Positions 1 through 64,000 of a stretch of DNA of 64,000 nucleotides are shown one piece after another. This stretch comes from Lytechinus pictus (Eukaryota): assembly GCF_037042905.1 (NCBI RefSeq), contig NW_026974146.1, forward strand, positions 620,001 to 684,000, in the 5' to 3' direction. Under the pieces are notes generated by a model. That model worked only from the letters and a program-made list of their open reading frames with translations, had not been told where the DNA came from and made no database searches. Both the position numbers and the translations under genes were made by a program. Position 1 is the stretch's first letter. Each line of letters starts with the position of its first letter.

Positions 1-855
1 ACACATAAGATTTAAAATCAAAACAACATTACAACTATTCATTTTTAATATAAATCTATTCATTATGAGTACTATAAAGCCATTGAGATTTATATTCTAC
101 AGATATATGTCATCAGACACCAACTCACTAAACATAGGTTGAGCAGGACAAAAACATATTTATTGTCTTGCCAACAGATATATGTAAAGTTGGTTGAAAA
201 ACATTAATTTGAAACTGATGTCAAGTTGTGAGGCAGGTATTTATCTTCTACAATATGTGAGTCAGCGAGAAAACAGTATGTTCATATTCATATCCATTTT
301 CCATTCCAGCTTTTACCCTGCATACCATCTCAATCTAAACCACCTGGTCATTGTTCATTTCATCCTATTGTTATGTTCCATGTATACACTCAATGTAGCT
401 CTCATTGTACTGTATACATTGTATGTATCATGGTCAATATCACTCTCATACACATACCACATGTACCTCTGATATTCAATGATCTACTTTCTCTCTCACC
501 TTTTTGAAGCTGATATTTCTCTTTATATCTTCCATGTGTATTATCATAAGAGATGACTAGGAAGAATCACATATGGATAAAGTTAAAAAGGTTTCCATGT
601 TTCAACATCAACCATAACCAAACACATGAAGATATAACAATTTCTCAATTACAACATACCTGTGCATTTGAACCAAATTATATTTTAAAAAAATCTTATC
701 TTGTCTCCTTTCCTTATAAACACTCTCAAACAATCTATCTAACCAGCATAAAATATGTTCTTTAATGTATTTAACACAATTAAGTTCGATAAAAACTTTT
801 TCACTATTCAAAGTTTTCCAAACATTATGTGAGAATAAAGTAAAAGCAGACATAC

Positions 856-1017
856 CTTCAAGGTTGAAGCCTTCTCATTCAGATGAGAATTGAACTCCTG
901 GTCCAAAACTCCTTGTAGCATCAGGTTAGTCAGGTTAGGTAGGGAGCATAAAGCTTCAACTAGGTGATGTGAAGAGGCTGGTGATAGCTTATAACTCTCC
1001 ATCCAAAGAGTATGGAC
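856..1017 (-). CDS. NLR LRR cassette exon A: VHTLWMESYKLSPASSHHLVEALCSLPNLTNLMLQGVLDQEFNSHLNEKASTLK
   Basis: Same splice sites, 162 nt, open; overlaps ORF 808..1002. The gene continues beyond position 1. Confidence 0.9.
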
Positions 1018-1693
1018 CTACATGTGTACAAACATTGATCATTAAACATACATGTACATATCAGATCGTACTATCATGCTGTAATGCTTCAAGTTAAACT
1101 GGTTCAAAAATGTGTTGATAAGGCTTATATTGATACATGTATTTCACAACATATAGCATTGTAGCATCCATACCTGTTTAGGCTTTATAGCTTTTCTGTT
1201 GAGGTGTATTTTGTTAAAGGACTGCATATTTTGAATATCTCTGAATCTTGAAATAAGGAATTGTTACAGGTAATCTCAGTACCCTTATTCTACATTACAG
1301 CATCACTTTCAACAATTTCTGAGATATCATGAAATGATTAATTTAAGACCATACATGTGAAGACCATAATAATCTCATATACTCTGTGATATGTTTGTTA
1401 CTTCATATTTCTATTTTCAGTAACCTTTTACCCTGCATACCATCTCAATCTAAACCACCTGGTCACTGTTCATTTCATCCTATTGTTATGTTTCATGTGG
1501 TCGCATTTCATAAGTTGGGTTTGCAAAAAGGGTGGCGTATGAACAATTTTCCTCACTGTGCCATGGATAAATTGTTGCTACATCACAGCATCTTGACCAA
1601 ATTTATTGAGTAAGATCTCATTTTGAAGCTAGAACTATAGGCCAAATATATTACTATAAATTAGATCAATACAATATCAGTAACCAAAAAATA

Positions 1694-2000
1694 CAGGGCC
1701 GGTATTCTGAAAATTGTGTTAACTTTGGTGTTAAATATCGTGTTATCTCTCTGATTTAACACGCACCTAACATACCCCAAATCGGTATTCTGACAACCGT
1801 GTTATCTCATTTCGTGTTATCTTCAGCTCCTCCCACTCTGCATCTATTCAATCCAATCAAATGCGCTGTTACAGAAACAAATGGCTCAAATATTTTAGGG
1901 AAAGGGGAGTGCGCGCTCGGTGACACGATGCCTGCATAGTGACATCATTTTGTAAGCGCATACAGTACAGCTAAATAAAATGTAGAGCTAGAAAGATACG
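1694..2000. mobile_element. Left end of a Harbinger-like DNA transposon fragment
   Basis: cagGGCCGGTATTCTGA terminus with a subterminal echo (atcggtattctga at ~1781); no matching right end found. Confidence 0.35.
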
Positions 2001-2679
2001 TGGCGAGGGGTGAATGTGACAAATATGGATTATTTAAGACAGCATGGATACAAAATTATGACAGGACACAGAGGCCTTGATCGATTGTGGAGCGGGCAGG
2101 GGACGATCGCCCCTAAAATATGGGGGCAAGCATAATTTATACATGCCCCCAATAATTTTGAGAACTTGGAAAAATAAATATGCAATGCAAATTTTGAAAA
2201 GCATGAAAAGCACTTTAAGACAAATTAAACCTGATATAGAAATATCAAACATACAAAATTTTATTTTTTTCTTTATTAAAATTTTATGCATATAGCGATC
2301 AGCCCCCCCCCCCAAACCCCAATTTTTTCACTTTTGCCCTCCCCCCCCCCCCCACATCCGAAGCATATAAATTGACTGGCGGGATAGATAAATTAAGGAT
2401 AATCTAGAAGCATTGAGAATTTAGAAAATTGTAATCATTGGAATTATATAACGATGGAAAAGGGTAAAAACAAACTGTGAATATATAGAAGAGTTCCCCA
2501 ACAACAAATGGCAAAGAAATACGTAAACTCATTACATCTCACACCGCTCTGTCAAACTTGTAGTCACAGGACTTTGCAATTTTGTAGTCCCAATTCGCTG
2601 ACACTACCGGGTAATCAATGTTCTGCATCTGAAGGTTATTTTTACCTTGAACCACTGTATCCATTTACTGTTTGCAGAT

Positions 2680-3600
2680 TTATGTTTTGAGGTTTGATAT
2701 TTAATGATAATTTTGTATACATACATGTATATACTTACATGTATATCAATATCCGTATATATCAATCCACTGTCCACATCTATCAATATCAATATTTTCG
2801 TACAGGCTGTGTGACCTTGATCCAGTACATTCTTGTACCGGTAACTGTTTGTTTGTACTTTAACATGCCTTTGAGTCACATGTATGATACTTATTGGTAG
2901 TATTACAGTATGTTTACATCTACATCAATATCTACCTGCACATCAACACCAATAACATCTATGTACATCAATAACTGCATCGAGATGTATTTCGATATTT
3001 TAAGCCTGAGGTGTACATACTGAACTTACATATATCTACATCAACATGTACATGTATAACAACAACAACAACTGTACATCAATATCTACATCTATCTATA
3101 TCAATATTTTTGCATCCAGTACATGTACATCTTTCTATTGGTTGTTTGTGCTTTACGCCCTTGATAGCACTGTATTTACATCTGTACATCAATATCTACA
3201 TATATATCAACATCAACATGTTCATCACTAAAGGGTATTTGACCTTGATCAGGTACATCCCTGTATTGTTTGTTTGTTCTTCATTGCATTGTACTTACAT
3301 TTATCTACATCTACATCAATATATCAACACCAATATTTAGGTACGTCACTATCGATATCTTCAATATTTTCTTCTTAAGTTAAAAGGCTGTTCTACAGTG
3401 TACCTTGAATCAGTACATCCTTGTAATGTTTGTTTGTACTGTACATGCCTTTGAGGTGTTATATTTATTGATTGTATGGCATGTTTACATTTATTCACAT
3501 TAACATGTATATCAATACCATCTTTACATCAATATCCACATCTATCTATATCAATATTTTTGCATCCAGCACATATTCTACTGTAGACATGCAAGAATAG
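2680..3600. repeat. Degenerate tandem/low-complexity repeat (catctacatcaatatc-rich)
   Basis: Recurring blocks 'gaccttgatc.gtacat.c.tgta..gtttgtttgt' at ~2813, 3241 and 3402. Confidence 0.6.
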
Positions 3601-3918
3601 TACTGCGTTATTCCAAGCTGTGTGTGTTATTTCCAGAAGATAGGACAGTCTTTTTTATAATTCCTTTTTTTTTTTACTATGTATTTTGCAGATTCTAGTC
3701 TTATATTTGAAAAGACACATTGTTATAATTCCTATTTTTGATGTTATATTCCTTATAATTCTGCATTTCTTTCTTTGTTTGTTTTTTGTTTTATTCAAGA
3801 TTGTTATCTTCAACTGTCGTTGCCCCCCTCTTAGTTAGGTGTTATTCGATATCTTTTTTTTTTTCCTTTTTTTTTTCTTCTTCCTTTCTTTGACTTCTGT
3901 TTACGTACCTACATTTAC

Positions 3919-6900
3919 ATGTCTAGCTGTACATCATGTTGTACTTGTGAAATTATATGTGACCGAAACCATAGTCAAGCCGACTCATATGATTTTATAT
4001 GTTCCATTTGCAATGGAAAACGCTTTCCTTTTAACCATATTTTTGAAGATGATGAGTTTTTATGGGCACAACAGTTTTTTCATATGAATAAGAGCATTCC
4101 ATATGCTAATGTTCAAAATCTTAAAATTAATCCTTTTGTAATGCATAACAACCTCAAAGACGTTCATTATTCTCTCAATCTACATGCACAATCTTCTGTA
4201 GAAGATATCTCAGAGGATGAGACATTTCATTTTCCAACAAATCCATGTTCATATTATCTTCCTGATGATTTTTGTACTAAATAAAATAACTCTGATGATA
4301 GACTATCTCTATTACACTTAAATGCTAGGAGTCTCTGCTCAAATTTTAGTAAACTTGAGGAATTACTGACTTCCCTTGATTTTTCTTTTTCTGTGATAGG
4401 AATATCAGAAACTTGGCTGAATTCTTTCATGTTAACGTCTATTTATAATATATCTAATTACTCATTTGCTCACACTTGTCGTGATTCCAAGACTGGTGGG
4501 GGTGTTGCCTTGTATATTTCTGAAAACGTTGAATTTCTTGAAAGACCAGATCTGACTATAAATAATTTATTTCTTCAAACTGTTTTTATTGAAATTGTCA
4601 ATGTTAACTCTAAGAATATAATTGTTGGGAATGTCTATAGACCTCCCAATACAGAAATTGACTTGTTTTTACATGATATGGATTCTCTGCTTTCTAAAAT
4701 ACACAATGAAAAAAAAAAACTATACTTAATGGGAGATTACAATATCAATTTGTTAAATACTGATAGCCACACTATGACTAAAAGCAAAGAGTTTGCTGAT
4801 ACTATGTTCTCATACAATTTATTCCCAGTAATCACCAAGCCTACACGCATATCATATAAATCTGCTACCATAATAGATAATATTTTTACAAATGCAATCC
4901 AATTTGAATATGATAGTGGGCTACTATATTCTGACATTTCAGATCATTTCCCAATATTTTATGTTGCAAAAAAGTTTAAAAATAATTCAATTTCAAGGGA
5001 ACCCCGCCTGAAGAGAATGATAAATTATGCTGGGATCGATTGCTTAAAAAAGAAATTGAGCTGTCTAGACTGGAAACCAATCTATGCATCCAACGATGTC
5101 AACCATGCCTATGATCTGTTTTACTCAATTTTTTATGATGCCTATAATGAATGTCTTCCTACTGTTAACAGTAAAAAAAATAAAACACGATTCCACAAAC
5201 CTTGGATTTCTTCTGGCATCTTGAAATCTATAAACAAAAAAATATCCTATATAAAATTTTTCAGATACTCTGGACCAGAAAAGATTAAAAAGAAGAAAGA
5301 AGAAAAATACAAAAGCTATAAAAACTGTTTGGTAAAAGTAATTCGGTTTGCAAAAAGAGAATATTATAATAAAAAATTTAACACCTTAAGAGGTAACATG
5401 AAGAAAACATGGCAAGAAATTAATAACATATTGGGGAAAAAAGCTCAAATTTCTCTACCAACCAAAATGTTTTACAATAATGAATCTTTTGATACCAATC
5501 AAATGAAATCTAATTATTTCAACAGATATTTCCCAAATTTGGGCAAAAATCTTGCTCAAGTTATCCCCGACTCCCACACAGAGTTCATGTCTTTTTTAGG
5601 AGACAAAAATATTCATTCAATGTTTTTTAAACCAACCAATATAAATGAAATACTAAAGATCTGCTCCTCCTTGAAATCAATGTTTTCCCGTGGCTCTGAT
5701 GATATTATCCCATCTATTGTAAAAAATGTATTTATCAATGTGTCCATCCACTGTGCCATATATATAATATGTCTCTTGAATATGGTGAAGTTCCTAATGC
5801 ATTTAAAATAGCTAAAATTGTTCCAATTTTCAAAAGGGTGATCGTAAAGACCAATTTCTGTTTTACCCATCTTCTCAAAGATACTAGAAAAAATTGTTTT
5901 TGAACGTTTGTACAGCTTTTTGAATCATAACAATATATTAATCTCACAGCAATTTGGTTTTTGTAAAAGATATTCAACGTACATGCCAATATTTCACATG
6001 TATGATCGTATAATGCAAGAAATAGATAAGGGTAATCTCACCATTGGTATATTTTTGGATCTCTCGAAAGCATTTGACACCGTTGACCATGACATACTTC
6101 TTAAAAAAATGAAACATTATGGGATAAGAGGTCTCGCTCTTGATTGGTTTGATAATTATTTATCAAATCGCATGCAGTATGTTGTGGTCAACGGTGTCAA
6201 GTCAACTTTCAGTCATGTATCACACGGCGTTCCGCAAGGGTCGTTCCTCGGCCCCTTGCTCTTCCTTTTGTATATCAATGACCTTATAAATTGTTCCTCC
6301 ATTCTTAATTTCATACTCTTTGCTGATGATACCAGTATTACTCTTTCTCAAAAAAATATTATTCCTCTCATTAACATCATAAATATTGAACTTCGTAAAG
6401 TCGTTGTCTGGCTTCAATGCAATAAACTTTCACTGAACCTTGAAAAAACTAAATTTGTACTATTTAAAACACAAACTAAAAAAAATTGGTAATGACATTC
6501 CTCCAATTATTACGGCAAGATTATTTCCCAGGTATCAAATATAAATTTGTTAGGTATCAAGATCAATGAATTTCTATCCTGGAAACCTCATATTGATGAA
6601 TTATGCACTCGTTTATCAAAAAGTACTGGGGCCCGTTTCATAAAACTTTTGACTTGCAGCTGTAACATCTCCCATATCTATGGCAAATCTTGTTATTGCA
6701 ATGGCAACTTGTCATAGTTGCAAATATCCGTTTCATAAAACCAATAACAAATTGTTATCGTTAATAACAATAAATAAATGAAAAATGGTTCGTGAACGAG
6801 CCTGATTTGCAGCTAACAGCCGGTTTTTTTCTTCACACACGTCGTCTGCAATAAAATATTGTTGGTGACAGAATTTATGTAAAATTTGAATCGGAGATGT

Positions 6901-9900
6901 AAGTACTTTTCAATTATCCTATTCATTCAATTATTACATCATTTGATATAGTTATAAAACGAATCGCTTCGGAAAGAATGATATTGATAGTAAATGTCAT
7001 ATTTCCATCGTTTTCTACGAGTTAAACTTGCATTTTGCCCGGGGATATCGTGGAGGCATCATCGAGATGCTGAGTGGTCGCTATCCCGGAGCTTCTGCGT
7101 AGTACACGGCAGTGTAGTACCTTGTGTTGGACTGTATTGGGTGGAACTCGGCTGAGCGGCGTTCCGAGTTTCAGCTGTCTTTCTTCTGACTTTCGGACCG
7201 TAGTCTTTAATTACCGAATTAAGTCAGTGTGATATGTGAACAGTTGTGTGAGAGTGTGCCTTAATTTTTTGTGGCTTGGGTTGTTATGGGTGACAAAAAT
7301 ACAGTCGAGTCTTGAGAAGCATTGCATTGGAATAGGTGTCGGCTGTCGCGTCTGTCGATGGGTGTTCACGCTCATGTTCGACCTTGCCTTGGCTTGGGCA
7401 TGTTTTTTCTTGGGGGGGGTGACAAAAACCAATATTCTCTGTAACTGTGAGGGGGGGGGGTGGCTTAATTGCGAGTCTCAAAAGTTTGGTGGCCAGACAT
7501 TTAAAAAAGGCAAAATTGTTTTTTTTTAAGCTGTGCCTGTGAGTGAGCCAAAATTTTTGGCCTTTTTTTTTAGAGGATTTAACTTAGTTCTAGACTCTAC
7601 AAAATCTGATTTTGTGTTAGATTTTGACCAACCCAGGCAACTGCGGCCGGCTGTGCAGTCCGCAGCCAAGGACTCATCCGTGTAATAGTTGGCAGACAAA
7701 TGGGGTAGAATTGTGGTCGCCATAGCTGCACCCAAATTAAAGGGAAAAAATGAATTATGCACTTAACCCGATTATATGGATGAAGATTGTTAAATGATAT
7801 GATGCACATTTATATAATTGACACACACTGTGAATGTACATGTGCATGCACGTATTAATCCGCACCGATACAGACATGATTGAATAAAAATCAAAGAACA
7901 AAAAAAAAATATTGCTCCAACTATCCATGTTTGATAACAAAGACATATATGTTAAGAAATAATTGGTCAACATAATCTGTAGGGGGTATTTTACAGACCG
8001 ATTGATCAACCAATGATAAGAGTTGTATTCTGACATTTAAATCCATGTTCATCTTTGACCGTTGTCAAATAAAAACTTTGCTCTGAGCAAAACATCCTCA
8101 AGGTGGTCTAAAATTCTATTAGATGAAGGTACATGTACTCATCTGTGCGAGTTCATTTACGCTTTGACTGCTATATCTACGAGTTTTATAATCAATATAC
8201 TGGTGTTCTGAAGTTGATTTGTTTATAATCAAATGTTTTTATGTTTATTCTCCTTAAAACATAATAGACGGAGACCAGCTGCGTGGCAGCAGGAGCAAAT
8301 GTTTGTTGTGATGAGGCGTATACCACCATCACCAATGCTGCAATTGCAGTCACCACCACCACTGATGGTCCACCACTTCTGCCACCACCATCAGTTCTGC
8401 GAATGCCACCACCACCACCAAGTCTGCTTCTGCCACCGCCACTACCAAGATCATTCCTGACACAAAGCTTCCAAGTCCTCAACTGACCAGCTATTGCAGC
8501 TGGAGAAGGATAGACCCGCAACTTCAAAGCCAGGGCTTGCTGGTCTCCTACAATAAGAAAAGTGCCTGGGGCCAATCTGATGAACGTGTACTTGTTGCAC
8601 AATATTTGGCCACAGTTGTAGAAATACAGAGACTAACATGCAGCCAAAGGTAAAAATCAATGTCAGATATATATGATTACAAAATGATGGATAGTCTTTG
8701 AAATATGGGTTGCAGAATGAATATCAGTAAAACCCATCATGATGTGCAGTCTGAATTAACCCTAAAAGAGCGGTGGGGGGGGGGGCAGCATTTTTTCGCG
8801 ATAAATCCACAATGTGAAACGTGGTGCCGCGTCATGACTTTTTTTTCAAGTTTCATGAGTTTTCAGACAAATTTGTGACACCGGGGTACCCGGTTGTGAA
8901 ATTATGCAATGTTATGTAAGTACATGTCAGAATTGCTTAAAAATGTGATTTCATGAACAAATCCAATGCAAATTCTATTTCTAGCCAAAATTCATAATTG
9001 TATCATACCGGTTAATATTTATTTTTACTGATTGAAATCAATTAATTTCATGTTGCTTATGATCAGAAAATTTTGTCAACAATATAAAACATTATGAAAG
9101 ATTTCTGCCTAAATGAGACAGAAAATCGTGTACATCTCTTGAACGCACACACAGGTCACGGAGTGACCCTGAGTGCAAACAGCTGACTTTGTTACAACTT
9201 GGGGAGTGATACATTTTTACAATAGGGGTGATCAAACTCACTGGAGGGACTTTAATTCACTTATAACAAAAGAAATGTTAACTACAGTACTCATGTTGAA
9301 TGCTCTGATGAAAATTATATAAGTTTCACATTCATTTGAACGAGAGGACAAGATAATTGTATATATCCAGTGCATTATGCGTGAATCATACTACCATTGC
9401 GATCCCTGCCCGGCCTATGGTTCAGGCATGACGATTCTGAGTGACGTCACCGATAGAGACCTCAAATGCCAGAAGAGCCGATTCGAAAACTAACTTCATC
9501 TAAAAAACACGTATTGAAGATAACATCCAATGGGGAAATGGCTTTCATTTTCGTGAAATATACATTCCATTCTTCAATAAATCTTTCACCCCGTCGTTAA
9601 CTGCCCATTCATTCTCGAGCAATGGGAAAATGAATACAGAGTGTCTCAAAGTTTGTGTGAAAAAAGGTGCATTTTCCATAGAACTTCTGCCAAAAAGCAA
9701 TGCGTAAGGGAAAGATTAGCCCCAAAACACGAATAGATGAGTTAATCAAATGGGATGAATCATGAAAATCAGTGAAATATAGTTTCTCCTGTCCTCATTA
9801 CTCAACGCCCCGACTTGATACGATTAATTTTTCCCCCTCTCCATCAACTTTTAAGAAAAAGGGTGCATATTTTCATAAAAATACCATGTGTTATATCGAC

Positions 9901-12890
9901 GGACGCCCGTGCGTACGAGCAGGAGGAAGCCAAATGTCTCGTATTTTTCATAATGAATCTAAAAAAAACCCAAAATCTACAGATGAAAGGGATTTGATAT
10001 CAATTAATTTTTACATGTCTGAAAAAATGACACTTCAAGGGCTTGTTTATAGATTTCCAGCCAAATTCTGATTTTATGCATGAATTAGTAAAATTTGTTA
10101 ATTAGAAATAAATTTAAATAATTTTAGAACACTCAAATTTACATTTTTTTCATCTGTGACAGGCATGTTGCATTTTGTCACAATTGTGCAATTAACGGTC
10201 AAGATCTTGAGGGCCCCCACCCCCCTTCCGCCCATCTTTCCTGCCTCGAAAATACCCTGACAGTCTTATAAGGGTTGGATTAATTTTACATTAAGCAACC
10301 ATAAAATTCTTACAATGGATTCCAGTGGCATAATGAGCCAAATCTAAATATATGGCTGATGGAACAAAAGTTCTCAAAAGATGCTAGGGAGCGAGCAAAA
10401 TTGTTGAATTTCAATTACAGAAATTGAATTTTTGGAAAGATTATGATGTAATATTCAGAAAATGATATGGAGAGCCAGACAAAGAGCCTAGAAATGTGAT
10501 TTAACCCGTAAGTTAAACTTCTTTATAATTCTGATTCACTTTGGCATAGAAAGTAAGTCACATAATAACAATTTGAATGATTTTTGTCTTCTTGATTTGC
10601 TCTTTGTCAAGAATCCAGTCCAAATTTTAGAATTAAACTCTAAGTTTGAGGTGTTGATGATTTTTTTTTCAGCTGCAAAAATAACAAACCAATATCAATC
10701 ATTGGTAGATTATTAATAATAATAACTTATTGGTGTGACTTGCTTTCTCTTGCCAAATTGGTACATGAATATTCTGCATTTCTATAATTATTGACCCTCA
10801 CCACTACCACCTAAGATGCAACATGTCAAATTACTGTCAATTTCACTTCATCATGTTTTTGATTATTAATTTGTCAGTAAAGGAGTAAAATGACTCAGAA
10901 AGATTACCCGAAGTAGCTCACAGAATTTTTTTACAGGTAGACCCTTTACATTCATTTGATGAATTGAGTTCATGCAAAATCAACTGAATGTAATGAGTAC
11001 AAAATCCTGTTAGTACACCCCACTAGGTGAGGCTATTCTGGTAGATCATCCCAGGGGGTGCCTGAGGATCTTGTCCATTTGGAGAAATCTTGCAAAGTAT
11101 CAAAAGGTGCCTCCACCCCCCCCCCCAGTCTATTAAGGGTTAACAATGAAAGTGGAATTAGGAATAACTTTGGTATCTTGCTTATATGCATTATAAATTA
11201 ATTTCTATTTCAGGCACTTCAATCACATACACAGCAGCAGGAGCAAAAACAGCAGCAACCACACAGATGTAACAACAGCATTGACCAACAGCAACAACAA
11301 CAGCAGCACAAACAATTACTGCAGGAGGTGCAAAAATCACACCGGCAACCTCAACAATATTAAGATGTCCAACAACCACTCCCGGAACGTTAAGAGCAAC
11401 CACAACTTCAGCAAGAGATTCAACAAACACATCAGCAAAAACTTACAGCAGCAGCAACAACAGCACTTATGAGATGAATCTAATTGAAACTCAAAAGCCA
11501 ATGAGGCAACATCTTTTACAAAATGAGACATCATTTATTCATTCTTTCACAGGATAAAGAAAAGCTTTTTTGAAAGTGTAAATTTGCAGGAACACAATGT
11601 ATGTTCCCTATGTATCTATTTATTGAAATAAATTTGACTTTAAAAAGAATGAATGATGATTCATTAATATCTACTTTTTATTTGTCAATGAGTAAAAATA
11701 CATTTATTTTCTACTTAGAATGACAAAAAACAATTTATCAAATCAAAATCATCAAAAATTGACCAATATGGCTCTTAGGCCCTCAAAATTGTTGGTATTT
11801 TTATTAAAAAGCTGTTTCTGTGGCAATATTTGACGCAGCTCAAATAGCAGCGGCACATATTGCCGCAGAAATTGTCACTTGCCGCAGCTCCTTGAGCTGC
11901 GGCAAATATTGCCACTGAAATTGTCATTTGCGGCAGAAAGTATCTGCGGCAAAGTTTTATGAAACGGAAACTTGCCGCTGTTTTGAGATTTGCCGCAGAA
12001 ACACAGATTTGCCGCTGAAAATGGGAGTTGCCGCTGCGGCAAATGTTTTATGAAACGGGCCCCAGGTGTCCTCCGCAAACTGAAGTTTATTTTACCCAGA
12101 CATGTATTAATTTCACTTTATAATAAATACTTTGGTTTTACCCCATCTTACTTATTGCTGTATGCTATGGGGGAATGGATTCAAAACACATTTACATAGA
12201 TTATTTCTTATTCAAAAAAGGTTAATCAGAACAGTTTGTAATGCACATTTCAATAGTCACACAAACAAGTTATTTCTTGATTGTAAAATATTGAAAATTT
12301 GTGACTTGGCTCTTATGTATACTTATATATTTATGTACAATTACCATTCAAATCTCTTGCCAAATATTTTTAATAATCTCTTCAACACAAATGCCTCTTT
12401 CCATTCATACTTTACGCGCCATTCAGCAGATCTTCACCAATATCTTCCAAAAACTAAAATTACCCAAAATTCTCTACGTTGTAGAGGAATTAAGCTGTGG
12501 AATGATTTAAATAATGATATTAAACAAAGCAAAACCCTAAATAAGTTTAAAAAGCTCTTGAAAGTTGAATTTTTTGCTCAGTATAAAAACTCTTGCCAAT
12601 AGCACACTGTAGGTCACTATGATTTATATTATTACTTCTAGTTTGCTTATTTGTTTGTTTATTTCCCCTATGTTAGCCCATTGTTTCTTGTTATTTGTTG
12701 TTCACTCTTTATGTATGCACTATATTAATTTGTATTTGATTGTACCATGGTGGTGCCCCACTCACAAGTTTTTTTTTAATGAAAACTTCTAGGGGCTCCC
12801 AATCCCATGTTTTTACCTAATTTGTATATACCTGTATTTTTATGATTGATTGAAATAAATTTTGAATTGAATTGAAAATTGAATTGAATT
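3919..12890 (+). mobile_element. Degenerate CR1/L2-group (Crack/Daphne-like) LINE, APE+RT, split by the 6629-12062 insertion
   Basis: APE motifs HLNARSL, IGISETWL, GDYN, SDHFP; RT motifs FLDLSKAFD, GVPQGS.LGP, LFADDT. There is an in-frame stop at 4282 and several frameshifts. Removing the insertion restores KSTGVLRKL. C-terminal ORF 12132..12602 is followed by AATAAA and a (GAATT)n tail at ~12854-12890. Confidence 0.9.
6629..12062. mobile_element. 5.4-kb non-autonomous PIF/Harbinger-type DNA transposon
   Basis: TIR GGGCCCGTTTCATAAAAC / GTTTTATGAAACGGGCCC, CWG flanks (CTG left, CAG right), subterminal TIR echoes at ~6728 and ~11953, and many TGCCGC/GCGGCA motifs near the right end. It cleanly interrupts the LINE. 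Confidence 0.85.
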
Positions 12891-13892
12891 GCTAATTCCT
12901 TTACTTTCTGTTTGTGCTTTTTTGGACTTTTTAAATTTTCTTCCTCTCCTTTTGTCTTTTTTATATCATGGCAAAAAGTAACCAAATAAATAACTCAAGA
13001 GCATGATAATAATTTGAATTAATCCAAATTAATAATGCATTTGAAGTGAACATAAAACTGCCTAAACAGATACCTATTCATGAGCATAAATGTGTAATGT
13101 TTCATTTGTGAACTGATGAGCTTAATTTCTTTTTATGTGCATGCATACTGCAACTTAAGATTGAAAGAAATCATGTAACTGGTTAACACTTTACTAACAT
13201 GAATATCAGTATGTAGGACTAGAGTGAAATTTCATGGTATCTTTGGAAGAGTTTTAAAAGGTGAAGAAATAAAATATCATCATTGATTTTAACATATTTT
13301 GTCAATTTTATACTAATAATTAACATACACGAAAATCGAGTTAAAAAATTATTTGTCCGGGGGTCAAACTCAAGGTCAAAGTAAAGGTCAAAGGTCACGA
13401 CCTTATAAATCGCTCCAATACATTATTTGATGCATGTTTTGGATTCCTCTCTGAGTTTCCTAATAAATGGTACCAGTTTCATGAAAATTGGTCAACACGT
13501 TACGACGCAGTGGCCATTGAAAGTTGAAGGTCACGCCCATTTTTGTCAAAACAAGGAGAAAAGGGCGGGCCGTAGTGCGAGAACTGACGGACCGATTGGA
13601 CTAATTTTTTTTGTTTTGTGCATGGGCCATGGTGAATTTTATGTGTACCAATTTACAAAGAATTCCGAGAGGGTCGGGTGCAAAATTGCACATTCACTGG
13701 GTGAATTGGCATGGAATGACCCAAAACATTTACTCATCTAGTCTCCTTTCTTATGCACTCCTAAACAATACATCTAAATAGTATAAAAAAATTATGTTCT
13801 CTAACATATTTAACACTATAAAATCAAATAAACACTTTTCATTATTCCATATTTTCAAACATGTTATGAGTATAAAGTAGAAGCAAGCATAC

Positions 13893-14060
13893 CTTCAAGG
13901 TTGAAGCCTTCTCATTCAGATGAGAATAGAACTCCTCCTCGTCACAAACTCCTCTCAGTGTCAGGTTAGTCAGGTTAGGGAGGGAGCATAAAGCTTCTAC
14001 TAGGTGATGTGAAGAGGCTGATGATAGAGGCTCATCAATCTCAATCTCAAGAGTATGGAC
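13893..14060 (-). CDS. NLR LRR cassette exon B: VHTLEIEIDEPLSSASSHHLVEALCSLPNLTNLTLRGVCDEEEFYSHLNEKASTLK
   Basis: Same splice sites, 168 nt, open (translated by hand). Confidence 0.9.
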
Positions 14061-15007
14061 CTACATGTGTACAAACATTGATTATTAAACATACACGTAC
14101 ATATCAGATGGTATGATCACACTGAAATGCTTCAAGTTAAACTGGTTCAAAAATGTGTTGATAAGGCTAATGTTTGCATCACAACATAACATTTTGGCAT
14201 CCATACCTGTTTAGGCTTCACAGCTTTTCTGTTGATGTGTATTTTGTTTACAAAAGACATTTAATACCTATGAATTTTTAAAGAAGGAATTATTACAGGT
14301 AATCTATGTACCCTTATTCAACATTATAGCATCACTTTCAACAATTTCTAAGATATCACAAATATTATCAATTTAAGATCCTACATGTGAAGACCATAAT
14401 AATCTGATAAACTCTGTGATATGTTTGTTTCTTCATATTTGTATTCTATTTTCAGTAACCTTTTACCCTGCATACCATCTCAATCTAAACCACCTGGTCA
14501 TTGTTCATTTCATTCTATTATTATGTTCCATGTATACACTCAATGTAGCTCTCACTGTACTGTATACATTGTATGTATCATGGTCAATATCACTCTCATA
14601 CACATACCACATGCACCTCTGATATTCAATGATCTACTTTCTCTCCCACATTTTTGAAGCTGATATTTCTCTTTATATCTTCCATGTGTATTATCATATT
14701 AGAGATGACTAGGAAGAATCACATATGGATAAAGTTAAAAAGGTTTCCATGTTTCAACATCAACCATAACCAAACACATGAAGATATAACAATTTCTCAA
14801 TTACAACATACCTGTGCATTTGAACCAAATTATATTTTAAAAAAATCTTATCTTGTCTCCTTTCCTTATAAACACTCTCAAACAATCTATCTAACCAGCA
14901 TAAAATATGTTCTTTAATGTATTTAACACAATTAAGTTCGATAAAAACTTTTTCACTATTCAAAGTTTTCCAAACATTATGTGAGAATAAAGTAAAAGCA
15001 GACATAC

Positions 15008-15172
15008 CTTCAAGGTTGAAGCCTTCTCATTCAGATGAGAATTGAACTCCTGGTCCAAAACTCCTTGTAGCATCAGGTTAGTCAGGTTAGGTAGGGAGCA
15101 TAAAGCTTCAACTAGGTGATGTGAAGAGGCTGATGATAGAGGCTTTTCAATCTCAATCTTAAGAGTATGGAC
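15008..15172 (-). CDS. NLR LRR cassette exon C: VHTLKIEIEKPLSSASSHHLVEALCSLPNLTNLMLQGVLDQEFNSHLNEKASTLK
   Basis: Same splice sites, 165 nt, open (translated by hand). Confidence 0.9.
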
Positions 15173-16258
15173 CTACATGTGTACAAACATTGATCATTAA
15201 ACATACATGTACATATCAGATGGTACTATCATGTTGTAATGCTTCAAGTTAAACTGGTTCAAAAATGTGTTGATAAGGCTAATGTTTGCATCACAACATA
15301 ACATTTTAGCAACCATACCTGTTTAGGCTTCACAGCTTTTCTGTTGCTGTGTATTTTGTTTATAAAAGACATTTTAATACCTGTGATTTTTTAAGAAGGA
15401 ATTATTACAGGTAATCTCTGTACCCTTATTCTACATAACAGCATCACTTTCAACAATTTCTAAGATATCACAAAAATTATCAATTTTAGATCATACATGT
15501 GAAGACCATAATAATCTGAGAAACTCTATATCTTTGTTACTCCATATTTGTATTTCATTTTCAGTAACCTTTTACCCTGCATTAGCATACCATCTCAATC
15601 TAAACCACCTGGTCATTGTTCATTTCATCCTATTGTTATGTTTCATGTATACACTCAATGTAGCTCTCACTGTACTGTATACATTGTATGTATCATGGTC
15701 AATATCACTCTCATACACATACCACATGCACCTCTGATATTTAATGATCTACTTTCTCTCCCACCTTTTTGAAGCTGATATTTAGGTGATCTGTCAATCG
15801 ACAGATCAACTCTTGATTTCGTATGAATTTTCTTTTTTATTTATTATTAGGTGATCTGTCAATCGACAGATCAACTCTCAATTTCGTACGAATTTTCTTT
15901 ATTATTTATTTCTTAATTTTTATTTTTCCACCCTTTCCTTGTTAGCGTAAAATCTCAAAATCTACATCATCAATTTTCTTCAAAATATTATCAGTTATGG
16001 GGACTTATCATGTCATCTGTATGAAACAAGTTCAAGGTAAAAGGTCATCATGACGTCATCTAGACGCCATTTTGTAAATTCACATTATCAATCATATTTT
16101 CATTATCAATTATCAGAAATTAACCATATTTACATCACATTAACTTCAGGTCAAGGGTCAACTGTACATGTCATCAAAGGTCATGTAAAGGTCACGACGT
16201 GCGCGTACGCGCGAGTCAAATTTTTTGACCAAAGTAGAGTATGAAACAGGCCATTTAA

Positions 16259-17739
16259 AAGGGGAATCCAACCGAAATAAAACCTTGTTTTTATAAGAAA
16301 AAGAAAAATCAGACAAATTGATAGGTGAAAGTTTGAACAATATTGGAAAAATAACAAGAAAGTTATGAATTTATTAAAGTTGTAAATATTGGTAATCACT
16401 TTACACATGGAGACTTCAAATTAGCCGCTTATGTGATGTCATAGTGATGTAAGGCAAGGACTACTCTTCCATGTACTCCAATACATATTATGGCTAAAAT
16501 GTCATTTTCCCCCAAAGTTTTATTTCAAATCATATTTTTCTTTCATGAGGACATTAAACAATATACTACCTGGGTTATATTAGGGCCGTCTGCACCATCC
16601 CGAGTTTTCAAATTAGCGCGCTATTTCTGATCCGGCAAATTATCCCGATCTGAAAAATCTCGAGATAGTTGGCGGTGCAGACGCAATTATCGCGCTAGTT
16701 CGTAGGATTAATCTCGAGATTGCAATCCCAAGTCAACTCGGGTTCATTTGCAAAATAGCGCGCTATTTTACGAATTATCCCGCTAATTCGTCGGTGCAGA
16801 CGCACTCGAGATTGGACTCGGGGTAATTTATTCATGACGTCAGTCCATAATGCAATTCGCGTTCCACTTCCGCCTTGGTCAAAACATAAACACGTGCGAA
16901 AGTCAACTTTATACATGCGAATAGTGTTCATAAGCAACGATGGTGTCCCACCAGTGAATGGATTTTGGGAGAGACCAGACCAAAGGGGGAGGCGCTCATC
17001 GACGATGGTCATATTCAATAACAACACTGACAGCAGTGTTGTCTTATTCCTTCGCAAAATGTGAGCAAATAGCATTTCTTTCCTCCTCTCCCTCTCTCTC
17101 TCTCTCTGTCGTTGCCTCCTACTCCGCCATCATATTTAACGAAGAATACATCACTTCTTCACTCGCTGAGCTGAGAGGATTGTTGCATAACACCGGTTGA
17201 ATTCGGCGAAAGTGCTAGTGAAAGGAGTACATTGCTTGCATATCGCGGGAAGTTATTCAAAAGTGCGGGCCGTTGAAACTCCAAGATCCGAAAGTGCGCA
17301 TGCTCGTAATATCGGGCTTGTTGCCTCGCTCGAGCAGGAATCGCTCTTCTTGCGATGGTGCAGACGGGGTTTCTTGAATCTCGAGATTAATCGCGAAGTG
17401 GGCCGATCGGGCTAAAATCTCGAGATTGAGCAAACTCGGGATGGTGCAGCACCGCCTATTTATATTTAGATTACTGCCCCAGGGGAATGGGTACTTAGGA
17501 GAAAACCACAAATCCCTGATAATAAAGTACATGGCCTATGGGAAAGTTGTCCTTGCCCCTTGTCATAATTTACTTACCCAGTTGCCAATTTGAAATCTAC
17601 ATGGTATCAGTGATCTCAATTTTAAAGCAGTTACAACTTTCTTATTGCTTGTCCGATTTCTTTCAAACTTTCACCATTCTGTTTAATTCATTTTTCTCCT
17701 TCCCAACACAACATTCTATGGCCAAGGCTAGATTCCCCT
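16259..17739. mobile_element. Kolobok-like non-autonomous element (TTAA TSD)
   Basis: TTAA|(A)AGGGGAATC ... GATTCCCCT|TTAA; the empty site is visible in the paralogous HINE at ~32464. Confidence 0.75.
16582..17457. mobile_element. Harbinger-like MITE nested in the Kolobok-like element
   Basis: TIR ...TGCACCATCCCGAGTTT / AAACTCGGGATGGTGCA..., GC-rich interior. Confidence 0.65.
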
Positions 17740-19334
17740 TTAAGCATTTCAAAAAATTTGCGCGCACCCACGGTTACGCGCGCGTTCTCGCGCGTAACGG
17801 CACTATACAACATAGGATCGCCATTTTTTTTCATATCAATGCACCGATGATATAATTTTGAACATTTTGATACCTTGATCAACCTTCTACGACAAGTAAT
17901 AACGGAATGAGCCCCAATGAAAGTTTACAGCATGCGCGCGCGCACTAACCATAGACAATATATGTGCAAAAACATGCCTATACAAAATTCATTATAGCTC
18001 TTCAGGAAGTCCGTTGACCCCCCAATTTTTTTCATATTCAAATAGAGTATGAATGGGAGATATGATTTCATGTCATATTTGACCCAAAATTTTATCATGA
18101 CATCATCAAAATGGCGTCGGAACTCAAAATTCCCATTTTGCTACTTATGACGTCATCACAATTATGCAAATTTGACTCTAACTCCGTAAATATTGGTCAA
18201 TTTTCTCCCAGTTTTTTATATGTTGTAGCTGAAGAAATACTCTTTCAAATTTTAAGGCTATATTAACATTTAAACGAACAGATCATCCTGAAAATTGGCA
18301 AGTTATAGAGGCATGTCATTTTCGCTCATTTTGTGTGCAATCTCTATGGGAAATGACTTTTTCTCAAAACTGGATTTTACATTCCTCTATTTCGCGAGCC
18401 ATATCTCCATTTCAATTTGTCGGTTTTCTCTGAGCTTGAAGTATGTTGTAGCTGAGATTGTAAGATATCGGAAGTGTGGTCTCCATTTTCCGATCAGATG
18501 CCGGGATCATGCCCGTATTTCACTTGCCAAATTGGAATTGAGGTCCTCTTGTTTGCTTACGTGTGAGTCTATGGAAAGTGTTTAGCTCATTGGGTAAGGC
18601 ATGAGACTTGCTTACTTAAGGGCGAGGGTTCGAGCCCAGTGGGCAGGGGTGAAAATGATAATTTTTTTTTTTTTTTCTTTTCAACATTTCACAAATGGTC
18701 CTTTATGACCATTACAATGTATATAAAATAAAACATTGGACAATAAAAGAGATTTTAAAGTCCCATTTAATGTACAATGTTCCTGTACAATATGTGTATG
18801 ACCTACACTTTTTTACACAACTTTTTCATTTCCCTCTTTTCAAGAGTATTCAACATGTTCTTTTCATAAGACAAGTTCAGTTTTCATCATGATGATCATA
18901 TTGATCTCAATAAACATGCTGATTGTCTCCATGATCATGAAATCAGAGACAGATCACCTAATTCGTTCTCATGATGAATTAAAATTCTAGTTCTCTTTAT
19001 ATCTTCCATGTGAATTATCATATTAGAGATGACTAGGAAGAATCACATATGGATAAAGTTAAAAAGGATTTCATGTTTCTACATCAATCATAACCAAACA
19101 CTTGAAGATATGACAAATTTGTCAATTACAGCATACATGTACTTGTGCATTAGAACCAAATTTGAAAAAGAAATCTCATCTAGTCTCCTTTATTTATAAA
19201 CGCTCTCAAACAATATTTCTAAGTAGCATAAAATATGTTCTTTAATGTATTTAACACAATAAAATTAGATAAACACTTTTCAATATTCCAAGTTTTCCAA
19301 ACATGATGTGAGAATAAAGTAAAGGCAGACATAC

Positions 19335-19499
19335 CTTCAAGGTTGAAGCCTTCTTATTCAGATGAAAATAGAACTCCTTGTGATAAACTCCATGTAGTGT
19401 CAGGTTAGTCAGGTTAGGTAGGAAGCATAAAGCTTCTACTAGGTGATGTGAAGAGGCTGATGATAGAGGCTTATAACTATCAATCTCAAGAGTATGGAC
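19335..19499 (-). CDS. NLR LRR cassette exon D: VHTLEIDSYKPLSSASSHHLVEALCFLPNLTNLTLHGVYHKEFYFHLNKKASTLK
   Basis: Same splice sites as exon E, 165 nt, open (translated by hand; not in the ORF track). Confidence 0.9.
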
Positions 19500-20425
19500 C
19501 TACATGTGTACAAACATTGATCATTAAACATACATGTACATATCAGATGGTATGATCATGCTGTAATGCTTCAAGTTAAACTGGTTCAAAAATGTGTTGA
19601 TAATTAGGCTAATGTTTGCATCACAACATAACATTTTAGCATCCATACCTGATTAGGCTTTACAGCTTTCTGTTGATGTGTATTTTGTTTACAAAAGACA
19701 TTTAATACCTATGAATTCTGAAAGAAGAATACAGGTAATCTTTGTACCCTTATACTACCTTACAGCATCACTTTCAACAATTTCTGAGATATCACACAAA
19801 TGATCAATTTAAGATGATACATGTGAAGACCACAATAATCCCAGATATGTTTGTTACTCCACATTGTTTTCTATTTTCAGTAACCTTTTACCCTGCATAC
19901 CATCTCAATCTAAACCACCTGGTCATTGTTCATTTCATTCTATTGTTATGTTCCATGTATACACTCAATGTAGCTCTCACTGTACTGTATACCGGTACAT
20001 TGTATGTATCATGGTCAATATCACTCTCATACACATACCACATGCACCTCTGATATTCAATGATCTACTTTCTCTCCCACCTTTTGGAAGCTGATATTTC
20101 TCTTTATATCTTTGATGTGTATTATCATAAGAGATGACTAGGAAGAATCATATATGGATAAAGTTAAAAAGGTTTCCATATTTCAACATCAACCATGATT
20201 ACCAAACACTTGAAGATATGACAATTTCTCAATTACAGCATACCTGTGCATTAGAGCCAAATTTCCAAAACATTTACTCATCTAGTCTCCTTTATTAATG
20301 AACACCCCTAAATATAGTATAAAAATATGTTCTTTAATGTATTTAACACAATAAAATTAGATAATTTTTTTCCATTATTTCATGTTTTCAAACATGTTAT
20401 ACGTATAAAGTAGAAGCAAGCATAC

Positions 20426-20590
20426 CTTCAATGCTGAAGCCTTCTTATTCAGATGAGAATAGAACTCCTTGTCCCAAACTCCACTCAGTGTCAGGTTAGT
20501 CAGGTTAGGTAGGGAGCATAAAGCGTCTACTAGGTGATGTGAAGAGGCTGATGATAGAAACTTATCATTCATAAGCTGAAAGGTGTGGAC
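20426..20590 (-). CDS. NLR LRR cassette exon E: VHTFQLMNDKFLSSASSHHLVDALCSLPNLTNLTLSGVWDKEFYSHLNKKASALK
   Basis: TAG|GTC acceptor, AAG|GTATG donor, 165 nt, open, LxxLxL motif (LPNLTNLTL). Confidence 0.9.
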
Positions 20591-21409
20591 CTACATATAT
20601 TGATCATTAAACATACATATCAGATGGTATGATCATGCAGTATAACTGGTTCATAGATATTATAAATATTTATTTATATAGCATAATTTTATTATACAGC
20701 TTGTCTGTTTAGGTGCAAGTATTTTGTTAAATCTAATACCTGTAAATATTAAAAGAATGTAATATTACAGGTTATTTCAAAATCAATAATCTCAGTTATG
20801 GAGTGTTGGCTATCATGATGTTGTAAATTGGATTTTCCTTGTGTAATGTTTCTCTAAAAGAAAACCTAGTTAAAAGAATACTATGTTTTATTTCATTTCA
20901 GCACATGTAGCATTTGAATATAATGTATAAAATATTTCAGATTATAACTGCAAACTTTATCTTTAGTACTCTTTCTCCCTCTCTGTACTTCAACCAACTT
21001 TGACTTACTCTTTCCCTCTCTGCTCATTGGCTAATTCTTTCCCGCCTTTTTAGGAGTAGCAGTAATGCAAATTCCTGTACCCCCTATAGGGATGCTTTTG
21101 TACTGTGATGTGCACCGTTGCACTTTTATTGCTAGCTAGGGAGAGAGTCCAGTGACTCATGACACTGGCAGTAGCAAGGGCATTCCCACTGTTTGTTGTT
21201 GAGGAGGAGACTTGTCCCTACAGAAGATTAATTTTGAAGTATAGAAGAATTCTGCAAGGACTTCTCTCCATTTACTTTAGATGTCGCAGCAAAGCGGAAT
21301 TAGTGTCTGACCGAGGCTGTTTTCCTTTGGTCAATAAAAGAACCCACTGAAACCTCAGCCCTTGTGAGTCGTGTCCGTGTTGTGTGGTCGTCGGCGTGAA
21401 CCCTTTCAA

Positions 21410-21427
21410 TGGTGTCAGAAGTGGGAT
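21410..21427 (+). promoter_or_regulatory. Primer binding site, tRNA-Leu type
   Basis: TGGTGTCAGAAGTGGGAT, 1 nt after the LTR, is complementary to a tRNA-Leu 3' end (...AUCCCACUUCUGACACCA). Confidence 0.85.
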
Positions 21428-21703
21428 CATCAGCAACAAGGGACCATCTGGTACGGGCTCTGCAGATATTGGACTTAGAAGAAATCTTGAGAACTTACGT
21501 GTATGTGGTCTTATCCTGGTGTCATCGTGCATAACGTAAAATTGGAATGACTTTAGACTGGTTCTAAACAGCCTCGGTCAGACTGTATGTAAATAATGGA
21601 CAACATATGCTCTCTTTTTTACTGATTTGTGCAGTGATTGTATTGTGGTTTCGCTATTCTGTATGCAAAGTTCTTTTTATGTGCCAAATTCAAATCTAGG
21701 ATC

Positions 21704-22780
21704 ATGGAAACCAGATCGAGTTCTTCATCAGCTACAACTGAGAATATGGATGTTTTGTCCCAATTTTTCCGCCGTTCAATTGGATTACAGAGTATATTAC
21801 AGAGCAACTTACCAAAATTCCGAGGGATGCCACATCATGCGGATGATATGTCCTTGTCAGAATGGCTTGAAGAATTTAACGGAGTAACTGCTAACCAAAA
21901 TATGGAAATGAGTAGCAAAGCTCGACTGTTGCTAGATCACCTTTCGGGACCAGCACGAGAGGAAATAATGTGTCTCAGTGAATCAAAGAGACAGGATTTT
22001 GATGAAATAGTAAGTCGTCTGAAATTGTGCTTTGGCTATCAGGAAACCACGCAGACCCTCAGTAGTCAGTTTCATAATCGCATACAGAGAGATGGAGAAT
22101 CACTTTGTGACTTCAGCCGTGCCCTGATTCGCACCTACAACAAGATGGAAAAAGCTGCCACTACACAAGCTCAAGGAGAAGCTTTAAGTCAGTTGAAAAA
22201 CAAGACCTTAAGTGATCAATTTGTCAATGGTGCACGGGAGGCTTGGGTGAGGAGAGAGTTGAGGCGAATACAGATGATGCATGAAACGGATGGATTCGCC
22301 AAGATTCGTGAGGAAGCCCTCAAACTCTTCCAGGAGACTGCCACCAGTCAGAGGCCCAGAGTCAGAGAAGCAGATATTGAAGTTGGAAGGGCAGTCATGA
22401 AAGATTCTATGCTTGTGCAACAGGTAGTAGAGCAACAGAAAGCTATAATGACAGAGTTGGAGCAACTTAGGGGAGAAGTCGCCAGGCTGAAAGGAGGAAA
22501 ACCTCAGAGAAAGAGGACTGATGGACGATGCTTCAGCTGTGGCCATAAGGGACATCTACGACGTGACTGCCCCAACATACCTAGCGGTTCCCCTGCACAT
22601 GAATATAATTACTCTGCTGGAAACTGGCATCAGGAGAATCAAAGCTTCCCCACTTGGAGCACGGAATCAGGTACCATGCAGAATCATGGCAGTTTCAATA
22701 GACCAACAGTCTTCCAGTCCTCATCACAAGGAGCTGCCAGTATCCCTCGCCAACATATCGCATCCCAGGAGGAAAACTAG
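21704..22780 (+). CDS. gag: Gag of LTR element 1
   Basis: Capsid-like region and CCHC knuckle CFSCGHKGHLRRDC; first ATG at 21704. Confidence 0.9.
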   Translation: METRSSSSSATTENMDVLSQFFRRSIGLQSILQSNLPKFRGMPHHADDMSLSEWLEEFNGVTANQNMEMSSKARLLLDHLSGPAREEIMCLSESKRQDFDEIVSRLKLCFGYQETTQTLSSQFHNRIQRDGESLCDFSRALIRTYNKMEKAATTQAQGEALSQLKNKTLSDQFVNGAREAWVRRELRRIQMMHETDGFAKIREEALKLFQETATSQRPRVREADIEVGRAVMKDSMLVQQVVEQQKAIMTELEQLRGEVARLKGGKPQRKRTDGRCFSCGHKGHLRRDCPNIPSGSPAHEYNYSAGNWHQENQSFPTWSTESGTMQNHGSFNRPTVFQSSSQGAASIPRQHIASQEEN

Positions 22781-25700
22781 ACCCCTCTGTTGTTGAGGGC
22801 CAAACAGCAGAGGACAATAGAAAGCAATATCATACAGAAGAGCCCACAGAAGGAACTGCAACCTATCCACAAACTGATATGTCATTTGGTGGTAGTCCAG
22901 AGGATGTCAATGAATCCAGTGGGGCACAAGGCAGACAGACTTCAGTGGCAGAGGTTGTGCCAGCAATGGATGAGATAGTTGACACAGCTGATTTGATTTC
23001 TGAAAGCCCAGCTGTCATAGCAGAAGTTGCTGGTGTACCCATTGGCTGCATCCTCGACACTGGGGCAGAAGCGTCCATTATACCATCAGACGTGTTTCAT
23101 GGACAGTTGGAAGCAGCGGTAGGAGAAGTGAGCCCATTTAATAAACCTATGAAAATTGTTGGTGTGGGGCCAACTAAAGTACCAGTGGAAGGCTTCATCC
23201 GAACCCATGTTTCTGTAAATGGTCAAAAAGCTACAATAGGATTTTTAATTGAACAACGAGAGTCATGTGGGGAAAGACAAAGAGACTTCCCTATTCTGCT
23301 GGGATGCAATGCCCTTCGAGCACTATTTCATATGGAGAGAGCGAAAGGGGAATTCCAGATGGTGAAGGATTGCTTGGACATTGAGACTGCAGGTAGTGCA
23401 CATGTACGAGAGGTTGTTACTGGGGCAACAAGAGTAGTTTTGCCTGCCAGAACGATACAACACATAGAGTGCACAATGAGGCCTTTCCAAGGTGGGGAAG
23501 ATGCCGAGTCAAGTGTCTGGCTTATCCAGGGTAACAGCCAGTTTGGAGATTCCCAGGTTGAAGTCATTGAAGGATATTGTGCTGAAAATGGGGACATGCA
23601 TGTTCTACTGATGAATTCTGGAGACAGAGAATTCATAGTACCACCTCATTCAACTATTGCATCTGCCAAACAAGTGGAAGAACATTGTGAAATTTGTCTT
23701 CAAAGTAAAGATGACCAGTTAGAGGTTAATATCTGTGATGTATTGATTGCCAAGACAGAGCCGGGAGTGGAGGACGACGGACATGAGCCAGAGCAAGCAA
23801 TGGATACCAAGCCTCCCAGTAGGACAGCATCAGAATCACCGGAGAGATTCACTTTCACTGATGGTACGGAAATACTGCTTCCTCAGGGCATCAGCCTAGA
23901 TGGGATGGCTTATGAAGATACATCTAGGATTGCTAAACTCCTACATGATCATGAAGCAGCATTCTCTAAAGATGAATTTGACCTGGGATGTTGTGATATG
24001 GTACCACATGAAATCAGAGTGACCTCTGACAAGCCAGTGCGTCTGCCCTATCGAAGGATAGCTCCTCACGTGACTTCAGAGGTTCGTGATCTATTACAAG
24101 ACATGCTGGATCGTAAGATTATAAAGAGGTCAACTAGCCCTATGCCAGTCCCGATCGTTCTTGTGAGGAAGAAATCAGGGGCATTACGCTTATGTATTGA
24201 TTATAGACAATTGAACAAATTAACAGTCAAAGACTCCTTTCCGCTACCCAGAATAGACGAATCATTAGAAGTAATGAATGGAGCCAAATACTTCTCTTCC
24301 CTTGACTTGTCTCATGGATATTTCCAGATCACTATGCACACATAATCAGTGCCCCTAACTGCTTTCCGTGTACCCTGGGGACTCTATGAATTTGAAAGAA
24401 TGCCTCAGGGTCTATGCAACAGCCCAAGCACATTTCAGAGAGTGATGGAGGCAATTTTCGGTGACATGAACTTTACAAAAGTCATACTCTACCTTGATGT
24501 TTTGGTCTTTTCCAGAACGTTTGAGGAGCACCTCGAAACACTCGGAGAAGTCTTTGACCGCCTAACAACACATGGCCTGAAGTTGAAAGGAGGAAAGTGC
24601 CAGTTCTTCAAGAAAGAAGTAGCTCACCTCGGGCACATTGTCACTGAGAAGGGTGTCATGGTAGACCCAAGCAAGGTATCAAGGATCAAGTCATGGCCTA
24701 TACCTCAAAACGGATCAGAATTATGCTCCTTCCTCGGTCTTGCTTCATATTACAGAAGGTTTGTCCCTGACTTCACCAGAATAACGGCACCACTCCATGC
24801 ACTAACTGGACAGAAGTGTAAGAAAAGGAGAAGGAAGACAGGAGATATCGCTCCAGACACAAGCTTTATGTGGACCAAAGAGGCAGACGAGTCATTTCAT
24901 GAGCTTAAGGAGAGACTGTCTTCAACACCAGTTCTTGCCTATCCCAAGTTTGGAGAAGAATTCATACTCGAGGTTGATGCATCTCTAAAGGGACTTGGTG
25001 CCTGCTTTTCACAGAAAGATGGCAATGGACATTTACACCCTATCTCGTTTGCAAGCCGTAGCCTACGTGGAGCCGAGAAGAATTATCCAGATTTCTCAAG
25101 CTTCAAGATAGAACTGCTTGCCCTTAAATGGGCAGTAGTCGAGAAGTTCAAAGGGTATTTGTTGGGTGCTAAGTGTATTGTATACATGGATAACAACCCT
25201 CTAGCCCACCTTCAAACTGCACAGTTGGGGGCCACTGAACAGAGGTGGGTAGCACAGCTGGCAGCCTTTCAGCTTGATATCAGATACCGTCCTGGAAAAC
25301 TCAACAGATGTGCCGATGCACTCAGCAGGTGCCCTGGAAATGATGAGGGCGAGGTGAAAGAGATGATCGGAGCACTGACGGTGACTACTGTCCTCCCGGC
25401 AGAAGTTGTAGTTTCCGGGGACCAGTTGGCAGATGGGGAGCCGCCGAGAGTTCCTGGCGTGTACCCATCATACTCAGTAGAAGAACTTGAAACTCTTCAA
25501 CAGAGTGACAATGCACTCTCTGTGTGCAGACGTTATCTCAGGTGTGAATGGAAGTCCGAGGATGAAATCAAACAAGAGAATGCAGAAATAAAGTCCTGGT
25601 TGAAGGAGCGGGCTTCTTGTACCAAAGAGTCTCCAAGAAAAGATGATGGAAATGGCCCACGACCAATGGGGCCACCAAGGCATCAATAGGACCTTAGCAA

Positions 25701-27044
25701 TCCTGCGGGAAAGGTGCTTTTGGCCGGGTATGTGCAATGATGTGAGAGGACATATCAGGAAGTGTTTTGTCTGTGTTGCATCCAAGACTCCAACGCCAGC
25801 TATACGGACCCCAAGACGACATCTGTTGGCATTCAGACCCCTCGAGCTGATCGCGATAGACTTCCTCAAGCTCGACAAGGGCCAAGGTGGATATGAGGAT
25901 GTCTTAGTAATTACAGATGCCTTCACCAAATTTGCTCAAGCCATTCCTTGCAAGAACCAAACCGCCGCAGTAGTAGCACGTGCTTTGATTGATGGTTGGA
26001 TCGTTCACTATGGTGCTCCACTTCGAATTCATTCAGATCAGGGGCGAAATTTCGAAAGTTTGCTGGTACGAGAGTTGTGCAAGCTATATGGCATTGAAAA
26101 GACACATACCACTCCTTACTATCCCCAAGGAAACGGGCAGACAGAGAGATTTAACCGAACCTTGTGCGGTATAATTCGATCCTGAACGTCGAAAGAAGTG
26201 GCCTGGGCTTATTGGCCAGTTGGTATTCTTGTACAATTGTACTCCACATGGTACAACTGGATTGTCACCGTACCGACTTCTGTATGGACGAGAGCCCAAC
26301 ACCCCACTGGACCAACTCATAGGGAATGGACATGGAGATTGGGATGAAGACTTTGTGTCAGAACACTCTAAGTCACTCCAACAGGCCCACATGTTAGCGC
26401 AGCAGAATATGGAGATGATACAGAATAGTGAGAAGACGAGGCATGACGCTCTCCCTATGAGTTCACCCCTCAGTATTGGAGCAAGGGTACTACTGAAGAA
26501 ATGTGCATTTGAAGGACGTCATAAACTTGAAGACAAGGTCTTAAGGGATCCCTTCATTGTGACAGCAGTGAACGAGACGGGTGACGTGTATAAAATCCGA
26601 CCCATGTTTGGAGGACCAATAAAGGTAGTCAACAGGAGATTGTTGATTCCTGACCCACGGGAGGAAATAGCAATTCCTACTCCACAGGATAAGCTAGAGG
26701 ACCGAGTGAAGTCACAACCATTGCCCACTTCAGAGAACACTACCCCCTACTTCACCTTCTTGTGGGAACCCTCAGAGCCTGATAGGCTTACAACTGGTGA
26801 AGAGAGACCAGTCACCCTTAATCAAAATGGCTCTTGCGGAGAGAATGAGTCCACTGGTAGAAATGTTCCCAGTGAAGAAACCAATGCGGCTGAAGATGCC
26901 ATACTACAGAATGAACCTCTTGGAGAAGACAGATCTCAACATGATAATATGAATCATGAGGTCGAGCATCGGAGGTCTCGTCGGGTGAACAAGGGACAAC
27001 ACAGAAATCGACTACATCTCCCAGTATCGGTATTACCAAAGTGA
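22777..27044 (+). pseudogene. pol: Disrupted Pol (PR-RT-RH-INT) of LTR element 1
   Basis: Protease LDTGA; RT LCIDYRQLN with YLDV in place of YLDD; RNase H DAS; INT H-H-C-C and D,D(35)E (HSDQG...ERFN). In-frame stop at 24343 and frameshifts near 25640 and 26180. Confidence 0.92.
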
Positions 27045-28204
27045 AAAAAAAAAAAAAAAAAAGATTATTTCTTTTAGGGAGACTTTTCGTCTTGTATGCA
27101 TTTGATATAGTGTGATTAATATTATATAATGTTTGACATACTTTTTTGCATGTTTAGCTTACTGTAGTAAGCACTTAATTTCATTTTGAATTACATGCAT
27201 TTACCGCAGATAGCAACTGTTATTGCATGGAATGTGGGGAAGATATTGTATTTTTGTGTTTTATCTTTGTTTCAAACATTATGACATTAATCGTGGGGAA
27301 GATGTTGTAAATTGGATTTTCCTTGTGTAATGTTTCTCTAAAAGAAAACCTAGTTAAAAGAATACTATGTTTTATTTCATTTCAGCACATGTAGCATTTG
27401 AATATAATGTATAAAATATTTCAGATTATAACTGCAAACTTTATCTTTAGTACTCTTTCTCCCTCTCTGTACTTCAACCAACTTTGACTTACTCTTTCCC
27501 TCTCTGCTCATTGGCTAATTCTTTCCCGCCTTTTTAGGAGTAGCAGTAATGCAAATTCATGTACCCCCTATAGGGATGCTTTTGTACTGTGATGTGCACC
27601 GTTGCACTTTTATTGTTAGCTAGGGAGAGAGTCCAGTGACTCATGACACTGGCAGTAGCAAGGGCATTCCCACTGTTTGTTGTTGAGGAGGAGACTTGTC
27701 CCTACAGAAGATTAATTTTGAAGTATAGAAGAATTCTGCAAGGACTTCTCTCCATTTACTTTAGATGTCGCAGCAAAGCGGAATTAGTGTCTGACCGAGG
27801 CTGTTTTCCTTTGGTCAATAAAAGAACCCACTGAAACCTCAGCCCTTGTGAGTCGTGTCCGTGTTGTGTGGTCGTCGGCGTGAACCCTTTCAGAGTGTTG
27901 GCTATCATGATATATAACCTACAGTATTCTCAAAACAAATTTGTATGATTACAAGTTTCCCCGAAGCCTCTAATATATTCTACATGAACCATCACTTTTC
28001 TATTCAAATAACTTTCTCTGGCCTCAGCCAATACAGATCAATGTAAACTAATCACAATTTCTGAACATGAAAATCGAGACATTTCACGTGGAAAAGTTGA
28101 CATGGAAACTTATTATGATTCACATTCATTTTAAAAGTATATTTTAAACAAGGCAAAAGCGATTTTGTGTCTCGCCCACTTATGAAAATAACCAGAAATA
28201 TCGT

Positions 28205-29354
28205 GCTGCAGCATCACATGCAGGTCCACCAAGTCCATCTACCATCCAAGTTTAGTTGAAAAGCGACTTAGCGAGTTAGGTTTCATAAGAGAGTCTTGCA
28301 TTACGTTTGCGGAGTTAGGTGTCATAAGAGAGTCTTGCATGTAAACTTTAACATTGACCTAAAAAATGACCTTTGACCTTATCATGTGACCTCCGACTGC
28401 AGCATAACATGCAGGTCTACCAAGTCCATCTACCATCCAAGTTAAGTTGAAAAGCGACTTACGGTTGCGGAGTTAGGTGTCATAAGAGAGTCTTGCATGT
28501 TAACTTTAACGTTGACCTGAAAATGACCTTTGACCTCATCATGTGACCTCCGACTGCAGCATAACATGCAGGTCCATCTACCATCCGAGTTTGGTTGAAA
28601 AGTGACTTACGGTTGCGGAATTAGGTGCCATAAGAGTCTTGCATGTAAACTTTACCGTTAACTTGAAAATGACCTTTGACCTTATCATGTGACCTCCGAC
28701 TGCAACATAACATGCAGGTCCACCAAGTCCATCTACCATCCAAGTTTGCAGAGTTAGGTGTCATAAGAGAGTCTTGCATGTAAACGTTAACATTAACCTG
28801 AAAATGACCTTTGCCCTAACCATGTGACCTCCGACTGCAGCATCACATGCAGGTCCACCAAGTCCATCTACCTTCCAAGTATGGTTGAAAAGTGACTTAC
28901 GGTTGCGGAGTTAGGTTTCATAAGAGAGTCTTGCATTACGGTTGCGGAGTTAGGTGTCATAAGAGAGTCTTGCATGTAAACTTTAACATTGACCTAAAAA
29001 TGACCTTTGACCTTATCATGTGACCTCCGACTGCAGCATAACATGCAGGTCCACCAAGTCCATCTACCATCCAAGTTTAGTTGAAAAGCAACTTACGGTT
29101 GCGGAGTTAGGTGTCATAAGAGAGTCTTGCATGTAAACTTTAACATTGACCTAAAAATGACCTTTGACCTTATCATGTGACCTCCGACTGCAGCATAACA
29201 TGCAGGTCCACCAAGTCCATCTACCATCCAAGTTTAGTTGAAAAGCAACTTACGGTTGCGGAGTTAGGTGTCACAAGAGAGTCTTGCTTGTAAACTTTAA
29301 CGTTGACCTGAAAATGACCTTTGACATTACCATGTGACCTCCGACTGCTGCATA
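28205..29354. repeat. ~157-bp tandem satellite, about 7 copies, containing TGACCTTTGACCT
   Basis: The unit 'catgcaggtccaccaagtccatctaccatccaag...' recurs, e.g. at 29042 and 29199. Confidence 0.92.
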
Positions 29355-29592
29355 CACTTAGCAAATCAAAGTCAAAACCTTGGATAACAAAAGAAATAAA
29401 GAAGATGATCACAAAGAAGCACAATTTATTCAGGCGTGCAAAGTCTTCAAATAACATAGACTGGGAAAAATTCAAGGCCATCCGCAATGATACAAAGAAT
29501 GAGATCAACGTGAGCTACTGGATGTATGTTAATACCAACAAACGTAGAGGGCAGCAACACACATCAGTGTTGCTTTTAGGAAGGTCCACTCC

Positions 29593-30809
29593 GCTCAGAT
29601 TTTGTGACCACTTAAGCTCCGCCCCTCACTCAGCGCACTTTTTTGGTAGATTGTAGAGATTATTTTTGTTCGTTTGTCCAATTTTACTATTTTTTATGGT
29701 AACTGAAAACTCCACGAAATAATGTTAAATATTACTTTATAAATGAACATTAATTTTTTTTTAAAAGTAAGACAAAACGTAATCATGATTCTTGTAGTTT
29801 GCACATCAATAAAAATACATAGTCTGATGACATTGTATTACCGTTTTTCTGCTTAATTTTGCTGCCCCTACCAAAGCTACACCAGCCAACACGAGAGCCA
29901 ATACCTTGATCTTCTAGCATAGCCGCGCCGAAACTTCCCAGGACACATCGGTGCGCGTACTGCGCAAAGGCAATGCTGGCCGCACTAGCAGGACTGGCAG
30001 GATATCTCGACGCTACTCGACATAGCCAGATATGGACTTGAACGATATGGACTTGACATTGATGTGGCACTAACTGCCAGTTGCAACGGTAAATGTTCAA
30101 GGTTAGTATCCTAATTTTCCCTTAGAGTGTAGATCGGAGTCTGAAAATATAAAATAATTACGTGATATCCACAACTTTTTTGCAACCCATCAGGCAGAGA
30201 TCAAATACGGGCACCAGCCATGCTCAAGCCCAAGCAAGTCCTAGACTAGACTAAAGTTAGACCTAATTAACAGACCAAAATTGTCTGGTCCAGTATCGAG
30301 CCATGCATGTATGTTTTGACGGGCCTTGACTTGTGAACTATCAAGAGGCGAAGGTATATGTCACAGCTACTTTTTTCATTCTATAATTTCATCCAAATTT
30401 GTGTTAGCATGCACAAATACCAGCCAACCGTATCCTATACCTCCGCACCGACCGGCCGGCCGGGGCACCGGCGCGGTCAGCCATGGCGCTTACACTCAAG
30501 CGATGGCTGCCATTGGATTGTGTAGGCGCATTGATGTGGTGCAGCGAAATTTAGATGAAGAATGTTCAACCTCACGTATAATTGTTATCATATTGATATG
30601 CGAAAGTCATAAAATTGTTATCATCATCACGTAATATTTTACGAAAAATACAGAAATTAATATTGAATATTTTTAAGCGTGATATTTGTTGTAAAAATCT
30701 TTCAAGTAAAAATGTTGAAAATGAGGAAATGAAAAAAATTCAACTCTACAATTTACTAAAAAAGTGCGCTGAGTGAGGGGATGAGCTTAATAGCGGTCAC
30801 AAAATGAGC
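29593..30809. mobile_element. Non-autonomous TIR element (~1.2 kb)
   Basis: Imperfect ~50-bp TIR GCTCA..TTTTGTGACC..TTAAGCTC..CCCCTCACTCAGCGCACTTTTT. Confidence 0.65.
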
Positions 30810-30922
30810 TTGACTAATTCGGGGTGAAATTAGCAGATTGGTTTATTTGATAGCGGAATTCAATCCTGTTTACCGAAGAATTAAAAAAACATAAAACAAA
30901 AATCTAGTAATATCTTTAATTT

Positions 30923-32035
30923 AACAAGATGAATGCCTCTGGCCGTCTCACCTGCATCACGCGATTCAATATAGCAGCAGTGCTGATTTTGAAAACTACT
31001 ATAACTCGCACAAGATGTTCAGTGATACTTGGTTACTCTTATTTCCACGTTTCATGAACTAGACCCATACACTTATAGAAATATGATGGTAATTCAACAA
31101 ATACCCCCAACGTGGCCAAAGTTCATTGACCTTACATGACCTTTGACCTTGATCATGTGACCTGAAACTCGCACAGGATGTTCAGTGATACTTGATTACT
31201 CTTATGTCCAAGTTTCAAGAGAAAGATCCATCAACTTTCCAAGTTATGATGGTAATTCAACAGATACCCCCATTATGGCCAAAGTTCATTGACCTTTGAC
31301 CTTGGTCATGTGACCTAAAATGCGCAAAGGATGTTCAATGATACTTCATTACTCTTATGTCCAAGTTTTATGAACTAGACCAACACACTTTCAAAGTTAT
31401 GGCGGTAATTCAACAAATACCCCAATTTGACCAAAGTTCATTGACCCTAAATGACCTTTGACCTTGATCATGTGACCTGAAACTTGCACAGGATGTTCAG
31501 TAATACTTGATTACTATTATGTCCAAGTTTCATGAATCAGATCCATAAACTTTTAAAGTTATGATGGTAAATCTACAGATACCCCCAATTCGGCCAAAGT
31601 TCATTGACCCTAAATGACCATTGACCTTGGTCATGTGACGTGAAACTCATGCAGGATGTTCAGTGATACTTGATTAACCTTATGTATAAGTTTCATGAAC
31701 TAGGTCCATATATTTTCTAAGTTATGATGACATTTCAAAAACTTAACCTTAGGTTAAGATTTTGATGTTGATTCCCCAACATGGTCTAAGTTCATTGACC
31801 CTAAATTACCATTGACCATGGTCATGTGACATGAAACTCAGGCAGGATGTTCAGTAATACTTGATTAACCTTATGGCCAAGTTTCATGAACTAGGTCCAT
31901 ATACTTTCTAAGTTATGCTGTCATTTCAAAAACTTAACCTCAGGTTAAGATTTGGTGTTGACGCCGCCGTCGCCGCCGCCGCCGTCGGAAAAGCGGCGCC
32001 TATAGTCTCACTCTGCTATGCAGGTGAGACAAAAA
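30923..32035 (-). mobile_element. Helentron-type element with ~160-bp tandem repeats (family shared with 54733-55593)
   Basis: subTIRs GTCTCACCTGCAT / ATGCAGGTGAGAC, CTTGTT end, about 6 repeat units. Confidence 0.75.
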
Positions 32036-33499
32036 TGTGGTACATTTTTTGTCAATTGTTTTTAGGTGGTCTGTCTATGACAGATCACCTCTTAATTTCG
32101 TCAGAATTTTTCTTTATTTTTATTATTTATTTTTAATGGCTATATTTGTCGCCAAGATATCTCGAATTTGACTGTGTCGATTTAATTGAATTTCAAGGCA
32201 TCTATAGGGTCTGTCATGGAAACGCCAAAATAAGCTTTTCAAGGTCATCAAGTCATGATGACGTCATCTTGTAAAATCACATTATCAATCATATCTCCAT
32301 TATCGATTATCAAAAATCAATCAAATTTACATGACATAAACTTAAGATTAAGGGTCATCAGGTCATATCATCAAAGGTCACCCAGAGGTCACGACGCGTG
32401 CGTCAAAATTTCAAAATGCTCAAAATCACTTTTTGACCAAAACAGAGTACGTTACAGGTCATTTTAAGCATTTCAAAAAATTGCGCGCGCAAACGTATGC
32501 GTGCGCGTTTCCGCGCATAATGCCTTAACGCAAGTCAGAAACACCGTTTTTTTATATCGTTGCATTGATAATATAATTTTGAGCAATTTGATACCTTGAT
32601 CAACCTTCTACGACCATTAATAAGGAAATTAACACCCGTTAAAGTTTGCAGCACGTGTGCGCGCGAGCTCTCACTATAGGCCATATATGGGCAAAAACAT
32701 GCCTATAGAAAATCCGCTGTAGCTCTTCAGAACGCATGGGGACCCCCAATTTTTTTTTCATATTTTGATAGAGTATGAATTAGAAATATAATTTCATGTC
32801 TCATTTGACCCTCAATTATATTATGACGTCATCAAAATGGCGTCGGAAGTCAAAATATCCATTTTGCGTATTATGATGTCATTATAATTATGCAAATCTG
32901 GCTCTAACCGTGAATATTGGTCAATTTTCACCCAATTTTTGATATGTTGTAGCTTAGGTCTTACTCTTTCTGAGTAATTGCCTTTATTTTTCATTTTGAT
33001 AAACAGATCATCCTCAAAAATTGCAAATAATAAAGGCATGTCATTTTTACTCATTTTGCGTGTAATCTCTATGGGACATGACTTTTTCTCAAAACTAGAT
33101 TCTTCTATTTCGTAAGCCATATCTCCAATTTTTGTTGCCAGTTATCCCTGAGCTTTTAGTATGTTGTAGCTGAGATTCTAAGCTTTCGATATTTACCCTT
33201 CATTTTCCGATCAGATGCCGGGATCATGCCCGTATTTCACTTGCAAGATTGGATTTGAGATTCTCGTGTTTTGCTTACGTGTAAAGTCTATGGGAAATAT
33301 TCTAGCTCAATCGGTTAGGCGTCAGACTTGCTTCTCATTCCATCATGCGGGCAGGGGTTCGAGTCCGCGGGTGAACATGATTTTTTTTAAATTTTTTTTT
33401 TAGCTATCTTGCCCACAATCAATTATAAGAATTCTAACAAATAATAGCTAAAATATTGCAAAATGAAACAGATTATAATTACTTTTTTTTTATATATCA

Positions 33500-33785
33500 T
33501 ATCTATTTATCTGTCTGTCTATCTACCTACATGACATATCTATCTCTCTGTCTAATATATATCTATATGTTTGAATATGTCCCTCTCTCTCTATCCATCT
33601 ATCTGCCTGTCTCTATCTATCTATCTATCTATCTGTCTATCTGTCTGTCTGTCTCTCTATCTATCTATCTATATGTCTGTCTCTCTATTTATCTATATGT
33701 CTGTCTCTCTATCTATCTCTGTCTCTCTATCAATCTATATGTCTGTCTCTGTATCTATCTATATGTCTATCTATCTATCTATCTA

Positions 33786-33819
<34 letters not shown>

Positions 33820-33902
33820 TGTCTCTCTATCTATCTATATTTCTGTCTCTCTGTCTATCTATATGTCTGTCTATCTATCTATCTATATATATATATATAT
33901 AT
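33500..33902. repeat. (TATC)n/(TGTC)n/(TA)n microsatellite; continues at 43688-43940
   Basis: Directly visible in the sequence. Confidence 0.95.
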
Positions 33903-34234
33903 TGTCACGCATTTTGGTTGATGTTCCGATATTCTCTTGTTATGTTTATGTATATAATTCCATTCTTATGCTTTAATTAGTGTTTATTATATTAAATTGT
34001 ATTCGACTCATTTATGCAATGAATGTCTTGCTAAGATAAATTGTGAATGTCACTTTCAACTTGCCCAGTAACCTGCACACAGCCAAGCCCTCTCTTATAC
34101 TGTAAATTGCTCATGGTCAAACTCTTCTGGTCTGTCCACTCTGTATTCTCTTTGGCTTTCCTTCGTCTTCCAGAAATTGCTAACAATGCATCTCCCTTCT
34201 TTGCGACCTTGCATCTACTTTCAGAAGTTTTACT

Positions 34235-34398
34235 CTCCTCACTTTCTCTTTCTAGTGACTTTCAACCCTCCTCACTTTCTCTTTCCAGTGACTTTCAACC
34301 CTCCTCACTTTCTCTTTCCAGTGACTTTCAACCCTCCTCACTTCTCCTTCCAGTAACTTTCATCCCTCCTCTCTTTTCCCTTTCCAGTGACTTTCAAA
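34235..34398. repeat. 33-bp tandem repeat (~5 copies) in LTR U3; also at 42748-42911
   Basis: Unit CTCCTCACTTTCTCTTTCCAGTGACTTTCAACC. Confidence 0.9.
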
Positions 34399-34630
34399 CA
34401 TGTGTAGTTCTCTTTAACCTTGCGACTACTTTCAGAAACTTGTTCTTGTTTATTACCTTGGCTGCACATTTATGTTCAGTAACTCCCTCCGCTTTCTCTC
34501 TCCTCACTTCGACTTTGCCCTGCCCTTCAGACTTCTCTCCCTCAACTCCTAATGTCCGAACTCCTAGTTTAACCTTGTGGTCAGTGTATTGGTCGTTATG
34601 TGCTTATTCTATTACTTGTTGGAATGATTT

Positions 34631-34666
<36 letters not shown>

Positions 34667-35175
34667 GAATCTGGGTTTTCGCTGTGTGCTGGGGATGACC
34701 TTCATGCTATGTCCAGAAAGTGTATATAAGTGAGCAGCATCTCAGTCAAGTTTAGTTCAGAGTTTTAGAGTTTAGTTTTTAGAGTTTTCCTTATGATCCC
34801 AGTCTTACACGTATATTCGAGTTTTATTTCGAGAGTCTTTTCCGAGCATAGTCTTACATGTATTCCAGCTAAGTCGTCTGAGCCCAAGTTCAGTTCAGAA
34901 TTATCACAAGTTAAGTTCTTATAGTTGTTTCAGCATCGCTCGACGTTATCTCAGTTATCATATTCCATGTATCGCTGGAGTTTGTTTAATTGTCATCATC
35001 ACATACTCTGTTGCACCTTCATTAAGTTTTGAACAGTAATAAACTACTGAACTTTAATTTCCTGTGTAATGACTGTTATTCGCTTCGACTGTATTATTTA
35101 AGCTCTGGCCATCCTCGACATTTATCTTAGACTCTTATAGCGAGACTCGTAGGACAAACCGGGTCGTCGTTACAC

Positions 35176-35193
35176 TGGTGTCAGAAGTGGGAT
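35176..35193 (+). promoter_or_regulatory. Primer binding site, tRNA-Leu type (same 18-mer as element 1)
   Basis: TGGTGTCAGAAGTGGGAT, 1 nt after the LTR. Confidence 0.85.
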
Positions 35194-35229
35194 CTCATAC
35201 TTCAACACGTGCCTGTTTTAATAGCTAAT

Positions 35230-36345
35230 ATGTCACCTAGGAAGCGCAAGTCAGATCTGGAGCGGGAGATCCGTGAATTAAAGGCGGAATTAGCGAGTAC
35301 TAGAAAAATAATGGAGGAGAATGACAGTGTTAGTGGAGACGAACTAATTGATGATCACATCAAACAGCCCTACTCTCCCACTAGAGACTTTCACACCGGG
35401 GTTAAAGTGCAATTACCACCACAGGAGCCATATGATGGGATCAACCGTCCATGGGAGAGCTTCATCTCCTCATTTAAGAACTTGGCGACAACTTGTTGTT
35501 GGGATGCCGCTGAACAGCGTTTACGTCTGCTAGCATGCCTGCGTGGAGATGCGGCTGACTTTGTCTTCCAGCAACTTTCTCCAGCCATATTATCAGACGT
35601 TGCACAGCTGGAAAATGCTCTGGAAAATAGATTTGCTGCCAGAAAAACGCCTTCCACTTTTGTATCCCAGCTAGAGTTACGTCGGCTTGGACAAAAGGAA
35701 TCAATCGCCGACTATGCTGCGGATATTCGGCGGCTGACAACATTTGGATATGCAACAGCGGACTCGTCAACAAAAGAAATGATAGGAACTCGCCACTTCT
35801 TGCGGGGGCTCGGTGATAATTCGATGGCCATGGCCATTGGCATGCAAGAACCAGCGACTCTCCAGGAAGCTAGAGAAATAGCTGAGCGATTTCACAATCT
35901 AAGGGAGGAATCCGGAAGAGGAAATCGTCCAGTTAGAGCCATTTCTACAAGAGATGATGGAAATGACAAATTTCTCGAGTTGAGGGGTCGAATCCTGTCA
36001 ATTGATGAGAGGATCGACAAACTCACAAAATTGTTCGAGCAGCCTCGACTGGAACCAGACAACCAAATCAGGCAGCAGAGGGCACAACAGCAACCACGTG
36101 ATCGACCACCACTGCGTTGCTATAACTGCCAAAAGCTCGGTCATCTTGCCCGCAACTGCCGTTTTCCGCCGCGACATGGACCAGCTGTTCCCCAATATTT
36201 GCAGCCACCACCCCCACAGTGGCAACAAACTTTTCAGCCTCCACCACCTCAGCCATGGCAGCTGCAGCAACCCGCACATTTTCAGCCGCCACAACTTCCT
36301 CGACAGCAGGGAGTAGAAGCTCCAATTGATATTTCGGGAAACTAG
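35230..36345 (+). CDS. gag: Gag of LTR element 2
   Basis: CCHC knuckle CYNCQKLGHLARNC, Pro/Gln-rich tail; ATG at 35230; ends with G GGA AAC TAG. Confidence 0.93.
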   Translation: MSPRKRKSDLEREIRELKAELASTRKIMEENDSVSGDELIDDHIKQPYSPTRDFHTGVKVQLPPQEPYDGINRPWESFISSFKNLATTCCWDAAEQRLRLLACLRGDAADFVFQQLSPAILSDVAQLENALENRFAARKTPSTFVSQLELRRLGQKESIADYAADIRRLTTFGYATADSSTKEMIGTRHFLRGLGDNSMAMAIGMQEPATLQEAREIAERFHNLREESGRGNRPVRAISTRDDGNDKFLELRGRILSIDERIDKLTKLFEQPRLEPDNQIRQQRAQQQPRDRPPLRCYNCQKLGHLARNCRFPPRHGPAVPQYLQPPPPQWQQTFQPPPPQPWQLQQPAHFQPPQLPRQQGVEAPIDISGN

Positions 36346-39300
36346 GGAGGGCCGACCCCATCGACCAGGTCACGGCCCAAAATGTTGAACCAGGTCCCAG
36401 GATAATACGCATTGACAAAACAAACGGACTGACAGCGTATATTTCAGGCAGTGTGAATGGGGCCTCGTGTAAACTTTTGGTCGACTCTGGAGCGGCGGTG
36501 ACTGTTATGTCCACCAAGCTCTATGGAGAAATGCCAATAGCAACTCGCCCGGAATTAGTTACTTTATCCAGTCAAGTTCAACTTCAGTCAGCTGATGATG
36601 GAATTTTAAATGTTCATGGAAATATTGAAGCAACTGTGAATGTTGGAGGTAAGGATTTTTCTTGGACTTCATACATAGCAGACATAAGTGATGAATGCTT
36701 GATTGGATTTGATTTTATGCATCATTATAATTGTATTCTAGAAGCTCGACGCGGACTTCATATTGACAATCTATTAATCCCTATCGAAATTCAAGACTGC
36801 AATCAAGTAGGTGCAGTATATGTTAAATATGATATTGTTGTACCACCCAATTCGGAGTTCATAGTACCAGGAAAGGTAAATCAGTTTGACTCTGACTCTG
36901 GAATCTGTGCTATAATTGAGAAAACTGCTCATACATGTAACAAAGATGATCTTAATGTCGCATCTGTTCTAATTGATGTTACTCGGAATGATATAGACAT
37001 ACCAGTAAGAGTTGCTAATACATCAAATGAACCAATTAATCTTCGAGCTGGTATGCGAATAGCTTCTATCGAATTGATCGACAATGTATATATGTGTGAT
37101 ACCAATGCTATGAACAGTTCGAAACCCAGTATTCGTACAGTGAAAGCTGGTTTGAATGAGGACGTTCAATCGAACAGCTGGTCAGATGACTTGCAATCGT
37201 TATATCAGAAATCATGTGAAGGACTAGACCAGGATACACAGAATGAACTTTCTAAATTATTGGATAAACATTCATCTACATTTGCATCTTCTTCGACTGA
37301 TGTTGGGCGAACCTCTATTGTCCAGCATAACATTGACACTGGGGACGCAGTCCCAATCAAACAACGTCCCCGTCGGCCACCTCGAGCTTTCATTGACGAG
37401 GAAGAGAAAATAATCAAGACACAGCTTGAAATGGGCATCATTCGAGAATCAACGAGTGCGTGGTCGAGCCCGCTTGTGTATGTTCGCAAGCGTGATGGTA
37501 CGACGCGTCCCTGTGTTGACTATCGAAAATTAAATGACGTCACAAGAAAGGATGCATATCCATTACCTCGCATTGAAGACTGTCTAGATTGCTTAGGAGG
37601 TGCACAAATCTTCTCTACATTGGACTTACAGTCAGGTTACTGGCAAATAGACATTAAAGAAGAAGATAGGCACAAAACTGCATTTAGTACACGGACTGGA
37701 CACTATGAATATGTCACAATGCCATTTGGGTTATGCAATGCACCCAGCACTTTTGAGCGTGCAATGGAATTAATCATGAAAGGTCTGCAGTGGCGAACAT
37801 TGATCTTATATCTTGATGACATCATTGTAATGAGCTCAACTATTGACGAGCACATCAACCGTCTCGACGAGGTACTTGGACGCCTGGGAGAAGCCCGCCT
37901 TAAGCTAAAACCAAGTAAATGTCACCTTTTCCAGACACAGGTATCATATCTAGGACATATAGTCAGTGCATCGGGGATTAGGCCTGACCCTGAGAAGGTT
38001 GCCAAGGTTCGCGACTGGCCGACGCCGACGTCGATAGGTGATGTCCGTTCATTTCTTGGTTTGTGTTCATATTATCGCCGATTCATTCGCGGCTTCTCAT
38101 CGATAGCATCCCCTATGAATAAACTACTGGAAAAGTCCTCAAAATTTGTGTGGGATGATAACTGCCAATCATCATTTGACCAATTAAAAGATGCACTGCT
38201 GAGTGACAACGTCATGGCCTACCCCGACGACCATGGCATGTTCATTCTTGATGCAGATGCATCTTCGTCAGGAATCGGCGCAGTCCTATCTCAACTCCAG
38301 TGGGATGACGTCACTCAGAAGGAAGTTGAGAGACCGGTCGCCTTTGCTAGCCGGACATTAACAAGAACCCAACGCCGATATTGCACTACAAGACGTGAAT
38401 TGCTGGCAATCGTCTCGTTTGTTCGGCATTTTCGACACTACCTACTGGGGAAGAAATTCTTAATTCGAACTGATCATTCTTCCCTCAGATGGATCATGTC
38501 ATTTAGAGAACCCACAGATCAACTTGCCCGATGGATCGAGATCCTTAGCCAATTCGACTTCGACATCGAGCATCGCGTTGGCAGGAATCATGGCAATGCT
38601 GATGCGATGTCCAGAATTCCATGCGATCCTGAATCGTGTGACTGTTATGACAAGAATTCTATCATCGAACAATTACCATGTGGCGGGTGTACAACATGTG
38701 TCAAGCGGCACAAGGCCTGGTCGAAATTCTTCGACGAGGATGACGATGTCGTTCCTATTAGTGCCATGAAAGTACAGAGGACATGCGTGAAACCAATTAA
38801 TGACATTAGCACCCAAACACCGTCATCGAAACCAGAAGAGATACCCAGTCGTTCGAATCGACTGTATGATATCGTCGTCATGATGCTGGTCGTAGTCGAG
38901 CTCGTTGCAAGGATATTTTGTAGACTTCCGAAGATGATTTTAGAGTTTATCGTGTATGTTGCTGTTTTAGAGTTTAGAGGATTACGCTACATGAGAGATG
39001 TATTTAGTAGTATGTGGAGAGGGAATTGGCCATCCCCAATTAGAGTTTCAGTAGTAAGGAATATGAAATCGAGAAGGAAGTCGAGAAATAAACATTCTTC
39101 GGTAAATGTCAGAACAAATGATAGCCTGCCCTGCGCCTCGGAAACAGGTGCCTTAGCTGGAGAGAACTCTGGGCAGCAGGATGTTATACGTAATGACTTT
39201 GACCGAGAGACGTTAATGACAATGCAACGAGATGATCCCGACGTCGGTATCGTCTATAATTGGATTTCAGAATCTCAAGAAAGACCAAATCGAGCATTAG

Positions 39301-40661
39301 TTCATGATAAGAGCCCAATTGTAAGGAACCTATGGCTCTCATGGGCACAGCTTGAATTAACTGACGGTGTCTTATACAAACGGCATATGACTAATAATAA
39401 ACTAACAACAACCAAACAAGTCGTCGTCCCATTCGCACTCCGCGATCGCATCTTAGAATCAAACCATAAGTCTGTTCTATCGGGGCATCTCGGAGTGAAG
39501 AAAACATTCAGTAGGATTCAGCAAAAATTTTACTGGATGGGGATGAGGGACTCTGTAAAACTGTACATCGGAAATTGTGTGAAATGTGGTGCCCGAAAGC
39601 GTCCGACTTCCAAACCGAAGGCCCCTCTGGGCGAATATAACTCTGGATTTCCTATGGATCGCATCGCTCTCGATATCATGGGACCGTTTCCTGTCAGTAA
39701 CCAAGGCAACCGTTATGTTTTGGTAGTGGGAGATACCTTTACTAAATGGATCGAGGCCTATGGAATCCCTGATCAAACTGCCCGTACTGTCGCCAACATC
39801 GTTGTCAATGAATTCATTGCTAGATGGGGCATACCTTTGGAAATACATTCGGACCAAGGAAAGACTTTTGAATCTCAACTTTTCCAACATGTTTGTAAAT
39901 TGCTGGAAATAACAAAAACAAGGACGACTCCATACCATCCATCATCTAATGGAATGATTGAAAGATTCAATCAAACACTTGTCAATATGATATCTGCTTT
40001 TGTCGATAAGAAACAAGAGGAATGGGACATGAACCTGTCGCTCTTGACGGCCGCCTACCGTAGCACCGTTCATGAGACAACTGGATTTTCGCCAAATTTT
40101 CTTATGTTGGGGCGTGAGGTTAGAACCCCAATTGAAATTTCCCTCGGTGTGGACCAGCCCGACATCAATAACTATGACTATGACGAGTTTGCCTCCAATA
40201 TCGTTTCTACTATGAAGGATGCATACAATATAACCCGTGAGCATCTGTCCTCACAAACCCAGAGACAGAAGAAGGACTATGATTCTAGACTATCAGTGAA
40301 CACCTACCAGCCAGGGGACTTAGTCTACTATCTAGACACCACAAAACAGAAAGGACTTTCCCCTAAGTTAAAGTCTGCTTTTTGGATTGGACCATGTATT
40401 GTAACCAGAAAACTGAGTGATTTGGTGTTCGAAATCAAATCTCAACAGAAGGGTAAACTTAAAATCCTTCACCATGATCGTCTCAAACCCTTTCGAAGCA
40501 CCGACATCCCAAAATGGGTAAAAGAACACGCGGATAAGGTTAGGAATAATATAACTCTTTCAAACACTGCTTCTACTGGCACGCAGACTAGAGTAAAAGA
40601 CGCTTTTATCCCTCGTCGATCGAATAGAAGACGAGCAGTTATTGACAAGTTTGGACACTAG
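36342..40661 (+). CDS. pol: Pol (PR-RT-RH-INT) of LTR element 2, probably reached by -1 frameshift
   Basis: LVDSGA, CVDYRKLN, YLDD, DADAS, TDH, H-H-C-C, D..HSDQG..ERFN. The frame is open from the slippery site to 40661. Confidence 0.95.
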   Translation, partial: LGRADPIDQVTAQNVEPGPRIIRIDKTNGLTAYISGSVNGASCKLLVDSGAAVTVMSTKLYGEMPIATRPELVTLSSQVQLQSADDGILNVHGNIEATVNVGGKDFSWTSYIADISDECLIGFDFMHHYNCILEARRGLHIDNLLIPIEIQDCNQVGAVYVKYDIVVPPNSEFIVPGKVNQFDSDSGICAIIEKTAHTCNKDDLNVASVLIDVTRNDIDIPVRVANTSNEPINLRAGMRIASIELIDNVYMCDTNAMNSSKPSIRTVKAGLNEDVQSNSWSDDLQSLYQKSCEGLDQDTQNELSKLLDKHSSTFASSSTDVGRTSIVQHNIDTGDAVPIKQRPRRPPRAFIDEEEKIIKTQLEMGIIRESTSAWSSPLVYVRKRDGTTRPCVDYRKLNDVTRKDAYPLPRIEDCLDCLGGAQIFSTLDLQSGYWQIDIKEEDRHKTAFSTRTGHYEYVTMPFGLCNAPSTFERAMELIMKGLQWRTLILYLDDIIVMSSTIDEHINRLDEVLGRLGEARLKLKPSKCHLFQTQVSYLGHIVSASGIRPDPEKVAKVRDWPTPTSIGDVRSFLGLCSYYRRFIRGFSSIASPMNKLLEKSSKFVWDDNCQSSFDQLKDALLSDNVMAYPDDHGMFILDADASSSGIGAVLSQLQWDDVTQKEVERPVAFASRTLTRTQRRYCTTRRELLAIVSFVRHFRHYLLGKKFLIRTDHSSLRWIMSFREPTDQLARWIEILSQFDFDIEHRVGRNHGNADAMSRIPCDPESCDCYDKNSIIEQLPCGGCTTCVKRHKAWSKFFDEDDDVVPISAMKVQRTCVKPINDISTQTPSSKPEEIPSRSNRLYDIVVMMLVVVELVARIFCRLPKMILEFIVYVAVLEFRGLRYMRDVFSSMWRGNWPSPIRVSVVRNMKSRRKSRNKHSSVNVRTNDSLPCASETGALAGENSGQQDVIRNDFDRETLMTMQRDDPDVGIVYNWISESQERPNRALVHDKSPIVRNLWLSWAQLELTDGVLYKRHMTNNKLTTTKQVVVPFALRDRILESNHKSVLSGHLGVKKTFSRIQQKFYWMGMRDSVKLYIGNCVKCGARKRPTSKPKAPLGEYNSGFPMDRIALDIMGPFPVSNQGNRYVLVVGDTFTKWIEAYGIPDQTARTVANIVVNEFIARWGIPLEIHSDQGKTFESQLFQHVCKLLEITKTRTTPYHPSSNGMIERFNQTLVNMISAFVDKKQEEWDMNLSLLTAAYRSTVHETTGFSPNFLMLGREVRTPIEISLGVDQPDINNYDYDEFASNIVSTMKDAYNITREHLSSQTQRQKKDYDSRLSVNTYQPGDLVYYLDTTKQKGLSPKLKSAFWIGPCIVTRKLSDLVFEIKSQQKGKLKILHHDRLKPFRSTDIPKWVKEHADKVRNNITLSNTASTGTQTRVKDAFIPRRSNRRRAVIDKFGH

Positions 40662-43143
40662 AACATGAAAATGTGTACCATAGGTTATGTAGATTTGGAA
40701 GTGTCATTGTATAAAGTTTTCTGTTCTTTTTCTGTCTCTCTCCCTCTCTCTTATTCTCTCCCCTATCTACACTTGCTTCCTTTTTCACAATCTACTCCAC
40801 TCACGACTTTCATCCTCTTTTCTTGTTCTTTCATTACTCACCGCTGCTTCATTCTTCTTCAATGTGTAAAGTTGTCATTCACAAATAATGGTTCTGAATG
40901 AATTGACACTGGATGTTATCTTAATTTTGTGTTACTTTGTAATCGTGCTAATGAATTTCTATTCTGCTATCAGTATAGTTTTGCTAATTTTGTTTATGTG
41001 GATCACATCAATATGTTTATCTGTTCGCTATTCATGCGATCGGAATATTAGAGACCATCATTTTTGGTTTTTGAATCACAACCACAGCTCGCATACCTTG
41101 ATAATTTGTATATTCCTTCCAATTATGTCAGTTGTGTGTGTCAATATGGTTTGTGTTTTTTTGCCACTGTGTAAAATTTGGTATTTTTTTTTTCTACTTC
41201 ATTATGCTATTATTATGTTACTGATAGGTCTGCAAAAGCAATTGTTGTTGGACAAATTCTGCTTTTCTTTACTCTCTCCTCTCTCTCTCTCTCTCCAGTA
41301 TCCATTTTTTGGTTTTCTTTCTCATATCATTTCATCAATTCTCTTGCTAATATTCATGCCTTTGTCTACCTTTTCCTTTTCACCCTATTCTGTCATCTTC
41401 GCACTATACTTTTCTCCCCTTTGAATATGGAATGTTGTTATGCTTGTAAATAGTAGGAAGAAAACAAAAGGAAAGAGAATACTAGGCTTAGAAAATACTA
41501 TAGGGTTCCTGTATCAGGAGCATTTTTACACATTTCAGTTATACATTTTCTGATGATTACTTTGCATATTTTCCAGTTTTATATTTGAGGTTTCATGTGT
41601 ACTTTCCATTATTTTGTTCATAACTTTGTATTGCTTTTGTAGTAATTTCATTCTTATATATTGCTCAATTTAATTAAAGGCATATTGCCTGCTCAATGTC
41701 ATATATTTTTGTATTTCTATGTCATAATCCAGTTTTGAGTTGTTATGATTTTTTTTTAATGGCTTTTTGTGTACTTTTGAGATTATTTGATGATTTCCTA
41801 TCACAGTTTTGCTTATGGATGTTTTCTGCTTTATTTATTTTTTTTTCTGATTAGAAGGAAATTGAGTAGTGCCACACATGTCATATTATTCCCATACTTT
41901 TAGTGGCTAGTTTCGTGTAGGGAACAGTTTTATCACTTTTATGTTGGTCATTTTATGCGTTTAGCCTTCATTGGAGATCACTGCGTGCTCTCCCGAGACC
42001 CTTTCCTCCTTTTCTTCCTTTCTCTCTTCACTATTTCTATCTCCTTTCTCTAACACTCAAGCAACTTTCCAATTTCTCATCTCCAATCCTGTTCTTGGGT
42101 CTGGTTCTCTTTTTTAAAAACAATTTCTTTGTCACTTGCTACATTTTTGTCAATACTACATAATTGTCAGAGTTGCTTCCGCCTGTTTGTATATGTAGAG
42201 TTGTTTTTATAATGTTATCATGTTCAGTTACTTCTATGTATGATCTATGTATGCCCACAATATATTTTTATTATTGCTGTTTTCCTTCCTCCTTTCCCTT
42301 TTGTCCATCTAAATTCGTCCTTCTCTCTCTATCTCCCTTTCGCTCTTTCATTTTTCTATTATATTCCCATTTCATCGCTGGGGACAGCGATATCTTCCGT
42401 TGGGGGGGAGAATAGTGTCACGCATTTTGGTTGATGTTCCGATATTCTCTTGTTATGTTTATGTATATAATTCCATTCTTATGCTTTAATTAGTGTTTAT
42501 TATATTAAATTGTATTCGACTCATTTATGCAATGAATGTCTTGCTAAGATAAATTGTGAATGTCACTTTCAACTTGCCCAGTAACCTGCACACAGCCAAG
42601 CCCTCTCTTATACTGTAAATTGCTCATGGTCAAACTCTTCTGGTCTGTCCACTCTGTATTCTCTTTGGCTTTCCTTCGTCTTCCAGAAATTGCTAACAAT
42701 GCATCTCCCTTCTTTGCGACCTTGCATCTACTTTCAGAAGTTTTACTCTCCTCACTTTCTCTTTCTAGTGACTTTCAACCCTCCTCACTTTCTCTTTCCA
42801 GTGACTTTCAACCCTCCTCACTTTCTCTTTCCAGTGACTTTCAACCCTCCTCACTTCTCCTTCCAGTAACTTTCATCCCTCCTCTCTTTTCCCTTTCCAG
42901 TGACTTTCAAACATGTGTAGTTCTCTTTAACCTTGCGACTACTTTCAGAAACTTGTTCTTGTTTATTACCTTGGCTGCACATTTATGTTCAGTAACTCCC
43001 TCCGCTTTCTCTCTCCTCACTTCGACTTTGCCCTGCCCTTCAGACTTCTCTCCCTCAACTCCTAATGTCCGAACTCCTAGTTTAACCTTGTGGTCAGTGT
43101 ATTGGTCGTTATGTGCTTATTCTATTACTTGTTGGAATGATTT

Positions 43144-43179
<36 letters not shown>

Positions 43180-44861
43180 GAATCTGGGTTTTCGCTGTGT
43201 GCTGGGGATGACCTTCATGCTATGTCCAGAAAGTGTATATAAGTGAGCAGCATCTCAGTCAAGTTTAGTTCAGAGTTTTAGAGTTTAGTTTTTAGAGTTT
43301 TCCTTATGATCCCAGTCTTACACGTATATTCGAGTTTTATTTCGAGAGTCTTTTCCGAGCATAGTCTTACATGTATTCCAGCTAAGTCGTCTGAGCCCAA
43401 GTTCAGTTCAGAATTATCACAAGTTAAGTTCTTATAGTTGTTTCAGCATCGCTCGACGTTATCTCAGTTATCATATTCCATGTATCGCTGGAGTTTGTTT
43501 AATTGTCATCATCACATACTCTGTTGCACCTTCATTAAGTTTTGAACAGTAATAAACTACTGAACTTTAATTTCCTGTGTAATGACTGTTATTCGCTTCG
43601 ACTGTATTATTTAAGCTCTGGCCATCCTCGACATTTATCTTAGACTCTTATAGCGAGACTCGTAGGACAAACCGGGTCGTCGTTACAATATATATGTATG
43701 TCTATCTATCTATATGTCTGTCTCTATATCTCTCTATATATGTCTGTCTCTCTACCTATATATATGTCTGTCTATCTATCTATCTGTCTGTCTCTCTATC
43801 TATATGTTTATCTATGTTTTATTAATATAACCAACTATCATCTCTCTATCTATCTATCTATATATCTATCTATCTATCTATAAGTCTGTCTCTCTATCTA
43901 TCTATCTATATGTCTGTCTCTCTATCTATATGTCTATGTTTTATTAATATAACCACCTATAATTTATCTCTCCATCCATCACTCCATCTATCTACATGTA
44001 TATATATAATTATCTTTCTTATTTGTATCTGTTTGATTATGTAAATCTGTTTGTCTATCTATTTTTCAATCTAATATCTGTTTAAATATTTTTTTCCTGT
44101 TTATCTATCTATACGACAGACCACCTAATTCGTCCGCATGACGAATTAAAATCTAGTGATATTTTTGTATTTCTATTATTGAAATTTAGTTTTGTCATAA
44201 TCTGTTAGTTTACCTCTATTTTGCTATTAATCTCAATGTATTGCGTCGGTTCATGGTTTCGTTGGCATGCCTACCAAATTGTGCGTGCAATTTAATTGTA
44301 TGCGCGTATCGAGTGGACCTTCCTAAAAGCAACACTGATGTGTGTTGCTGCCCTCTACGTTCATTGGTTAATACCCTGTTCGCTTTCCTGGCCTGACAAC
44401 AGGAAGCGATTTTTTTTGCATACGTCAGATCAAGGAAGAAGAGTACATCTCCTCCAATAAGACTTGTGACATAGCAGAGAGCTTTGGAAAATTCTTCCAG
44501 TCAATCTACCCTCCTCCATGTGTGCTACCAGATGGTCCAAGTGTGTGTAATCATCCATTACCTCAACTTTGCTCCATATCAATTTCAGCTGATAAAGTTC
44601 ACAGGGGCATCATGCAGTTGGAGGACAAGAAAAGCCCTGGCCCTGATTCAATTACTCCCATCCTTCTCAAGAAATCAGCGGGTGTTATATCTCCAGTCTT
44701 ACAGCGTCTGTTTGATATATCACTTAGTCAACATTCTCTGCCAGCAGAAGGATGGAAATCTGCACATATTGTTCCTGTGTTTAAAGCTGGCGATAAATCA
44801 GTTGTATCAAATTATCGCCCAATCGCACTAACATCTATTGTTATCAAGCTGATGGAGTCAT

Positions 44862-47800
44862 TTGAGACCTTTCGTTTTCTGAGACGAGCCATGTGCACGT
44901 ACAAGATTAAGGGATTTTGGGAGCACTGCGCATGCCCGAAGTATTCTGTGACGAGCCTTCTCATTCACTGCCCAAATCTGTGACTCGTATTTGAGGGTTT
45001 TGACGTTCGGTGTCAAAGTGCTCGAATGAGCGCTTGTTCGTGCATGATGACGTCATCCAAGCTTAGCAAAAATGAACGAAGCCGCATAAACACTTGAGTT
45101 TCGTTGATTCAGCAGGGCTGGTAAACTGCAAATTACTGCTTGTTACCAGCTTTTCTATTACATTTAGTGTGTCCTGTTTTCAGACACTACATATCCGATA
45201 GGAAATTGATGTTCTATTTCCAAACAACTGTGTTTTTGCGGCTTTTTGCGCAAGAGTGCAAGTGTTGCACCCTCAGTCGCCCCACTGGTTCGTAGGGTGA
45301 TGCTGCGCCTGACTCTCCGGCCGAGTATCGGCCCACAGCCCGCTCGCTATCACGCTGGTATATGCTGTGGTCTGGTACGGGCCCAGTACGGGTACGTCGA
45401 TGAAGTCGAAACTGTTTTCATCAATGTACGAACGTGATACTGAACGAGCGGTGTCACCACTGTTGCGGCATGAAATATAAATAGGGTCTGAAACCCAAGT
45501 CTATTAATGAACAAAGTTACCTGTATGCAAAGTTATTTTGTGTCTATTGGTTAGGATCTCATTTTCCTCTCCTGGTGACAAAATGTTTCTAAATGTACTA
45601 ATTCTGGTTGGTCAAGTATACCAAGCCCAGTGTATAATCAGTTAGCAACAGTAATCCAATTGGTAAACACATTGGCCAAGCATGCAAATTAAACATGACT
45701 CAGAGATACCAAGAAATAGGAGATACCACAAAAGGTGGTTTCAAACCGCCTCGATCACAAGAATCCCCGTTAAATTACGAGAACATTTTTAGGCTAAAAA
45801 ATACCCATTAATTATTCCTGCATTCACACCGCCCTGAAACATACCCTTCGGGATAAGTTCCTGAAGTAGTTCCTGAAGTTACGAGCATGCGCAGTATGGT
45901 CTGATAAGCAAACAAGGCGCGAGATTCAAAATCACTAGCCCAGCAGCCACCCACGACGCCGAACCCAACGACACGCTGGGCTAAAAGTTCCCGTAATTTG
46001 CTTTCAGACCGCCAAAATACCCACGACCTTGGAAAAATCCCCGCGAAAGTTCTCGTAATTTCGCCAAGTACCTACTATTTATCGGGTATTTTCTTTCGGG
46101 GATATTACGCGTAGTTTGCTTTCACATCGCCAAAATACCTGGTATTTTCTGATCGGGGTAAATTTCCCGATCAGAGAATACCTGGAACTGGCGAACTTCG
46201 AGGCGGTCTGAAACCACCTAAAGTTATCCCACTTGGCATCAGAAGACAAAGGAAAGTTCCACAGTCAAGACGTGTTCACCATTTGTTATAAACTTGAAGA
46301 AAATTGCATAGATTTGGAGGCCAAACAATTGGTGAGTTGAAATTATATTATTTGTATAGTTATACATATTTGTACTGATTATCTTGTACTAGTTAGAGGG
46401 ACTTTCTTCTGTATTTAAACCATAAATATTGTTGTTTGTCATGAAGTTGTGATGACTGCATCTCAGTCGAGTATATATACTACTCCGCTTAATGTTATAT
46501 AAGTTTCTTTAAGTTAAGAAAGGAGAAATTCTAGTTCTGATTGTAATAATGTATATGAATTAATGCATCTCTCTTATCTGTAATTAAGTTAATAGACATA
46601 ACATTACTCTGATTATTAGTCTTTGATATACATGTATTAGTAATTCTAAATGAGGTTTCCTAAGAGGATTGCTAGAGTGAGAGAGACGGCGAGAGAGAGA
46701 AAGAGAAAGTTTGACCATATACGTGCACACACACAAGTGCACCTACTATTCTGGAGTGTACAGATTTGTCAATGGGCAAAAGTTGTGGCTAGGCTGTCAG
46801 TTTGACGGTTGCCATGGGTATGAAGTTCTGACCATGACTGGGGTTTGTTTACACAACTGCTTGTGTTTAGTAGTATTAGGATTAAAGTTAGTATCGATTT
46901 ATCTTTGGTATATGATGAGTTTAAGTTCATATTTTAGTTATTATGTTGTATCATCATTGTATATATACCTGAGCGATATGTATTAGCTTGTTATAGTCTT
47001 GTTTATGTTTTACTAGTTATCAAGAAGATATTCTGTTGTCGTTAGTTGTTGATAATGATTGTTAATCATGTATTTATCATATTGTGACAGCATTCGAGGC
47101 ACATGAATGAAAGACAGACAAAGGCTTCTACGGGAGCTTCGAGACTTTATTCTTGATTTATCTCATTTCCATTAATCATCTTCGAACTTTGATATAGCTC
47201 CAAAAGCTCCGTGAAAACTGTATCAATGAAACATACAAAAAGCATCATAAATACATTGTATACGCTTATGTGTGATCATCTGATAATTCACTCTTTCTTC
47301 AAGCAACAAACTAAACAATTATTGTGAAATGTGCTTATAATCTGATAAATAAAATATATGTATATTGACACGTTGATTTACACAACAATTAGAGTTGCCA
47401 CTTTACTATCAATAACTTCAAGTGTATCTGTTTTAAATATAAAGCTACCAAGTACCATATCTTGACTTTCAGTTGACCTTGTAACCTTTCTGGTCATTAA
47501 TTCCACAAAACAAAACCTGAATTATCTTATTTCAGTAAACTATATCAAATTCAGTGTAAATACATGAAGTTCCTATTCATCACAATATCATTTAATTTCA
47601 TCTTCAAATGTGAGGATCCAATGTATAAGCTATAGACTTGACCTTATTTCTTGCTTACACAATCTTATAACACATGTGTGAATGATATGTAATCTACATG
47701 CACAGTAGCTGGATTTAGAACCTAAAATAATTCAACTAATTTTCATCTTTAGCATTTATCATTTCATAAAATAAAGACTTCCTATGAGACACTAACCTCT

Positions 47801-48591
47801 TTGCCTCCTTATTGTATCACAATTAATAACCAGGTTTCCAGGATTCACTGGAACTTGGATGATTGTGTCACCTCAAACCTGTCAGTTCTTCCATGTTTAT
47901 ATACAGTGATTGATGCAATGGAAAACACTGTCCTATAGAGAACACTAGCTGGCGCTATGTCAATAAATGCCTTGCACAAGCAATATTGTTAATGACATAT
48001 ATGCACTGTGCTATATACAATCATTTGACCAAAGGTTTTTATAAAACATAACCAGAGATAAATGTTATATCATCATGGAAATATGAAATATATCATATAA
48101 TGTTTCTGCAATATTTCATATCAATATCAAATGAGAAATCATATATTTTTCAATCAACTTTCACAACACATATGTTTATCTTCTTTCTTATATTTCAGCG
48201 AACCACTCACTCACTCACTCACTCAGTACATTCACTACACTGTTCACTATTCTGTACAATTGTTCGTCGTTTAATTATTCATCTGTATACTTCGTTTACG
48301 CTCAACTCCGTCAAGTTATTAAACTGTTTACATCTTTCGCTTATGATTTGTGAACTACTTCAATACTTGAAGATTTGTTGATTGCTGTGATTAAATGAAG
48401 CATAACTGTATGGAATTGTGTTCCTGAATTGTTTATTTCGAGTGAGTTCGGAATATCGACCATCAAATTTATAACTACCAATTCTACCATCCTACTTTAA
48501 ACTCCTGTGGCTTAATTTGTTTACAGAAGTCACAACCACTTCCGGTGAACTAGGAATACGTTGCAGTCGCAGACAATCGAAAAACTTCTTA
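44862..48591. mobile_element. Unclassified ~3.7-kb insertion in the LINE RT
   Basis: It separates KLMES from ISKAIFHHM in the LINE; the ends are weakly inverted (TTTCGTTTTCTGAGAC / GTCGCAGACAATCGAAAA). Confidence 0.6.
45733..46219. mobile_element. Harbinger-like MITE, copy 1
   Basis: TIR AGGTGGTTTCA.ACCGCCTCGA; very similar copy at 62496-62975. Confidence 0.8.
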
Positions 48592-49643
48592 TTGATTTCA
48601 AAAGCGATCTTTCACCACATGGAATCAAATTGTCTCCTTACTCCAGTCCAACATGGTTTTGTTAATCAAAAGTCATGTGTTACTCAGCTGACGACCTTAG
48701 CCCACTCTTGGCTTCAGGACCTGGACAAACGTAGACCTCCTTCCATCGATGCAGTATTCTTTGACTTCGCCAAGGCGTTTGATCGCATGCCTCATGACGT
48801 CCTTCTGCAGAAGTTAGCTTTATATAACATCTCGGGCGATATCTTGTTCTGGATTCGCTCATTTTTATCTGGCAGATTGCAACGTGTTCAGTACAAAGGA
48901 CATCATTCTGAGTGGTCAACGCCTACCTCAGGTATACCGCAAGGGAGCGTCCTGAGGCCTTGACTTTTCAACTTAATTCATCAACGACCTTCCTGAGGCT
49001 GTTATGTCAAACAGTGCATTGTTCGCAGACGACACTGTTATCTCTCGCCCGATCTATGGCCCTGCAGATCAACAGATTCTCCAAGATGACGTCAATGCCC
49101 TTGCTAGTTGGTGTGACAGAAACAAAATGAGTCTGAATACGTCTAAAACCAAAGTAATGAGAATATCTTGGAAAAGGCATCCAGGCCAAGCTCAGTACTA
49201 TCTCAATGATACTCAACTGGAGGAAGTATCTGAAATCAAATACTTAGGTGTGATCTTGAACAATCGCTTAACCTGGGACAGTCATGTTACATATGTGATC
49301 TCTAGGGCGAATCAGTTACTTGGTCTGATAACTAGCTTGGCCGTGTTCACCTTATGCAAGAGTTTGGTCCTACCAATCCTTGAATATGGCCTTCCCGTTT
49401 GGACACCTCACATAATAGGCTCTATCAACAGACTTGAGTCTATCCAACGTCGTGCAACACGCCTTGCTTTAAAGCAACGGCGGGGACAAATGCCCTACTT
49501 GCAGCGACTTCAAAGATTGAATTGGAAATCTCTCAAGTTAAGAAGAACTTACTTGACCTTGGTTTTCATTGCAAAGTGTTTGTTCAAACTTATCCAGTGC
49601 CCTGTTGTGAACTCTCTTGTAGTGGTGAACACACGCCATTCGG

Positions 49644-50220
49644 TAACCCAGGGAGCTCCGGCCCAGGGGCTTACAGTGTAATTTGCCATACTCACGGGAG
49701 TAACGTGAAGTATGGTCTAAATAATTCTCCGAATAAATAGTTAAAACAGAAATTAAGCACTTACCACGATTATATGGATGAAGGTCTAACGACTGGCAAC
49801 TTCCTGACATCGAGGCACAGACTGGAACCTCAAAAAACAAAAAGTTCTGTCGCGGTAGGTCTCCTCTTTCAGAATTCAAAACAAAATGGCCGATCGAGAC
49901 CAAGACTAGTATAGCACTAGCGCATATAGACTTTGTCAAATTCGCGCATGCGCCCTACACCCTCTCGAATGGCCATTTTGCTATGAATTCTGAAAGAAGG
50001 AGAGCTAGGCCTACCGCGACAGAACTTTTCGTTTTTTATTAGGTTCCAGTCTGTGCCTCGATGTCAGGAAGCTGCCACTCGTTAGACCTTCATCCATATA
50101 ATCGTGGTAAGTGCTTAATTCCTGTTTTCACTATTTATTCGGAGAATTATTTAGACCATACTTCACGGTACTCCCGTGAGTATGGCAAATTACACTAGCG
50201 GGCCGCAGCTCCCTGGGTTA
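49644..50220. mobile_element. 577-bp foldback element with 9-bp TSD (Mutator- or AcademH-like)
   Basis: TSD GCCATTCGG at 49635-49643 and 50221-50229; termini TAACCCAGGGAGC / GCTCCCTGGGTTA; inverted arms of ~250 bp. Confidence 0.9.
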
Positions 50221-51125
50221 GCCATTCGGATGACCTGAGATTCAAGCATCTCCTTGCACGCAAAGATGGTTTGCATTTCAGCCCAATTCATGAGTTCCCC
50301 AGACTCTGGAACTCTTTACCTTGTGACCTGAGAAACTCTATTCTTACTGTATCTCTTTCAACATAGTGCAATCACCTAAATTCCTATCTTGTTGATTCTG
50401 ATTAAGTGTCCAAATTCAATTTGACACCTTATTTATGCATTTTTTTTTTTAATTGTCTCTTTTTATTCTTATGTATTTAACTGTTTCTATCTATACATTC
50501 TTATTATCAACTACTGGCCATTATCTACATGTAAATTGAATGGTATTTCAATATTCCAATAGCATTTTCATTAATTGCAGTTTAAATCTCAGGGGGTTGT
50601 ATTCAACATGTTAAGTGCAATATAACTAATAAAATTGAATAAATGTATGCGTTATTCATTGCCAAGATACCACAGCTAGTACTTTCAATTTTTAATTATT
50701 TATTGCAATTTATACAATCTCATACCGAATCGCACGACAAAGCCAACCAAAGTTAATTTAGATAATTGGTCAGCATATTCCCTTTCTGTTATTCAATTTC
50801 TTACATTTTAACACAGTGTATTTATTGATATTTGTTTGTATGATTTTGTGTTTTGATTCTGAGTAATTGATCATTTTGTTATATTATGTAACTTTGAATG
50901 AAATTTTATGCTATGTTTTTTTTCGCATGAAAATACTACAGTGGATTCACCTGGATGGGGTATGGGTTAGGGCGGTCCGTGGACTATAGTTATTTGGTTA
51001 ACTTTGCCCAATGCCTGGCAGCTCATCCAGGTGAATCCAGTGTTTAATTATTTTTGTGTTACTGTATTATTGTAACAATTATTTTTTATCATTGTATTTG
51101 ACTTGTTTGATATTCTGCCAAATAA

Positions 51126-51168
<43 letters not shown>

Positions 51169-53344
51169 TGGGGGTCACCCATGTCCATCTACCATCGAAG
51201 TTTGGTTGAATAGTGACTTACAGTTGCGGAATTAGGTGTCATAAGAGTCTTGCATGTAAACTATAACGTTGACCTGAAAATGACCTTTGACCTTACCATG
51301 TGACCTCTGACTGCAGCATAACATGCAGGTTCCTCAAGTCCATCTACCATCCAAGTTTGGTTGAAAAGTGACTTACAGGTGTGGAGTTATGTGTCATTAG
51401 ATTTGTGACGGACGGACGACATTTGGATCCCTAAGTCTCGCCTTCACCTCTGGTGGGCGAGACAAAAAAGGAAAACCATTTTCTTCTAGTTCGTAATCTC
51501 AAATTCCTTGTATCATTTCTAAATACATAGATATAAATAGAGAAATGAGAATGGCAAACTTTCAATTCCCATACATGTAAGGAGAATGCAAGAAATTAAA
51601 AATAAAGAATGCAAGTTTCAAAAGACTTGCACAATCTCTTAAAAGCCATGCTCAAAACAGTTAATCAAAACATTGGCTATTACCAATTTATTGCAAATTT
51701 ATCTACTCTAATCAGGAGAATTCAGTGTAAACTGTCCTTTGATTTCTATTTTGGTTTAATCAGTTTTCAAAAAGACTTATTTGTAGAATTTTTGCATATC
51801 CTGTAGACCTTTTATCCAAAATTACAGAGAAATATTTATTTTTAGTACGCAGTTTCCTACACCTCAGCCAATACAGATAAATGGAAGCTAATCAGTTTCT
51901 GAACATGGAAATCAAGATATTTTGTCTGTAGAAATCAACATGAAAAATATACCATGAGTCACACTGAGTACCAGCTTGCAGAAAAAGAGAAAAATGTTTT
52001 CTCCTATAGTTTGTGAACTCTTGCATTCCTTTTATCATTTTTACATATAGATTCATCATCAATCCATATCACACCATGTTATAGGAAAATAAGAATGGCA
52101 AACACTCAATTTCCCTATTAAAAATAAAGCAATAAAGAGAATGGAAATAAAAATCTCAAATGAGCAATGTAAGTTTCAAATGAATTGCACAACATTGAAA
52201 CAAGCAATGCTCAAAACATTGAATAAGAACACTGAATATTACCAAGTTATTGCGAATTTATCTTCTCTAATCAGAAGAATTCAACATAATATGACCTTTT
52301 ATCTGTCTTTTGATATATTCATGTTTTCTGAAATATTTTTTTAGACTAAAAGCAACATTTTTTTTTTTTTTTTTTTTTTGGGGGGGGGGGAATCTGTGAT
52401 CTAGCTATCAATCCAATAATCTAAAAATAGTGAAAAATTATTTTCTTCACTAAAGGGTTTCTTTTATCGAAGCCAATACAGGTAACTGAAAACTAATCAC
52501 AGTATCTGAACATCAAATTCGGGACACTTCATGACTTAGAGTGTCAAAAGGGGCCTAAGCTCTTCATGACTTGTGTAAAAATTGACTTGCAAATCTATCT
52601 AGAATATCCTTGTATATCTTATAAATATTGATTTATTGTATAGCATAATTTTGTTATATAGCTTTTCTGTTTAAGTGCATGTATTATATCAAACCTCTCA
52701 ATATTGAAAGAATTTTATTTACAGGTAATTTTCAAAATCGATTATCTTGGGTATGTACTGTTGGCATGATATAATATAAACTGCAGTATTCTTGTGGAAA
52801 CGCTGTGGTGTAGGTAGCGGTTCTGACTCTCACGTTTGCCCCCTAGTTTCTTCTTTAAGATATGAATACTCAATTCCAACCATTCTTGCTTTTTTCATAT
52901 ACTTGTATTTGCATAATTTATATATTTTTGGCATACCAATATGTTAGTACAATTATGAATTCATGTAAAAAAAATCAGAACAAAATACGTTAAAGCACAT
53001 GTTAGCATCTCCTCCTCCCCCTTTTCATTACTTTACTATGAATTTCGTTATGAACTGAATTGAATAATCAATGTGCATTATCGCTTGCTTTATGTTTGTT
53101 TATGTACATTTATATTCATTTTATGTTGCCGTGTATACTGTTCGTCTACAACAGATAACCTGGGCTTATTGTAATTGCTTCCATTTTTATCAATAAAAGG
53201 TGATTTATTTTTAAAAAATTGTCATGTTTTTTTTTTTTCCAAACTGGTTGTTTAATCATTAATTTGCCTCACATGTATCTAGGAATGTCACTGTACAAGA
53301 CTGGCATAATAAATCACTATAAATTTATAATATAGGCATTTTAA

Positions 53345-53950
53345 AGGACAAGTCCACCCCAACAAAAACTTGATTTGAATAAAAAGAGAAAAATTCAACA
53401 AGCATAACATTGAAAATTTCATCAAAATCGGATGTAAAATAAGAAAGTTATGGCATTTTAAAGTTTCGCTTCATTTCACAAAACAGTTTTATGCACATCT
53501 CAGTCGGTATGCAAATGAGGAACTGATGACATCACTCACTCACTATTTCTTTTGCATTTAATTATATGAAACATGACGTACCGGTATTTTTATTTTCTCA
53601 TCATTGTCATGAGAAATGAAGTTTCATTCCTCCCTGAACATGTGGAATTTCATTATTTTAATATTTTGTGCTTCAGGCAAGGAGGTCCTTACCGTCAAAT
53701 TCGTAAAAAATGGAAATATTGTATAATTCAAACAATAAAAAAACAAAAGAAATAGTGAGTGACATCATCGACTCTCTCATTTGGATGTAACTGGCTCGTT
53801 CATATAACTATTATGTTAAAAATAAGTGAAACTTTGAAATGTCATAACTTTCTTATTTTACATCCGATTTTGATGAAATTTTCAGCATTGTGTTTGTCTG
53901 ATTTTTCTCTATTGATTCAAATCAACATATTTCTGAGGTAGACTTGACCT
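53345..53950. mobile_element. Kolobok-like MITE (TTAA TSD)
   Basis: TTAA|AGGACAAGTCCACC ... GGTAGACTTGACCT|TTAA. Confidence 0.8.
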
Positions 53951-54141
53951 TTAAATTGCAATCATATAAAGTCATCAGCATTATATCAGGATTACGATTA
54001 CATTGTTACATAAACTAAAATTATAGATAACTATCAGTATTGTTTTTAGTACTGTCATTCTCATTATTACTCATCATCTTCTTCCTCCTTATTATAACAT
54101 CAACATGACCATCTTATTCTTTAAGATGAATTTCTACTTAC

Positions 54142-54309
54142 TCTGGCTGTCCTTCCTCCTCTGGCAAGAGTTTCATAGAAGGTAGGGTGAAAGCTTGCCT
54201 GCAGTTCAACATCCCTTAGTGATGGTGCTGAGCATATCATCACTGCCACCTCTTTTGATATTCCTGGTCCGTAGGAAGGTACATGTAGATGTCCAACATA
54301 CATATAGAT
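54142..54309 (-). CDS. NLR LRR-region exon 1 (IYMYVGHL...ICSAPSLRDVEL...ARGGRTAR, 56 aa)
   Basis: Acceptor ctacttccAG|ATC, donor AGA|GTAAGT, 168 nt, phase 0-0, open. It continues in frame from the NACHT exon and aligns loosely with the downstream cassette exons (CSxPxLxxL/V, FY). Confidence 0.85.
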
Positions 54310-54732
54310 CTGGAAGTAGAGTCATACATTACAATTGCATTAATTTGATTGCATTATTTGATATTTGGATTGCCCCATTGAATAATTTAAAATTTTGTAT
54401 TCTGCAAGAGTATAAATGTAAATAGTATAGTGGTATCTACAACATGTAGTTATAGAAGCCTATTTCAGTGTGTCTAACCTGTATTCACCTCAATTGAAAA
54501 ATTAATTTTAAAGACCTGTACTCAAATATAAACATGATCTGTTATATATGAATGACAAATTAACACATTGTTAGAATCAAGTTGATAGGCCTATTAGAGA
54601 TGGTAAACTCAGCAGACAATGCTCTCATGTCTCTCTCTTGTTTTAATGAATTGATTGTCATTGGTGTCAGAATTATTGTTTTCATTCAAAATGAAAAATT
54701 ATATTTCATTTAAAATATCAATTTTAAGTTTT

Positions 54733-55593
54733 AAACAAGCGTAACGCCTCTGGCAGTCTTGCCTGCATTACGCCATTCGATATAGCAGCAGTGCTGACTT
54801 TGAAAACAGCAAATGAATAATAATTCCCAGAAGAAAACACTAATATGATAAACTATTATGTCCATTGACTCAAAATGACCTTTGACCATGATCATGTGAC
54901 CAAAGACATGTGCAAAACGATCATTTATACTTGATTACCAGATGTTTCACGAGCTAAATCCATAAATTTTTAAAGTTATGATGCCAATTCAACACATAAT
55001 CCAAACACGGCAAGAGGTCATTAACCTTTAAATGACGTTTAATTTTGGCCATGTTCCTGAAATGCCCACAGGGTATTCAGGGATACATTGCTGCTCTTAT
55101 GTCCAAGTTTCATGAACTAGATCCAAAAACCTTAACATTATGATGACAATTCCTAAAAAAAAAAATGGCCAAAGTATGTTGATCCTATGTGACTTTTGAC
55201 CTTAATCATGTGACCTGAAACTCAGACAAGATCTTCAGGTTTTATACTACATGTATTACCCTTATGTCTAAGTTTTATGAACTAGGTCCATATACTTTCA
55301 AAGTTATGACAACATATCAAAAACTTAACCTTGGATAAGATTTTGATGTTGATTCCCTAAATGACCTTTGACCTTGGTCATGTGACCAGAAACTCAGGCA
55401 ATATATTTATAAATACTTGATTACCCTTATGTGGAAGTTTCATGAACTAGGTCCATACACTTTCTAAGTTATGATGATATTTCAAATACTTAACCTTGGT
55501 TAATATTTCAATGTTGATGAAGCCGCCGTCGGAAAAGCGGCGCCTACATGTACTATGGCTATAGTCTCCCTCTGCTATGCAGCGAGACAAAAA
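54733..55593 (-). mobile_element. Older copy of the 30923-32035 Helentron-type repeat element
   Basis: Same termini and diverged tandem units. Confidence 0.72.
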
Positions 55594-57274
55594 TAGGAAA
55601 AATATAACTATACAGCACATCTCCCCAGAAATGTCACTCTGACAAAGGGCTAAAATAATTTTAAAATGTGGTAGTATTCTCCATCAATTGTAGAGGAGTA
55701 GAAAGTTTATTTCATAACCTAACTTCTATGAAAATTTCATTGGTCTCACTTCAGCAGTTTGTTACACACCCTGTAAACAGTGGTGCATTTCACCCATTCC
55801 AAGTTTTCAAGACTGCTGTATTTCTGCATTAGCATGATGACCATCATTTTACCATCAAGGATCTGAGCAGGGATATTTCTGTGATCTATCAGGACTCATT
55901 ATTTAACATGATCATGATCAGAAGGGTATAAAACAACCAAAAATGAAGTTTTTTTCATTTTTGATAGGGGATCAGTGCATCGACTTGATAGAAAATATGA
56001 ATGATGGATACATTTAAGTACAATAAGCTGAACAGTGAAGGGCAAACCACGAGTGTATCATACTTTGCATTACTTGTGGAAATATTCTTCTTTTTTAATT
56101 CACAAAGGTCCGGTGAATTAACTTTAGCTCATTAAGTTAATAAAAAGGAATGACGTCGAGAATGCAATATACATGTAGTTAGAATTGAGCATGAAACAGA
56201 CCTGACTTGTTGTCTCTATCATTGTGCATATCCCCTTATCAAACTTAAAATGAATTGTTACTGTAAAGTACTGTTTTTGCCCTTCCAAACATGCGCGATG
56301 TTACAATTTGATGAGTTGGTTAGATCTTGGAGATTTTCTGGTCAGCTCAGGAAATTCCCTGATCAGAATCTGAATGATCAAAGGGGTTGATATGCTAGGC
56401 AGTGCAGAATATAAAAAGTGGTAGCAGTGCTGCATGAATGCAAACTTGGAATGTGTTGAAAAGGACCACCCTTACACAATAATGTTTACAAACTATCAAT
56501 GCCTAGGTATCCAAAAGCTGCATACGGCCATGCATGAACGCATAATCATGAAATACAGCTGGAAAAAGTATCTTCTCACAAATAATTTGATACCATATTT
56601 ATGTGGTATGTCGTCGCACTTGGATAATTCTTTGCAGTGATGTAAATTTTGATTTGCACCAAAGTAAGGCATGACTGCAATGAATGAATCCAGATTTTTA
56701 TGATGCCATAATTCTACATGAGTTAGTAAAACATATTTGCGAATCCCTTGTCAATAAAACATAACGAAATCCTCCGTTTGAGAACACTATACCCCAGTTT
56801 CCCTCAATCAATTCTCTTCTCCAATTACGACAAACCATAACTGCCCCAAGCAAACAATACAAGTATCAAAACACTGTTTCTTGACCTCGGTCCGAAGATA
56901 ACACAACATCCTGGCATATACAGTCACAGCAGGGGGCCACACACGATGGGATGCATGCGCAGCGCTGAGCACGGTCCCTGCAAAGCATGCCGTCATTTTT
57001 ATTTGCTTACTTTCCTTATTTCGAGGTAGATTTTCTTCGTTCGAAATTGAAAATGGACCAACATTGGATTTCTAAATACAATATGCCTTTGAAAACATGA
57101 TTAAATATCGAATACAATAATTTCATTCCGAAGGTCCTACTACAGGCAGAGAAGTCTTACGTAATAGCACAGCTGTTGTTTTTCATTTCGTTGTTGGCTC
57201 AAAGCTCATAATCTGGCCTGTGGAGGTAAAATTGAGACAGCGGGGATTACCTGGCCAAGCGGGGTCGATCAGGC

Positions 57275-57432
57275 GGGTGTTTCATAAAGCTCTTCGTAAA
57301 TAAAGAACGACTGGTGATCCTGTCTTGCGGCAAATGGTACACACCATTGGCGATGATTTAGCGCGCGAGAAAGGATCACCAGTCATTTTTAAAGTCGCTC
57401 TTAACTTACGAACAGCTTTATGAAACGGCCCC
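57275..57432. mobile_element. Short Harbinger-like MITE
   Basis: GTTTCATAAAGCT / AGCTTTATGAAAC inverted ends resembling the TIR at 6629. Confidence 0.55.
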
Positions 57433-57606
57433 CTAGGCATGGAAATGATTTTGGGATTTACAAACGCAAAATGGGGTATAGAACCGCAGTTTGCAATCTG
57501 AACTGCGGTCTTTCTCCAAACGGGGGTTTGACATAACGAATTAACTTGAAAATGGATACTAACCAGTGTTTGATGTTGTTTGAAGGTTTGCATGGTGGCA
57601 TGTACA

Positions 57607-57974
57607 ATCGCTGAAGTGGTTTACGGTACACCATGTGGAGTGTTATAGAAACAGTGGATAGAAGAAGAGAAGAAATGGATAGGCGAGAAAGTGGAGATTT
57701 GAGAGTAGAGTATTTTTTCTTAAAAGTAGTCCTGAAAAGGACTGTAAACCAGGAAAGATTGATGAGTTGAGAACAGCTTGAGTAGTAGAGCTAATGAGGA
57801 GATGCTGGCTTGAGTCGGCGAGTAGAGATGATGAGTAGTAGAGAGACTCGACGTTTCGGACAGGTTGACCGTCCGTCTTCAGGAGTAAAGACGGACAGTC
57901 AACCTGTCCGAAATGTCGAGTCTCCACTGTTTCTATAACACTCCACATGGTGTACCGTAAACCACTTCAGCGAT
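57607..57974. mobile_element. Penelope-like pseudo-LTR fragment with an inverted partial duplication
   Basis: The outer ~52 bp and inner ~38 bp are inverted copies; carries the hammerhead motif typical of Penelope-like elements. Confidence 0.7.
57846..57886 (-). ncRNA. Minimal type I hammerhead ribozyme
   Basis: The minus strand reads ACTC-CTGAAGA-C-GGACGG-TCAAC-CTGTCC-GAAAC-GTC-GAGT: stem I ACTC/GAGT, core CUGANGA, stem II GGACGG/CUGUCC, GAAA, palindromic minimal stem III (ACGU), cleavage triplet GUC. Confidence 0.75.
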
Positions 57975-58604
57975 CAAACAGTGTTTATTAAACAATTATA
58001 ATGTAAATTATTGAAAAAATGTTTTTAAATTTATTTTAATGCAGCCCTTGTAGGATTATGACATCACTGACATCTGGATTCATTCATTGCAGTAATGCTT
58101 TATTTTGGCGCAAAAAACAAAAATTATATCAGTGCAAAGAATACCTACTGCACTGATCATCCAAGCGTTAACACATACCCCATAGATATTGTATCAAATT
58201 ATTTGGAAGAACATACTCTTTCATGCCATTTTTAATAATTGTGTTCAGGATACATTTTTCCATAAATTGGGGATTTGAGATGTTAAGATTTTTTATTGAA
58301 CTCACCCGGTATAATAATTATCATAATATGCATGCATAAGATGGACAATATTTCAGTCCAATTCAAGATTCCAATATATTCATACATGTATGTACTACTG
58401 ATATTTTACTCAATAAATGAGAAACAAACTGAAAGATGGGTGTTTAAATGGTTACAGGTTTTTTTGTTTTTATGTATAAGTCAATTTCAAGACTAGTAAG
58501 ATCTTTCTGATGACTTTCAGCTACACTCCTGAAGGAGTGCTACTGTATTGAAAAAATAGAAACATGCATGAACTCAGGGAACTTTTCCGTTGTATCCAAC
58601 TTAC

Positions 58605-60352
58605 CGCCTTTGAATATATCCCAATTGATGCATAACCAGCTATAGTGTGTGCGTCTCCAACACGGATGGACAGAGATGATACTGAATTCTGAAGCATGGC
58701 GTTGGTATCTTCATCCTGACTCTCAAAGGTTACGTCAACCAAGAAATTCAGCTTCCTTTGTGCATCATCACCTTCGCTTTGGGTGTACTGTTGGAACAGA
58801 CATTTTGTGATATACTTGGCAATTGTTTGGTTCTGCGACACAGTGAAGTACAGGAGATACCTAAACTCTTCCTTCCTAGGGATCAATACTTCCTCAATCA
58901 GCCTCTTAAATTCAGTGCAATCTGAATCATAGAGAGAAGCAAGATAAACTGCAGCCATGTACTCCTGGAATAGTTTATGAGGAAAGAAGAATGTTGACTG
59001 CAGGTACGGACTGCTCTTATCATGAATGGATGAGAGCTTATTCTCCTGTGACAACACCCCTACATTGCATGCTGTTTTCACAGAGTCTGAGTACTGTTCA
59101 AGATCTTCTTCATTGAAAATAAGGTTGTTCGATTGCAGTCCAGTAAATGCCAATTTGGCAACGGGTTCCATGAGTTTTTCAATTTTAGAGCGATGGTCTT
59201 TAAATGATGGACTCCTTAGATCTTGGATCTCTTTTTGGACATAATGCACGTTTAAGAATTCAAACATCTCATGAAATAATTCAGAGAATGTTCGAATGGT
59301 TTTAAACCATTCTTTCTTATTGTCATCAAGTCCTCTCCACATAAGACAGAGCATAGATATATATATAGGATAGGGTGCCATATACTCTGATATGATATCA
59401 TTCTCTTTGATCATTTGAATAAGCTGATCTGCTGTGACTTTATTGTCTTTAAAGTACTTGTGAATGTAAACCTCCACATTCTTCTTACTAAAGCCTTCCA
59501 CATGAATGAAAGCATACAGTTTCATTAGATTGAGATCCCACTTTATCTCATTGGCCTTCCATGGACGACTGGTCACTATCACTGGGCAATTGCTAAGTTC
59601 ATTTGAACGAAGGATATGTACTAGTGAGATATCATCTTCTTCAGTAGTGCTTTCACTTGCATCTGAGATGCTGTCTCTTGGCATCAATGGGGCAATTGGT
59701 GTACCTGAGGACATATGCCCCGTTAACTTTCGTCGCTTTGATTTTGGGCTTGAATCTGGTTGATCGTTAGACTCTGGCTGAGCACCTTCTAATTCTTGTT
59801 TGGTTTCAGAGTGCTGTACAACCTTGCCACTAAACTCATCTAATCCATCACAGGCAATGAATACCTTTTCTGGATTTGAACGAATGTACTCTGTGATCTG
59901 ACAGGCTGTTGTTGGGTTATCCTTTGAGAGATAAGACTTGACTATCTGACCAATTGTGTATTGCTTGACTTCACGAAGAGGGATTACAAGTACCCATACA
60001 AACTTAGGAACATCAGGACTACCGTTTATCCAGTCCCAGGCAATCTTTGCGCAGAGTGTCGTCTTTCCAGCCCCTGCTTCTCCCTGAATGATGATCCGAT
60101 TTGGAAACTCTCCATTTATTTCAAGTTTGAAGAGGTCCTTATATTTGAGTGATCGCTTCTCATTGCGATAATCTTCTTCTTCCAAAACAAGGTGTGTATA
60201 TATGTCTTTACACGGTGCAAGGGAACGTGGATTCAGACTATCAGCTCTAATCTTACAGAAATATCTTCTGTAATGGGATTGAAGCTCCTTTCTACATCTT
60301 TCAACCAGGTCAGGAGTGAGTGGTTGGGTCTGTGATGCTGGCATTGATGCAC
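58605..60352 (-). CDS. NLR (NACHT-LRR) receptor, NACHT-domain exon (internal exon; phase 1 acceptor, phase 0 donor)
   Basis: ORF 58521..60404 has Walker A GEAGAGKTT, Walker B VFIACDGLDEF, sensor-1 VIVTSRP and winged-helix FPHKLFQEYMAA. The acceptor ttcatAG|GT at 60353/60352 and donor GCG|GTAAGT at 58605/58604 trim the ORF to an exon. Confidence 0.95.
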
Positions 60353-60563
60353 CTATGAATGAATTAAGGAGGGTTATAAGAAGCGTATATTTACATGAAC
60401 ACAATGTCTTTGCTACTGTTGATCATTCCCAATCGATTGCTTTTAAATTTCATTTGTTCTATACCAAAATGACTGAAATTATCAGGAATTTTTCAGTGAG
60501 TACCGGTAGACCATTTCTGCATTTGATATTCTATACATATTACATTCTATACATATTACATGT

Positions 60564-60756
60564 GGGCAATTCCATAAAATATGTACGTCCACCCCCTTTA
60601 ACCTTCATGAAATTTTCTGTCTCTGATTTCTTGTTCTTTTGACAGTCTGTAATGTTCTCAAATAACCATGACTTGGTCAGTCTCTGAAGTGAAGTAAAAC
60701 TTTAGAAAAATGTGGGTCGGATGTACAATAAGGTTTATTATTTTATGGAATTGCCC
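60564..60756. mobile_element. Short MITE with GGGCAATTCCATAAAAT TIR (Sola2-like termini)
   Basis: 17-bp perfect inverted ends; related termini at ~62291 and ~13722; no clean TSD. Confidence 0.55.
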
Positions 60757-62495
60757 CATATATGTTACCAGGCATGACAAAACCTACCCATATACATGTA
60801 TATTGCCAGAAATTAATTGTTATTATGCTCCTGGCAAATCTTTGAAATGTGTCGGTTACTCACGTTACATGATTTGGACATTCATAAAATGAAAAATCGA
60901 CATAAGTGAAAAGTGTCCTCATACAAGGCTTTTATGAAAGTTGATTATATCCATTTCAAAGAAGTATATTAGAGAGACAAACTTTGTATATAATAAAAAA
61001 ATAAAAAGAACACATGTATGGTTTTTACTAGGGGTGCAGATAAAGTGGTTACTCACGTTACAGTTACTTATGTTACATTTTGTCCATGTATGGTTAACAA
61101 AAATGTCACTAAAAATTCAATAATGTGTGTAAAATTCATTGCTAGGAACACCAAAAAGAGTTTTTATACCAAAAATTGGAACAATTGGAGCTTTATTTAG
61201 GGAGTAAGAGGGAAAAGTATGATTTCGCTTACTAATTTTGCATAAATTAGCATAATCGCTTAATACCAATTTGCATGAAATAAATTACTGTACAGTTTTG
61301 TAGATTATGTCGAAGACAACCTGTGTGCAAATTTTTGGTGCGATCGCGCGACCAATGGCCGAGATCTCAAGGGGGGCCTGGGAGGCCACCCCCCCCCGGC
61401 CATATCAACTCCCAAAATACCCCGGCCTAGATAGGGTTACAGGTAAGGGCATTCAATGTATTGTTCGAACACTATGTAAAGTTTGGCTAATCGAAACTTT
61501 AAGTCTAACTATTGCACTCTCGCATTGTGAATACTTCTACTAGTATTCAATTTTTTGTGTGATTGTACATGTATGACCACTGATATTTTGATGAATATCA
61601 AAGAGGTGTACCCTCTGTTTGCTTTTAATTAATCAAAAATAACTTCACAACTCACCATGAGACTTCAAACTTGATATCCCACAAAAAATGTTACCTAACT
61701 GCATAATTTTCACTAGTTACTCACATTACATGATGATTACTCATGTTACACAGTTACTCACGTTACAGTTTTTCTTCATCATTTTTATAAAAAATTGTAT
61801 TTTTTAATGATTTTGATAGTCATCACCATGTTAAAGATTGTTTGAAGAGAATTTGAAATCCCACCAATTAACTGCGAAGAATTTTTCGCTCAGAAAACAA
61901 AGTCAGTTTTTTGGGTTACTCACGTTACATCACCTTAGCAGGTTGCAATATTTATTTTTGAATGAGTACTACAAATTTACTTGAAAAGCTGTTGTGTATA
62001 TTAAGTAATTTGACTCTTCTAAACTTCAGAAATGTATAAAGTGGTATGATGTTGCAATAACAAAATGGTAATAAGGCATATTTCAATTTTCACTATTTAT
62101 CTTGTATTTTGGTACAGAATGGAAGACACAACTTTTGAACATTTTTTTTTCCAAAGTATACATATGAAAATAAACTTTTTATTTTTTGTTCCTGAAACTA
62201 TCATGTATGAAGGACTTAATTTATTTAAAAAATCAAGAAAATAATGAATTTGAATTTTTGAGCTCATGTCCACCAACCTATGGAATTGCCCTCAGGTACT
62301 TATCCCTACTGAGAGAGGAGATACGAGTTCAGCTTTATTTGGATGAACCATCTCACGTCCCTGGGTGAACCTAACCCTCATTACAAAGTGAAGAACATTC
62401 ACTATCATAAAATATTACTTTAGAGAAAACAAGGATTAAAGTTGACAATTGTATTGAAACATACTTCCTCTCACACAATTGTGAAAGGTGACAAG

Positions 62496-62975
62496 AAGTG
62501 GTTTCAAACCGCCTCGATCACAAGAATCCCCGTTAAATTACGAGAACATTTTTAGGCTAAAAAATACCCATTAATTATTCCTGCATTCAGACCGCCCCGA
62601 AACATACACTTCGGGATAAATTCCTGAAGTTAGGAGCATGCGCAGTATGGTCTAATAAGCAGGCAAGGTGCGAGATTCAAAACCACTAGCCCAGCAGCCA
62701 CCCACGCCGCCGCACCCAACGACACGCTGGGCTAAAAGTTCCCGTAATTTGCTTTCACATCGCCAAAATACCTGCGACCTTGGAAAAATCCCCGTGAAAG
62801 TTCTCGTAATTAGTACCTAAAAAGTACCTACTATTTAGCGGGTATTTTCTTTCGGGGAAATTACGCGTAGTTTGCTTTCACATTACCCAAATACCTGGTA
62901 TTTTCTGATCGGGGTAAATTTCCCGATCAGAGAATAGCTGGAACTGACGAACTTCGAGACGGTCTGAAACCACCT
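62496..62975. mobile_element. Harbinger-like MITE, copy 2
   Basis: Homologous to 45733-46219. Confidence 0.8.
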
Positions 62976-63269
62976 AAAAAGCGGATAAAAACTCAAATTA
63001 AATCATTCTACAAGGGGTCATCAAATATAGATCCAAATTAGTGACACTAATTAGGTACATCCTGTTTATTAAAGAAACATTTCTTCTAGTGTTTAATGTA
63101 TTGGAGTTCAAATAAGGGGAATACTTTGGTTTCCGGATAGAACAAATTGCAAAAATAATCAAGCATACAAAATATTAGTCTGAAATATTAGTTCAATTTG
63201 ACTCACATTGCCCTTCGGCGAGATATATATTGTTGCTCTTCCATACATAAATTGAACAAGGGGGTCACA

Positions 63270-63450
63270 GGATATAAAACTAACCACAATGATGGCTGTT
63301 GTCTATTGCTACCCTATTCCTAGCTGGGAGAGAGTGGCAAAGTATGGATTGAGGCCTTGACAAAGGATGCTAGGCCATGTTGGAATTTGAACAAAGGACC
63401 CTCTGATTACAAGGCGAGTGTCAGAACCTCTGCACCATGACAATTCCACA
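63270..63450 (-). mobile_element. Degenerate tRNA-derived SINE
   Basis: The minus strand has A-box-like TGGTGCAGAGG, B-box-like GTTCAAATTCC and a SINE-body-like 'cctttgtcaaggc' segment; a similar 5' fragment lies at ~52800. Confidence 0.45.
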
Positions 63451-64000
63451 ATAGTCCAGGGGGGGGGCATAGCGGCCACAATATTTTTTTTTATAAATAT
63501 GAAACGTTTGAGGGTGATGGTGCATCATTTCATGACTATCTCCTGTCAAATCTGAACTACTTTTGATGGGAAGTTTTGACACCCGGGTATACGGTTATGA
63601 AATTGCCTAATATTGCCCCAGCGGATGTCCGACTCAAAGTTGCTTTGATATGTTTTGAACGAAAATGGATTCTTGTTAATGAGTGACTATGTTTGTTTTT
63701 ATTGACAACAGTCATTTATTTTGAATTTTAAAATCATTATGCTTAAATTAGTCATCTGGTACAAAGTTAAATGAGCCATTATACTTAAGATTTTCATTTT
63801 GCACTCTTCAGAGTATGACGCCCAAATGAATGGAAGTGAATACAACAAAAGAATATAACAAAGGGCGAGTAGGCAGACTGGCGCGAAATAGCAAGCGCTA
63901 ATTGGCTATTTATAAAGTTTGAACTGTAAATTAGTCTTGTCCCCAGTGATACTTGATTACTCTTATGTCCAAGTATTACAAACTAGATCCACACACTTTC

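What the first reader, a model, noticed from the sequence alone, without database searches (positions are those of the whole stretch)
856..20590. Mosaic LRR exon-cassette array: constant core with two re-assorted hypervariable patches
Seen: five open exons share a nearly invariant core (LS.ASSHHLV.ALC.LPNLTNL) and tail (EF..HLN.KAS.LK). Patch 1 varies as WMESYK- / EIEIDEP / KIEIEKP / EIDSYKP / QLMNDKF, and patch 2 as MLQGVLDQ / TLRGVCDEE / MLQGVLDQ / TLHGVYHK / TLSGVWDK. Indels are whole codons, and by eye the patches are more divergent than the adjacent intron DNA. The patches assort independently: A = D-like patch 1 (SYK) + C patch 2; B = C-like patch 1 + E-like patch 2 and E-type downstream intron. 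Known: residues in and just after LxxLxL form the ligand-facing surface of LRRs, and NLR families are expanded in sea urchins. Inference: recombination through the conserved core shuffles half-exons under diversifying selection, giving a germline repertoire generator inside one NLR gene, loosely analogous to VLR cassette use. This is my best candidate for a new system here; I cannot verify novelty.
Basis: partly seen in the sequence, partly recalled or inferred. Interest (0 to 1): 0.82.

Follow-up and report, generated by a model that had tools for sequence, protein, structure and literature searches.

The report
Hypervariable LRR exon cassettes, urchin NLR
Five near-identical exons at the tail of a sea-urchin (Lytechinus pictus) NLR immune-receptor gene differ almost only at predicted ligand-facing residues and are recombination mosaics, a pattern shared by the whole paralog family and already known from fungal NLRs, and this particular copy shows no sign of using the exons.

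Summary
Five minus-strand exons of 162-168 bp have AG/GT splice sites and lengths divisible by three. Each sits in a ~1.1-kb exon+intron tandem unit that transposon insertions have broken up. They follow a NACHT exon and a first LRR exon of L. pictus LOC135158051, a Death-NACHT-LRR gene.

In the window the two patches differ by 26-31% at the nucleotide level, the exon core by 3%, and the introns by 5-18%. Across 21 cassettes from five genes and two species, patch dN/dS is about 3. In unit pairs whose flanks differ by under 3%, patches differ by 18%.

Max-chi-square tests place breakpoints for A and B between the patches and for D inside patch 1. An AlphaFold model of a paralog puts both patches on a beta-strand and the loop after it, in an NLRP/ribonuclease-inhibitor-like horseshoe.

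Exchange is family-wide, and each hypervariable codon assorts almost on its own. The cassettes are ordinary in-line exons. No VLR-like use is indicated. All three RefSeq isoforms of this gene stop before the cassettes, and three RNA runs give essentially no depth on the three cassettes covered (C, D, E).

This is the "high internal conservation" NLR repeat pattern known from fungi. A 2025 paper says it was reported for a sea-urchin LRR NLR in 2006.

The parts
58602..60404 (-). Large exon encoding the NACHT NTPase and winged-helix region of LOC135158051. The 3' end is approximate.
   Evidence: Pfam NACHT 8.3e-23 and NOD2_WH 7e-5. 100% identity to P0001. The protein tail maps to 58652-58602.
54142..54309 (-). 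First, diverged LRR exon (168 bp). All annotated isoforms end just after it.
   Evidence: tblastn 100% to the P0001 tail. The donor GTAAGT is read through in isoform X1.
20426..20590 (-). Cassette E, the first of the array (165 bp, 55 aa, two LRRs).
   Evidence: Its upstream intron is homologous to the other units only over about 90 nt.
19335..19499 (-). Cassette D (165 bp).
   Evidence: A breakpoint lies inside patch 1.
15008..15172 (-). Cassette C (165 bp).
13893..14060 (-). Cassette B (168 bp). Mosaic of a C-like 5' part and an E-like patch 2.
   Evidence: Max-chi2 breakpoint at exon nt 32-63, p=0.002.
856..1017 (-). Cassette A, the last of the array (162 bp). It matches C from the core onward (1 difference in 320 nt) but has a different patch 1 and upstream intron.
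   Evidence: Max-chi2 breakpoint at exon nt 27-63, p=0.0002. Window 1-855 aligns over its full length to the last intron of paralogs.
1..1498 (-). Repeat block holding unit A and its introns.
   Evidence: Self-blastn and alignment.
13701..15781 (-). Repeat block holding units B and C, with a period of about 1.1 kb.
18991..20680 (-). Repeat block holding units D and E.
15782..18990 (.). 3.2-kb insertion in the D-C intron, absent from a contig of another run.
   Evidence: The X15 contig joins 15781 to 18991. RNA depth here comes from a repeat.
1499..13700 (.). 12.2-kb composite insertion in the B-A intron. It includes a non-LTR retrotransposon at 4393-6492 (+).
   Evidence: Pfam Exo_endo_phos_2 and RVT_1. 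Repeat-block limits.
20801..27910 (+). Gypsy-type LTR retrotransposon in the 33.5-kb intron between the first LRR exon and cassette E.
Evidence: gag, protease, RT and RNase H ORFs at 21638-25689.

Best explanation
The five exons are the complete cassette array, E first and A last, of the LRR tail of a Death-NACHT-LRR gene, L. pictus LOC135158051. This gene lies in a cluster of close paralogs.

Each cassette encodes two LRRs of an NLRP/ribonuclease-inhibitor-like horseshoe. Its length is a multiple of three and the junctions read in phase 0, so cassettes can be gained, lost or skipped without breaking the frame.

The evolving module is the whole ~1.1-kb exon+intron unit. Unequal crossing-over changes the copy number, which runs from 1 to 7 per protein model. 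Gene conversion within and between paralogs keeps the framework, and much of the intron, nearly identical.

About ten codons resist this homogenisation and diversify under positive selection. They are positions 5 and 7-10 of the first LRR and 34, 36 and 39-42 of the second. They lie on the beta-strand and ascending loop of the concave face. Residues recur there from a limited alphabet and are re-assorted by recombination.

Shown here: the anatomy, the rates, the mosaicism, the breakpoints, and the fold of a paralog. Inferred: that selection comes from ligand or pathogen recognition, and that the long perfectly identical core is a favoured place for exchange to resolve.

This particular copy looks partly disabled. 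Its introns are swollen by transposons, and its known transcripts end before the cassettes.
For: Gene context:
- The NACHT exon and first LRR exon lie on the same strand, and the gene identity is known.
- Paralog proteins carry 1-7 of the same cassettes and then a shared terminal exon.
- Predicted isoforms of paralogs differ by whole cassettes: P0009, P0008 and P0007 have 6, 5 and 3, and P0003 and P0002 have 3 and 2.
- Paralog loci show the same ~1.1-kb period with AG/GT at all 21 cassettes.
- A's downstream intron matches the last intron of paralogs over its full length.

Rates:
- Patches give dN 0.34 and dS 0.11. The framework gives dN 0.043 and dS 0.030. Flanking introns give K 0.10-0.18.
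- A tree-free count finds 52 nonsynonymous and 4 synonymous states in the patches, p=0.011.
- In the 7 pairs whose flanks are at most 3% apart, flanks differ by 0.018, the framework by 0.019 and the patches by 0.177.

Concerted evolution:
- Upstream introns are 0-1/147 different between paralogs, and even between species.

Recombination:
- Max-chi2 breakpoints for A (p=0.0002) and B (p=0.002) fall between the patches, and for D (p=0.0006) inside patch 1.
- The PHI test gives p=0.001 for the 17 L. pictus cassettes.
- Upstream and downstream introns are uncorrelated, Mantel r=0.00.

Structure:
- The AF2 model has pLDDT 90.9. Strands cover cassette positions 3-7 and 32-36.
- The best Foldseek matches are NLRP7, NLRP9, NLRP3 and ribonuclease inhibitor.

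Breadth:
- The same patches are hypervariable in S. purpuratus cassettes.
Against: - No transcript evidence joins these five cassettes to the gene. The RefSeq isoforms stop before them. C, D and E have essentially no RNA depth in three runs. The tissue of those runs is unknown, only about 6% of each was read, and B and A were not covered.
- The dN/dS test is modest (p=0.011), rests on 16 codons, and uses pairwise or state counts rather than a recombination-aware codon model.
- Patch 2 alone is not significant (p=0.19).
- The core has no informative sites, so the A and B breakpoints can only be placed somewhere between nt 27 and 63.
- The PHI test is not significant when the L. variegatus cassettes are added (p=0.54).
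- The structure is that of a paralog, not of the window's own cassettes.
- No ligand is known.
Confidence: 0.8

Rival explanations
1. The array is a dedicated repertoire generator inside one gene, with cassettes used VLR-like. That would mean templated or somatic assembly, or regulated combinatorial choice, rather than ordinary family evolution.
For: Breakpoints for A and B fall between the two patches. The exons have lengths divisible by three, and whole-cassette isoform differences occur in paralogs. L. variegatus locus L004 holds four intact cassettes but its model uses two. Framework third positions are less diverse than introns, pi 0.033 against 0.084-0.155, which could mean constraint on the DNA itself.
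Against: The cassettes are in-line exons with canonical AG/GT sites, not flanking donor cassettes. Exchange partners are mostly in other paralogs. No spliced or rearranged reads were seen, and depth on the cassettes covered is essentially zero. This gene's transcripts stop upstream. Low synonymous diversity is also expected from exon-centred conversion or from splicing enhancers in skipped exons.
Confidence: 0.07
2. The window's array is a decaying remnant. Transposon insertions stranded the cassettes, and the patch differences are relaxed-constraint noise.
For: The introns measure 33.5 kb, 12.2 kb and 3.2 kb because of insertions. Annotated isoforms exclude the cassettes. There is no RNA depth. 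A has a codon deletion and an S-to-P change in the otherwise invariant LSSASS.
Against: All five frames and all ten splice sites are intact. Differences are concentrated about tenfold in the same codons that vary in expressed paralogs, while the framework is conserved. Decay would hit all sites and would bring frameshifts. Stranding may still be true as a recent event, on top of the family-wide process.
Confidence: 0.1
3. A mutational hot spot explains the patches, with no role for selection. Candidates are targeted deamination or error-prone repair at the patches.
For: The patches differ by up to 20/45 nt between units whose flanks differ by 2%. Short-range four-gamete failures are three times the intron level.
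Against: The excess is in nonsynonymous changes, 52 against 4. Patch third positions are less diverse than first and second positions (0.18 against 0.27). By eye, the codon states involve all kinds of base change rather than a deaminase-like spectrum. Within the patches, the structural residues I6, L35 and V38 stay conserved.
Confidence: 0.03

Closest known systems
[quoted passage not shown]
   Same: The NOD receptor's sensor domain is built of near-identical repeats kept alike by concerted evolution within and between paralogs. A few codons per repeat are hypervariable, under diversifying selection, and sit on the predicted binding surface. Repeat number varies and repeats are shuffled.
   Different: There the repeats are WD40, ANK or TPR and contiguous in coding sequence; Dyrka et al. 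found no LRR motifs in fungal NLRs. Here each module is two LRRs in its own exon, and a ~950-bp intron belongs to the homogenised unit, so exon skipping is an added source of variation. Allelic variation and function (allorecognition) are shown in fungi and not here.
Sea-urchin NLR expansion (about 203 genes in S. purpuratus; PMC7308585 citing Rast et al. and Hibino et al. 2006)
   Same: Same family. The S. purpuratus relatives listed carry NACHT, and some also Death. PMC12222747 states that Hibino et al. [quoted passage not shown]
   Different: I could not read Hibino 2006. I therefore cannot say whether the per-codon hypervariability, the exon+intron module or the mosaic breakpoints were described there.
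Plant R-gene clusters with sequence exchange and hypervariable solvent-exposed xxLxLxx residues, such as Cf-4/9 (from my own knowledge, not checked here)
   Same: Tandem paralogs, unequal crossing-over and gene conversion, and positive selection on beta-strand residues of the LRRs.
   Different: Plant NLR LRRs are mostly in one or a few exons and are irregular. They are not near-identical cassettes. NB-ARC replaces NACHT, and the origin is independent.
Vertebrate NLRP genes and the zebrafish NLR-B30.2 family (PMC4852459)
   Same: NACHT in one large exon, and an RI-like horseshoe. That vertebrate LRR pairs sit in separate in-frame exons is from my own knowledge. The zebrafish family is shaped by gene conversion.
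   Different: In zebrafish the LRRs are "not particularly variable", and positive selection sits in the B30.2 domain (PMC4852459). Here the LRR concave face is the variable part.
Lamprey VLR assembly (from my own knowledge)
   Same: LRR modules with a constant framework and variable concave-face residues.
   Different: VLR cassettes are non-exonic donors copied somatically into an incomplete gene. These are spliceable exons in line, and no somatic event is indicated.

Membership tests
Animal NLR (NACHT-LRR receptor) | Central NACHT NTPase domain | tested here: met
   Pfam NACHT 8.3e-23 (81.5 bits against a cut-off of 26.7) on window 58521-60404, minus strand.
Animal NLR (NACHT-LRR receptor) | C-terminal leucine-rich repeats | tested here: met
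   Met by fold. The AF2 model of the paralog tail has pLDDT 90.9 with alternating strand and helix. Top PDB matches are NLRP7, NLRP9, NLRP3 and ribonuclease inhibitor. By sequence, the Pfam LRR models do not reach threshold, and only SNaCT14 (PF22720) hits.
Animal NLR (NACHT-LRR receptor) | N-terminal effector (Death) domain | tested here: met
   The exons lie outside the window (no tblastn hit). Protein P0001 of this gene carries precomputed PF00531. Paralog P0006 scores Death 1.4e-10.
Animal NLR (NACHT-LRR receptor) | The five cassettes are part of this gene's mRNA | tested here: not met
   RefSeq isoforms X1-X3 end after exon 54142-54309. Three RNA runs show essentially no depth and no E-D or D-C joints. 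This is weak negative evidence: the tissue is unknown, about 6% of each run was read, and B and A were not covered.
HIC-type NLR repeat domain (fungal paradigm) | Repeats about 85% identical or more over at least 100 aa (criterion in PMC4986451) | tested here: inconclusive
   Borderline. The window cassettes are 73-91% identical to C, with a mean column identity of 85% over 5 x 55 aa. Outside the patches, identity is near 96%.
HIC-type NLR repeat domain (fungal paradigm) | A few hypervariable codons under diversifying selection on the binding surface | tested here: met
   Patch omega is about 3, with a state count of 52 against 4, p=0.011. The positions lie on the strand and ascending loop.
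HIC-type NLR repeat domain (fungal paradigm) | Concerted evolution within and between paralogs | tested here: met
   Introns are 0-2% different between paralogs and species, and nearest neighbours change from segment to segment.
HIC-type NLR repeat domain (fungal paradigm) | Repeat-number polymorphism between alleles | not testable with these tools
   Only differences between paralogs (1-7 cassettes) and one insertion polymorphism were seen. No second haplotype of the array was available.
VLR-type somatic cassette assembly | Donor cassettes outside an incomplete germline gene, without splice sites, copied in somatically | tested here: not met
   The cassettes lie in line, each with AG...GTATG. 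The same cassettes are spliced as exons in paralog models. Somatic DNA could not be compared.

The most novel reading that the evidence does not exclude
Cassette arrays of the cluster, including untranscribed ones such as this, may act as a shared donor pool. Very short-tract templated conversion would rewrite single hypervariable codons in expressed paralogs. This could happen in the germline and perhaps somatically in gut or immune cells. It would be an animal NLR counterpart of chicken pseudo-V conversion or of fungal HIC repeat instability, with exon skipping adding combinatorial isoforms.
Probability: 0.08. Interest if true: 0.85.

Novelty: new member of a known kind. Interest (0 to 1): 0.45.

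Why it matters
Animal NLRs are usually described as sensors of invariant patterns with conserved LRRs. In the large zebrafish family the LRRs are not variable and selection acts on another domain (PMC4852459).

Here an echinoid Death-NACHT-LRR family shows the plant-like and fungal-like signature of specific recognition. The framework is near-identical, and the concave-face residues evolve about ten times faster than the neighbouring introns. They are re-assorted by recombination among modules that can also be skipped in splicing.

That makes a concrete prediction: direct, diversified ligand binding by sea-urchin NLRs. It also names about ten residues per cassette to test.

For this particular locus the finding is more modest. 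It is one transposon-laden member of the family, probably not fully expressed.

Tried and rejected
- A whole-unit MAFFT alignment misplaced E because the tandem units overlap. I replaced it with alignments anchored on the exon.
- Paralog DNA could not be fetched for P0025, P0018, P0022 and P0021, because only the longest product of a gene is on record.
- Hibino 2006 and Rast 2006 are not held.
- Pfam does not call these repeats LRR, so membership rests on the fold.
- Assembly artefact was rejected. The units differ in their introns and insertions, and independent contigs agree.
- The idea that the core is the only boundary of exchange was rejected. Patch 2 is unlinked from its downstream intron, and patch 1 and patch 2 are weakly correlated, r=0.37.
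- I did not use the search of protein representatives or the atlas.
- The hammerhead ribozyme noted at 57607-57974 by another reader was not examined.


Full report
**What is there**

tblastn and a profile HMM find exactly five copies of the motif, all on the minus strand, at E 1e-37 to 1e-39. Nothing else in the window scores below E 0.09. The exon limits are:
- A 856-1017
- B 13893-14060
- C 15008-15172
- D 19335-19499
- E 20426-20590

Each exon is preceded by AG and followed by GTATG. The lengths are 162, 168, 165, 165 and 165 bp, so every indel is a whole codon and every exon length is divisible by three.

**Context**

The exons sit in a ~1.1-kb exon+intron tandem unit. The unit is present in three blocks: 1-1498, 13701-15781 and 18991-20680. 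Insertions separate the blocks.
- A 12.2-kb composite insertion includes a non-LTR retrotransposon.
- A 3.2-kb insertion is missing from a contig of another sequencing run, which joins 15781 to 18991.

Upstream on the same strand are a 627-aa open exon with a NACHT domain (Pfam 8.3e-23) and a first, diverged LRR exon at 54142-54309. Between that exon and cassette E lie 33.5 kb, at least 7.1 kb of it a Gypsy element and the rest rich in other retrotransposon ORFs. In paralogs this intron is about 4 kb.

The NACHT exon is 100% identical to Lytechinus pictus LOC135158051, a Death-NACHT protein on a 1.4-Mb contig that carries many close paralogs.

Window 1-855 aligns over its full length only to the last intron of paralogs, so A is the last cassette. 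E's upstream intron is of a different type, so E is the first. The array of five is therefore complete. The shared terminal exon (GSFPQ...) lies beyond the window start.

**Family**

Paralog and ortholog proteins carry 1-7 cassettes of the same type, followed by that terminal exon. Predicted isoforms differ by whole cassettes: 6, 5 and 3 in LOC135158025, and 3 and 2 in LOC129283407.

I fetched three L. pictus paralog loci and one L. variegatus locus. They show the same ~1.1-kb period and AG/GT at every cassette. The L. variegatus locus holds four intact cassettes, but its model uses two.

**Rates**

Within the window the mean pairwise nucleotide difference is as follows:
- patch 1: 0.31
- patch 2: 0.26
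- core: 0.033
- tail: 0.057
- introns: 0.05-0.18

The results:
- patches: dN 0.34, dS 0.11, ratio 3.1
- framework: dN 0.043, dS 0.030
- 150-190 nt of flanking intron: K 0.10-0.18

A count of distinct codon and residue states needs no tree. It gives 52 nonsynonymous and 4 synonymous states in the patches (p=0.011), and 20 against 5 in the framework. Patch 2 alone is not significant.

The clearest figure comes from the seven pairs of units whose two flanks both differ by at most 3%. In these, flanks differ by 1.8%, the framework by 1.9% and the patches by 17.7%. In one pair the patches differ at 20 of 45 nt.

The same two patches are the high-entropy positions in 41 distinct Lytechinus cassettes and in 28 from S. 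purpuratus.

**Mosaicism**

- A matches C from the core to +190 nt of the downstream intron, with 1 difference in 320 nt, and that one lies in the core. A differs from C at 6/18 nt in patch 1 and by 12% in the upstream intron.
- Maximum chi-square tests place the breakpoint at exon nt 27-63 for A (p=0.0002) and at nt 32-63 for B (p=0.002).
- For D the breakpoint falls at nt 18-23, inside patch 1 (p=0.0006; all three).

The picture is nevertheless wider than two shuffled half-exons.
- The nearest relative of each segment is often a cassette of another paralog, or of the other species. Upstream introns differ by 0-1 in 147 nt between these.
- Upstream and downstream introns are uncorrelated, and patch 2 is not linked to its own downstream intron.
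- All 21 patch-1 haplotypes are unique.
- Within 20 nt, 42% of site pairs in the patches fail the four-gamete test, against 13% in introns.

So single codons assort almost independently. This points to recurrent use of a limited set of residues under selection, or to very short conversion tracts, on top of ordinary exchange.

The core has no informative sites, so the A and B breakpoints cannot be placed more finely. It is an inference that this longest perfectly identical tract favours resolution there.

**Structure**

An AlphaFold model was built from an alignment of 18 family tails, predicting the tail of paralog P0006. It has mean pLDDT 90.9 and a regular strand-helix horseshoe. Strands fall on cassette positions 3-7 and 32-36.

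Hypervariable positions 5, 7, 34 and 36 are therefore the outward-facing strand residues. Positions 8-10 and 37-42 form the loop after the strand. That outward-facing strand residues line the concave face is established LRR knowledge, not a measurement here.

The best solved matches are NLRP7, NLRP9, NLRP3 and ribonuclease inhibitor. Pfam's LRR models miss the repeats, and only SNaCT14 hits.

**Expression**

All three RefSeq isoforms of this gene (852-857 aa) end right after the first LRR exon, by read-through or by tiny alternative last exons.

I laid three rRNA-depleted RNA runs of the same species label on 14900-20700. They give essentially no depth on C, D and E and no splice joints. Only a repeat inside the 3.2-kb insertion is covered. 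B and A lie outside that stretch.

The tissue is unknown and about 6% of each run was read, so this is weak negative evidence. Taken with the swollen introns, it suggests that this copy no longer uses its cassettes, even though all frames and splice sites remain intact.

**Comparison and verdict**

Near-identical repeats kept alike by concerted evolution, with a few hypervariable binding-surface codons under diversifying selection and with repeat shuffling, is the "high internal conservation" pattern. It is described for fungal NLRs (PMC12222747, PMC4986451). PMC12222747 adds that an LRR NLR with HIC was reported in a sea-urchin genome by Hibino et al. 2006, which I could not read.

The zebrafish NLR family differs: its LRRs are not variable (PMC4852459).

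What is particular here is that the homogenised module includes an intron, and that each module is a skippable in-frame exon. Nothing supports VLR-like or somatic use.

I rate this a well-documented new member of a known kind. It is of moderate interest for comparative immunology, and of lesser interest for this particular, probably stranded, locus.

Noticed in passing
window 16574-17460, inside insert 15782-18990: In all three RNA runs many reads join 16574 to 17460, skipping 885 nt with a 7-nt overlap (about 60-130 reads per run). This looks like a nested insertion that is absent from the transcribed copies of this repeat elsewhere in the genome. It does not look like a canonical intron (ends TT..AT).
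   Followed up: no
window 15782-18990: A contig of run X15 joins 15781 directly to 18991. The 3.2-kb insertion in the D-C intron is therefore absent from another haplotype or individual.
   Followed up: partly
window about 34047-43246: This is a second Ty3/Gypsy-type element in the large intron. The same 228-aa ORF and the same 33-bp tandem array occur at 34047-34733 and 42560-43246, which is likely the LTR pair. They flank a gag ORF (35209-36345) and an open 1402-aa pol ORF (36453-40661) with protease, RT, RNase H and integrase.
   Followed up: partly
L004:16663-22897 (L. variegatus LOC121416789): The genome holds four intact cassettes with AG/GT sites, but the longest RefSeq product (P0017) uses only two. 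This is either exon skipping or an incomplete model.
   Followed up: no
cassette exons of window and L001-L004: Third codon positions of the framework are less diverse (pi 0.033) than the flanking introns (0.084 and 0.155). Among recently related units, however, framework and flanks differ equally. This could reflect exon-centred conversion, splicing-enhancer constraint, or constraint on the DNA itself.
   Followed up: partly
P0009:600-1004; window cassettes: Pfam LRR models do not detect these repeats. The only family above its cut-off is PF22720 (SNaCT14, short NACHT-associated C-terminal domain), although the fold is a clear RI-like LRR horseshoe.
   Followed up: partly
window 57607-57974: Another first-stage note reports a sense-oriented hammerhead ribozyme in the intron between the NACHT and LRR exons. 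I did not examine it.
   Followed up: no
window 54142 donor: The three annotated isoforms end by read-through of the donor after the first LRR exon (VSRNSS*) or by splicing to very short last exons (QGH*, K*). This fits premature termination within the transposon-filled intron.
   Followed up: partly
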